A stretch of 62,911 nt of DNA, the filler included, from Streblomastix strix (taxonomy: Eukaryota): the NCBI GenBank assembly GCA_008636045.1. It is 2 parts of 2 records of this genome, joined end to end, with 100 filler letters (N's around TTAATTAATTAA, not from the genome) between each part and the next. Parts side by side here need not be neighbours in the genome. Positions count along the whole stretch, not along the records: positions 1 to 31,433 come from SNRW01000081.1; 1 more part is not named here. One strand, 5' to 3'. The stretch's first letter is position 1. The number at the start of each line of letters is the position of its first letter. Shown one piece after another: positions 1 to 62,911 of the stretch. A program made the translations under genes and the position numbers. Below the pieces are notes generated by a model. That model was given only the letters and a program-made list of their open reading frames with translations. It was not told the origin of the DNA and did not search any database.

Positions 1-900
1 GATGATATTAAACGCTTCTTATGGGTCTGATGGATGAATACTGAGAAATATAACAAGATCAAATTACTCAACAAAGAGAAGACTATAGAAGCACATACTA
101 AGTAATCATGGATGAATGATCATAACTTAGCTGATAACCTTTATGCTGTTCAATTTAATCCAAAGAATTGCAAGTGTAATACATGTTTATAAGTTGCTTA
201 TTTTACACTAGATAATGCAAAATATTGGTATCTTAATTTCATATATAATTTCATGTATAAATGCTTGGATATGACTAAGATTCATTTTATTGAAGGAGAT
301 ACTGATTCAGCTTATTGAGCAATTAGTGGCAAATAAGTTATACTCAATAGCACAAACTAGTAAGAGTACGAAGATAACTTGCATCAAGGATTTAAATATG
401 TCATCAAAGACCAGTCAGCATGGCAGGCTTTGCAAGGTAAGTAGTTCTATGACGCTAACGCAAAATATTACTTTCCAACAATTGAAGAAGATAAATAAGA
501 CGAAAAGAAACTACTAAGTTTATCTATCGAAAATGAAGGAGATGAGATATTTGCATTAGCCCCCAAAAATTATTATATTCATACATTTAAAAGTAATTTA
601 ATTAATCGATATAATAGAACTTAAAGGAGTTAATCTAAGATAGAACAATATAAACAAATAAGACATAATTGATAATATCGTTAATGGAAAAATAACATAA
701 GGAACTAATATTTGATTAAGTTAATAAGCAGGTTAACTGTAAGAAGGTTAACTATCAAAGACTTATTGTATGAGTAAGTTATTATCAACTAAGAATGCGT
801 TAACTGGTATATAAACTAAGATGATAGTACTTAAAAAATAGTTAAAGTTGTCTACCATTCATCCGTGGATTAACTGCTGATAGTTCTATTGACTTAGTAG
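1..900 (+). pseudogene. Protein-primed family B DNA polymerase, C-terminal part, disrupted
   Basis: Motif B ILNASYG at 5-25, motif C EGDTDS at 292-309, then ALAPKNY and LKGV. Frameshifts near 33 and ~605, with in-frame TGA at 316-318 and 713-715. Confidence 0.9.
411..444 (+). repeat. Copy 1 of a ~27-34 nt dispersed micro-repeat, inside pPolB
   Basis: ccagtcagcatggcaggctttgcaaggtaagtag, 27/34 identical to 15729-15762. Confidence 0.7.
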
Positions 901-971
901 ATAATCGAAGATTCAGAAACTATAAGTCTAAGCTTAGCAGAGCTCAAATCTATGATTTCAAACCTATGGTT

Positions 972-2075
972 TCAAGTTGATTTTTTAGCATTTATGCCAG
1001 TGCCTTTGGCGTTACCTTTCTTTTTAAGCTATTTTTTATCATATTTCTTTTTAAGTTCTTTCTATGCTTCTATTGTTGCAGTCATTTATTTTTCGCTAAT
1101 GAAGTTCTTTTTAATTTTAGCTTAATTCACTTTCTCAACTTTTGATAGAGCTTTGTTCATTTATATGTAAGAAGATATTTTATCATTTATTCTCATACTT
1201 ACAACCTTCTCTGGGAATTGAACCGCATTAAGAGAATTTAATCCCCAATCCAATGAGCCTAACTTATAATTAATTGCATCATTCATTCTAGTCATTTCAT
1301 TTGCTTATAAATCTTCAATTTTATCTTATTCAGCTTATTCTTATACCAATGATTTTTATTATTAAGGTTCTACAACTGGAGATGCAAGTGGTATACCTTC
1401 TAATACATCATTACCTAATTGTTCCTGATTATTTTCAGTCTCAAACCCCTTATCTTAATGAAGCACTTCATGTATCTCTTTTTATGTTGCTTCATTTATA
1501 ATATCTTCTCTTTCTTTATATTAATTTGTAAGTAATTCTTTAGTAACTACGTCTTAGGAAGGTTAATTTTATAATGCATTGTAATTTAAATATGGTTATA
1601 TATTTTTATAATTGTATATACCAGAGGCAAGTTATGCATTAACATTAGATATTGCAACTAACGAAGGATCACCTACTCCAACAGCATTATTTATCATATT
1701 TTTTGCTATTGCTTATGGTTATATCTAATCACGTAATACATCTTAAGCTATTGATCTCATTGATAGTAGATCTAATGATTTTGGTTCTATTTCTCTTCTA
1801 TATCTTCTGAGATTATCATCTTATTTTTTACCAAAAAATGATGCTGTTTCTTTTAATCCATATTATCTTATACCTGATTATCTTAATTATTATTGATTTT
1901 AATCCACAAAATAACTAATCACATCTATCTTTCTACTATAAATCTATGATTATTAACAATAATTAGTAATTCTTCCTCTTAATGTAGCAACAGTATCATT
2001 TTATTAACAAGTAATACCAATTTTATCAGCTAAATTTTAAAGTGATTCTGTACTACCATTTGATATGTAAGACAT
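972..2075 (-). CDS. Viral hypothetical protein, 367 aa, with a Lys-rich C-terminus (possible core/DNA-binding protein)
   Basis: Open from ATG 2075 to TGA 972 in code 6 (MSYISNGSTESLQNLADKIG...KKKGNAKGTGINAKKST). Confidence 0.7.
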
Positions 2076-2091
2076 TTTAATTCACTAAAAA

Positions 2092-2304
2092 ATGAAAGTA
2101 AAAGAATATATGAAATACAGATAATTCTTATCATCATTACTCTGTTTAGCTACTAAGTCAGATCCAACGATAGAACTACGATTCATTCTACGATAATTTA
2201 ATAGACGATTGACAATGGATTAATTAAAATAGGTTATTGATCAAGGATAAATAAACAGTTATGAAGTAGTACTATTATTGATGAATATGTTGGAAGACAA
2301 ATGA
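2092..2304 (+). CDS. Viral hypothetical protein, 70 aa
   Basis: ATG-to-TGA ORF in code 6 (MKVKEYMKYRQFLSSLLCLATKSDPT...). Confidence 0.5.
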
Positions 2305-2324
2305 TTAAGAAAAATAAATAGTGT

Positions 2325-2711
2325 TCATTGATCATAAGTTTCATCTTCTTCTTTATTTTCAGTTATCTCTTTTAGTTTATTTTGTTTATATTTCTCAAGT
2401 ATATTAAGTATAGTGATTATATCTTATTCATCTAGTTTTACCTTTTAAATCTATCGAATAGCAGTACGTTATAATTCAGTGATTGTTTATCTAAATTATC
2501 TAGTTATTGCATATTAGTTCTTTTTAAACACACTTCGTTATTCTCTTGCATTAATTTTAGCCTCTTCATTTGTATTATATTTCTTAGGTCTACCACTTTT
2601 AACACTTTCTTTTTTTTCATATTTAAGTTTTTTAGTAATAGTCTCTTCGATGTTAGCATTTATGCTAGACTCTTCAAGTTTATTAGTTTCATTAACTACG
2701 TTCATTTTCAT
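2325..2711 (-). CDS. Small basic protein with an AT-hook-like GRPKKY motif, 128 aa
   Basis: Code-6 extension of track ORF 2538..2741: KSGRPKKYNTNEEAK followed by a helical region. Confidence 0.6.
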
Positions 2712-3846
2712 TGAGTAAAAAAGTCTATTTATATTTAACAACTAAGTTTTCAAAATTATCACTTACCTTCTTAGCGAAGTAAATAGGTATTTCAACTTAT
2801 TGTATATCTTTATATGGTTTCAATAACCTACAGATTATATTCCCATGCTAATACTTCTCGAATATTGCCAACTCATTAAACTATCTACGCTATTTTTTGA
2901 ATTAATAAGATGTCTTTGAAAAATCAAGGTGAATCAGTATAATATTTCCTTTTGTTAGTTTTGCTAAATAATTCTACGATTATTTAACATCATTTAATTT
3001 CTTCATTTATGATCGTATATATTTACCTTCTAAATTTTCATATTTATTAACCTATGATGGACTATGCTTTAAATCAAAGGCACAATGAGGCTTATCTTTA
3101 TAGAATTTAACTATCTATTACATTAACTTTGGATCTGGCATATCTTTACCAATGAAAGCATCTCTATTGGTTCGAATAACTCTGTCAACTTCTCTATTTT
3201 TATTAGTGAATTTTGATTTACTCATGTAATATTATATTTAATGAGCCTATAAGAAATCCTAGACCATTTTACTACCGATAGCGCTTTCACTATCAGACCT
3301 TAGATTAGTTACATGCTGTTATTTAAACAATTAATCGAGACACCTTAATATCTCCTATTATGTTTTATTCTTTATCTCCTAGACAGCTAAGAATTTAATA
3401 TTGATATTAATGCAGAATAGGTAACAACTTTGTTGCTGGCCTAAAGGCTAATCTTTCTTTCCATCGAATACTATATCTATCTCCCATGATCCTAATGATT
3501 TAGAGAAGTAAGGTCTATAGAATTACTTTAATGGTTTTAATTTATAATCCTTTATCTAATTCTATTTATCGAAAGGATTGGATAGAACAGCTTCGATCGC
3601 TGTCAATGTATGATTCTTTTTAACTTTTTCTATATGGTATTCTTAAAATTTATCTAGATATTACTTATATAACTCAGCTATTATTTTAACATTTTTTACT
3701 TTAGACCCACAAATACCTTCAGTGAATTATTTTTCTAAATCATTTGAGGCAAACTTAGTTTCAAATTATCGATTCAAACTAGTTACAAACGCTTTCAAAC
3801 TCAATTTATTTATCTCATAAGCCTTATCATTAATGAATTTATTCAT
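2689..3846 (-). CDS. Retroviral-like (rve) integrase of Polinton type, 385 aa, open frame
   Basis: GSWEIDIVF, YLFCININ, NLRSDSESA, VDRVIRT and FYKDKPHCAF follow the c-integrase core order D..D..E/D. Confidence 0.85.
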
Positions 3847-3903
3847 TTCAATTCAAAAATATTGGCTCAAACCAATGGTTTTCTAAATCTGAAGGATATA
3901 TCA

Positions 3904-3937
3904 TTGACTTGCTACGCAAAGCCAGCTTCACTGACAA
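3904..3937 (-). repeat. Copy 2 of the dispersed micro-repeat
   Basis: Reverse complement reads ttgtcagtgaagctggctttgcgtagcaagtca and shares gaagctggctttgc with copy 3. Confidence 0.65.
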
Positions 3938-4069
3938 ATCTTCGATTCGCAAGCATATTTGATAGCGAAGTTGAATATCTACTTGAATAGCTCATGCCAA
4001 TTAATCCCAACTGATTCAAGAGCGTTAATCATTGTCTGATTGAATATCTCCATTTTCAGTATAATAAAT

Positions 4070-5531
4070 TCATTGAATATATTACAGCTCCAATAGTAAA
4101 TTGTTATATATATCCATAAACTAGTTAGATATTCTTCATCCAAAATTATCATACAGTTTAAATACAAAGGATCTACTCATACCCATTAATCCAGTCTATG
4201 ATAACATATTCTATCCCCAAAGAACTGGTGCTCCTATTAGATTCTATTTATAGCACACATTCGAAAATCCTACATTGTTAATGGTTTGCATTATTGAACC
4301 CATCATTTGATTATCAACACATATAATTAGCATCTAAGGATACTCTAAGAAATTACCGATATAGGGGCAAAAGATGGGTATGTCCGATAGTAATGACTAT
4401 TAATTATACTTAGTTTTATAGAACCAATCTTATAGTTCTATTATTTTTTCTTTAGAGGTAATATTAGACATTTGGTTAGCATTATTTTAGTTAACACAAT
4501 CATACAAATCTAGTCCACCAGTTAACTATACGTATAAGTTATTAGATAATGCTATACTATTAACGTACCAGTTACTATGTGGTTTAGAGTTATATTCATT
4601 AACTACTGATGGAATATATTACCCATATTAATTTAATAGCTAACATTCAGTATATATATCCTTCCATTATTATACGTTTAATGCAGGTAATGAACATATC
4701 ATTCTAATGGGAATGTATTAATGCTATTGCTAATTTATTGCATCGTTAATGATTATACATTAATTGGGTTAATATCAGTTTCATCTAAATTACCATTAGT
4801 TATTGTTATCTATTTCCCAAAATTATACATTACATTAATGGAATAAGACTAATCCACACTCTATAGGGATTCGATTGATGTTATGAAGTTATTACCATTT
4901 GGCTCATATAATCTTATTAGACCAATACATCGATAAGCTATTACTAAATCTGTATCAAATATCCAATAATGATATAAGAAAGCATCCAAGCGTAAATTGA
5001 TATAGTTTAATGCAGAACTACATATATCTGTACCATTATTTATAATCAATATATATATTTTTCTATTATTTTTGAGTATGTTCATTTACACCGTTATTGA
5101 AACAGATAGAATTGGTGTTAATGCTATTGATTAGTTCGAAATACTCTTCCTGATGGTCAATGAATGAGTTAAAATCAGTTTATTTCAATGCGTTAACTGA
5201 TGGACTATATAGATATGACTATTTATCTGAATTTAATGTATACATGTTATTTATTATAGTATTCATTTTAATTCTAATCGGTGGCAAACTATCAATAGCT
5301 TCTAGTTTATAAGTGCTATTTGCATTCTTAATTTATTACTTCAAATTTAATACTTTTAGATTATCTCGGATTTCTATATAGTCATCGTTAATGAAGATGT
5401 ATAGATTTAAAGGTATATTGGTCATGCTATTAATTTAAAATTATCTATATCCAGTAGGAGCTTGAGCTAACCATTCAATGTAATCCTTTTCGCTATCATT
5501 GTTGATTATTTACAAACCTATTTTAAGTCAT
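4070..5531 (-). pseudogene. Probable minor capsid (penton-like) protein, frameshifted
   Basis: Beta-rich, ~480 codons. N-terminal region reads PTGYRQFQINSMTNIPLNLYIFINDDYIEI and the C-terminus reads SFVFKLYDNFG*RISNQF..NNLLLELQY, resembling single jelly-roll penton ends. Several frameshifts and one TGA. Call rests on pattern and context. Confidence 0.55.
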
Positions 5532-5561
5532 TTATTCAAGACAAAAATAAAATCAAGATCA

Positions 5562-6377
5562 TCAATTGATTGACCTCTATGTAACGGTTTATCTAATTAG
5601 CTCCATTATCTCGGTATCATCTTATTCATTTGGTATAGTAAAACTAAGTTTTTTCATTTTAATACCTCTGTCTTTTAACACATCCTTAATGGCATAGTTA
5701 ATTGTTACCGCTATTGGAAAATTATCGATATGGATAATAGATCTTTAAACAATTTAAGGGTATTTATTTATGCTATTTTTATGTAATCTATGTACTTTGT
5801 AATACATTCCATCAATGTATTCGTTAATGAATTCAATTGAGTATATATAATCATATTGTTTATCTTGTAGCACTAATCTAGGTTCCATATGTTGAATTGT
5901 ATTACTATAGTCAGCGTTTTCACGTTAAAGTTGTTCAATAAGTCGATTCGTATTCGCTTCAAAATTAGTGAGTGTTTACTAACTATTTTCGTTAATTGAG
6001 TCTATTATATCTGTAACTATATCAAGATATTTAATTCTTGTTTTCATACAAATGATATTAACTAATCTTGGATTAATATATGTTCCTCTTACTTCATTAG
6101 TATATTCATTGATTAATTAATATTCAATAGAGGGCTGGCTGGTTTTCAAGCCAGCACTTTTTTCATTGATATATTGCTTATATTACCTATACAAATGTGT
6201 TGAAGTTATATTCTTTAATAATTTGTTTGTTTATTCATGTTCATTAATCTTTTAAGCTAGTTTCGTTGCATTAATGTATCCATCTTATTCACGTATCATT
6301 ATCTCAAAGCTTTTATATGTTCCGATAGTGAAGATTTCGTTATTGGATGAAATTTTAGTTGCTATTGGTATAGTCAT
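5562..6377 (-). CDS. KilA-N domain DNA-binding protein, 271 aa
   Basis: DGYINATKL and RGTYINPRLV are KilA-N signatures, followed by a coiled coil. The frame is open in code 6. Confidence 0.85.
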
Positions 6378-6423
6378 TTTAATTATTGAATAAATAATGG
6401 AAAAAATAAATATGTTAAATAAA

Positions 6424-6675
6424 TCATAATAAATTATTATCATTAATAATTTCATTAATATAATCATTATACAACTTTTCATTAAATTATATATGTACTA
6501 CATCTTTTAATTCCTTCATGTAATAAAGTTTATTATGTAATCTTTGTTTTATAATATCCTTATTTTACTTCATTGTTTGTCTCAATTATTATTCTTAATC
6601 CATTAATGATTATATCGTTTATAATTGTTAATAATGTGTATTAATTAATTACTATTCGCTTTCATCTCCATTCAT
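6424..6675 (-). CDS. Viral hypothetical coiled-coil protein, 83 aa
   Basis: ATG-to-TGA ORF in code 6 (MNGDESEQQLINTHYQQLQ...). Confidence 0.45.
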
Positions 6676-6861
6676 TTACATATATTTTAAAAATCAAAAA
6701 TAATTCTATAGTCATATTTTATCAACTTCTCTCATAATTTAAGATATTTCTATATAACAATTATTATATTCATCAATATCTGAATTAATGCAATCTTGAG
6801 TAAAATTATTCAATTAATCTATTAGGATAGAAGACTCTATGAGTTTATCGTTAGTTTGATT

Positions 6862-6897
6862 TTATACTCTTTTAGAGTCTAGACTTTCAGTATATTA
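6862..6897. repeat. Palindromic repeat with agtctagact core, copy 1; copy 2 at 9412-9445
   Basis: ttatactcttttagagtctagactttcagtatatta versus ttatactctttaagtctagactttcagtatatta. Confidence 0.75.
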
Positions 6898-7127
6898 ATG
6901 AGGCTATTAATCAAGCAATTTATCTATTTTATCGAGTTTATTAATAACATAATTTAATTTCCTAAATATATCAAATAGTTATTATGTTTCTTCTATCAAT
7001 ATATATATGCTACAAGTTTTCTTATATATCATATGTATTGTCCTAACCCATTTAAATTAATGATAAAAAATAAAAAATCATATTCTTAGAGTCTGAGAAT
7101 CTCCGATTATCATTATCAGTGAAATGG

Positions 7128-7148
7128 CTGGTGACAAAGTCACTATCT
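7128..7148 (-). repeat. GTGAC-nnn-GTCAC hairpin overlapping a stop codon, copy 1; copy 2 at 13411-13431
   Basis: Minus-strand AGATAGTGACTTTGTCACCAG versus plus-strand AGATAGTGACTGTGTCACCAG, 20/21 identical. Confidence 0.75.
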
Positions 7149-7352
7149 TGTACCATTAATGTATCGATCAACTCCACCAGCTAATTTTGCCCCTACTCCC
7201 ATAGCTGATCCTACTGCTGGATGAATCATAGAAACTGGACCTGCTAATGTATCTAGAATTTTATTCAATGTTGGTGCAACCCAACTTGCAGCCTTAATTA
7301 TACACCCTAATACTTTGCTACCGAAATTTTTCAATCCAGACCAAAACTCCAT
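7140..7352 (-). CDS. 70-aa amphipathic Gly/Ala-rich protein, adenovirus protein VI-like (candidate membrane-lytic virion protein)
   Basis: MEFWSGLKNFGSKVLG matches the pVI amphipathic helix WSG(I/L)KNFGS. The gene is divergent from, and adjacent to, the major capsid gene. Confidence 0.6.
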
Positions 7353-7412
7353 TTATTACAATAAAAATTAATCATTATAAACGTTTTAAGCTGTTTCTTT
7401 TTTATAATCTAA

Positions 7413-9382
7413 ATGTCATTTGCGTCAAGCGATTATTTGAAACGATTAGCCTCTGCACAACATTAGGATTACATTAATTCATACTTATAATTCTAGGAAA
7501 TAATGCAGACTCAAACTATATATGCATAATCATTTTGTATATCTAAGCAATAATTCTTTGATTAACCTGTAATTTAACTTACGAATGATGGTGCACATTA
7601 TACTAGAGCGCCGCTTGCAGCAAGAGGAACTGCTACCTGTTCAATGATTCAAATTTGTTAAATCAGTTGGCAAATTTAGATACCAGCGAATACATTAGCG
7701 ATATAGGTTAATTAAGTAGTAGCTACAGGTGATGAAGGTTAAGTAAGAAATAGATAAATATCAAATTATAATGCTATTAATACTGGAGTATGGAATGATC
7801 TTTAAACAGTAACAATGTAATAACGTGGAACAGCAGCCACACAGTAGCCATATTACACTAATGAACACATTAAATTTTGGTTAGGTTTCTCATCAGCTTG
7901 TGGACCATTTAATTAGATTGCTATATGTAAAGATTCATAGAAATTGTGGCATACATCAATATATGCTAGAGAGTAAGCAATAATTGCATCCAACTCATTG
8001 ACTGATTAATGTACCTCTAATTCTGTAACAGTTTCTCCACTTGAAAGTATAGTAGAGGGTAAACGACATTGTGGGATATTTATTGATATACCTGTATCTG
8101 TTATTAATGTTAAAGATGCCTTTAATTATTTGATTCGTTATGATATAGTATTTAGTGGAGTAATGGATCTGAACTAACTGAACCCTATCTTCAACAGCTT
8201 TCCTGTATTGACTAGAAATTATGCGTCATTGTATATATAATTTTGGATGTAAGACTTCTTGTAAGATTTGAAGTTTGCTTGGTTAAATAATTATAACCCT
8301 GTCGATAATACATATCTAGCCTATACAATGATTCCACCAGAGAAACCAGATATAATTTTCTTGAAAAATAGAGCTGCAGCAGTAACTTATAATCAATATG
8401 CTATTCGATTGGTTAATATGGAAAGTTAACCTAATACAACAAAAATACCATCAGCAGCTATAAGTTAAATCAAGAATGCTAAATTTACTGAATTATATAT
8501 AAATAACCTATGTTTTAATATAGCGAATGAAGCTGTAATTAGTGATATGATTCGTAATACAAGACTCATTAACTTCAACACATAAGTTTTTCGTATTTAA
8601 TCGTCTAACTATCCTGTAAGTAATATTGGGGATGAAGGTGGATTTATTTAATCAATAATGTCGTTTGCTAACATCAAGTCTCTATTCGTTACATTTGCTA
8701 TGCCATAATATCCTACATGATTATTCCCTGTTCTATTCAAAACCATTGATTTGATTATAAATTAGCGACATGTTATCCCATACGCTTATCCCGCATTAAC
8801 TTAAGATGTCTGTGGATAAATGTTTGATTGTTTCGTTGATTAAGATGTTATTAGTGCCTCATCAGATTTATATCATTCATTAGTGTTTGAAAACTAACAT
8901 ATAGATGATAAGAACTATCCTTATGGAATTGAAGTAGCTGAGATAGTTGGATAACTTAGACCAGTATCTAACATATTTTATAATACTGCATTGAATAATG
9001 GTACTAAAGCTATTAAAACATACTATCCCAATAAATTTATGCTAGCATGGAAACTTGCTACTGATGATTCATTTATGAGAGGGTATAACTCATCTAAGAT
9101 AGGTGCAAGAACTAATATACAAGTATAAATTGGATTCACACCTGTAGATAATATATGTACTGATGAAGCAATTAGACCTGCTGATCTCGATTAAATCAAT
9201 TTTAGTTACTTTACCTCAACTAGAAGTTACCCAAATATTAAGAATGTTAAATTGACCCCATTAACTCAATATCTATATGATAGCGTTGTTCGAATAATGT
9301 TTGATGATATCCCTGAGCCATAAATGCTATCATTAGAGAGGTAATTGGTGAGATAGGTGGAAGCGCTATCCGTTCAGGTTGA
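7413..9382 (+). pseudogene. Probable major capsid protein (double jelly-roll), ~655 codons, one premature TGA and a terminal frameshift
   Basis: Longest beta-rich ORF in the element (FWLGFSSACGPFNQIAI; DLNQLNPIFNSFPVLTRNYASLY). TGA at 8718-8720 and an AG duplication near 9338. Identity is inferred from size, composition and context. Confidence 0.7.
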
Positions 9383-9411
9383 ACGAAGTGAATTAGATTA
9401 GGATGAAAATA

Positions 9412-9445
9412 TTATACTCTTTAAGTCTAGACTTTCAGTATATTA
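9412..9445. repeat. Palindromic repeat copy 2, just downstream of the capsid gene
   Basis: aagtctagactt palindrome inside an outer tatact/agtata stem. Confidence 0.75.
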
Positions 9446-9461
9446 TTTTTACTTAATTTAA

Positions 9462-9992
9462 ATGAATCAAGATAGAAAGAAAGTATTAAAAGCATTAAAG
9501 ACAAAAATAATGAAGAGCAATTTTCAAGATAAATAGCTTATACAATAACTTGTCAATATGCTAAAGGATATAGTTAATGAAGATAAAACAAAAAGTAGCA
9601 CACATCCACATTACTATGAGGTATCTAATCTTAGTATTAATTTTGATATTATGAATGAAAGACTATACTTATTTAAACGTTAAAGTAATATAGAATAATA
9701 CAATAATAAGCTATACAATGATAATCATTATGACTATATAAAAACATATAATAAGTGTAAATAAGAGATAAATATTAATCCAAAAATAATTAAAATAAAG
9801 TAATACCTATTAATGGATGTCACTAACGAAGATAAATAGATATATAATTAGTTTGTATCAGAATAGAATCATAAGTTGTTTTGTGATTACTATTAATAGA
9901 ACACCATCATAACATCTCAAATCATAGTTGAGCCAATATAGTCGATGGAGTCGACATTTTTATTAAAAAAGTTAGATAGTCAATGTACTTGA
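9462..9992 (+). CDS. Viral hypothetical protein, 176 aa
   Basis: ATG-to-TGA ORF in code 6 (MNQDRKKVLKALKTKIMKSNF...). Confidence 0.55.
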
Positions 9993-10701
9993 TTAGCTCA
10001 TTACACTTGACTGAAAATATTAATTCATCACTATCGTAATACTTATCTTTAATTTCTTAGAAGTCCTGTTGTTATTTTTATTCTGTCTAGTTTATTGGTT
10101 TCTCATTAACGTAACCATATCCACTGAGTAATGATTCAAAGATATGATACACTTCATTATCTGTTGAATTAATCTTCTACCCTAGTTTTTAAGCTATCGT
10201 AAAGAGTTATAGCAAAGCTCTAAGAATCTCTGATTATTATTCCATTTATATCTTCAAAAAAATAATCAATTGAGTTTTCACAATTCATTAGCTTATTCAT
10301 AATCATTATATCTTGTTTCTTCAGCTTCTCTTGCTGCTCTTTTATTATGTAAATGACATTAAATATTGCTAAGTTGTTTCATTTTTTTAATAAATTCTTT
10401 CCTTCTTAATTGATTTAATGCTATATCTTATTTACTAACTGCTTAAAATTTATCCTAATTAAGTATTTATATAATGTCTCTGTAATTATTCATTTGATCA
10501 TGTATTAAGAATAACATCCCATCATTATCTAGCTCAATTATATTATAATTATTGTATGCAATATTACTTATCAATTCTATTTCATCTTATTCATTTATAT
10601 GTACTACATTATAACTCATTTATGATAAAATAAAAAAACCAAAGGGTTGAGAGAAACGAAAGATAAAAAATCAAAGAACTTTGTTTTAACAAAAGTCATC
10701 A

Positions 10702-11994
10702 TCAGATGACACGTCCATTAAATGTTAATGTGTTTCCATCAGCTGATATTTATAAACCTCTAGTAAGATCACTAGCTTATGAGGCTACTACTATTATAAA
10801 ACTTTAAGGTGATTATGTAGCATTAATTGATGGTGTATATATTACCCACTATCCATCAATAGCTCCTCCATTAGTTGTTCTACTACAGCCTAATTAAATT
10901 GATGAACTACCTACAGTTTCTACTGATCTAGATATTCACAAACCATCATCGAATCCGAGTTAAGAAATAGAGTTAATTTAAACGGTGCCACAAGTAACCC
11001 CAGCGAATGATGTCTTTGTACCTGCATTTAATATAAATTGTTAAGTTATTTTAACATTAGGGTAAGCTGAAGATAAGGCAGTACCTCGATAGTTAATGAA
11101 TAATTTTTGATTAGTCTATGTTGAATTATATGAAAATATTAACTCATTTTCATTAAACATCTATTCACAATAATAATTAACTGAGTTACTAGCGAATAAA
11201 ATTAATGGTTTAGTACTATCTTAAGGTTATAACTGAAACTAGTCATTTTTGAATGTCTTTCCTCCTACTATTGTCTCAGTTTATGATTTATTAACATTTT
11301 AACTATATATTTATCCTCTTGTTCCACTAGCACTATCGTGTGGATGGATAGAAGTTGTTGTATTTAATGGATGTTAATGATCTCCACGAGAATACTCAGT
11401 TGAAGTTCCTACAACTCCAGTTCCACTATCAATTAATGGGTTTGCATCACTTGTGGCGGTTACTTAATCTGGTACTATTTTATCTATTTCAACCCATTAA
11501 CTTCCATCATAATCCCATACTAATAAATCTTCAGCACTATACGTATAATCACCTATTGCAGGATTAGCTAAAACAAGTATCTCATCGTTAGTTGTAAATT
11601 AACCTCTGAAATGTGTCTATCGAGCTAACTCACTGTTAATAACTTATACATCAGCCTATAACTATCCTATGTCTTAACTGTAATCATTAATCTATTATTA
11701 TATGTTTTATACTTACTATTCTATTATGATTATTTTATATATGAAATCATTGTTTATTAATTGTATATTGTTAACGATTAATAAGCCATCTTACGTTAAT
11801 TTCATCGCATAATCTATGGGGTTATTCTTATGACAATTCAATAGGTTATTTTAGTCATCAATTATTAATTAATAGTTATAATTCTCAATAAGACTATTCG
11901 AACTACTCTTCTTTGAGTACTACATATAATAACTAATATCTGAGTGTATTAATCGTTTGATTACTGCCAATTGCTATTATGAAAGTGAAGTCAT
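10702..11994 (-). pseudogene. Tail-fibre-like virion protein 1, 430 codons, one internal TGA
   Basis: Coiled coil, then SDANPLIDSGTGVVGTSTEYSRGDHQHPL, TETIVGGKTF, DDGL*ISR and RGLQISADGNTLTFNGRVI. TGA at 10936-10938. Confidence 0.65.
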
Positions 11995-12029
11995 TTTAGT
12001 TAATTTAAATGAGAATTATTTCATTAATC

Positions 12030-12422
12030 ATGTCAATATTGAATTATTTATTCTATGGAGCTAATTTCTTATTATCTGTCAATAGTTTATCGATACCAAA
12101 TTAAGCATAAGAGTTAATCAATGTAATTAAAAAGCTATGCAGTTATTTAGATGTGATAGTGATTCCAATTAGTAGTATAGTATATATTGATAAATTCTTC
12201 TATCATCGCAAAATGTCAATTTAAAAGGAAACTTAAGGTTTGAGTTTCACTAATCAGCTTTGGAGTTAATATACTATTGACGAGCTGTATTAATTAGTAT
12301 AATTAGCGATCAACTATAAGGATATTAAATTTGCTTAGCAATATCGGTATCTAATTACTTTAAAGTTGATTAAATAATCCAATTATAATGAGTCTTGCAG
12401 AGATAAAGCAAATATAGTTTGA
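12030..12422 (+). CDS. Viral hypothetical protein, 130 aa
   Basis: ATG-to-TGA ORF in code 6 that overlaps the ATPase start. Confidence 0.45.
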
Positions 12423-13419
12423 TACTTATAACATGTTAGATGAATATAAAATTCGTCCATTAACGCTTAAATCAATCTTCCTTATTAACGCAAATCATTA
12501 TATTGTAGGTGCAGTTGGAAGTGGTAAAACAACATTAATGAGTAAACTAATTGTATTATATAAACATATAATTAACCCCTATATACTATACTTCTCAAAT
12601 CTTGGACCAGATAAAAGTATGTCATTAAATATGAATTATAAAAATATATAAATTAATAACATAACTTATGATGATGCGATGATGTTCATACCTTAATTCG
12701 ATGAGATTAAATACAAAGTTAAAGAGATATATACCTATTGGAAATTAAAGCAAATGAAAATTAAGTAATACAGTGATTACATTAAATAGCTTAAATAGAA
12801 TATGATCGATGAAAATGAAATTAAAAAGAATGAATCATATTAATAGTTTAAAGCTAGAATGAAAGAATAGTTTAAGATCTATTGCATTGAAACAATTAAC
12901 GAATATAGTTAATAAAGCAGGGTTATGTAATATGTTATCCCATTATTAGTTCAAAATGTTAGTTAATAGAATAAGTTAAAAATTATTAACACATAAGAAG
13001 TAGATAAAGATGGAGTATCAATAATTAAAATACTAAAATTACCTATACTTTAAAATGCCCGATTATTATCTATATTAATGTTCTTTGATGATATTGGATC
13101 TAATACAGATATATAAAGATATACTTCATAGTTATCTCGTACAATAACTCATCTCGTTAGTGATAGTAGACACTCTAAAAATACACTTTTCTTTGTTGCT
13201 TAACGAATGTAATACTTGTTCAAAACTGCACGAATATTATGCCTTGTAATAGGGCTTGAGGTTAGTTTAGGTGAGAGTGATTTAAAATAAATTTATAATG
13301 AGAATATTATAAATACATTAATGGAGTAAGAGCTATTGATATTATATAACACATTGAATAAGTATGAGTTTATTGTTATCAATAAGTGGTTGCAAAGATT
13401 TGAAATAATTAGATAGTGA
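12388..13419 (+). CDS. A32-like (FtsK-HerA) genome-packaging ATPase, 343 aa, open frame
   Basis: Walker A GAVGSGKT, Walker B LMFFDD, then SRH..TLFFVAQ..Y..KTAR, typical of A32 packaging ATPases. Confidence 0.9.
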
Positions 13420-13431
13420 CTGTGTCACCAG
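13411..13431 (+). repeat. GTGAC-nnn-GTCAC hairpin copy 2, overlapping the ATPase stop codon
   Basis: AGA TAG TGA CTGTGTCACCAG. Confidence 0.75.
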
Positions 13432-13689
13432 AACCATCAGTTTTAATGAAATCATGCTTTTATCAAACTATATTGCTAAGAATACTCGAAGAGTCTTAGC
13501 CTAAAGGCAATCTATGATTATTATTTTAGTTATAAATGATCTGGGAAATAATTAGCAGTGTTTCATTAATGATAATAGCTATTATCAATCTACTAGGCTA
13601 TATATTAACGTTATAATAGATTTCAATTGATAATGAAGAGATTAGTAATGAAGTAAGAAACTCAATTTACTCATAATTATTAATTATAT

Positions 13690-14706
13690 ATAGCATAAAA
13701 ATCACATCGTTATACACAAAAATCATTAGGTAAATAATACTAGCATATAGCATTAATTTTAATATGCCAATTGGGATCAATATATCAATCAATAGCAATC
13801 GGATTAGTCCATACAACTGGTGTAGTTGCTTACTTAGTTATATACATAACGGCATTAAGTGAGATATTACGAGGTGTTCCACTGAACTTGGGTCTAGCTT
13901 AATCATACATAAGAGAGAATAAGGTATAAGCAGTATTCCATTAAGTACTAGGGTTAGAGTGAGTTATTGCTATAGAACTATATCCACGGTTATTTTATAA
14001 GGTTAATGTACCCTAAGTGAACGTATCAAATACACCAATACCGAGTACTTATTATATAGTATAATCAATAGGCTTAGGTGCTATAATCTCGTTATTGAAT
14101 TTAAGTGATGTACAATCGAAATCTATAATCAATCCCTTGTAATCACAAGCTTAATCTTCTTATTTTTGTATCCAAAATTATGATGAAGTTGATCCAGCTT
14201 TCCATACACCATCTCTATCTATGGGGTCAGTGTTACAACCAGTTAAAACGAAGCTATCCCAATTCGCTTTAATTTTCATTATTCTGATACCCTAATCTAA
14301 TATATTATTATTTGGTTCGATAATCAATTACTCCATCGCATAAGAATAGTTTTTAGGTAAAAAATCACATACATCAGTTGTATCTCCATTAGCTAGAAGT
14401 AATTAGTTATCAGTTCCATTAGTTTTTATAAATTAATTAGCATAGATTGAGTTGGAAAATTATTTATACCCTGTTACTGTTTGATCAGTATCTAGTATCA
14501 TTAAATCGGATATATTAACATTCTTAGTTTTCATATATTAGCTAAAGTAAGTAAACAGTTTAATAATCTCAGTATCAATGAAAGAGATTACTTATTTTTA
14601 TAGCTTCTCTAATTACATTATTTCGTCTTATTTTTGTTATATCTCTTACAGTTTTTTTTTACATCTTAATTATATCCTCTTCAGTTGGTTCGATCAATGA
14701 TTCCAT
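13690..14706 (-). pseudogene. Tail-fibre-like virion protein 2, disrupted; 3' end approximate
   Basis: N-terminal coiled coil with a +1 slip in the A9 run (14652-14660), then DTDQTVTGYKQF..FIKTNGTDNQLLLANG and a beta-rich C-terminus. TGA at 13785-13787. Confidence 0.6.
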
Positions 14707-14746
14707 TTGTTTAAAAATAAAGGATACAATAGTTGAACGAAGAGAA

Positions 14747-15389
14747 TCAGAATTCATTTATATCAATTTCTTATTATGGCTTATCAGATAGTCTAATGAA
14801 GTCTTTGTTAATGCGATATAGTTTCTCAACAGAGTTCCACAGCACATTATCAAGTACACTAATGCTTACATTTTTAATTAATACATCCATTACTCTAACA
14901 AGGTCATTCTTCTTATATTTCTTTGCCATACATGAATGTGATTACATTAATGGTTCCTCTAATACAATTTCAATATCTTCTTCAGTTTCTTATGTTATCA
15001 ATGACCAAAATTTAATGAAGTTATCGCTATTCAATATAAAATTATCTCCTAGCTTTCTTTATGTAGTTAATCTCCATATACAATCAATAACAAATTTAAG
15101 TACCTCTAGATTAGGATGTGCTAAGAATGTATTTTTAACTATTTCCTCGGGTTCAACTTAAGCAGTCTCTCGTTCTACTTCTTTGTATTTATTATTATTG
15201 TAATGTCTCTTAGGCCTTAACTTCATTCTTAGTGGTGTCATCTTTAATTTCGCTTTAGCTCAACCGTTAGGTTTCTTATTATTGAGCAGATAAATTTCTC
15301 AAGGCTTAATCAATTGACTACAATCTAAATTTATCTTCTTCCGTTAATTCTTTCTTCATTTCTTCTATTTATTTCTTTGATTTACTCAT
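14747..15389 (-). pseudogene. Viral hypothetical protein with one frameshift
   Basis: MSKSKKQIEEMKKELTEEDKFRL...FLAHPNLEVLKFVIDCIWRL...; the span is not a multiple of 3. Confidence 0.5.
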
Positions 15390-15453
15390 ACGCAGTTGAT
15401 TCCTCTCGATGCTTGAAATCATTTAAATCGATTAAAAATTTTATCATTGATAA

Positions 15454-16046
15454 ATGGATAAATCACAAGCCTTAAGAAAATTAAAAGAAGGCAGTACAAC
15501 ATTTGAAAATTTCAATGGAAGATATTTAATGTAAATAGGTAAGTAGATTAAAATAGTTGAATATGGTTAGAAGGTTCCTAAAATATTAACATAAACTTAG
15601 TAAAATAAATTGCTATAAATGCCTGTATAATCGAAGATTCATAAGAAACGCTAATAAAATAATAAGAAAAGCAATTAATGTATCAAGATGATGATGATGA
15701 AAGTGAAGAAGAATGAGAGATATAAGTACCAGTCAACGAAGCTGGCTTTGCAAAGTAAGTAATTAAAAAGAAGGTTAAATAAATTTAAAAATAACCCACT
15801 ATTAAATATTCTACTCCATAGATAGATCTTGAAGAGCTAATTAAATTGAGAACTGAAAATTAATTAATCAAGGAATCACATATCGAAGCATAAAAGTAAA
15901 TTAATAAATATAAGAATAAATTAAAATCAATGAATTAAGTAAAAGAACCTATTATTGAAGAAACATTTAAAGAAGAACAAGAAATGAAAGAGCCAATTTA
16001 AGATTAAGTTAGTGAAAGATATTTTAATGAGTTTGAGTTATATTGA
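15454..16046 (+). pseudogene. Viral charged/coiled-coil protein, disrupted
   Basis: MDKSQALRKLKEGSTTFENFNGRYL..., with a frameshift near 15670 and a TGA near 15714. Confidence 0.45.
15729..15762 (+). repeat. Copy 3 of the dispersed micro-repeat
   Basis: ccagtcaacgaagctggctttgcaaagtaagtaa. Confidence 0.7.
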
Positions 16047-16455
16047 CGATTAACACTTTAGTGCTAAGCAGCATAGTTGTTTATTTTTACAACATCCATT
16101 TCATTATCTGCATCGACTATCTATACTTTGTCATCTTCATAATTACTGCAAATTATTAATTTTGATAATCACCGCACCCCTCTCCCTTTGATGAATAGTT
16201 CAAATCATTGAAATTAATCATTTAGTAAGAATGACATTTTAAGTTTGTATATACAATGTATTGATGTAAATGAGTTTCTGCCTAGGTAGAAATGGTGATT
16301 TAGGCTGTGATTTGAGTGGGACGTTATTTTTAAAAAATTAGAGTTATTATAGATATTTATACCCGTTATTTCTGTGGAGTACTGGCGCTGGGTTTATTTG
16401 TGTGATTATCTATAAGATTTTAAAAATAGTGCCAATTTCGCCATTAATATCTTCT

Positions 16456-16775
16456 CACATGTAATAAAAAATTGTAAAGATCAACGAAAGGATATATTTA
16501 TTACTAAGATCAAAAGATATTATCTAAAGTCAGAATACAATAACTTACTTGAATTATCACCCATCTTTAGAAATATTGAGATAGAAAACAACGATGAAGT
16601 GATAGGTGAATATATATATTCAGAAGCACAAAAACATTCAATACCAATGATTAACAAAGATAGAAAACTAACATTATTACTTGATACTAATGATAAATTT
16701 ATTGTATATAATAACAATTATCTTTGGCTTCCTATTGATCTTGGTTTCATCATTACGATTAAAACGCTATTACAG
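16456..16775 (+). pseudogene. Internal fragment of a second pPolB-like gene
   Basis: YNNLLELSPIFRNIEIEN..VIGEYIY..KDRKLTLLLDTN..NNYLWL..DLGFII resembles the region between motifs A and B of Polinton polymerases. No catalytic motif is present. Confidence 0.55.
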
Positions 16776-16851
16776 TAGAAGGGTGATATCTCTTTTCTAT
16801 GTAAAAATGATATTTACGTGAATTAATCAATGGAAAATTAAGAGATGATGA

Positions 16852-17376
16852 TCATTTTTGTTATACATTATACTCTTCATCATTAAACTTGTAAATAAAC
16901 ACTTTGTTATCATTATCTTCAATGTACTATTCTAGCTCAGCTATTTTATCTTCCTTAATCTTATATAATCTAAAATGTTTCTTCATACGATGTAGTCGTA
17001 TAGTTTCACAGTTCTTAGGAATTTATAATCTGAAATTTCCTGGCTTAAAAGAATCAGGACAGTATTATTGAGCTTCATCACATAACCAACAAACTTTTAA
17101 CTATTTATAATATTTAATACAGAATCAATCTATGTCAATTAATGATATCTCGATAATTTATTTCTTAGCCTCAATCATTGATATGATTCAAGGGTCAAAT
17201 TATGAAATATCTAATTTAAGAAAGTATATTATTAGATTATCATAAAAACTTTCTTGATTTATGTTCTGAAATAGATTCTTGAAGTAACCAGTATTCTTCG
17301 TATATTTAAAATACAACTTATTCATCTGTATATTCCATTTTCCCTAAAATATATTAAATTTGATTTTTACTTGCAT
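16852..17376 (-). pseudogene. C-terminal fragment of a D5-like primase-helicase, two TGAs
   Basis: FYDNLIIYFLKLDISQFDP*IISMIEAKKQIIE resembles the FdPr.iP.teaK segment that follows the SF3 helicase domain. No Walker A is retained. Confidence 0.5.
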
Positions 17377-18205
17377 ATAAAAATGAAATCATTTTATCTT
17401 TTAAGTATTTTTGTTAAGTGTGCAATATGTGATATTTTCCGCATTTCCGCCGATATAAGTGTCATAGGTGTAAGGGCAATTATCTCGTAGGATCCTCAAT
17501 CAATATATTTTTTGTAACAGGTAGATTAGGTAATGCTGTATATATTTTCTAGCATGTAGACATTGAAATGAGCTCGTAAACTCTTTCTAATTTATATTTT
17601 CAATATATTTAGTCTTAATATTTCCTATTCATTGCTATAAGTATGGAGAATGGTAATTTTTCAATCATGGATTCTTGAGTTAATAAGAAAAGCTGTTTTA
17701 AAGAATCAATTAGCACTAGGATCATCACATGCATAAACAGATAAAATGTGGATATTCAATTCATCAGTAGTTACCCTTGATTGGGGAGATGTCCTTGAAT
17801 TAGAAGGAAGACTAATTGGAGCTAAAGAAGCTAGATCTCTATTTGCTACAGATCAAAAGTGATTAATGGTAATAAAAGGATGTTTAATAATATATAACTA
17901 CTTCAACTTGGTCCAACTTTTCAGTCAAAAACTCTATTGAAATTATTTATATAAATTTTTGCTTCAATCCCAAACTTTTATGGAGTTTGTGAATCGATTA
18001 CTGAAATTCATGTATCATATATTTTCTTTATCACATCTCCTTTATCAATCTCCTGGAAATGCCATCACGCAACTTTGACAAGAAAATAGGTGAATTGTTG
18101 ACAATGGTATCTAATAAGCTAATGGGCATGAGATGCTAGCAATCATTCACGGGAGGATATGCTCAAGCAGTTCGTTGATTGAATTTGAAATAAGAAAAAA
18201 GGATA

Positions 18206-19786
18206 CAGTCAGTCCTAATTCTCAGTTATTTGCTAATTTTCAGAAAAAATAAAAATAATATGTTGCGAATTATTAAACGATATAAGTATATTTATCATTT
18301 TATTATTACAAATTGTGAAAATATAAAATTATAGTTTGAAAAAATTCAACAAATAACTCAATCATCCAGAAGGTCGCAGTTGAAAACGCCAAAATCTGAT
18401 TATTTTCTTTTGCGAGTTTACTTTGTGCCAAAGTTTTGCGAGAGTCTGCTATCCTTTTTGCACTACGCTATAATTGGTTCTAATGCGGTATGATTGAAAT
18501 GAACTTTGATTATTTCATAGTCGCTGTTTATTTTTAATCCTACTTTTTTGAAAGAATTTTCGAACGCTGTTTCCATCACAAACATCTAATATGCTGATGC
18601 TGATAACTTAATTATGTCCTAAATTGAATCATAGAATTAATTACCACATAGTTATAACAAATGATGTTTTTATCCGCCGAAGACGTCGACATCCAAAACT
18701 TGAAGATAATGTTTAGAATTTGGAAGAGTTCTAACTAGCACAATGTTGTTTGCACTTAATAACTCTAATATTTCTTATGTTATATGATATTTACAATTAT
18801 CTGATAACAGATACCCCCTCTGTTGGGGGCAGCCGAACTCATCACCCATTTTCTCGAAATATGGTATGAGGAATTCCTTTACAAGTTCAATTAATAGAGC
18901 GGGTCATTGTTGCCTCCTTTTTATCTAAATTTTTTGATATCGATAAGTTTCTTCACTACATAGAAAGGAATGAAGTGTTCGAGTCCCATCGTTATTGAAA
19001 CAAATAAGCTGAACCTAGGTACTTCTATCAACAGGATGGTGTGCAGATCCTTCTCCAACTTGTTTAAACGTTAAATTTCTTAAGATTTCATATAATAAAA
19101 GACAGTATACCCTCTCTCGTCAATGTGATCAATGAAGTAAATATTTTCGCCTTCAAACTATTAATATTGAATTGTACCTTGATCATTAATGTCCATTTCT
19201 TTTATTTTCATTCTTGGAGCTTCAATTTTTGTAGCAGTTTCTTGTTTAATTTCATCTGGATGGCGATTAATCAGCGATTTTTGGAACGAATGGCCAACAG
19301 AGTGGTCAGCTTCCTCCTCTACCTGTTCTGTGAGCTTAACTGGAGAAATTTATTTGCCTTATGCATCTTTATCTCGAAATATCTCAATAACTTTTGTTTC
19401 TTGCTACGGTGATAAAGTAACATTGGCTTTAATAGCGACTTTTTATAAATTCGTCCTATGGGCGCCTCAGGAAATTGCAGAAGATTTGCATCCAATTATT
19501 TCAGACAGTAGTAGTCCTGTCAATCGCGGGATGACCTTTTGGTTTTTTAGTGTTACGATCTTCCTTATGAATTCGTCCTTGCTTCTAAATTGCTCTTTTT
19601 CGAGTATTCTCTGCAATGCGGGGAAATCAAAAAGTTTGATATGAGGATCGAACTTCATTATGATGCATCTGACGTCTATGAATAGGCTCCCTTCAGATTT
19701 CGGCATAATTATCAAGAAATTTATTTGAATTTAAATAGGCCCCAAAATGATAAAATTAACAAATAACTAGGAACTAGCACTGACTG
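18206..19786. mobile_element. pogo/Tigger-type (Tc1/mariner superfamily) DNA transposon, 1581 bp
   Basis: Imperfect 35-bp TIRs (cagtcagtcctaattctcagttatttgctaatttt at 18206-18240, inverted copy at 19752-19786), each flanked by TA, with an internal DDE_1 transposase. Confidence 0.9.
18358..19706 (-). pseudogene. pogo-family DDE_1 transposase, disrupted
   Basis: IDERG, YLLSDNCKYH and LPNSKHYLQVLDVDVFG correspond to DETG, D..H and LQPLD. TGA at 19467-19469 plus frameshifts. Confidence 0.85.
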
Positions 19787-20129
19787 TATTTTAATTTATT
19801 GGCCATTTTATTTAGCATTTAACTATTTTTTATTCAACATTTTAACCAGCTTTAACTTTATATTTTATTTTTTTTTTTTAATTAACGTTTTTTTAATTTA
19901 ACTTTAATCTTTTTGTCCGATGCGAGAATTTCTATGCTTAATTACGCAGTTATTTAATTTTGTTTTTATTTTTATACACCATTTGCCTATGGGGAGTTTC
20001 ATTTGCTGACTCTCTTCTCACCTACTTTAAATTTTAAAAACAAGATTTCGTCTATTTTTCTGCTGGATCTCTTGTTGTGAATCCAGATTTATCAATTCTT
20101 TCTACCTTTCTTTTTTTTCCTTAGTGGCC

Positions 20130-23100
20130 TCCCCATTGGAAACATTGCTTGGGGAATGGCCAAAAGAATCACTTCAAATAGTTGATGGCAATCACTCAAT
20201 AAAGGCGAAGTTGCCGCACATTAATATAAATCCTTTAAAAGAAGAAGGAATCAAAAGAAAGTTAAGATGTTGAATCTTGAAAAATATTGTAACATACTTA
20301 AAAATTAAAATATACTTATACATAATTTAATATTAAATAGTGTTCATATCCACAAATAGATATTTCAAAATTCATTATTAGAATAAATAAGTAAAATGCA
20401 TTCACACAAACTTGTCATTATCAACAAAATCAAATATTCATGCAAAAAGCAAGTATTTAACACCCATTGATGACAATTAAGATAATTTATGATTTTTCTT
20501 GTTTTCCCAGCCATATAACATAAGTTCCAAATTGTATTATTTATATTTACAAAGAAAGTATATATTAATAACTATATTTTGATTTATTTATAGATTTCAC
20601 TGAAAATGATGATGAATACTTCGCTGTTCAAGTCTAGGCCGAAGAAAATCATTCAATTGCATGGTGGATTAGCTACACTGAAGAAAGAAAACAATATTTT
20701 ATCTATAAAGTAACATATTAATTAAATGCTTGCCAATGACACATATATTATCTCACCTGCAAGCGTTAAAACATAAATTGACGATTAAATATCAAAAGAA
20801 GAATCAAACAAATCCCCCTTAATTAAATCTGCAGAAGCAAATTCATAAACGTTCAAAGAGAATATCACATGCTCTATATTGAATGAAGACAATAGTCAAA
20901 AAATCATCAATGCTAAGTAAAATATTCAAATAAGCAAACCTTCCGAACCAGAATCTGCCAAAATGAATTAAAGAGAAGAAAACAATCAAAACGCTATTAT
21001 TGACAAGCCTTCCGAACCAGAAGTTGCTAAAAAGAACTAAAGAGAGGAGATTACTATCAATCAAAGCTCTATCAGTGATAAATCTTCTGAACAAGAATCA
21101 GCCAAAAATAATTAAAGAGAAGAATTTACTAGGAATCAAAATATCATAGAAAATGAAGTGAATCTTGAATAGCAGTAAAAACTTAATGAATGCATAAAAG
21201 AAGAGATATGTGAAACACCAGAAAAGAAGAAGGAGGCAAAAAAGAAAAAAGCTAAATTAAATAAAAATATGGAGAAGATTTCAAAAGAAGAAAACCAAAT
21301 TTAGCCGATTTAAACAAGTTTAAATAAGACAAATATAAATAATAAAGAGAAAGAAATCAAAAAATTGAATTGTAAAGCATTAGAAAAAGTTTCATAGGAA
21401 AAGAAAGAAAAAATTGAAATAAAGGAAAATAAACCAAAAAAGGTATAAAATACGTTCAAATCAAGAGAAGAATAGTTTTAAATGATTGCAAAAGACTTTG
21501 AAGTTGGAGATGAGGTTGTATTTGTTAGAAGCGCATATGAGGCTTTTGCTTAATATTATAGTACTGAGGAGAAGAATGAAGATTAAGAATTTAATATAGC
21601 ATTAAGACATTTTTCTGCTCTTATAAATGAATCACTATAATTTATTGCAGATCTTTCAATAGAAGACAGATGTATCAATGCTACAGTTCAAAGTGTTTAG
21701 TAAGTTGATGATATCATTTAATCAAGCATGAAATTCAGAAAATTGAGGAAGATAAACTTATAATTTAGTAGGAAATCAAATATTCACATTAAAAGCAATG
21801 ATACATAATCATTTTATGTTTTCTTACTGCCTTTTATTGAATCTGATATTGCACCTCATATTGTCCCACAGAAGCATTTTGATACAAGTATAAGGGAATG
21901 GAAAGTTGGTTCTCACTTTTCTGTTCCTTTTGTTGACCCTAATACATAGGAGATAATTTGGGATGAAGGACGAATTTTCAGAGATAATAGCAAAGAGGAA
22001 GGGAAGAATGATCCGTATAATGCATATGATGTGATGTGGTATGAAGTAAACTCTATAACAGGTCAATGGATGATCTCTTTATTACAAAATGCACCAAGAA
22101 TGAGTGCTTGGGAATTATATCCAAGTAAAGAGTTTACAAGAACTGATGACTTGAAGAGCATAAGATTTCATATGATAAACGAAATGCCATTTCCAATGGA
22201 CTTACTCAAACCAAATTAGATTGAAAAAGATCAAAATAAATTTGACGAATCATAAATAAATATGACATAGTTATTCAGATTTATAATTGAAGAAATTGAA
22301 TAATGCGAAGGGAGTGCAATATTTAACAAGCTTATTACAGATGAATAGGCTCCAGGTTACAGTTTGAAGATTTCGAAACCAATCTGCCTGGAAATAATAA
22401 AATCAAAAATTCAAAATGATGAAACAATTGATAATATCACATCAAACACCATAACTTATAATTATCCAACATGGAATGAATTTGCTTCAGATATTCGATT
22501 AATGTTTAACAACTGCCTTTCATTCAACATCGAACAAAGGTTTGAAAATACAATCGCTAAACTTGTTAGCTCTATATTTGAAACTAGAGATAAATAAGTT
22601 AGATAAATCATACAATAGATGAAAAATAATGGAGGAATGATACATATTATTAAAGAAGTTAATAGAAATTAATCACCTGAAAATAAAAGATAGAAAAAGG
22701 GAAGAAAAACAAAATCATAAACTGAAATGGCTGAAAAAAATGCTTCTAATAAAAGGAAAAGACGCAGATTAAACGAAGAAGATGAATTTGAATGGTAAGA
22801 AGATTGGACAGAGGAAAAAAGCTCTTCAGATGACGAAGATTGCTAAAAGAAAAAGAAACGGGGAAAGAAGTCTAATAGTGATACAGAATATGAGGAATAA
22901 GATAATAAATAATCATCATTAAGTGAAAATTCGATCATAAAAACCAATAAAGAAGACTAAGAAGATGATAATAAAATTGAAATTATTGAATAACCGAAAA
23001 AAATTAAAAGAAAAAGAAATTAACATTTAAAGGATTAATAGGAAAAAGAAAATTCTGATGTTTCTAAGGGAAATATTGAGAATTTAGACATGAGAATAGC

Positions 23101-23494
23101 TTCAGAATAAGTTGATTAGCAATAAGAAAAAGATACAGATGAATCTAATATGAAAAAAGACATAGATGAATCTCATATGGAAAAAGAAGAAATTTCAAAA
23201 AATGAAAAATAAGATAATTTGGAGTTGGTTCAAACATCATCTATGCACTTTCTTCCCTCAATTTCATATTCTCTTCCCCATTAATCTCCTGGTATTACAA
23301 CAGAGATTTTAGTTCATAAAGAGAATTCTAGATCAGTAATCAATAATAGTTCAGTCTCCATCTTCAATCCGAATCCCATGGCTGGATTTTCAAGCATCAT
23401 TTCAAAGTAATTCGCACACACGAATAACTAATAACGCAAGACTCAATATCTTGGCGAGGCCTCTACACCACTGGCGTTGGAATTTGAGGAATGA
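20130..23494 (+). CDS. BRWD/PHIP-like Tudor-type domain plus bromodomain chromatin protein; 5' exons uncertain
   Basis: FEVGDEVVFVRSAY, WKVGSHF, DPYNAYDVMW and RMSAWEL, then bromodomain APGYSLKISKPICLEIIKSKI..FASDIRLMFNNCLSFN and a charged tail. Stop at 23492-23494. Confidence 0.75.
20935..21125 (+). repeat. Three degenerate ~69-75 nt coding tandem repeats (KPSEPESAKxNQREE)
   Basis: ccttccgaaccagaa...aaagagaaga units near 20939, 21008 and 21083. Confidence 0.7.
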
Positions 23495-23698
23495 AGACTC
23501 AACAGGACAGCTTTCAGATGTGTAGTGCGCTTCAAAGAAATTCATACATAATTGTTATTTGTTATTTGAATTTTTTTCAAGTAGATGAATGAGAAGTATT
23601 TAATAATCTTTTTATTATTAATAATTATTAATATGCCGATGAGAAGAATAAACTCACAAAGGCTATACTTTTTAGTGAACAAAACAACGAGGAAAGGA

Positions 23699-24101
23699 TC
23701 ATTTCCCTGTTATTTTCTTCTTCTTGTGCTTACTTTTCTTTTCTTTTTCTTTAAGATCTGACTTTGTTGGAAGAATTGCTCTTAAGTAATAACTCATAAA
23801 ATTTGTGTAATCGTTTAAAGATAGCTGCAAAATTTGATATAAGCAATAATAATAATAAAATTTAATTCAAATAATAAATCATTCTTCAAACCAATGCAGA
23901 AACTTTCTTTTTAGAAGTTTTAGCATGAACAAGAACGCGCATTTCTTTATCATCAACTTTTTCAGTGTTTTACTTTCGCTTTAACGCCTTTTACAACTTG
24001 GGTCCAGATAATCTTTTGGATGTCACATAGACAGTCCCTTTTTTCTTGACACTTTCAAAAAGACGCTCCACATCAGTTTTCAGTCGCGCAAGCTCAGCCA
24101 T
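23699..24101 (-). CDS. SRP14: Signal recognition particle 14 kDa subunit; one intron at 23825-23891
   Basis: RLFESVKKKGTVYVTSKR, VLVHAKTSKKKVSAL and a Lys-rich tail LKEKEKKSKHKKKK. Confidence 0.8.
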
Positions 24102-24353
24102 TCTTACTTCTATAAAAAAAGAGAGAAAAATATAATTATATTAATATTAAAAGATAAAAATCATTATGAAGCTTCTGGATAGTCTGAAAATTAATTTTTA
24201 ATTAAATTGGATTAAATTTTTGCAACTTATTGGATGAATTGATATTTATTGTTTTAAAATTGGGCAGAAATATCAAGCTTTCCATCATAAAATGGTGTGT
24301 TGCATATTAAATATACAAGAGAAAAAAGATAAACCAAATTAATTATATCAAAT

Positions 24354-27300
24354 TAGGGATGGCCATTTGGCGCAAATGTGGAGTCATTGGCGCGTTTGGA
24401 AAAGTCCGTGCGATCTCAGATTTATTACAATATTTTGAATAAGAGCACTATTAATAACAATTTTCAACTCAGCGCCAAGCGCGCCATAGGGGTCCTCGTC
24501 GAGATAATTTTTTATTATAAAATGCAAATTTCTAGTCTTAAAATCAATGTTTCCTGATATTTGCTCATTTTTTAATAAAATAGCATCCAATTTATATCTA
24601 TTTACACAGATTGTAATCTATAATATGGCTTTCAAGCTGAACTATCAGCATAACACAAAAAAAAACCTTGTTATCTCACATTTCTCTCTTTAAAAATTCT
24701 ATTTACTATATTTCAACTTTTTAATAACAACTAAACTTTATTAATATACAAAATGTATCAATAACTGATTGCAATTAACCATAGAAAAAGCAATAAGAAA
24801 TTTTACTAAAATAAAATCATACACATAGCAACATCTAATCAATGAAAAGATAATTTTTATGATTATTATATTATAATTATATATTTCTATCATCATTATT
24901 ATAATTAAATAAGATTATTCGATCTATTTATAAATTTTCGAACAAAAATTTGATTAACAAATTCTCGAGTATCTACTGCTTATCATTGAAAGTTTTTATA
25001 TATATTACTATATAACGCTTTTATTTGTACAATAGACTTTCTTGCGTACTTTTATGAGGTGATGCTGCTGCTAAACTTGGTGGATCTCAAATTAATCAAA
25101 TTGTATAATAGGCAGAACCTTCATAACAAACACATCACTAATTGGAATCCTTGATGTAACATGTGATATTAACAGTAACTCATCTGATTTATAATTCACA
25201 ACAAATAACAGCCATACATAATCACAAATAAATATAAATATTCCATAACTACTTCGCACTCCAAATTCATCATCAGCATCATCTATACCAAGATTATCAG
25301 TATCTGAGAGTGAGAGATCAGTAAATAAAGATAACCAATTCCCTGAACAAAAAACTGCGGATTGATAGTTACAACTTTTGAGTGTTGTGTATCAGTTGGC
25401 TAAGAATGGAGCTGGGTTTGTTATTATAAGGAATGAGAAAAATAAATATATTTAAATACTATTATTTATCTTTTGTTATTTTTTTTATTCTTTTATTTAT
25501 TCATATAATAATTCATTGTTGATGAAACTAAACTAGGCAGTGATATTATGAGTGTAGTTGATCATCTGTTTGTTTAATGGCAGGTATGATTATATGAAAA
25601 TGACTAATATAAATTAGTATATACTCTTTATTTACTCAAAATTAATTTAATCTCTATTTTTCATTTTATTTTATTTCAGAAAAAATCAGGAGCAGCATTA
25701 TTTTTTCCACGTACATTATAATAATCAGATATATTCCAATAGTTTGGAATTCTAAGAGTATAATCACCAACAGGACAGAATACTCCTTCAGGTAGAATTG
25801 TAAGTGTGAATATTAATCATATTTTCATATATATATTTATTATATTTTATTATATATATTCTATTCTATATATATTAGCTTCTCGTCATAGATACATGTC
25901 TCCATAATCAACCTCTCCACAACTCAATCATATCAGAAGCCCTTCATTCCCATAATCTCCAAATGGATCAACTAATGCATAGTAATTATTATCAGATAGA
26001 GACGGTAAGGATATTAAGGATAAAGGGAAAGTTGGAGATAAATGTATATTGTATAATATATGATAATAGATTAATTAATTAGTGGTTGTTTGTTTATTAT
26101 ATATGGATTATTCAGGCAAGAAAACGGAGGATGTATTGGAATAGGTATAATAATATTATTAATTGATTTTATTTTGTTTTTAATAATATTATGTATTTAA
26201 TATTATTTTGTATTTATTCTTTAATCCATTATATTATATAATTATAAGATGAGAATTCTGATTTGAAGGTTAAAATTGCCTTCTTTGAGAAAGAGATCAA
26301 GAGAAATGATGATGAGAATGCATAATACAGGTAATTTAAATACGTTAAAAAAGATTATATATGAATAAATTTTAATGATTAGGAGTTAAATAAATAAATA
26401 AAATTATTATATTATATTTTATTATTTATATTTATATAGAAAAGAGATCATAGCTATATAAGATGAATGCAGATGGAGAGAACAGGAGAAGCTTGACATC
26501 CAAAAGAAGGTATTTATATATTCAGAATATTAAATTAAATCTAATAATGATATATTATTATTAATGACATTATGACATTCACATAATATTTATGTATATT
26601 ATAATTATTATATGATTAGGTTAAATAAGAAGAAGATATCAGTAAAGAAAAAGATAAGGTTATTTAAAGGAGGGAGAAAACCATAGAAGAAGCTATGAAG
26701 AAACAGAATAAGACAGAAAGTTAAATTGAGTTCAAATTGGTAATACACTATATAATATAATATTAATTTTTTTATTAATTTAATACAAATCTTATGAAAA
26801 TAAACATTTCTTACAATTAATTATGTAAATAAAATACTAATTTTATAACAAAAATTTGAAATGTTTAATTCATATGATAAAATAAACATATCAGACAGTT
26901 ATAAGGTATAATTATCATTTATTCTTACTTTCTCCATCTCCTATAAATTAAGTTTTAATCAATCATTATAGTTCTATTTATAATAAAATTAAAAATTGAT
27001 ATAATAAAAAAAATGATTATTATACCATATAAATAAGATCGTTTCTTAGTCTTCGCTAAACTAATACTCATGATAGTATTACTGAACTTTATTTTATAAT
27101 ATATGGGCATATTATATAATAAAGAAAATGGTAATTATTATATTCCTTCTCGATTTCCTCTGATTAATTCTTTCAACTATATATAACACATAAAAATTTT
27201 AGTCATTTTAAGATATAGTATGTAGATATAAAACAGTTCTAACATAATTATTTCATTGATATATATCATATCCTTCTTTTCAAATTATTTTTTATATCAA

Positions 27301-27878
27301 ATATATTCATTTTGCTGAGTTGGTAGCTTTCTCTAATTTTGACTGTCCTGAAAGAATAGATAAATAAAATATCAAAATGTTAAGATAATAATAAACATAT
27401 ATTATTTCAACTTTTATTATAATATTTAAAAATGTTATTTTATTGGTAATTGACAATAAAAACATGTTTCAAAAATAATATTGTTATAATAGAATTATGT
27501 GTCTATTAGTATAATTTTTAAGTGTAAGATATTATATTTACTATGAAATTTATCGAATTATGAAATTTTAATAGTCGAATGTTGAGAAAAATGCAAATTG
27601 TTATGATTTTCTCTAATTCTTCAACTATAATACAATTATTTACATCACTTATCTATATTTATCGGAATTGCAGTAACTAAAACATTAAAGCCAATTTTTA
27701 TTAATAAATATATTTGAATAAAGAGAAATACATTATCTAGTTTATTAGGGTTTTATTAGATTATGCCCGAGTTTAAAGTTTATATATAAAATAAGTGTAT
27801 ATAGAAAAAATTGGTCTTAACCGGGAGCATTGAAGTTGGCGCACTTGCGCCAAATGTGCGCCAGATGGACCATCCCTA
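24354..27878. mobile_element. Non-autonomous hAT-like TIR element, 3.5 kb
   Basis: TIRs tagggatggccatttggcgcaaatgtgg and inverted tagggatggtccatctggcgcacatttgg. The 8-bp flanks are tatcaaat and tttcaaat (7/8 match). Subterminal tggcgc/gcgcca repeats occur at both ends. No transposase seen. Confidence 0.8.
25035..26739 (+). pseudogene. Captured multi-exon host gene fragment (Ser-rich and coiled-coil exons)
   Basis: Several GT-AG-bounded exons, e.g. ENSDLKVKIAFFEKEIKRND and KEIIAIQDECRWREQEKLD. It has a frameshift and a TGA, and ends at a splice donor. Confidence 0.55.
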
Positions 27879-28120
27879 TTTCAAATCGAATTTCAAGTAT
27901 ATTTACTTAAAATTCAACTAATCAAATATAATAATTTAAATTTATCAATTTATTAAATTATTTGTACATCAAGAATATTTTATAACTAATTAATATAAAT
28001 TCTAAGAAATTAAAGAAAGAAAGTTCATTTATTGATTAATTCAATATTCATATTTTGATGAAAAAATTCCACAGTATTAAGTAAATTGAATTAAAAATAA
28101 AAAATATATTTTTTAATTAG

Positions 28121-29948
28121 TCATTCAAATCTACTTCTTTTTCGGCTTTTTTCTCTTGATCTGCTCCTTGATCTACTTCGTGAGTTGCGTTTATTATGAT
28201 GATGATGTCGACTGCTACTTCTGTGATGATTCTCTTTATTAGAATTGAATTCATTGGGAGAATTTCTTTCTCTGCTTCTTTCATATTTTTTCTCTGATTT
28301 ATTGTGATTGTCTTCTGATCTACTTCTCTTTCTTTTTTATTTTTCTTATAAATCTAATTTGCTATCTTCTTACACTTCATCATTTTATTTAGCATTTTCA
28401 GTATCATTTTCTTTAGTATTTGAGCGAATGTTGAATTAATTAGAGATTTAATCCTTTTTTTTATCTTAATTATACGTTATTTTATCTGATTAGTATTATT
28501 CTTAAGGTATCAATTATGTTTGAACATCAATTTAAACTTAGATTTTATTATCACTAAAATTTTCTATCTATTGCTTTGTCAAAGGAGAAAATGCTTAAAA
28601 TTCGTCATTAAATGTTTTTGGAACTTTATTAGTCTATTCAGAGTTGACAGTTTCGAAATTAAATTTATCTTATATCCCAAGTTTTTTCTAATGTTTTTCT
28701 CGCATATCTTATATTCTAGTATCCGTTATTTCAATTTATTGAGATGGAAGTGGTTATTCATCAAAATATGGGTGTTTAAGTGCTTCTTCAGCTGTAATCC
28801 TACGTTCAGGACACAGTGTTAACATCCTAAGTAATAGATCGTACCCAGAATTAGTCAATCTTGAAAAAATTTATCTGCCCTTACCTGTTTCAAGAAGGGG
28901 AGTTAGTTTTGTTCCTTTTTAAGCTTTATTCACTGTTCCTTAAATATTAATTGTTTTGGCTCCTGGAAACTATTTCCATCCAGGCCAGTTTGAGTCTTCA
29001 TCAGGTATTCCAACTCTACTGAATATGCAATTCATTATTTCGAATTCTTTTTTCCCTTCAAAAAACGGTTTTTCGTAGATTAATTCAGCAAATATGCAAC
29101 CACAAGCCCAGATATCAATAGCAAATGAGTATCTTGTAGATCCTAAGAATATTTCAGGAGCTCTATATAATGGAGTTGTGACACCATGTGTACTTTCTAA
29201 CAAAGATGTGGTAATCTTCTGCATCTATTAATTTGATGGAGAAGGAGAAGGAGAAGGTGTTTGTGATTTACTTTGTTATGATGATGATAGTTATGTATAT
29301 TAGGATGTTTATGAAAATTACTTTAAATAGGCTGGAATCATTTCTTAACCAACATTAAAGGCATCAGCAAACCCAATTTCTTTTGCTGAACCAAAGTCTG
29401 CTATTTTAAGTATTCCTTATGTGGATAAAAGTAAATTACTTGTTTTAAGATCTCGATGCATTACCCAATTTTTATGTAAGTGTGAAACACCTTATAGAAG
29501 TTATTTCATTATACATTTAATTTCACTTGAAATAAATGGAGTTTTTGAAGATGTTGTTTAGATAAGATCATATAAATCAAAATCTATATATTCCATTACT
29601 AGATAGAAATCATTCATCATTTAACCTATACAAATTATTAAATAAATAAATAAATATATATATAAACTAATTTGTTAATATCAAACCTTTTACTACCTCT
29701 TTCACATTAAGAAGATTAGGATGATTTTACTAAAGGAGTATTTTAATTTCTCTAAGAAATGTAATTGGGATTCCAGATTTATTATCAGTGACCTTCAATC
29801 TCTTAAGTGCCACTATTTCTCCAGTCTCAATATTCCTTGCTTTATAAACAACACCAAAAGTTCCTTCACTAATTTTCATAATATTTTCAAAGCAATCAAC
29901 AGATCGGCAAGCATTAAGGAAATTAGGTTTTGATTGAATACTATTCAT
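28121..29948 (-). CDS. CDK11/PITSLRE-like cyclin-dependent kinase; one intron at 29626-29686
   Basis: CRSVDCFE, EGTFGVVYKA, VALKR, PITFLRE, HRDLKTSN, IADFG, YRAPE and DIWACGCIFAEL, with an RS-rich C-terminal tail. Confidence 0.9.
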
Positions 29949-31015
29949 ATTCTTAAAGCTAAAAAAAGAAAGTTATAAAAAAATTAATAATAATAAAAAA
30001 AGTTTGATATTTTATATTTTATAAGATTTAATAAGAACAATTTGATGATTTATATAATATTTAGTTCTACTTTTCTTATAATAATTTTTATATAGTAAAT
30101 ATGGATGGATTGTATTCGAAGTTCGTTATTTTGTTTGAAAATTATTTATAATTATGATGATTGATCAGAAAAATGATGGATCTTAATACGTCTGCATCTA
30201 AGGGTTCATTCGAATAATTGTCAAATAATAGAAAAGTGGTAAAGACTTAATTAATCTACAAACAAAAGACATTTCAAAACATTCACTATTAAATTAATCA
30301 TTATACGAGTGAGTATATCTATTATAGCATTTTCTCAAGTATAAATTTTCATTTTTATCATTTCCTGATCCATTGATTAAACATTAGTTTTTATTTATAA
30401 TAATAAATATAATTAGATAGATATTTTATATGTTAAAAATATAGATAGTTTACATATTTGTAATTGATTTATGGCGAGGTGAATGAATTTTTGTAAAAAA
30501 TGTTCAAAATCACAATTTGTAGCTATAATTTTAATGAAAATGTTACATATGAGAGTTTATGTTAGATATTATTTAAATTGGTTGAATATGAAGCTTGTAG
30601 GTAGTTTATTAGTTGTGGATAGAAAGATTGATTGTGAAAGTTTCCTCGGGTGACAGTTGGTAATTTAATGTATGAAAATTTATTTCAATAATATTGAATC
30701 AGCAATTTTTAAATTTTTATATATGTGCTTGTAAAATTTCACAACATAAAGCTAGATCAATAACCAAAATCATTATTTGCTGTTTCTGTATGCATTAAGC
30801 ATTTTTCGTATGGATTATTTTTATCCCACTAATGAATTATTTTATACTGTTTAAATTTCATAATATTTACGAATAATACTTTATTCAAACTGTAATAAAT
30901 AAATAATTTTATTTTAAATAATATAATTGATTTATCCTGTGATGTCACTGCTCAATCATTAACTATTGCATATTAATGCAACAAATTATCAACTTTATTT
31001 TTTCTTTAATACATA

Positions 31016-31433
31016 GATATCATGATATAATCTGATTTAAGTGCGGACTGTTTTATTCCAGATATAGATTAATGTTTAACTCTTGAAGATGAATAAGTTG
31101 CAATAGAATAAGCACTTTTTGCAAATGAAATTTAACGAGAATAAATTCAAACTCAATATATTATAGAACGAAAATGGCCTTAAGCATTTATTACAGACGT
31201 ATTTATTTCACTTTTTTGTTATGATTATTATTGTTTACACATAATTATTTAGAGATAAATTGTAAGAGCAAACGAATTTATTGACCGAGTTGAAAGAAGA
31301 ATGAGCCAATCACCATTAAAAACATAAGAATAGTTTAATCATTTGTAAAATATCATATCTCCAGAGTTAGAAAGAAGCAGAATTAAGTAGAATGCAATAG
31401 AAGAACGGTTGGATAGTATTGAAATTTTGATGG
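31016..31433 (+). CDS. Hypothetical protein exons, truncated by the gap
   Basis: Two in-frame code-6 exons separated by a GT-AG intron near 31199-31252. Confidence 0.45.
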
Positions 31434-31533
31434 NNNNNNNNNNNNNNNNNNNNNNNNNNNNNNNNNNNNNNNNNNNNTTAATTAATTAANNNNNNNNNNN
31501 NNNNNNNNNNNNNNNNNNNNNNNNNNNNNNNNN
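31434..31533. other. Artificial contig linker (N44-TTAATTAATTAA-N44)
   Basis: Exactly 100 bp and symmetric, with a six-frame-stop 12-mer at 31478-31489. Confidence 0.95.
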
Positions 31534-31546
31534 TTGTATGCTTACC

Positions 31547-32039
31547 TGGCAGTCCCATTATGAACAATAATAACAGGAGCTAAAACTATAGCCGGTCTCT
31601 CAATCTAACATAATGTGGCCAATGTTGGTGGTTTATCAATCTTCTTCTCTGGATGTTTAATAACCAAAACAAAATTATATGTCTTATCATCTGATTTTGG
31701 AGTAGTTGGAGATTTTGGAGGAGGTTCAGTTGTATCTGTTTTGGTTCTTCTTTATAAAGGTTTTGTTTGGGAGTCTTTTTAACTATAATTTTTCTTTTTA
31801 GTTTCAATTCATCTTTTCTCCAAGGTGGAAGAACATATGCAGGAAGCCACTTCAATTAATCTGATGGAATAATATAAGTGGAATAAAATAGTAAATAAAT
31901 AATGTATATATATATACCATTTAGACCTTCTCATCTTTAAAGCGTTGTATAAGGATGACGTCTATTAAATGAAATTAGTTTCTATATTATAAATTTAAAT
32001 AAATAAAGTAAAAATAAATATATTCATTCTTTTCTCTGT

Positions 32040-32072
<33 letters not shown>

Positions 32073-32529
32073 TACCTCTAAAATGGAGGATGTTTCTCAT
32101 TGAAAGCTCTTGCAGCTGACAAAGCTTAATTTGCTAATTAAGAAGAAGAAGATGAGGATGAATATCCTCCTTACAATTATTTATTTTGTGATTAAGATGT
32201 TGGATTATACGATTAATATGGAGGAACTATTAAATTCGTTTAGTTACGAAAGAATTCAGCTATGTCGACTGCTCCTATTTCTTTTATATCTGCAAATATT
32301 ATATTAATTAATAATGTAATAATTAATAAAGAATAAATTTTAACTTTAATAAATTCAAATATCATGTTTCATACTCATCATAAAGACTTCTTCGTCGATT
32401 AAATACTCATTTACCTAATTAAATAATAATATATAAACATATATAATATATTATTATATATATTTATAATATTATACTTTCAACATCTTAATATAAACAT
32501 TGATAACACAATTATCTCTCATTGAAATC

Positions 32530-32612
<83 letters not shown>

Positions 32613-33711
32613 TATTTAAAAAATAATATTTTATTTTTTATTTTATTTCTTATTGTAAATAAACTTCAGTATAATCCTTAACAGAAATCTTCTTCTATCT
32701 TGGATCAACAGTCTTCAATGCAAGAGGAGATGAAGGTCTTTATCCAGGACCTAATTTTAATTAATAAATATTATTAATTAATAAATAAATAATTCTTCTT
32801 CTCTTATTCTTCATAATAACAAACCAAATAAACCCCAACCAACTCCACCTGGTCCAGTCATTATTTTTCCTTTCTTTCCTTTTTTATTCGTATTTTCCAT
32901 CTTAACATAAACAGCAATAAATAAATAATAATCGATATAAAAAGAATTATATAGAACAAATAATAATATAAATACCATTGCGAATTAATATTCATCGTAT
33001 AGATTTTCTAATTTTGGAATTCTTATAAGAAGAAGTTGATGTGCTCTGAGAATAATAAATAGTAATTAATTAATCAAATTATAAAATATGCAACATTAAA
33101 TACCTTAAATTTTCAACATAATCATACTTATACTCACATCTAAAATATCAGTATTACTTCTCTTTGCTTATTATCTTTTCAAATTCTATTCAGAATCTTG
33201 GGTTCCAACTATATCTCTTTCTTTTTCTTCATCTAATATGTTTGAATAATAAAAATAATAAATAAAATTAAAAAAAAAAATAAATTATTCTTAAAGATAT
33301 GCTTTTTATTTCATACAAACAAATTCATTTACTTCATCATTTTTATCATCAGCAGTTTAAATGGATAAAAGATGTTCTGCGCTATTATAAAATCCATATT
33401 CGCATTCTATTTAATATATGGAACCTGTGATTGGAAAGAAATAAATGAGAAATTAAATATATCATAAACATAATGTTAATTATGATCAGTAAATAACGTT
33501 TGCAAATAATTTTACAAAGTGTAAGCTGTGAAAATCATGAATTACTTAAAATAAACAAAGTTCTCAGATTCAAATGAATCCATAAGGTATCATACAAGTT
33601 TAATGCATATTCATTTAAATTAATAATTTATTATATATTTATATAAAATTAAATCAATAAATAAAAAAAATAAATAAAAAATTTTACTTCGTAGAGAGTG
33701 CTTTGGCCCAT
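31547..33711 (-). CDS. Multi-exon hypothetical gene, 3' truncated by the gap; exon phases not fully resolved
   Basis: About ten short higher-GC exons bounded by GT-AG, e.g. GKIMTGPGGVGWGLF and PAIVLAPVIIVHNGTA. Confidence 0.45.
32531..32611. repeat. (AAT)27 intronic microsatellite
   Basis: Perfect trinucleotide run. Confidence 0.95.
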
Positions 33712-33783
33712 ATATCCTAAAATTAAAAAATGTTTCATTTTAATTATAATTTCAAAATATTTTAATTAGAATAACAATTATGG

Positions 33784-33808
33784 ATTTTGGCCCGCGACGG
33801 GCCAAAAT
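33784..33808. other. Perfect 11-bp-stem GC-rich hairpin between divergent genes
   Basis: attttggcccg-cga-cgggccaaaat. Confidence 0.7.
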
Positions 33809-33937
33809 TTCCAAAATGCCAATGCCTAGATAAAAACTTAATATATTATTGATTCTTCAATTTATATTTTTACATATGTGTATTGTAATTAAAATTCTTT
33901 TCACATGAATATAATTTATAGGTTCCACTTTGAAAAA

Positions 33938-36900
33938 ATGACATCAAAGTACTTATTTATTAAAATTGGCATACTCACAAAGTTAATTCGCGATATTATA
34001 CTTTTAATATCTATTTATTTACAGATAACATTCAAATGGCTATAAAAATATGGAATCTTGCAGAAATCAAGCGCATAGAACGTGAAATTCTTGATGGTAT
34101 TATTTCTTGCATTTTTTTTACTATCCGCTTTATTATTTTATTATTATTCAGATGGTTCAGTTGCTTTGAATATTATAAGTGAAAATTAAATCTCAAGTTT
34201 AATTAATTGGGCTTTGAAAGAAAAGTAGCATGAAACTTAAGTTTGCTTCTTTAATCCCACTTATTAGATATAAAATGATAATTTCTATTATTAATACTAT
34301 TTTATTATTTATTGCACTTCAAGTTTGAAGCTTGGTTTCTATTATAGAGAATATTTGATATTTCATAGAGTGAGAAACTGAAATAAATATCTTCTTAATA
34401 ATAAAATCAAAAATCTGACGATTCTTCTGGTTTCAATCAATTTTACCAATTTATTATACCATAAAATTTTTTAAAAGCTATTGTGATATTAGCTATTGCA
34501 TAAGATTCTGAGTTCAATATATAGATTTTTTAAGGGATTTTGTGTGCTGATTTGATTAAAAGTAATTCATTTTATTATTTGTTATTTTTTTTCCATTTCA
34601 TTCTTAGAAATGTTCTTTAAGATGATGAATTAATTAGTTAATAGATTAGATAAGATTTAACTAATAAAGAGATAATTGAAGAGATTTTAAAGCCTTTTGA
34701 AGAAATAGATAATAATCCATTTGCACAATAATCTCATCAACAAAAATTCACTTAAGAACATACTAATCGCCTTAAAATTATTCTTCTGTTATTGAATGAT
34801 GGAAATTTATTAATATAAGAAGAAGTTAGAAAAATAATAAATTCAAATATGAGAGTTTAAATTGCAAAATTATGCGTGTGTGCTGGATTATATCAAACAA
34901 TTGGATAAAGTTCAATAAAAATTGGAGAAAAAGATTTGAAAGAAGGATACTAATTAAAGAAGAAGGATGTTGTTAATGATTTATAATTGGTTAAATTGAA
35001 ATAAAGTGAAGAATATTTGAATGAATTAGAAGGCATAGCATTTTCTCTAACAACATAATATCTCAATCCAGATGATTTCAGTGGAGATCAGCTTGTAGTA
35101 ATTGTCATTCTTGAATCCATTAATGGTTAAGAAAAGATATTAAATGAATTATTAGAAGAATTTATGAATGAAAAAGAGCAAAATAATTAAGAGAGAGAAA
35201 ATGAATTAGAAATATTATGTTAAATAAATGAAAAAGAGTAAGTATAAATTAGAGCAATAAAATAAATTGAAAATATAATTAATAATAATTTGGATTTTAT
35301 CACACAAAAAGAAAATCTTTAAACTTCAATTAATACTGAAGAAAGAGAATATAAGTTCATTGAGCTTATAAGAGTTGGAATTGGAAGATAAATTAGTAGT
35401 TTGATATAAAAGTTGAAAAAAAGACAATTAATATTATCTAAAATTAAAGAAAAAGTTTAATAAGAAGACTCTGAAGAAAAAAAGGAATAGAGAAGAACAA
35501 ATTCTTAAAACAGATTAATAGAAAAGATAGAATAAGTGATTATAAATTAGAAATAAAAAGGAGAATATATAGATGACGTGGTTCAGAAATGGGTAGATCT
35601 ATTTGATTAAATAATAATTAAAAGATATCAATAGCAGGATTCTCAAATTAAATTGAATTAAAATGTGCTTCCACTTGGATAAAAGGATTTCTTTCATTAT
35701 TTGAGAAAGAAAGAGATTGTATAATAACCTTACCCAACAAATGAAGAGTAATTGGGAACCTTCCTCGGTGTTCCAAATGAAAAATCAGAAGATTTAAAGA
35801 GATAAGAAGATTTATTAAAAGGAAAAAATGCAAACATTTATTATGTCTAGAATATTTTAGCTTCAAAAATTTATAAAAGTAAATCTCATTTTGAGGTTCG
35901 ATTAGAAGATTATATTTTGGAAAGGAAATAAAAAGGGTTAGGATAACAAATGATAAAATCAAATTAATCAAATATAAATTCATAATCTTCATAGTCAAAT
36001 ACTTTAAACGCAATTCTTCAATAAGGATAAAATTAATCAAACTAGTAAAATGAAATGAATTACCTTTATCTTCACTTCATAATATTCAAACATATACTCA
36101 AAATACTTCTATTTAATGGAAGATGGAGTATGAATGCTGGTCAGTAATTACAATTAATATTTAAGATAGTTGGAAATGGAAGAAAGAATAATTTCAAAGT
36201 TGAAATTGATAAAAATGATTAAGACTTTAATTTAGAAAAGCTTTTATCAATCAATTGTAATGAGATTTACAAATAATATAATATGGATTATCTAAATTTA
36301 ATTTAACTAGAGTTGAAATAATATAATGAAGCTAATCAGACATAAAAAATGAAAATAATAAAATAATGGTAAAAGCAGAAGGATTTTGTTAGGAATTTGA
36401 CAAAGAAAAAAAATTAAATAATAAAAAACAATGTATTGCAGATATTTGAAGAATACTAGATTAAAGAATCTTATGAAAATGAGAATTATTTCAAATTTTC
36501 TGAAAATAGAGATGGAAGAGTTGTTTGGGCAATGATGCCACTTTTGTCTTTTATCGCATTTCATAAACTAAAAGTAGAATCATAAAATAATGATAATAAT
36601 ACTATGAAAGAGCTTGCAGGAATCACAGAATAATATTATCCTCCTTAATAATTATTATAACTCTCTACAAAATTTTAACCTGGCATGAAATTTTATTTCG
36701 AGAGCCTTTAGGGAATTGTGGGGAAAATATCTCTTGAAATTAAAATTATAAAAATCAATGAACTTTAGATTCTTTAAGATATTTATATAACCAGATTAAG
36801 AGAAATGATTTAGACTCTAATCGTCCATTGTACATTAATAATAAATCAGTATGATGTTTATGGAACTATTTCAACTTTTCTACCCTTCATTATTAAAATA

Positions 36901-37872
36901 ATATAATTATTTATCCAAACAAAAAATGAATAAGGTTTTATCACAGAGCTTTCATAAATCCTTGAAATCATTCAATTAACAAAAGTAAATGTTGGATTCG
37001 GCAATAATGCACTAAATTAATTGAATCTTGACAATATATTAATAGATTTGATTGAATTCATCCTCTCCAATCTTGTTAAATAAATCGATATTTAAAATGA
37101 AACAAAAATCGTCAATAATTCTGATGATGAAGCGAGGATCATTCTATCATCTTTGAATATTCTTTCAAACTTTGTAAAATAAGATTCCAAATTTAAGAAA
37201 ATTCTATATCAGAATGGTTAATTATTTGAATAAGTTGTGAGAATTATTTCTTTGAAACCAGAATAATAATCAGGGCTAATAATATCAGTCAAATTTCTTT
37301 AATTAATAGCAAAATCACTTAATATATTTAATGAGTTTTTAACAATAAATTGCAATTTTATTTAATTTGCAATGATGAATTTCTCTTTTGCAAGAAAATT
37401 TGTTCAATGCTTTTCAAGAAGAGAATATTAATTTGTAAAATCAAATCAATTAACCAAATTTTAATAATATGTGAATCAAGCCAACACATCAATTATTCTC
37501 CAAAGTATTTCAATTCTTCAGAAAATCTATAACATTGGGTAACAATTGAGTTTTATTACATTGATTCAAAAGAATTAAATTTCATAGATGCTTACAGGAC
37601 TAATTTGCGTATCAGGCGGGAAAGAACCCGAAATAAATATGACAGAGAAAGGTTTAATATGTTTACAATTAGTTCACTAAACTTAATAATAAATGAATGC
37701 ATCATGGATAAACAACTTAACAAAATATGTCACATTAGAGGAAATAGAGTTAGAAGGAGCATTGGAAGAGATTTCTTCACTCATATATCAAAAGAGAACA
37801 TAGGATCAACGTCGAAATCAACCATAACCATTAGCTGCTACACTTCAAAATATTTTGATTAATCGTAAATGA
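33938..37872 (+). CDS. Large Gln/Glu-rich hypothetical protein with a helical (ARM/HEAT-like) C-terminus, multi-exon
   Basis: Long open code-6 exon from ~34608 to 37538 plus short 5' and 3' exons. Stop at 37870-37872. Confidence 0.65.
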
Positions 37873-38057
37873 GTTTATAATTCATTCACAACAAATTTGT
37901 TGGGTGTGATACATATCACAATTCCATCATAAACTTTATTATTACAAAAAAAGTATTGAAAAGTGAAAAATATTTTTTTTTAAACGGAATAAATAATTTT
38001 CATTATATTTGGATTGAATAAACAATTTTTTATTTTATACTTTTAAAAAATGATTTA

Positions 38058-41000
38058 TCACAATTACTATTCAACTATTGAAAATATAACTGATAGTATT
38101 TTATTTTGCTCATTCATTCTTTTATTAGCATAGAATTAATAAGGTGAGAATATCAATTCCAATTTCAATAATGGCTTATTAAATTGAATATTGTCCTCTG
38201 TTAAACTAGTTTTAATTTTGTTCAGTAATCTATTGTTTAGCTTTTAATAATTCATTTTCTATGTTAATTTGATCTTATACTGTGGAAAATTGATAATTAG
38301 TATTAATTTCATTGAATTTTATTCCCCTTCTTGTATATTCAATAGATCGATGAAGAATTTGCATTTCATTATTGGTTTAATCTTTGTTTTCATATTATTT
38401 ATCAATTTTCATTATAGCATGAAGAGTAGATATTATCCATTTCACCATGTAATTAGTATTATTCTCCTTATCCACATTTTGCAGCTATGTAAGTCTCATA
38501 GAATTATCTTTCGCTATTGAATATATCATTGACAATAAGAAAAATTAAGTATATTTATTGATATATTGCTGTTAACAATTATTTTATGTCATTTTCTGGA
38601 TAATTTTAATGCCATCTGCTTTTATAAATAATTGTTAATTCAATTCTGAATGAAATAAGAGGTTTGACAAAGCACAAGTAAAGCTGCAAATGATTGAGAA
38701 ATATTCATATTCAAAGCTCTTATTAATAATAATCGAACTTTGATTAAAATCATTCATCAAATCCAATACTATTTTTATTACTTTGAGTTATTCAAATTGT
38801 TTTCTTAATGCAGAACCTAAAATGTGTTATATGAAAAACAAGAAAAGTTTATTTAAGAAAATTGTAAATACTAATTCGCATACTTTTAGATAAATTAGCA
38901 ATTATGTATAAAATATTTAAAGAAGTTTAGCCAATCACTACAAAGTTAGAATCTACATCTTTCTCTCTTTTTGTCAAATCAATTATTGTCATCTATTCAA
39001 TAAAAGATCTTAAGATAAACAATAATTCTTATATATATTATGGATCCGAAGCGAATTTGGAAATAAATAGACTTCTATTCTTGTTTGAATTATCAGAAAG
39101 AATAAGAAGTAATTGAGAAATATTAAGAATCAGTTATAATTAAAATTTATTGTGATTTATAATGTTCTAATTAGTTTGTTTTAATTAAGAAAATGAAGCT
39201 GAACATAAAGAAAGAAGTTTTCCAAGAGCATAAAACTCGATCTTCTCACCTTGCCTTATAGTTTAAAATTAAAAAATAATAGTATTAAAATTAGATTAAA
39301 ATATTATTTATTATTCACACCATTATTATAAGTTTTTATTATCTCCCTTTTTATTATCAACACATTTTTCTGTAGAAAGATTAATCAAAATTCTACATGT
39401 AAGTATTTTTATATATGGATGAGCTAAAGGTTAAGATAATATTGAAGAAAGAAGATCAAAAGCATCTCTATGCTACAGAATTAAGAACCAATATAAATTA
39501 GCCATCTTATTACTTGTACAGCTAGATATGATTTAAATGCTGTTATTATGAGCAATATGGTTGCTTTATTATCCATTGTAATATTCAGCATAACTGATTA
39601 TAAGATTTTAGTGACTCTAAGTAAGAGTAATCTGCTAAGAAAGATAGTTAGAATTAGGAGAAGAAGAAAATTATTCATCAGGATGATTAACACTTAAACT
39701 ACTAATTATATCTCTCCTATTTCTTTCTTATTATGAACTTCTACCATTTTATGATTATTATGAAGAATTAAATGAATGAAAATGGAAAAACGAATGCAAA
39801 TTTTGGCGAACTTTTGAATTTGAACTTGAAGAAGAAGTAGAAGAAGGAGATGATCCTGATTATTAATTCTATGCTTAAGGGATATATTTTGATAAAATAT
39901 TTGAAGATTCAAACAAAGAAATATCGTCTCTTTCTCTTTATTTGTTTATTTCTAAATCATTAAGCTATTGCATGTTATAAAGTGATCCAATTTTCTGAGT
40001 TAAATTTTGCTATACTGATGATAATTACGTCTAAAATTGCTCTGAAAGTTGGAAAAAATTCATTTTTCTCGTCAAATATTCTTCCTCTTCAACATCTTTC
40101 TTAATATTCTATATTAATTAATAAGGTGGATAAGACAAATCAATTAAAATTCTGTATAATTAACAGCTTTCAACATCACATGAAATACGATATAATATAT
40201 TCATTAATAATATATCAGCATCAGATATGTCATTATGAATAAATTCAGTAAGTTATTCGTTTGATTCTTTGTTTGATTACTAAAATTATTATTTCTATTA
40301 TTATATCATTTCTACATTTTATTCTTAATTGTTTTGTTTGAAATTACAATCGTCATCAATCTTTTATTTCTGAACAATTTGCATAATTAGCCAAAATTGT
40401 ATATAATTTGTGTAATTTCTATAATCTTTCACTGCTTTTTATATATACTAAACGAGTTATTCAGAAAAAAGACTGGATATTGTTGCTGTAAATAAAAGTA
40501 ATACAGAGAAAATAATTATCATGAAAAAATATATTTAAACTAAAAATATTATAATAAAGTACAAACCCCCTTCAGAAGTGTAAGCTATTGGAAATTTTTC
40601 ATTATATTGATCTATTTATGAATGAACTTCTTGATCATTTTTGTTTTCATTGTAAATTTTTATTACTTATTCATAGTTTACTTTAATAAATGACGGTTAT
40701 ATTCGTTTCATGTAAATAATCATATTTTCATCTGAAATAAAGAATATTCTTGAAATTTCTAAAATTTAATCAGATGGCGTTTAAATTTTCTAATAAATAG
40801 ATGAATTAATTTAAGATAATTGATTATTAGATTAAGAAGCATTGTTTTCAAATTACTATTCATTTTGTTCCTTTTAGTCAAATGAAGTAAAATATCTTAG
40901 AGTGTTTGTTAGCAAAATTAATCTTTTAACTTCCTTTGAAAGAATGTTTCTAACTTTTGATGAAAATATGGATTCAATTTGCTATTGATCATAATTATAT

Positions 41001-44000
41001 GAAGAGGAATATCTTAATAAAACCAATAAATTTTATATTAAATAAATTAATTCATGATAATGAAGAAATTCTGAAGTAGAAGATTATTACTTAAGTTTGG
41101 GTTTATCTTCAGTTTTGCTCGAAGAATCAGAAATAATTTAAGACAATTTAAATGAAGATGAAGAAGGTGAGCTTGATCGAGGATGAGGTCTTACAGTAAG
41201 AGAATGTTTAATAACATTTTAATTGTTATTAAATAATAAAAGAGGAGGTTTGGGAGATAATGATTTATGTTTTGGATGAATTTATTATTTGGACTCAATT
41301 TCATTTAAATTATTCTTAAGAATTTGTTATTCATTAATTTTAGTGGATTTTATTATGCGTTTCACTTTTTAAGGTTTTTTATTCTAAAATTATTGTTTAT
41401 TTATAAGCAATTCTTCGCTTGAATTGAAATAATTTTCTTTAAATGTTTCATCATTTTTCAAATTTCTCTCATTAACTTTATTTTATTGGGATAAACTAGC
41501 TTCTTCAAAAATATTTTTATTATTTATGTCATAATTTATATTTGCATCTTAGTTTGAATTTTGATTTGGAGCACATAAAATTGGTGAAAGTTAAGATGAT
41601 GTAAAATAATACGTTGAGGAAGAATTTATTAGAGGAGAGGATTACAAAGGAGAAGACAATGATTAAGTAAGATTAATTGATTATAATGAAGGAAATAGAA
41701 TTTATTATTTTAGCTGATATGATATTGATTTATTAATAAAATTAGGAAATGTTGATAAATGTTTTTATTAATGTGGAGAAGTGGATGGAGTAGAGAAAGT
41801 AGAATTTAAAGGATTAATTGATGATGAAGATGAGGATTATAATTGTGGCAAGATCCGTTTTGTCTAATAAACCTGTTGTTTATCTTATTATCCCAAATTA
41901 TTATATTAATAGTAAATATTTTAATCATTTTAAACTCTGGGAACTCTTCTTATAATTCCAATCTTTCGTTTATTCTTTTATGTTTATAATTATTATTTTG
42001 AATAAATTGAAGATGATAACGAAGATGAAGGATTAAAGGAAACAAAATTATTTGTAGATGCATTCTAATCTTGCATTCCTTCAATATTTATTTCTTATAT
42101 ACTCTTACTTAACATCTAATTTTGTATAGTTTTTCTTCCTTATATTTTCCTAATTATTGTTTTATTTGGTTATTTTTCAACTTTCAACTATTTTTCATTA
42201 AATAAGTTTTCTTATTCTTTTTCATCATTTTTTGAAGTTTAATTTTATTCATTTATTATTAATTAGGAAGTCAATATCAAATATATCAATATTCGAATTG
42301 CAAACACAATAATTATTGAATTTTTATCCTTTTAAATTATATCATTTTTACATATCATATTTTCATTAATTAATTACTATTGTTCAATTCTGAAAATGAT
42401 AAAATAGATCAATTTATTAATTAAATCTGGACATGATTTAATCAATTTCAAATATAATTATGGGTTTGAAGAACAAATCATGTTAAGAAAATGCAAAATT
42501 TATAATATGTTTTTAGAGTTAAATGAAATTTGTGACAATTAATGTGATTATGTTTAAGTAATTTCATTTTTGATTATAGATTATTTGATATATTAGAAAA
42601 AATTCTCATTTATTTCTTCTTTATTAATAATTTCATTATTATTATTATTATTTTACATTTTCAAAATAAAAATCTATTATTTTTGTTTCTATTGACACTA
42701 TTATTCTTGTTTTTCATTCAATATTCATTTCATAGAAAAATATGTATTTAGATGAATTGAAAGTTTGATTCCTTATCTTTATATCAATGGAAAATGGTTA
42801 TGAAAAGATAACTTAATTGATTCTATTAAAATATTTTTCATATTCACTTAATATTCATCATCATTCTCATTCTCTTCTAAGATCTTCAAATTTTCATCTT
42901 TATTATCATAATTAGGTTATTAAGCATTTTCAAGCTGCGATGTTATATTAATTAAGATTTATGCAAGTTTCAATGTATATAATAAAACCCATCTTTCGCA
43001 CAGCATTTGTTTTTCCAGATTAAAATTATATTAACTGCTATAATTTTATTCTTCATTTATATCTTTATTTTTCTGCATTTTCATTTTAATTTACTTATTT
43101 TTGTTGTTATTATAATCCTATGAATGAAGATAAAATTTATAGAATTATGCTCGAAATAACTCTGTTTAGTAATCGTCATTATCATTTTAATCAAAATCAA
43201 ATAATTAATTATTTTAATTATTAAACTAGATTGATTGATTATTAAAATCATTATTTATAGTTGAGTTTGAAAAGATGTAACTTTTTTAATTGAATTTCTG
43301 TATTTATTTATCTGCATCTCTTCTTCTATTTGGTAATGGAGATGAATATAAAGAAGATGAAGATGATGGAGAGAAAGATTAAGATGGAATAGAAGGTGAT
43401 TAATTAACAGAATATATTGAAGAGTAATGAGATTGCTATGAGTGCTATGAATAGGGTGAACATATTGATTGCTAAGGTGGAGAGAATTAAGATGAATATT
43501 AATTATTAGAAGGTGACTATGAATAAAATGGATATTCTTATGTATTTGATTAATTTGATCTGAAAATGGATTTAATAATATTTGCTTTGTTTTCCATTCG
43601 TTAAATTTGAGATTATGTTTCTGAATAAACAGATTATGATGAAGGAGAAGATTATGATGAAGATGGAATTGAAAAAGGATTTGATGAAGAAGAAGGAAAT
43701 TATTATAGAAAATGATTGGAAGAATGTTATGGTGTAGTCATTCGCTTGATTTTAAAATGTTTCCATTATTCATCTTCTTCATTAATTAATATTTATTCAT
43801 TATTTTATTATTACTCATAATTATTATCTGAAATTAATTGTTATTTTCCTTCTTATTCATATATTGTATTTGTTTCTTCTTCATCTTCATCCTCATGCAT
43901 TGCATTATTTTTATATCTATCAACTTCTTCATCTTCATTGGATTATGTTTCATTTTATTTATATTCATCTTCATTTTCAGGATCAGATTCTTCTTCTTCT

Positions 44001-47000
44001 TTTACTGCCATATCAATTAACAATAAATGTTAGATAACTTTTTTTTCTTCAATTTCTTTCTCTTTTTCTTTCATCTTTTTGTCCATATTTAGTATAAATT
44101 AATCAGCAGCTCCTTATCCAGCAATTAATGTCATGTTAATAAGTTCATCCAGTGTTATTTGAATATGATGAAAATAACTGAAATTTAATGATTAAGGAAA
44201 GTTATTTAATTTTTCATCTTAATATTTAATTTCTCTTTCATTAAGATACTAAATAATTTTTTTAACAAAGTAAATTGCATTAATTTTATGTAAATTATTT
44301 GCAAATGTCATATTTTACTTTGATAATAAAACGAGAAGGCGAAGAGATAATACAAGGAATAAAGAAAGTTCAAATAATGAAAATGAGGATGAAGAATTAG
44401 ATTATGAATCTGTAGAGTAAAAATTACTGAATTCAATCATCTATGTTAGAATATTATTACATGCATTAAGCAGAAACTGAGATAGTGAATATGATTCTGG
44501 ATATGATGAAGATGATGATGATGAAGACGATTATTATTATAATTGAGTTATTTAATTTTCACCTTCAATATTATTTACAATTTAATCTTCATTATAATAT
44601 TCTTAACCTGTTTCATATCTTTCAATAAAATAATTTGTTAAATTCAATAATTTCTTCTATTGAATAATATGAGAAAAAAGAATTATTGATGATATTGAAA
44701 TTGAAAGAGAAAAAGGATTAGAAAGTTGATGATTGTTGATGTCATTAACCTTATAATGAAAAAATGGAATATGAATATATTTTATAAGTTTATGAATGAA
44801 TGAAGATTAATTTTATTTTGACTCATATATGGTTTCTATATTTTCAGATTTTTCATTTATTTCAGTTTATTTTTCTTTTACTAAATCATTAATAAATTAA
44901 TCATGCTTTAATTCTGATCTATTCTTATTATGAGTCATATATTCTTCAATTTCAAAATTAACAAAATTTCCTTCTTTTTCTAATTCAACAAAAAATGAAA
45001 GAAGAAAAGAAGAAAGCGATGATATTTCTTCATTATTTTTATCCATTAATTATTTCTCATGAATTTTTAAATTATTTTTTAATTCTGATTAAGAACATGA
45101 GGATTATTTCTAAGAATAAGTAGTCGATGATGGTGCAGAAGATGATAATAATATTAATAATTAAATAATTGACAATTCGAATGTTTCAACTTCTTTTTCT
45201 TTACTACTTTCTTCTCGATTTTCATCTTCATCAGAATAATTATCTTTATATTAATATTTAAATTTGCTTATTTTAATTATGATATCATCAATTTCACTTG
45301 TAAAATTATTTGTACTTTATTATTTATCAGAATTTTAGTCAGAATTATTATTATTTTATGGTAAATGCTTGATTATTAAATTATTTACTCTACAATTACT
45401 ATTCAAAATATAATTATTATAATTATAATTATTAACGTTATATTTTTGGATTTTGTGGTTTTTGTGATGAATAGGCGAAAGAAGGATGATGAAGAATATT
45501 AGACACTTTTTTAACAATGAAATTGTTTGCTTATTTTGTATTTATAATTATTCAGAATAAAATACCTTGAATAAACAGTCTAGCACAGCATTAATTGCTC
45601 CAAAACTATTCATTTCTACTAAAATTTCTTCATTTTGAATATTAATTTGATCTTTTGTTTTCTTTTCAATCTTTTAATCAGTCATACCTTTACGGAGTAA
45701 TGAAATGAGAACATCTAATATTCGTATTTATATTTCATAGCTAAAAATAATCTTCTTCTCATTGTTATTCTGATCTTCATTTATATCATATTGATTATCG
45801 ATAATTTTTGATTGCATTGTCATAATTTTGACTAAAGTTGGTAGGGACTATTTAATTTCATAATAAGTCTCACAATTGATGATGAATGATTAAAGTAGAG
45901 AAGAAATAGTACGATTTGCTTAATTTTATTATTGATATCTTCTTTTTCTTATATTTATCCCAAAGAAATTTAAATCATCATTCACATTGTTATCAGTAAA
46001 TATTGTTTGATTCAATTTTATAAAATGTGTATTCAACAGCATCATGTAAATAGATCGGCAAACATCTTTAAATTTATTTGATATATATTATCGAGAAAGT
46101 AAATTAGATATAAGTACATTAGAAAGTGAAGAAAGTAGTACTTAAGCAGAAGAAGCACAAAATTAGCATGTGGATTGTTGGTTGCGTTTTTATCGAAGAA
46201 AGATTTTATATTATTTTCTTTATTATTTGAATTCTTCATTTGAATCTTCAATACTATCTTAACTATCATCATCTTCGTTACTTTCATTTTCTTCTTCATT
46301 CTCGCATTGATCTTTAATTTCACTTTCTAATCCATAATTAAAACCATCCTTCAATTTTGTGTGCCTATCAAAGCACCAACTAATATTACTAAGGATGAAG
46401 AATTTAATATTCTGTGTGATTTAATCTTATTTATTATATATAATTTGATCTGATTCTTAAATATTATAAGAATTTTGGTTGATAGTTGGTATTACATTCT
46501 AATTATCAGTAGTGGGGTTTGTATTATTTTCAATAATTTGCATCTCATCATTACTTTCCCACTAATATACATTTTTAGCTTTGCACCAATCTGGAATTTA
46601 TTTCATTTCTTTCTCAATAGCTTTCTTTATTACTTTATTTAATTCAGATTTCATATTGAGAAATAAATTTCTTCTTCTCACACTAGAAGTTTAACCATAA
46701 CTTCTTTCTGTTTAATTATCAATATCCTTTTAAGCTACAGATTCTGTTTATTCATCAATATCTTCAGATAAATATTTATATTCATCTCTAAATTTAATAC
46801 TCATTTTATGAATGAACTCTGCAGCTAAGTAAGTTGCTTTAATCCAACAAAGTGCTGAATAATCTGGATCAGAAATAGAATCAGAATTGAAAAAAATTGA
46901 GAAAAGCAGAGATTTTGCTTCATTTTATATGATTTTTAGCTCCTATTATCGAATTTCGATAAAACTTTTTATATTTTACTATTTATGGAGAAGAGTAAGC

Positions 47001-50000
47001 TAATCTTAATGAATAACTATACTCTATTTATTTAATTTTTTATTTAATTATGGCAAATGTTATTGAGATTTCCTGTTATTATTTATTGGAATAGTTAGAA
47101 CAAGGAGAGATTTAGTTTTTTCCTCAGCTTCTTTCACTTTTTCTTTTTCTTAGCTATTTATTAATTCTTTCATGTTTTCCTTCATCAGTTTCTACTTTTT
47201 TATTTTTTGTTCCAAGTCTCTAAATTTATTTTGATTTTCAGTACAATTTTCAGAGTTAATTCGAGATATAATCCTACAAATAAAAAGGAATGCACTCTCG
47301 CATTGATTAGATTTGTTATTATGAATTAATTATTATTCAAATTAATATCTCTTAGTTTAAATTAGGTCAAATTTTGCTTTTGGATTTTACTTAATTAATG
47401 CCTTAATGGAATATATTACTGAATAAATTAACATATTGAAATTATTTTCTTTATTACATTTATAATTTCTTTCTTTTTTATACTCTAAGTTCTTCAATTA
47501 GTGATTTAAATTGTTTTATTTAATATTATTAATTTCATGTATTAATTCATATGGTATGCATTTATTAATAAGAAAAGACAATATTCCTTATCTTTAAAAC
47601 AATTTTATATCCATTTCATCACATTCATTATACGATTTTATTTAAAATTCTTTAATATCTTCATTTAATGCAACTTAACATTTTTATCCAACTTTCAATT
47701 AACTTTCTCTTCCAATTTCTTTTTCATTTTCTGCATTATTATTAATTGAAATATATTCTTCATCATAATCTGTAATCTACCCAACATTATTATTTTTACT
47801 TTTATTGTTTCTGCTCTTTTTATTCTCTTCATATTCTTCTCTATTCTTTTATTATTCATATAATGCAAAAACCATTTCTACAAAACATACAAAGCGAAGA
47901 TGCGATATTGATGGGATATTATTGTCATTATTTTAAATGTTATTATTATTAATGTTATTGAGATAATGCCACATAATGCTTCCAATAACAGCTATTTTCA
48001 AGCATTTTATTTCTCTTCTATTTTCTCTTTTCATATATTTATCATTTTCATTTGTATATGCACTTTCTTTCTTCTAAAATTCTTGAATTTAGATTTATTT
48101 TAATTTAATTTTCAATGTTTAAAGCATCTTTTCTCTTTCTTTTTCTCTTTATTTCTCTTTATTTTTTTCTTTTTCCTTCGTTTTTATAATTTCTTTTTCT
48201 AAATGTTTTATTTTCTCTTTTTCTTTCTAATTGAGATTGTTTTTAGTGAAGTTATTATTATCTGTTTATATGTTTAATTTATTTTGAATCTATTTGTTTC
48301 TCATCTCGTGTTGTTATTATTATTTATTATTTATCAGATTCATTCGATGTATTTGTTGTTTAGTAGTTAATTATTGAATGTTCTATTAATCTTACATAGA
48401 ACATTGAGAATTGAATGAATAAGATGAACGAGATGTTGATGATGATTGCGATTATGATGTTTGAGGAAATAAATGATTTGAATATATTTGCTATTGCTGA
48501 TTAGAAAATGACATGAATTTTAATGAATGGAATTATTATTAGGTTTATTAAGTGTTCTAATATATTCCTCCCTTTTCACTAATATCAGTTTCTTAATATT
48601 TGTCGTCTTAAATTAAATTTTATATAAATTTAATCTCTTTCTTCTTTTCTTTTTCAATTTCTTCAAAATCATCAAAATTTTTCCATAAATTCTTCTTCAT
48701 TATTATTTTTTATACAATTTCTACAAATAATTATATGCAGAGTGGAGTTTGAAATTAGGAAATAGACAAATTAGATAAGTTTTTTATATTACTGTTAAGT
48801 GAAGTTGATTATTATTTAGATGAAGCTTAAGAAGATTATTGAATTGAAGGAAATAATAATATTGGTTATTATGAAGATGAAGAGGAATTATTATTATTAT
48901 TCAAATTATTATTATTATTTTAAATGTTGTTAATAATATCATATTGTGGGAATACAAACATCCAATAAGAAAGTAAACGGATAATTAATTTTGCTGAATG
49001 ATATGCACAAAATTATTGAACTGAATTGAAAGGAAATAGTAAAGATTTGAATAAAATTGAGTATTAATTTGAAAATGATTAACATTTTTCATTATTAATA
49101 TTCATCTTATCATGAAGTGGAGTTAAACATCTCCTTTATTTCATTTTATTTGGAGATACTGGAGATAATGTTCTTCTATTTATATTTGGTTTTATATGGT
49201 ATTTATTTTCTTTGCTCATAGTTTTACTATTTTCATTTATTAAGTCTCTGAATTTATTAATAATATTACTATTTATATCATTTCCAATAGATAATGAATC
49301 AATTTATTTAAATGAATTGAGTTTTGATGATAATTTTTGGTATGAAAGAGAATATGGAATAATTTATGATATCAGTTAATTAATTGGCATTATCTTATTT
49401 TTTCTTATATTATAATCGTCTTTCATTTCTTATGTGTTCTCTTCTTTTTATTTATAGCTAAACAGCATTTAATATAATTTAAAAAATATTATTTACCAAT
49501 ATTTGTTATTATCTCTGAAATCAAATTGAGATTGAGTAAGAATCTAATCAAGGAATGTAAAGAAAAATTATATTTTAAGAATTTCGAGTAGTTGTTGATA
49601 ATTATCTCTAATAGTAATATTGTTTGTATTGCTTTCTATTTTATTCTTCATTTTCAATTTGTTGTTTTCATTATTTATTTAATTAAAATTATGAAATTAG
49701 GTTAAATTTTCATTCTCAATCTCATCTTCATTATCTCTATTTATTTCTTTTTCATTTATTTTTATTAATTGGATAATGAATAGTTAATTATTATTTAAAT
49801 TAACTTACTATTATCCAATATCAATCTTTTTTTCATTATTAACATTTTTTATTTATTATTCTTCTTGATTCTATTTACCAATTTAACTTTAATAATGTGA
49901 GATTTCATCAGCAAAATATAAATAGAGACATTTTTAAGCTTCATTTTTTACATCAAACAGAATTCTATTGAATGTTCTTATTATGTCTTTTTAATCATTT

Positions 50001-52342
50001 TGTTATTCATTTGATTATTACTTCATATCAAATTTTTATTCGTTATTTTGTTCATAATATTAAATATTTGTAAGAAGAAGAATAAAATCAAACAATGAAA
50101 TGTATTCCTACTCAAAATTATTATTATTTTCTTATTATTTTAATTATTATTTGTTTTTAAAAAAATTATTAGAATTATTCAGAAGAGGAATTTATTCTAT
50201 ATATATTTATCTTATCATCTTTTTTAATGTATATGCAATAATTAATAACTCATTCATTCTAAGAATAATTTAATCGTTTTGTGAATTAATTGATAATTAT
50301 TAAGTTTTGGATGATGAATTAAATTAATGAAATGAATGTTTGAAACTTACTTTAACTCTCATCTTAATAAATATATCAATGCATAGTAAAATAAAAGGAG
50401 AAAGTGTATAACTGAGTTAATATGGATATTACAACGAATAATGTAATGAAGATTGAGATGAAGAAGAAAATGGATTTATATCAATTTCATTATTGTTATA
50501 TGTGAAAATTGGTGTAATATTTGATTATTAGTGAATTGTCGATGAATATGTTATTATTTGCTGAATAAGTGCTGGAAGAATAAATGAAATGTAGGAAACA
50601 TATTAAGAGTAATAATCTTATTAATAATAAGAATTTTAATCAGACAATTGAGAAAAAGATAATAGTTGTGATTCTAAAGATTAAGGTTAATCTTATGCAA
50701 CATTATTCTATGGCAAATTATATTATTATTAATCTTCTTTCTCTTTGATATCTGAACTTTATTCATTTTCAAATTAAACCAAACTATTAAAATTTTACAT
50801 CTATTTAAATTCTTCATTTTCATTGATTAAAATTTGTTCCTCTTTCATAGATTACATCTATTTTCTTTCTTAATTATATTACTCTGCATTTTTTATTTTC
50901 TTTCTTTCTTATTCTTTATGCATTTCTTCTTCAATCATTGATATTGAAATGAGTGAATTGCAACAATGATTAATAATTTTATTAACATGAAGGATAAAGA
51001 TTAAATGAAATGAATATTATGATGATTGTTCAAGAACTATATTGTGATGAGTTTAGGACTGTGAAGTAATGCTAAGAAGTTTAATAATAATGAAAGAAGC
51101 AAGTTATTATTATTCATATTTGGTGAATAAAAGAGAATTTAATTATTAAGTTTATTATTTTTCCTCTTCTGGCAATTTTTACTAATCTTATTTGAGTAGT
51201 TCTTATTGTTCATTCTATTTTAATAACTAAGATGAAGATTATTATTATGGGATATTAATAGCAAGATCAACTAACCATGGAATTATACAAGAAAATGGTG
51301 TGAATTTAATCTTCAATTGATTCTATTATTTTTTATTTTAGGATTCATTTAAATTAATTTTATAAATTTTACTAATGTGACCACCTTCCCTAATCAATGA
51401 ATTAAAATTTTCATTTATTTCTGAGTTTATTTTCTATTCAGGTTCACACACTCCAAATTCTTCAATTGTACTTTTATTGATTATTTCTTTTTAAATTTCC
51501 TTATTATTGTTCTTTTTGATCTATTATTCTACTATTTTTATTATTTATTCGTTTTCTATGCTTATGAATTTATTTAATATTCCAGATTATACTTATGAAA
51601 ACAGAATGGTTAGAAGCAACAATGATTAATTAATTTAAACAATATTATTATTAGATTCATTATTAATGTTATATTAATTACTTTGAAGCAATAAATTATT
51701 TTTAATAGAAGAAGAGCACAAATTAACTAATGAATGAAAAAGAGATATATTACTTTATAAATCTGAATTTTATAAGGAAGAATGATTGCTGTTGTTTGTG
51801 TTTATAATATCGCATTTAATTTCTTTAACTTTCAATTCTATTGAATCATCTATTGCCTATTATTTACTTTCAATACCAACGGATCTTGATCTTTATTAAA
51901 CAATAATATTTGAATTTTTATTGCTGTCAATAGAATTATCGAAATGGGGTTTTAATTACCTAAGTCTTGAGACAGATCGACCTGCTTTTATTTGTGTAAT
52001 TTCTTCTTATTATTATTTTATCTAGTAATTGGAATAATTTAGACATTGTTCACAAGTAATTTGATATAAATCACGCAATGTTTCATTTACATCAATTATA
52101 TTATGAGATTGGGCGATCTGTTTAACATATTTTAATATTTATGAAGAATTTGATGAGAAAAATGATGATAAATCGTAAATTGAAACATTAGAGTGATGAG
52201 AGTATGACAAATAACATTCTAGTGCAGTTCTTTTGATAGAATGTATCTATTAATTCTTAGACTCATTTTAATTGACTAAATGATCTTTCTAATTTAATGC
52301 CTGGCAAAATATTGTAACCCACTTTGATATTTCGGATTCCAT
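38058..52342 (-). CDS. Giant (~4,600 aa) low-complexity, alpha-solenoid-like hypothetical protein
   Basis: ATG at 52342 and TGA at 38058. Apparent ~11.8-kb first exon and three short introns near 40530, 39290 and 38850. Leu-rich helices alternate with Q/N/S/E tracts. The frame was sampled, not checked at every codon. Confidence 0.65.
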
Positions 52343-52606
52343 ATATTTAATCTAATTTAAAATAAATTAAGTAAAATTATTATACATGTAAATTTTAACT
52401 TAGTGCTTGTAATATAACATAAAATTAATTTATTTATAAATTTGAAAATTAGAAACAAATTTGTGTGTTTTTATTTAGTGAAGAATTAAAAATTAAATAT
52501 ACTCATATTTTAATAAATAAAATAAACATTTATATTCAAAAGTAATATGTAGCAGCAATACTTAAAAATAATAATTTTATTTTATTTTGTTGAATCAAGG
52601 ACAAAC

Positions 52607-55600
52607 ATGCTATTAGCACCACTAAGCTTGGAGAGAAGGCAGTAGATGCGTTTTCGAGAATTCAATGATCTTAACTTTGATCATCATCAATTTGCGGCTG
52701 AGCGTGCTGAATATGAAAGGTAAAATGCTCGCTCATAATCTCTGCAGACACACCGACGTTTAAATCAGAAAGGGTTATTATCAAAAGACTATGAATTTGT
52801 GTGTTTTTATTTATATTATTTGTACAAAAATTATTAATTAAAATTTAATAAAGAATTTGCATCAGAATGAAAAACTCACTGCCGTTGTCATCGCACTCAA
52901 AGAATCTACTTCGGATAGCATATTTCATAATATTCACCAGTTAAGATTATTTATCTCTGGAGGTTTGCTTATTCACTCTTTATGCAATTAAAATGATAAA
53001 AAACATTTTCTTTTTTTCTATCTTTTGTTTGATTTATCACAGTTCAGGTACCTCCAATCGACTTACTTGTCTAACTTGACGCTATTAATTATTGCTCATA
53101 ACTTATTTCTCACTTTGATATGAATGTCCAATTTGAAGCTGTGTGGGTTATTGCTAATATTGGTATAAATATAGTGTTTTTTTACTGTTTTTTTATTTTT
53201 AATTATTTTATTGATCATTAAATATTATTCTAAAAAGCTTCTGGCAGTGACGATCATTCACGTGCAATTTGCTTCTAACCATGCTTCCCTTCTATCATAA
53301 AACTGGCTGACAAATTAATTGCATCTGCTGCTGAAGCTACAAATCGTACATTACGAAGCAAATCAAAACCATCAATCATTGGTAATACTGATACAACAAA
53401 TTCACCTTCAAACTTAAATTATCCTCTTCCTATTTTACTTTGTGAAGTGTGTCTCTTGGTTGTGGGAAATATTGCTGGATCTAGTCGAGATTTGAGGCGA
53501 TATGCTCGTCGACTAATTGTGAGTAGGTGTGAATGAATTATTTATCAGTTCAAATTAAAAATAAGTTAATAAATAATTATATTATTTGAATCAATAATAT
53601 ATTTCCTTTTATTTCACAGTATTGAACTTAATCAGAATCCACTCATCCAGAACAGAACTAAGAAAGAGACAACCTTGTCTATTGTATCCCGTGTATTAGA
53701 GAGAGCAGTTCGTGGTGTATCTAGAGAGATTGAATTGAAGGAAGAAGAAGAAGAAGAAGATATTGAAGGAAATGAGGAATAATAAGATGAAGATGAAGAT
53801 GAATATGAAGATGATGATAATATAAATATAGATGAATAAATTATGAAAGAAGAAGATGAAGAGAATGTATTTGTATCAACAAATTAAACGTAAAACATAA
53901 TGAGGAGAAAAAGAAAAAGAATTTTTAATATTTTTGATTGGTAAATGAGAAAGAATGAAAAAAGTAAAATTAATTCCTACATCAAACTAATTCGTATTAC
54001 AACATGGGCTATTTCAAATTTAGCTACTTGGCTCGATAATAGTTTGAAAATCTTAAAAGAATATTGAAAAATATTAACTTATTTTATATTTAATATTTTA
54101 TTCTAATTACCATATATTTGAATGACCTTACAACATTATCAACAGATAAACTTGATAATATTCTTGATCAAATGGGAAATTATGAATTTGATTCCGATTC
54201 AGGTATCAATGAAGATGAATAAGATGATTCTGATTTGTAGTAGGATACAAATATAAACAATATTAATAATTACTCAGAGGAATAAAAATTGATTTAAAAA
54301 GTAATAGAAAGAGAATTAGAATAAGAAGATGAAGAAGATGATGAAGAAGATGAATATGATGGGAGTGAGGATGATGAAGATTATTCAGGAGATAAAGAAG
54401 AAATTTTAGAATAAAAATAAAAGTTTGGATAATATGTATAAATACAATAACAACAACGTATTATAATAAAAATTAATATTATTATTATTATTATATATTT
54501 ATCTATATTTTATTTCTTTTATTATATAAATATAATAATAAATAAATAAACAGAGATTTTCTTTCTCTTATCAATCCATTGTGCTCTGTGTTAATTGGCT
54601 GGGAAAAAGAAGAGAGAAAAATAACCAATGCAAAAATGTAAGAGAAAATGAACAGTGAAATATTAAATAAGAATAATGAATAAGATAAAGAAAAAGATAT
54701 TAGGTAAAAGAGACAGGATTCCAATGAGGAGCTTAATAAAAGAAAGATGTAGATGTGTGAAATATGAAGAATTAAATATTGTTGTAATATATATTTAAAT
54801 ATAAATTAGAAATATTATTTAGTAATTGATTATTTTACTTTTTTTTTTATTCATATCTGTATAATTTTTATAAATTCAAATAATGCATAATTTTAGACTA
54901 AATAGAAGAAGAGATGCTTAATCATGTGAAGAAGCATTGAGAGCACTTAAATATTTAATTCAAAGATATTAACAGAAAGCTATAGAAGTATGATAGAAAA
55001 ATAATATTGAACAGTATTAAATAAAATATAAGATAGAAAAATATTTTAATATCAATATCTTTTTATTATTTGTTTTTCAATGCTTACTATACATATTTTA
55101 ATATAATATAGATAATTATTTAGTCTGGTGTAATTCCACATATAATATTAATGATTGGGACAGAAGAATAAGGATAAATAATGATAGAAGATGGAATAAA
55201 TGAGAAAGGAGGTAAAATAATACGCAATTTATTTAATATGAATTGTAGATTTATTATTTTATTTATCTTATTCTATCATTTACACTTCAGAAACTGTAAT
55301 GGTTGATTATAAATTGGCTTTTCGAATCTCATTTCGATCATTATGCTTAATTACAGAAATTATTAATTGTGGAAGTGTTGATTAACTCGGATGCCTTAAT
55401 GTTTGAATCGATTCATATATATAAACTAATTTGAATTTTTTTTAACTTAATTATTTTATATTTCTTTTTAATTATTTATATTCAATTTTAGATTTTAATC
55501 AATTGTGGTCTCATTTAGTAAATAGAATAGTTGTTATATAGATGGGGATATTAATTGAGTGGGTAATAAAGAATAAATTAAAATTAAATTAAATTAAATA

Positions 55601-57666
55601 TTGAAAAATAAATATAAATATATCAGGATAATAATGTCTTAGAATAATAAAAGATGGATAATATTCGCCAAATTAGAAATTCAAGTATGATTTCGTTTAA
55701 AATTTTATATTCCTAACTATTAATTTTTTCTATTTAACTTTGTCTACTATTTTTCTCTATTTAAGCATATTTTGAAATATTTCACTGCCAATAAATTCTT
55801 TTGGGTAATTTTATTCTTAAAGAAGCATTCTTCTTAATTAGTAATATATGCGCTTATTCTGAAATTAATTAAGAGTAGAAAGATAAAGTAGAATAAATTG
55901 GGAAAGATAACAAGATAGATTTATAGGAATAATTTAATAATCAAACACAAAATTCGAATTAACTTTCAAATCTAAATTTACTGTACAATGGGGTATGGAA
56001 TCCTAAAATTTCTAGGAAATAAGATGAAGAGTTTGAAAAGCGAAAATAAATTAATAGTTTTGTTGATTATCAATAGCTTTTACAAAATCCATAATAATTG
56101 TAATAATAAAATTAATAGTCAACTTAATCATAAGTTTCATATTCTTCAACATCATCAGCTTTTTCAACACAAAATCCAGGATATAATTCTTCTTTATCTA
56201 ATTAATAATAACCATTTTTAAATTAATAACAACAGAATCAATTATTATAATCCTTATTTTCAAACACAAATACCAATTTAAATCCCAATTTAATACCAAT
56301 TTATCTTCAACTAAATCCACTTCAATTGGTTATTAAGAGTAAAATACTTCCATATTGCGCTGCTATTCTGACTGGGGAGATGAGAAGAGTTGCTGTTGTT
56401 GTAAGAGTCGCTGAAGAGCAAATTGAAAGAGATTTGAATATTGAAGAATAAAAAAGAGATCAATAATAGTAATTATAGTAAATAGAAGAAAAAGGTGTAA
56501 ATTTATTATAAACAATACATTCATCTGCTAAATTAAATGCACAATCTTCCTCTTCAATTCCTACTCAACATCCATCATAATTTTTAATTCCTTATTCATT
56601 TCCAATTATTCCTTCATTGTCATTTTCATCTTCTCCTTCTTCTCTTTTCTCTTATTGTTCTTCTTTTCCTCCAAACTTCCTTCCTCATAAAATATGTAAA
56701 TAAATTGGTCACAAAATTAAGGCAAATTTCTTGTGGATTTTTACAAATGCGCTCATACCTAAAGTTTCTAAATAAGAAATTTAGACATTTTAACAGAATT
56801 AATAACAATTATCGTAATTATTATAACAATCTTAATATTAATAATAATAATTATTTTCATTTCCTCTTCATTATGATTATTTTACATATAATAACTTCTC
56901 TGCATATATGTTATCAATTGTATTTTTGCTTCTCAAAGAAGCTATTTATGAAAAGGGAGATGTTGTTATAACAATTCATTCATTGAATGCAATTGCCATG
57001 GTTCTTCATGGGGAATAAATTGCTCTCAAAGAAAAAGAAAATGAAGGAGTAAATAAGGGAACAATGGATATTGATGAAGAAAAAGAGGATAAAACTGAAT
57101 TAAAATCTCAGTAACCATCATTACATCCCCAGATAATGACTAATTCATTTTTATCAGCCACAAACTCATTTTCTCCCACATTCTCACCGTAGACATCTCA
57201 ACTTCATTCATATTCTTGTATTGAAGCTGCTCGTAAATGCGGGCTTGATATTCTTCTAAATATGATGGCCAATGGAAAAACGCCTTTAACATCAAAACCA
57301 AGGTTAAGATAGAGAGAGGAACAGAGAATGAAAAATGAGTAGTTGAATATATGGAAAGAGAGATAAATACATTAAGACTTAGAAGATGATTAATTAAATG
57401 ATAAAGAGAATTATGGAGATCAAATAAGTGTCTAAGAAAAGAAAAGGAATACAGTGAATGTTGGAGGAGGCAAAATTGGTGCTCAGATTAGAGAAAAAGC
57501 GAATAAGATATATTTCAAATATTTTGCTGATCCCGTTGATGAGTTAATTACACAGCAAGAAGATATGGGAAATTGTTAAATAGATGAGAGCATCGAACAG
57601 TAAGTAAAAGGAGTTGATGGTGCATAAGAAATTAAGCTGAACGCTTTTGATTTATTTGGTATATGA
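52607..57666 (+). CDS. Divergent importin-alpha-like ARM-repeat protein, multi-exon, with long insertions
   Basis: PPIDLLV, VQFEAVWVIANIASGS, VVGNIAG, TWAISNL, KEAFFLISNICA and IREKANKIYFKYF. Confidence 0.8.
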
Positions 57667-57879
57667 TTGTAAATTTTTTACTTTACTTGATAAAACAATA
57701 AAGTTGCTATTCATAAAACCAAATCAGATTAAATTATTAAAAAAAATGTTAAGATTACAATTTTGTAAAAATAAAATAAATTAAAAAACAAAAAATTTTA
57801 AAAAAAATAAAATTATAAAAGTTGATATTTCTATAGTTGCTAATAAATAAAATGTTTAAAGACAATATGGAGATTAATT

Positions 57880-60800
57880 TCAAATATCTGAGTGCATATC
57901 TGAAATATTTGTAATTTGTTATTCCATTTTTTCATTATTAGCATCTTCTTATGTATAATTATTCTCGGTTTGGTTGTCAAACTTGAAAACAGACTTAACA
58001 AAAGCAACATCTTAATCCAAAAAGTGATGATCAAATAAACGAGTCAATGTTTTTCGAACTGTATTTTGAACAGCTTCTCGTTTTCCTGAAAGTGATCGAA
58101 GTTCATCTAAAAGTAATGTCAATCTCTATCTCAATATAATATGATCTTCTATATGATGATTTGCCTTCTCTATATCATATTCTTTCTCTTCCATCTCTTT
58201 ATCTTCTTCATTAAATGTTTTCTATACACTTCCAATTAAAACATCAAATAATTATATAACAGTACCAATTTAATCATGTCTTTTCATTGCATTAATTATT
58301 TGCTCTCCTTAATCCATAATTATCTCTCTTTATTTATCCATCTTAATATGTCCTGTTCTCATTGATGGTAATAAAGCCATTTCTTTCTCATTCTCAAGAT
58401 ATGGCATCAGATCAATAAGTCTTTGAGATTAATTAGTTCTATCTTGCATACTAAATCCCCATGGTAATGCTACCAATATCATCGTTCCTATTCAATTATT
58501 AAATAATATAAAAAGTAAAATAAGATAATAGAAAAATTACACATCACACTTGTTTATATAATTATAAGATTAGTCGATAATTAATAATTAAATATAAAGT
58601 ATATGGAATATAAATATACCTAAAATAGTAATACTAAAACAAACAGCGATAATAATGAGTACTGTTTAAGAATCATTTATAGAATCCTCTCCCTATTTTT
58701 CTATATCAGAAGTGAGTTAATTAAATCCCTCCCGAAGATCATTTCGAATCGCAGTTACCAAATATCTGACATACCTGTTTTTCTCGTCAAGTTGTTATGG
58801 ATTCATATGAACCATTAATTCCAAATAAAATCTCATACGAACAATCAGTTCTTGAAGACCAAAAATAGGTAACTCAACACTGTAAATGCGATCTGGTGAG
58901 GCCTCATCACAAGGCACAGTAGTTAAAAAACAATCAGACTATTTAAAGAGAAGATCAGCATTCAAGTTATAATCCATTCTTTAAGTTTTGATACTGGAAA
59001 GATGATGATCAGTAATGGCAGAATACTTATTGGTTCCATAATGTACATTCATTAGAAGCTTTAAAAAATGATTTGAAAGTTAATATGCCGTTTAAAGAGC
59101 TAATTTTCTATCTGTTGTAGTGTGTGTATCATCGGTCCAGACTATAAAATAAAAAATAAATAGAAATAGATATATTTAAATTATAGTAAGAATAATTATG
59201 GATATATTGATTCAAACAAACAAATAAGTAAATAAATTACATGCCTGCATTGGCAATACTTGGAAATACAATGTTTTTGATTGGTTTCACACATTTAAAA
59301 TCGCAAATTGTTCTATTTAATATTAAAGTAGATAAATTGAGTAATTAAGAAAAATCATTTATAATAGAAAAAAGAAAAATAAAATAACTTATGAGATATT
59401 ATTAAATAAAGATAATTAAATTCAAATAATATTATATTTTATACTTAAAATTCTTACCTCAATATGAAATATGATGACTGCTATAAAACTGGAGATCGTA
59501 ACCCAGACAATATAACAACAGCAGATGTTTATTAGTTATAGCTCACATATATAACTACAATAATAATATAAGTTATTATTGCTACTAATGAAACACCACC
59601 TGTAATAATCATATATATGTAATCAAATAGTATCATTGGATTTGGAAATTAATCGTAAGATTTTTGAAGGTGTTCAATATCATCATGAAATTTTTCAACC
59701 CATTTATTATCTTCTATTTCATCTCTCACATAATTATTTTGTACTTCGTTGGATATTAAATCTTTATTTCCTCCTTATTCTTATTTATTATCATTATTTT
59801 ATTTACTATTTTAAAAAATTTCCTTTTTCTTATCCAATTTATAATTCTATTAATTCAATTCGGTTTTATTCTTGTGATTATCTTTATTTTTCCCTTTTTA
59901 ATTATTTTTCATTTCATTTTTTCCCTAATTGTTAATTTCTTATTCCTCTTAATCCTTAATGTTCTTTTTATTTTTATTGTGCTTTTAAGATATAAATCCA
60001 TATTTTTTTATTTTATCTTTATCTGTTTTATCTTATTTATATTATATTAATTATATATTAAAATCCTCTTTCAATTTTCTTTCTTCTTTCTTTTTCTAAT
60101 ATTTTTGCTCTTTCTTATCCATATCCAAATTACTGCTCATATCTTTAAATAATTCTTCTTACTATTTTTTAGGAGAATCAAATTTAGATGGGTTATAAGA
60201 GATATTTGAATTTGAGTTAAAAAATGAATTTTAGTTTCCTAATGTGCTAGTTCCTGTCTTTATTCCACCAAAAGCGCCATTAAATGGTTATTTAAACTGA
60301 TAATTTTGTTAATGTGGATATGTGAAAGAATTAGTAATAAAAGGTACTTAAAATATATTCCTGTTTGGAGGATTATACGGTAAAACTTGCAATGAAGATT
60401 AAGGAAGTATATTTCCAAATTGAGGATTAGGCAATTAAATGTTAAACTCTGGAAGTTATAAAGGCAATTAAGGAAATGATTATTAAATGGGAAGTGTTTT
60501 CAGGTTTTCTTTTTCATTTTTATTATCAATATTAAATTCATTCATTTCATTTATTATTTCATTTCCTTTTAAATTTAATAAATCTAATTTTTCATTTGAT
60601 ATTCCTTATGAATTTAAATCAATTGATAAAATATTTCTCAGTTTTTCGCCGTCTTCAATAGATTATTAATTTGATATTTTATCTGAAATAATTAATTTAT
60701 TCTATGGTTAAGTTTAATTAAAAATTGGCAAAATATTTAATTCTGGAAAATTTAGTCCAATATCATTAAAAGGTTAAATGGTAAGTGGTTGATTCATAAT

Positions 60801-62911
60801 ATTTGCGTTTTTACCAATTTAAATACTATTAATGTTATTTAATTTGAAATTGGAGTTAGAGGAAAGATTTAAATTTTCATTTGATGGAACAGCAGGAATA
60901 TCAGATAAATATTATGAAAATATCTTTTTCTCCTTTCCTTCTAAATCTTAAGAAATATGCTGTTGATATTCTATTTAATGAATTTTATTATTGTTTTGTG
61001 ATTAATCATTATTCATTTATGTTTCTTTATCTTTTGTATTATCCATTAAATTTATTATGTTTTCTGAATCAAAATCAAGTCCTTTAATTTCAATTTAATC
61101 TCCTATTCTTCTATCATGATCAATTTATTCTACATTCAAATCCTAATCTATTTCCTACTCATGTTTTTCACAATTCTACTGATCTTATTTATCATTTAAT
61201 CCAAGTTTCATATCTGCAAAGTCATTGTTAGCATTTATAGTACTATATTAATCTCCTTCTCCATTCTCTTCTTGAAGGATTCTACGGATCACTGATTGCA
61301 TTCGAGCTTTTGGAACATCAAACAGTTGTATCATCACTTCATGTCTATTCCTAATAACCTTCGTTGATCAATTGTATAATAAAATAAATTTTGATAAGAA
61401 AAGAAAACGTATTTAATATTGAAAATATATATTCTTAAACAAATTCAAAATTAAAAAAAAACATTATAATCAATATAAAAAATACCTTGAGTGTAACTGC
61501 AACAAACATCCATATCATCAAAATAAGAATAGTAATAAGGAAAAAAACTATATTTTAGAAGAATATATATTAAAAAAATATGTAATTTACTTAAAAAAAG
61601 CGAAGTTGAATAATTAACTATTTTTCAACAGTAATAAAAAATATTTATTTAAACTTTATATTAAAACTTGTATAATTATTATTTGATTAGATAAGTTATT
61701 TGTTTCCTCATGATATCTGATCATTGCTTTCTTACATGAAGAAAAAACAGGTTAAATTGAGTTGAAAAGAATATATTGAAGATCAGAGTAGAAAGTTCTA
61801 ATCTCTTCGTTTGGCTTTTATGAACTTAACAATCCAAGTTATCTTGATTTCTATGCAAGTTATGTTAACGATTAAAGTAGATTTGATAAAGAAAGATCTT
61901 ATGAAATCATTATTGGCTCATTATTATATTCAATTTAACTTATTTGATCAAAATTTGTTCTTTAAACATCAAATACATAAATATGAACATCATTTACCTA
62001 AAATAATATAAATATAAGTTTTTAAAAGTATGTAAAATAGTATTTATAAAATAAAATATTTTTAATTAGTAGTATTATTAAATAATCTATCTTCTCATAA
62101 TATAACACCTCCCAAGGATCTGTTACTTGTGTCTAATCATATACATTTTATACAACATTTGTTATTTTGTCAGCATCTTATATAAAAGACTGTTTCAGGT
62201 CATGCCAAGGTTTTATTGTTTCTGGTTTGCCATCATTAATGCCCGGATAAGAAAAGTTGTATTCTAGAAGATAATTAAAAAGAGTGAGTATATAATAAAA
62301 ATCGTTCAATTAATATAAAAAATGAATATATGAACACACTAATATCATTGAATAATGTTACTAAGCAATAATTAGCTAAATGAGTTTCGTACTAAATCAA
62401 GTGGCAAACTTAAATAAGATTATTAAGTCGTGAGATAAATTAATTAGACTGAATTAATTTAAATATATATTAAAAAAAATAAAAAAATATTAATAAATAA
62501 ATTTATATTAAATGAAAATAATAATAAAATATATAATTAATTTCATACCCCCATCATAAACAAAATAGTTCCAATAATTAATGAAATAATTGTAAGTGAA
62601 TATGATATAACAATAATCAATATTATCAATTTCTTCATAATATCATTCTATAAATTCAATCCTCCACCTTGTATCTACGTAATTATATTTTCATCAGTAT
62701 TTCCTTATCCTCTTTTCTTTTTCTTATTTTTTCTATTCTTCTTAACTGACTTTGATTTTATACTCAACTCACTCTTTATTTATCCATTAATTTAATCTCC
62801 TTTCATTTCTTCAAATCCTTTTCTCTCCACATCTCCATCTTTCTTCTAATATGAATGAATTGATAGATCAACATCATTACCTGCATTTAATCCAACTCCA
62901 CTTATTGTATT
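57880..62911 (-). CDS. Multipass membrane protein with a C-terminal hemerythrin-like domain; 5' end beyond the window
   Basis: Several hydrophobic TM exons and Cys-containing extracellular loops. The last exon reads SMRTGHIKMDKQR..TFNEEDKEMEEKEY..HHIEDH..DHHFLDQD. Confidence 0.75.

Follow-up and report, generated by a model that had tools for sequence, protein, structure and literature searches.

A Polinton-like element of Streblomastix strix, probably one broken copy of many, with a conserved peptide gene beside its predicted capsid gene

Results

Gene content of the element

The DNA analysed in this study (the window) is a stretch of 62,911 nucleotides, filler included, from the genome of Streblomastix strix (GCA_008636045.1). 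Positions 1 to about 16,100 are occupied by a Polinton-like element, which is likely a broken copy of a multi-copy integrating element of this oxymonad. The following features were distinguished (MCP, major capsid protein):

1..850, + strand: probable protein-primed family B polymerase, C-terminal fragment (motifs NASYG, GDTDS and PKNYY)
972..2075, - strand: ORF of 367 aa, open under table 6, Lys-rich C-terminus, no family match
2089..2304, + strand: small ORF, 48% identical to the N-terminal 70 aa of sibling P0121
2325..2711, - strand: ORF of 128 aa with a GRPKK motif, described from sequence only
2689..3846, - strand: rve-type integrase of 385 aa, open (Pfam rve)
4070..5531, - strand: candidate minor capsid gene, conserved, about 480 aa, broken (siblings P0122, P0140 and P0212)
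5562..6377, - strand: KilA-N domain protein, open (Pfam KilA-N, E 2e-13)
7140..7352, - strand: gene of a 70-aa amphipathic peptide, head-to-head with the MCP gene (53 sibling records)
7413..9382, + strand: predicted double jelly-roll MCP gene (homologs, and fold and feature searches on a sibling)
9462..9992, + strand: ORF of 176 aa after the MCP gene, as also in sibling model P0082
10700..12024, - strand: first fibre-like gene, with a TGA at 10936-10938 beyond which the frame continues
12388..13419, + strand: P-loop ATPase of 343 aa, open (Walker A GAVGSGKT, FFDD and SRHSKNTLFFVAQ)
13785..14618, - strand: second fibre-like ORF, 277 aa (a homologous stretch faces the MCP gene in sibling P0084)
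14747..15241, - strand: ORF of 164 aa, open, singleton cluster
15400..16100, + strand: right-most repeated part, approximate right edge (depth of related contigs)

An earlier, sequence-only reading of this DNA had named several of these genes. Its rve integrase was recovered by Pfam (E 1.5e-5, 25.6 bits, below the gathering cut-off of 32.6; the core alone reached 29.0 bits and E 1.4e-6, still below gathering), and its KilA-N gene by the match listed above. The latter gene precedes a gene of the 4070-5531 type in siblings P0222 and P0227 as well. For the proposed protein-primed polymerase (pPolB), motifs B and C are present (NASYG at 11, GDTDS at 298) and a specific profile match is not: the fragment had no match in Pfam, PHROG, PDB or phage searches, and its motifs make it a probable pPolB. 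It is cut at base 1, inside motif B, and contains two frame changes and TGA codons at 316 and 713. Similarly, the proposed A32-like ATPase is a P-loop ATPase with a Walker A motif that gave only generic Pfam matches (best E 0.0015) and no A32-specific profile match; it may be A32-like, and it is likely the packaging ATPase.

The fibre label given to two genes found no specific profile match, and the ORF that follows the MCP gene had no PHROG match. The GRPKK motif at 2325..2711 is, we assume, AT-hook-like. About ten further ORFs had been proposed; the small ones are no commoner than expected by chance (42 TGA-free frames of at least 150 aa versus a shuffled mean of 38.4), and frames of at least 300 aa number 9, versus a shuffled mean of 2.4 (maximum 9 in 100 shuffles).

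The candidate minor capsid gene at 4070-5531 is split between three frames and interrupted by a TGA (4136-4138). Its fold model (pLDDT 34.6, the last approximately 35 residues absent) had no Foldseek match. Profile comparison with virophage pentons (L017, L024, L031 and L042 being left out of the penton profile) was negative, in a test of low power that also missed the MCP-MCP positive control. A by-eye match between a C-terminal D-x-x-G-x-x-x-P hairpin and virophage pentons was not upheld by hhalign or hmmsearch, and the atlas returned only aspartyl-protease clusters (0.75-0.76), which gave no lead. No motif or Pfam match to an adenovirus-like cysteine protease was found in positions 1-17000, from which the left part of the element is missing.

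Extent, copies and genetic code

The right edge of the element is marked by the summed depth of related contigs (run X1), which falls from 22,050 at 15426-16042 to 928 at 16043-16659. The left end lies outside the window; no terminal inverted repeats (TIR) were found within 1-20000, and no 6-bp target site duplication (TSD) was found. Run X1 contained 6231 related records, and an exact-sequence look-up gave a match for 1 of 10 window ORFs. Sequences P0002, P0125 and P0208 are the window's own and were left out of the sibling counts, except that P0125 was retained in alignment A3 and in the 53-sequence motif count. With respect to the predicted conservation of gene order across copies, local order is kept among siblings and wider order is not.

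As the sequence-only reading had anticipated, standard-code annotation would miss the element. Under table 1, positions 1-16450 contain only one ATG-initiated ORF of at least 80 aa, and a standard stop is met within 2-70 codons in all 14 correctly framed ORFs checked (one misframed ORF was left out of the stop and codon counts). The reading of TAR as glutamine is taken from published work and from siblings whose annotation uses this code; in a profile test, two domains favoured Gln and two favoured Glu, while Tyr was worst in 4/4. Translation of TGA as Trp was considered, since two TGAs sit at Trp-like sites, and was rejected: TGA is the terminal codon of each of the 14 framed ORFs, and siblings have ordinary Trp at these sites in tables where TGA stops. 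Glutamine is encoded by TAR at 236 of 285 positions (83%) in the 14 element ORFs and at 72-86% in four host frames, so long residence explains the shared code equally well. Code sharing stands, and the proposed adaptation and confinement to hosts with this code would follow equally from such residence. Endogenous S. strix viruses with TAR as Gln were already reported by Bellas et al. 2023, who had to handle this species separately (PMC10120064); a capsid-encoding element in the host's code is therefore already in print for S. strix, and little is added to that here.

The major capsid protein

The assignment of the capsid-sized gene at 7413-9382 to a double jelly-roll MCP, foreseen by the sequence-only reading, agrees with four fold and feature searches, performed on sibling P0001, which is 82% identical to the window MCP, and not on the window's own gene. 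The P0001 model is weak (pLDDT 49.9, pTM 0.46). Nevertheless, all listed top rows of a Foldseek search of PDB were double jelly-roll capsids (best E 1.6e-4; TM by query at most 0.18), and a BFVD search gave a best E of 4.3e-5. The best Z of VIA-align, 5.8, was uninformative by itself. In the atlas, the two top feature matches were a Preaxostyla (0.97) and a Parabasalia (0.96) cluster, with viral MCP clusters at 0.95-0.96, and the structural match had a TM of 0.58/0.67 over 470 residues. As judged from these modelled features, the protein is similar to the MCPs of trichomonads and oxymonads.

There were 187 MCP homologs, and among those listed (at least 120) all were named S. strix (44-83% identity). 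Of 145 MCP records, 18 look full-length, with pairwise identities up to 98%. The element's MCP matched no Pfam family. None of 70 family members matched DUF4106, which marks the MCP as a distinct subfamily, and none matched Sputnik_MCP or MCP_V20_C, both of which are matched by IMG/VR virophage MCPs. Two breaks interrupt the window gene: an in-frame TGA at 8718-8720, a position occupied by Trp in 84 of 86 motif-matched siblings, and a change of frame near 9339. The gene deviates at 15 conserved columns (6.6%), the ninth highest value of 47 rows.

The 70-aa peptide gene

The peptide encoded head-to-head with the MCP begins FWSGLKNFGSK and is conserved among siblings in length and sequence (WSGLKNFG in 43 of 53 sequences). 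Residue 2 is Glu in the window and Gly in 39 of 44 short records. The hydrophobic moment of residues 2-19 (0.41-0.44) is reached by 0.6-2.5% of shuffles (four sequences). Eight of the 53 peptide tags adjoin one of the 145 MCP tags (random mean 0.28, maximum 4 in 20,000), and sibling models P0069 and P0097 carry the two genes in tandem.

In the capsid tails of virophages the GG protease site is followed by a helix, and the start of the peptide aligns with this helix. A profile built from S. strix only had its best match in the tail in all 18 unseeded virophage MCPs that have one, beginning at the first helix positions in 15, at low scores (0.8-17.9 bits); four motif-bearing MCPs had served as seeds for the virophage sample, which thus represents one clade. 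Comparison by hhalign with 13 of these tails (A9; one duplicate, one cut sequence and three with an offset best match were left out) gave 97.5%. When the first 12 columns were removed, the probability was 6.7% and the score, 16.8, was not reached by any of 150 shuffles (maximum 14.5). The motif F[WL]SGLKNF occurs in only 20 stretches in IMG/VR, at least 6 of which are virophage MCP tails; in all five IMG/VR loci analysed the match lies in a virophage MCP tail, behind GG or GSG, and two of four metagenome loci (L002 and L004) are not virophages.

A second likeness is to adenovirus protein VI, in which WSG[IL]KNFGS at precursor residues 41-49 matches the peptide start. The peptide gene lies beside the major capsid gene, as in adenovirus, where the gene order is pVI-hexon. 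Adenovirus pVI differs in its length of 217-266 aa, its propeptide and its C-terminal cofactor; about 14-18 residues align, without a significant E-value. Indeed, no comparison with protein VI was significant: the peptide family gave E 1.7 and 0.93-2.2, and the best value in any comparison was 0.036. Six pre-protein VI entries were among the top nine PDB matches of the virophage tail profile (E 0.08-0.28, not significant), and none of 13 peptide family members matched the Pfam protein VI family. A designed TIM barrel and a coat protein of no known relation scored better than the protein VI matches.

Discussion

Relationship to known elements

The element is most readily compared with the Metamonada viruses (S. 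strix, Trichomonas vaginalis) of Bellas et al. 2023, with which it shares the host name, the TAR=Gln code, intron-less viral genes and a divergent double jelly-roll MCP (PMC10120064). The S. strix representative of that study has 562 aa, with all 820 hits in one cluster (PMC10120064), compared with about 650 aa here, and six tags of our MCP family were absent from the accessible part of its supplement. Metamonada elements were left ungrouped in a 2026 preprint. The locus shows a second capsid subfamily, of approximately 650 aa, within a group that has no place in current classifications.

With Maverick-Polintons (Polintoviricetes) the element shares an rve integrase, polymerase B motifs, an ATPase, a predicted double jelly-roll MCP and a size of about 16 kb or more; unlike in these, a cysteine protease, a confirmed penton, TIR and TSD were not found here. 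Tetrahymena uses the table-6 code, in which TAR is also read as Gln. The Tlr elements of Tetrahymena thermophila are alike in having an integrase, an ATPase, an MCP and no protease, and differ in carrying a superfamily 1 helicase in place of pPolB and an identified penton (PMC4028283).

In virophages such as mavirus, an amphipathic helix directly follows the GG protease site of the MCP tail, is released by the protease and is followed by an Arg-rich end; cleavage at GG/X has been shown, and the mavirus helix was proposed to act in endosome rupture (Born et al. 2018, PMC6048507). By contrast, the S. strix peptide is encoded by a separate 70-aa gene with a Met-Gly start and lacks the Arg-rich end. 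Sibling MCPs end without a tail helix and are thus not virophage-type MCPs with a cleaved tail.

A decayed copy of a conserved family

The sequence-only reading had described a Polinton-like virus in the host's code with a near-complete virion module and all genes open. The element type and the code are retained, while the state of the genes contradicts the rest: the MCP, the polymerase, the 4070-5531 gene and the first fibre-like gene are broken by TGAs and/or frame changes. As assembled, the window copy lacks an intact coding sequence for the capsid protein and for the polymerase, and it is most likely dead. Were the provirus intact and virion-forming, the stops and frameshifts would have to be assembly artefacts from collapsed repeats. 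Stops in such elements in short-read assemblies are often artefacts, as cautioned by Bellas et al., and polishing removed them in other protists (PMC10120064); moreover, relatives are very numerous in run X1, and no break interrupts the frame of the integrase, the ATPase or the KilA-N gene. We nevertheless consider this very improbable: the TGA at 10936-10938 is spanned by an exact 567-nt contig without differences, five further exact contigs, 260-612 nt long, fall within the region (all from run X1, perhaps the source sample, and therefore not independent), and four broken genes are accompanied by scattered substitutions at conserved sites. It is also improbable, if less so, that the family spreads only within the genome as a transposon, with capsid genes that are decaying relics and form no particles. 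Such decay would fit the 127 of 145 MCP records that are partial, spliced or truncated, many on short contigs, and the finding of no MCP relatives in IMG/VR or JGI scans, whose patterns mostly contained Gln (2 of 3 and 2 of 2, respectively) and so would miss TAR codons. It is at odds with several subfamilies whose full-length MCPs have been retained (55-98% identity; 231 columns conserved to at least 90%), and with the conserved length and sequence of the peptide.

Origin of the peptide

Short Gly/Lys amphipathic helices converge easily, and the 70-aa protein might resemble protein VI and virophage tails by convergence only, being a scaffold, a cement or a generic membrane peptide of the 'Cupiennin' kind. 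The likeness is mainly confined to about 12 residues, the PDB E-values are not significant, adintovirus virion modules carry small membrane-active genes, including 'Cupiennin' (Starrett et al.), and a scaffolding role has also been given to the virophage tail (Born et al. 2018, PMC6048507). Against convergence speak the recurrence of the near-exact motif in three settings linked to capsids, each time at the functional N-terminus, its rarity in IMG/VR noted above, and a residual likeness past the motif that still beats 150 shuffles; we regard it as rather unlikely. One ancient entry helix, common to eukaryotic double jelly-roll DNA viruses and found in three layouts (the pVI N-terminus, the virophage MCP tail and a free peptide), is a tentative alternative that we rate at slightly short of even. 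What is new is the 70-aa gene, which its sequence links to the tail of virophage capsid proteins and perhaps also to protein VI of adenoviruses. No publication linking the three was found in a search in which subscription journals were mostly outside the scope.

Proposed life cycle and implications

The explanation that we favour, with somewhat more confidence than doubt, is that this Polinton-like element, one of many copies, is broken and that its family carries an integrase, a predicted double jelly-roll MCP, a polymerase and a packaging ATPase (both likely), and a likely entry peptide. This explanation builds on direct observations, namely the genes and their breaks, the many siblings, and the peptide's conservation and position beside the MCP gene. 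In intact family members, the polymerase would copy the element, the rve integrase would insert it into host DNA and the ATPase would drive DNA packaging into an icosahedral shell. The particle would also enclose the peptide; once this is released, its N-terminal amphipathic helix, possibly myristoylated at Gly-2, would insert into an endosomal or vacuolar membrane. In adenovirus and virophages the equivalent helix is exposed by a protease cut after GG; the S. strix peptide already has the helix at its translation start and would need no protease, and it is likely a free-standing membrane-entry peptide. The shared code would reflect long residence in the host, with expression blocked in standard-code cells.

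The conserved peptide makes the cell entry of Polinton-like viruses amenable to experiment, and it offers a marker for overlooked small entry genes. If the common entry helix is real, protein VI would have an origin outside adenoviruses, and Polinton-like viruses would gain a concrete entry mechanism.

Element, copies and gene order

The DNA from position 1 to ~16,100 is very probably a Polinton-like element. In run X1, a sequencing run which is possibly the source sample and whose depth is not copy number, 6231 records matched across 1-18500, with a steep drop in summed depth at ~16,050. No TIR was found in the element region of the window. The major capsid protein (MCP) gene (7413-9382, +) has 187 homologs (44-83% identity; the window's own sequence, P0002, was left out), and all 120 matches listed are named Streblomastix strix. 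Full-length-looking MCP records number 18 of 145, and the nearest pairs reach 98% identity. Bellas et al., the only work on S. strix viral elements found in the literature, report 820 S. strix MCP hits in one cluster (PMC10120064), and these may include the subfamily of this MCP.

The gene order, which the sequence-only reading expected to be conserved in other copies, is kept only locally, in the pairs of peptide gene and MCP, KilA-N before the 4070-5531 gene (siblings P0222 and P0227) and MCP before the 176-aa ORF (P0082), while P0121, P0084 and P0186 are otherwise arranged. Deposited models (P0002, P0069, P0100, P0121 and P0123) splice over stops and fuse adjacent viral genes, and public annotation therefore conceals the decay and gene boundaries of the family. 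A 39-bp direct repeat (90% identical), possibly a regulatory motif, is present inside the element at 6859-6897 and 9409-9445, and one of its copies lies shortly before the start of the 176-aa ORF.

Sequences to the right of the element comprise:
16200-16860 (+), broken frame whose motifs resemble those of the central part of another polymerase B; profile searches gave no match; same strand as the polymerase fragment at base 1
16660-17276, region with plentiful related contigs in run X1
18358-19466 (-), frameshifted remnant resembling a DDE_1 transposase (E 0.0027), accompanied by a 38-bp imperfect inverted pair (18203-18240/19752-19789)
20474-23494 (+), host bromodomain protein, reading through TAA/TAG
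28121-29680 (-), host CDK-like kinase with an Arg/Ser-rich tail, reading through TAA/TAG
31434-31533, two N runs flanking TTAATTAATTAA, apparently an artificial spacer placed between two contigs (GC 0.26-0.27 to its left, 0.23 to its right)
42725-52594 (-), TGA-free frame of 3,289 codons; no match in a Pfam search

Genetic code

Under the standard code a single ATG ORF of at least 80 aa occurs within 1-16450, whereas with table 6 (TAR, i.e. TAA/TAG, read as Gln) this region is tiled by long frames; the host-like bromodomain and kinase genes require the same TAR reading. Small ORFs alone are no evidence, since chance frequently leaves AT-rich DNA open when a single codon serves as stop: TGA-free frames of at least 150 aa number 42 vs 38.4 in shuffles. 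In a code profile test (three NCBI tables, 4 domains), Tyr was worst in 4/4 and Gln tied with Glu (2:2), so the assignment of Gln relies on the literature and siblings. S. strix EVEs are described as using the host's translation table (PMC10120064), and Q constitutes 61% of sibling residues at the 40 TAR columns (a partly circular value). TAR accounts for 236/285 Gln codons in 14 element ORFs vs 72-86% in four host frames.

Decay of the copy

As assembled, this copy is broken and decayed. The MCP gene has a TGA at 8718-8720, where 84/86 siblings have Trp, and a frame change near 9339. The candidate minor capsid gene (4070-5531, -) is spread over three frames and interrupted by a TGA at 4136; its predicted model was unusable, and profile tests of low power were negative. 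The polymerase fragment starts within motif B and contains two frame changes and two TGAs. In the first fibre-like gene a TGA stands at 10936, and one exact 567-nt contig runs across it. At the level of the reading frame, the genes for the integrase, the ATPase and the KilA-N protein remain open. The labels pPolB, A32 (ATPase) and fibre (two genes) are tentative and based on motifs. No protease motif was seen in the window's part of the element, whose left part is missing. The near-complete virion module proposed earlier is contradicted for the copy as assembled; that reading was partly confirmed in its observation and partly supported in its interpretation, the kind of element being upheld and the intactness of the copy not. 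According to Bellas et al., stops of this kind may be artefacts (PMC10120064).

Fold of the major capsid protein

The assignment of 7413-9382 to a double jelly-roll capsid gene is supported by searches with sibling P0001 (82% identical), whose AlphaFold2 model is weak (pLDDT 49.9, pTM 0.46). The top Foldseek rows listed from PDB were all double jelly-roll capsids (iridovirus, E 1.6e-4; mavirus, Sputnik, hexon) and BFVD concurred (E 4.3e-5). VIA-align gave Z 5.8 at most. Among Atlas clusters, a 547-aa one from Preaxostyla scored 0.97 (TM 0.58/0.67) and one from Parabasalia 0.96, with viral MCP clusters at 0.95-0.96. DUF4106 matched 0/70 MCP family members.

A peptide gene beside the capsid gene

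One small gene adjoins MCP:
7140-7352, opposite strand to MCP, 60 nt from the MCP start, 70-aa peptide gene, MEFWSGLKNFGSK...

It has 13 sibling clusters, with further members beyond. The motif WSGLKNFG occurs in 43/53 peptide sequences and Gly-2 in 39/44 short records. Its locus tags adjoin MCP tags in 8/53 cases vs a random mean of 0.28 (145 MCP tags, an incomplete list), and the two genes are divergent in the window as well as in P0116 and P0137; P0069 and P0097 carry them in tandem.

An IMG/VR scan yielded 5 loci, all virophage MCP C-terminal tails, matching directly after GG or GSG; a JGI scan yielded 2 contigs shared with IMG/VR and 2 non-virophage loci. As a circularity control, 27 virophage MCPs were gathered by core motifs; 6 of them had already served as seeds and 3 broke off ahead of the tail. 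Among the remaining 18, a S. strix-only profile matched best in the tail (18/18), beginning at the helix start in 15, with low scores (0.8-17.9 bits). Thirteen of these tails aligned at 97.5% with the family of the peptide. When the first 12 columns were left out, the peptide-tail match was weak (6.7%), yet above 150 shuffles. Virophage MCP tails (metagenome loci L003, L005, L008, L009 and L016-L042) are built alike: GG and an amphipathic helix come first, followed by IPHP, a Gly-rich linker, a further GG and an Arg-rich end. Three contigs also have, adjoining MCP, a gene that weakly matches L544 nucleotidyltransferase. On a non-virophage contig, a 271-aa protein (L002:4298-5110) next to a tyrosine integrase has FWSGLKNFG close to its N-terminus.

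The profile of the 13 tails placed six adenovirus pre-protein VI sequences within its top nine PDB matches (E 0.08-0.28), while the peptide family reached protein VI directly at E 0.9-2.2 only. Convergence of peptide, tails and protein VI is a real rival explanation of this likeness. Born et al. report that the mavirus tail is cleaved at GG|X and propose that its amphipathic helix ruptures the endosome (PMC6048507). The 70-aa product would be a free-standing, pre-exposed entry peptide, and a decayed Polinton-like copy including such a peptide is, on balance, the favoured reading of the whole. In the literature searched, no paper drew a sequence link between protein VI, the tails of virophage MCPs and a peptide of Polinton-like elements; related work includes PMC8502044, PMC12220804, 10.1101/2024.03.25.586562, 10.64898/2026.06.19.733378, PMC4028283 and 10.1101/2025.10.09.676808. 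This kind of element is already known, and its one undescribed feature, the peptide gene, merits testing.

Follow-up and report, generated by a model that had tools for sequence, protein, structure and literature searches.

A stand-alone amphipathic miniprotein encoded beside a capsid-like gene of Streblomastix strix, compared with virophage capsid tails and adenovirus protein VI

The question raised by this locus is what kind of protein is encoded by a 70-aa gene that lies directly beside a capsid-like gene in the genome of Streblomastix strix. The first-pass annotation of this DNA had proposed a membrane-lytic miniprotein resembling adenovirus protein VI (pVI), with an intact frame and an N-terminal helix without propeptide. 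The window, i.e., the whole stretch of DNA that was analyzed, has a length of 62,911 nucleotides, and the features that are needed for the argument are the following:

34..669, plus strand, C-terminal fragments with DTDS and KxY motifs, from what is likely a protein-primed DNA polymerase B gene; the window starts inside this gene
2689..3846, minus strand, retroviral-type integrase (Pfam rve, E=1.5e-5, under the curated cut-off)
5562..6503, minus strand, KilA-N protein, downstream of the miniprotein (Pfam KilA-N, E=2e-13)
7140..7352, minus strand, miniprotein gene (frame 7352-7140), 70 aa under NCBI table 6
7314..7346, minus strand, motif F3-K13 of the miniprotein; nine residues equal many adenovirus pVI helices, 11 residues equal three virophage major capsid protein (MCP) tails
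7353..7412, no strand, AT-rich spacer of 60 nt between divergent ATGs
7413..9380, plus strand, likely MCP gene, disrupted in this copy; intact siblings encode about 650 aa
10936..12024, minus strand, fibre-like gene fragment, labelled after a coiled coil and repeats
12388..13419, plus strand, P-loop ATPase, likely packaging ATPase (Walker A; weak Pfam P-loop matches, E=0.0015, under the curated cut-offs)

The miniprotein gene and its element

The minus strand from 7352 to 7140 is translated into MEFWSGLKNFGSKVLG..., and the annotated frame does exist; it has 70 aa under table 6, in which TAA and TAG encode Gln, and 69 aa under the standard code. Table 6 also opens neighbouring viral and host genes, and endogenous viruses that use the genetic code of S. 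strix are already known from passages of PMC10120064. The protein has an amphipathic helix at residues 2-25, followed by Ala-Pro and another amphipathic stretch, then a His/Asn-Pro kink at residues 44-45 and a C-terminal helix rich in Gly and Ala. The first helix begins at residue 2-3, and, thus, the absence of a propeptide was confirmed. The hydrophobic moment of residues 2-19 was 0.53-0.56, within the top 1% of the background (0.53 corresponds to the top 0.6% of 4202 18-mers). The AlphaFold2 (AF2) model of a sibling, P0221, consisted of a helix from 3 to 43, a kink, and a helix from 45 to 66 (pLDDT 64), and Foldseek with the miniprotein model returned no matches.

The capsid-like gene, on the plus strand, has its ATG at 7413; this ATG and that of the miniprotein are divergent and 60 nt apart, in the head-to-head layout that had been annotated. 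The spacer possibly contains a promoter shared by both genes. The neighbour is likely an MCP. It has 274 relatives; among the 120 listed, UniRef names 11 as "Major capsid protein". The AF2 model was beta-rich, but poor (pLDDT 49). The top Foldseek rows were double jelly-roll capsids of iridovirus, adenovirus, chlorovirus, pithovirus and adomavirus, none of them at E<=1e-3. A VIA search gave a best Z of 4.5 with no capsid on top, and a search of PDB sequences with the MCP profile returned no relevant match. As a side observation, this family of about 650 aa may be a second MCP family of S. strix besides the one of about 560 aa that is modelled in Bellas 2023. The four S. strix MCP tags read from the supplement of that study were not among the 120 listed of the 274 relatives, and six tags of the family at 7413-9380 were absent from the portion of the supplement that was searched.

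In the window, the MCP gene is interrupted by an in-frame TGA at 8718-8720, and its last approximately 13 codons are lost near 9340. The miniprotein of the window differs at sites that are conserved in 27 close siblings, namely Gly2 (here Glu), Gly17, Gly23, Gly34 and Pro68. Because the miniprotein deviates at conserved sites and the adjoining MCP is broken, the element is a relic, and the description "intact" is true only for the open frame of the miniprotein.

Based on the polymerase-like, rve, KilA-N, fibre-like and ATPase genes, the region from 1 to about 16 kb is read as a decayed polinton-like element that is clipped by the window start. The DTDS and KxY motifs are taken by us as signs of a protein-primed DNA polymerase B; a Pfam scan of these fragments gave no match. 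Of the 325 inverted pairs, the 25 longest included no terminal inverted repeats, the left end being outside the window. No protease was found with Pfam in 88 frames of at least 110 aa within 1-18400, nor with a virophage-protease profile in 1180 frames. The annotation that no adenain gene is visible agrees with these searches, which do not extend to the left arm of the element; that arm is out of sight because the window begins inside the polymerase gene. The minus-strand ORFs of the element at 972-2075, 4136-5425 and 14747-15241 received no label. The pieces at 4136-5425 could be a broken penton gene, a guess from position and size; the Pfam scan of the 188-aa ORF at 4136-4702 was blank. Towards the element's right edge, 18358-18849 (minus strand) has a weak match to a DDE_1 transposase (E=0.008). 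Further to the right, two genes that look like host genes are read under table 6; they presumably encode a protein of 1001 aa with a stretch resembling a bromodomain (20489-23494, plus strand) and a kinase of the CDK type, whose gene has an apparent intron (28121-29948, minus strand). At 31434-31533, two runs of N enclose a palindromic AT spacer of 12 bases, and two separate contigs appear to be joined there.

The miniprotein family and its link to the capsid gene

The first search retrieved 13 relatives at 71-83%, all named Streblomastix strix, and the profile search retrieved 77 representatives at E<=1e-3; three clusters alone have 15, 14 and 11 members. All named members of this multicopy family are from S. 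strix. A secreted-looking repeat protein, P0203, reached E=8e-5 in the family profile search. Free copies of 66-73 aa with their own stop number 47, and 44 of them have a net charge of +4 to +7. The first-pass annotation had named variation of the motif among copies as evidence against its proposal; the nine residues are identical in 36 of the 47 full-length free copies. In the 10 divergent representatives, 15 face positions were marked; 13 of them are hydrophobic throughout, two are the invariant Gly11 and Ala22, and the polar positions vary. This pattern of conservation indicates that the miniprotein is a real gene family under selection. Gly occupies position 2 in 39 of the 47 copies, which may allow N-myristoylation. 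This is a side possibility only, because Phe follows the Gly and the Ser at position 6, which we take to be usual in the consensus, is missing.

The link to the capsid gene, which the annotation had proposed to check in sibling elements, is also seen there. Ten of 73 tagged miniprotein copies adjoin a tag of an MCP homolog on a contig of equal length, when compared with the 120 listed of the 274 homologs, and about 0.3 would be expected by chance. In addition, the gene models of 12 of 76 relatives continue into the MCP antisense, showing that the same divergent layout recurs. The identities of miniproteins and MCPs were correlated (rho 0.55 over 55 pairs); the pairs are non-independent, and the value was not counted as a test. 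Taken together, the evidence supports a conserved, capsid-linked, stand-alone and amphipathic miniprotein.

Comparison with protein VI and virophage capsid tails

According to passages of PMC8310329, a propeptide and a C-terminal cofactor peptide of adenovirus pVI are cut off by the viral protease, and the protein carries a PPxY motif; its helix is shielded by hexon, attaches to the endosome's inner leaflet, and bends and ruptures it. The motif WSG(I/L)KNFGS that had been annotated as common to the miniprotein and this helix is indeed shared, with nine identical residues. A DNA scan of IMG/VR for WSG[IL]KNFG yielded 51 loci, i.e., 36 adenovirus pVI genes, four virophage MCP tails, eight long phage proteins and three other frames. 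These labels were checked by example, with two loci for pVI (Pfam MCPVI), five for MCP and four for the long phage proteins, three of which were tape-measure proteins and one a tail fibre. The motif was present in all 36 pVI genes that the motif scan recovered.

The comparison of profiles that the annotation had proposed did not extend the similarity beyond the motif. The pVI match alone was non-significant (E=1.7 in PDB, E 0.5-2 with the family profile). With hhalign, the alignment of the family and pVI spanned 20 columns, at a probability of 91.5 and a score of 36.7; with the motif removed, the score was 11.7, and 11 of 40 nulls were equal or higher. A phage tape-measure decoy picked by the motif reached 93%/39 against pVI, the family 91%/37. 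None of 34 family members matched Pfam MCPVI at E<=10, and none of the 47 copies has PPxY or, at the start of the protein, a cleavage motif. Because there is no MCPVI match, the motif-free signal is at the null level and the decoy is equal, the sequence comparison characterizes the miniprotein as pVI-like in one helix, but not as a pVI.

The adenovirus protein VI gene sits next to hexon. Like protein VI (PF02993), the miniprotein is a separate gene adjoining a capsid gene, the nine residues belong to the amphipathic helix at the mature protein's N-terminus, and the hydrophobic moments are similar (pVI 0.52-0.60 for the six shown, virophage tails 0.57-0.65 for the five shown, the miniprotein equal to both). 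In contrast to pVI of about 250 aa, it has 70 aa and lacks the propeptide, PPxY, the C-terminal protease cofactor and the first helical turn ahead of the motif, and no similarity exists beyond about 20 columns. Of the proposal of a pVI-like lytic miniprotein, therefore, the motif, the capsid link and the missing propeptide remained, while the assignment to the pVI family had to be given up.

The second comparison concerns the C-terminal tail of virophage MCPs. Passages of Born et al. 2018 (PMC6048507) show GG|X and GY|G to be the sites at which the MCP tail is cleaved by the mavirus protease. One product, MCPC1, has 51 aa and a predicted amphipathic helix; endosome rupture was proposed for it, and it was undetected in mavirus virions. 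The search of IMG/VR with the miniprotein family returned five loci, all of them virophage MCP C-termini directly behind a Gly-Gly-type site. The three tails that are identical to the miniprotein over 11 residues were found through the motif. A non-circular set of 27 virophage MCP loci was, therefore, gathered by MCP-core patterns, independent of the motif. In all 24 loci that reach the tail the helix lies directly after Gly (mostly xGG). Removal of the five seeds and one duplicate left 18 tails of the same clade as the seeds, which matched a median of 6 of the 9 motif positions.

The family was aligned with these 18 non-seed tails over 53 columns with a probability of 97.2 and a score of 55.6 (hhalign), compared with 19.0 for the best of 80 shuffles and 12.3 for the reversed profile. 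When the first 12 columns were removed, the score was 18.7 versus a null of 9.4+-1.8, and 0 of 40 nulls were as high. The aligned span equals the approximately 51 aa of mavirus MCPC1. Another virophage clade, found with a different query, has a comparable MCP tail. The whole-library search with the family profile contained no virophage MCP at E<=1e-3, and the best HMM scores of virophage MCPs were about 20 bits. On the basis of these alignments the miniprotein is probably homologous to the virophage MCP tail fragment, which by the same measure is a nearer known relative than pVI.

Like the virophage tails (mavirus MCPC1; Sputnik-type, Pfam PF21915/PF22031), the miniprotein has a start of the type F-[WFL]-S-G-[LI]-K-x-F-G, a Pro kink, a Gly-rich second helix, a length of about 50-55 aa in the comparable part, a cationic character and a tie to the capsid gene. 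In contrast to them, it is a separate gene on the opposite strand whose product starts at Met instead of at a Gly-Gly cleavage site, it lacks the Arg-rich end, and its partner MCP belongs to another family. The virophage-type tail motif was absent from all 26 full-length sibling MCPs, most of which end in Gly. A gene that was split straight off a virophage-type MCP was also considered. This simple history is unsupported, because profile comparison gave no similarity between the sibling MCP family and virophage MCPs (probability 0.6).

The main alternative to homology is pure convergence, i.e., a membrane-binding helix that was born in this lineage and is unrelated by descent to virophage tails or pVI. 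The motif occurs also in phage tape-measure proteins, the tail profile matches apolipoprotein C-I, VP4 and nodavirus gamma besides pVI, and the MCP families of the partners are unrelated. However, the family-tail score of about 56 is about twice that of motif-picked decoys (14-30) and of the repeat protein (25), the similarity survives removal of the motif, and the match starts exactly at the post-cleavage N-terminus, in related DNA viruses. Convergence is, therefore, regarded as somewhat unlikely.

Proposed function, packagings and earlier proposals

By analogy, the miniprotein would correspond to the helix-kink-helix of the virophage tail, but be "born mature" from a gene of its own; it would be packaged and rupture membranes at entry. 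This reading is favoured with reservation, and so is, to the same degree, the more general one that the protein functions as a membrane-active virion peptide. The miniprotein and the MCP would be co-expressed from the 60-nt divergent spacer. Removal of Met would expose an N-terminal Gly-Phe-Trp; the virophage fragment after Gly-Gly cleavage starts with Asp/Asn-Phe-x, and, thus, the miniprotein would start like a cleaved product and need no protease. The lytic helix would be kept shielded within the capsid through assembly. After uptake into a vacuole the miniprotein would be released, the cationic helix would settle in the lumenal leaflet, and it would bend and tear the membrane and let the genome pass to the cytosol, as modelled on adenovirus protein VI. 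Some points speak against an entry peptide. The lytic role of the virophage fragment is likewise a proposal, an unprotected lytic helix would require shielding in the producing cell, and short amphipathic helices converge, as the phage, repeat protein and apolipoprotein cases illustrate.

A structural role is the next explanation. An internal cement or scaffold protein would place its hydrophobic face on the MCP or on itself and its Lys face on the DNA, would not lyse membranes, and would stand in for the virophage MCP tail during assembly. Against this, the miniprotein has a Trp/Phe-rich N-terminus and a polar face rich in Gly, as interfacial helices typically do, and it lacks the Arg-rich end of virophage tails. 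The tight linkage to the MCP and the existence of Arg-rich small proteins with a tail-type module are in favour of such a role, as are the proposal that the mavirus tail tethers DNA to the capsid (in passages of PMC6048507) and the binding of adomavirus LO6 to capsid proteins (in passages of 10.1101/341131). A purely structural protein is considered unlikely; entry and structural roles are compatible, because pVI performs both.

A membrane effector that acts outside the virion, either a viroporin for egress or an antimicrobial-type peptide against host-associated bacteria, is quite improbable. Among the named Atlas clusters, cecropin came nearest (0.78) and pVI followed (0.75), each no more than a lead, and holin-like genes are reported as common in these viruses in passages of 10.64898/2026.10.13.758929; but the miniprotein has neither a signal peptide nor a long uncharged transmembrane stretch, its closest relatives are tails borne by capsid proteins, and the gene stays beside the capsid gene. 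That the helix is the first exon of a spliced fibre-like protein is hardly credible: the gene models of 18 of 76 relatives join the miniprotein to fibre sequence, and a fibre-like gene directly follows it in many sibling elements, but the 47 free models have their own stop, the joints vary among models, and in the window the fibre gene lies beyond the MCP. Fusions of models to KilA-N, of which there are two, or to the MCP antisense are regarded as gene-caller artefacts.

Similar modules were found in other packagings. Met-started stand-alone look-alikes are present in metagenomes (P0205, P0273, P0209, P0276, P0277, P0278, P0201), and the family matched these seven with a probability of 98 and a score of 82, the look-alikes having been found with the family profile itself. 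A metagenome motif scan gave three loci, one real stand-alone look-alike (L090), which adjoins a fibre-like ORF on a 1-kb contig, and two chance frames. IMG/VR searches with the stand-alone look-alikes returned four, zero and one loci, only chance matches of 12-18 residues in unrelated long proteins. Eight small Arg-rich proteins (P0264, P0268, P0271, P0272, P0274, P0275, P0279, P0280) contain one or two tail-type units between Gly-Gly-type sites; they match the virophage tails (98/80), not the miniprotein family (1/14 and 8/18). In one virophage clade a basic protein of 400 aa that is rich in Gly sites is encoded directly behind the MCP and has an internal amphipathic helix-kink-helix. It was seen at five loci:

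L092:4105-5328, 400-aa basic protein
L093:7572-8795, 400-aa basic protein
L094:1691-2872, 400-aa basic protein
L095:2000-3205, 400-aa basic protein
L096:4551-5771, 400-aa basic protein

It had no Pfam match, and its score against the miniprotein family was 29-34, near the decoy level. It looks like a precursor in the style of pVI. A tail-like segment in a separate virophage gene behind the MCP indicates that the module can be encoded apart. A common ancestry that includes pVI is, from the sequences, about an even matter at best. Slightly more doubtful is the wider idea that a single ancestral entry peptide recurs in small eukaryotic DNA viruses with double jelly-roll capsids. It would occur in four packagings, released from the MCP tail in virophages, from a separate basic precursor encoded behind the MCP in another virophage clade, and from pVI in adenoviruses, and made ready for use without a protease in the oxymonad family and metagenomic elements. 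If true, the lytic helix of pVI would have a traceable origin, and a route of capsid maturation without protease would exist; if the motif was inherited, endosome lysis by adenoviruses would date to a common ancestor with virophages.

Membrane-active virion proteins like pVI or pX were already proposed for polinton relatives in passages of Starrett 2021 (PMC8502044), where a figure legend carries the label "VI" on non-animal viruses. Adomavirus LO6 was proposed as a membrane-active virion protein (Welch 2020, 10.1101/341131, in part), and passages of Buck 2024 (PMC11071296) introduce the class name Macc. Like this class, which includes adintovirus cupiennin-like proteins, PLA2X, GasderminX, LO6 and the "VI" gene of a non-animal MELD virus, the miniprotein is a predicted membrane-active virion core protein; unlike it, those described in the available passages co-occur with adenain, and LO6 is cut by adenain, a comparison by description only. 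The relevant published passages mention no oxymonad example of the class, and the text passages of the literature that were covered contain no account of the miniprotein family or of the motif shared by virophage tails and pVI. Within that coverage, the sequence link between the virophage tail, pVI and a propeptide-free gene appears to be new, and the proposal of pVI-like proteins in polinton relatives is not. According to passages of 10.64898/2026.06.19.733378, among the major groups of polinton-like viruses the maturation protease is core only in Gosseviruses; the majority of these viruses do without it. For the passage of genomes across membranes in protist polinton-like viruses and virophages, the 70-aa gene offers a concrete candidate answer. 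The conserved motif makes the 2018 proposal on the mavirus tail testable, and the miniprotein offers a short marker for virion modules of elements with capsids too divergent for recognition.

The last comparison concerns RNA viruses. Nodavirus gamma peptide and the VP4 of picornavirus-like viruses are released by autocleavage. They resemble the miniprotein in having an amphipathic helix, a Pro-Gly kink and a second helix, but they belong to RNA viruses with unrelated capsids, the matches of the tail profile to them are weak, and the miniprotein family itself gave no match. Two virophage tails (L086:3121-3300 and L087:3115-3294) match the last 40 positions of the nodavirus capsid (Pfam Peptidase_A6, E=1.1e-4), a sequence match that supports a putative membrane-lytic function class. 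The two matches point to either convergence or exchange between lytic peptides of RNA and DNA viruses.
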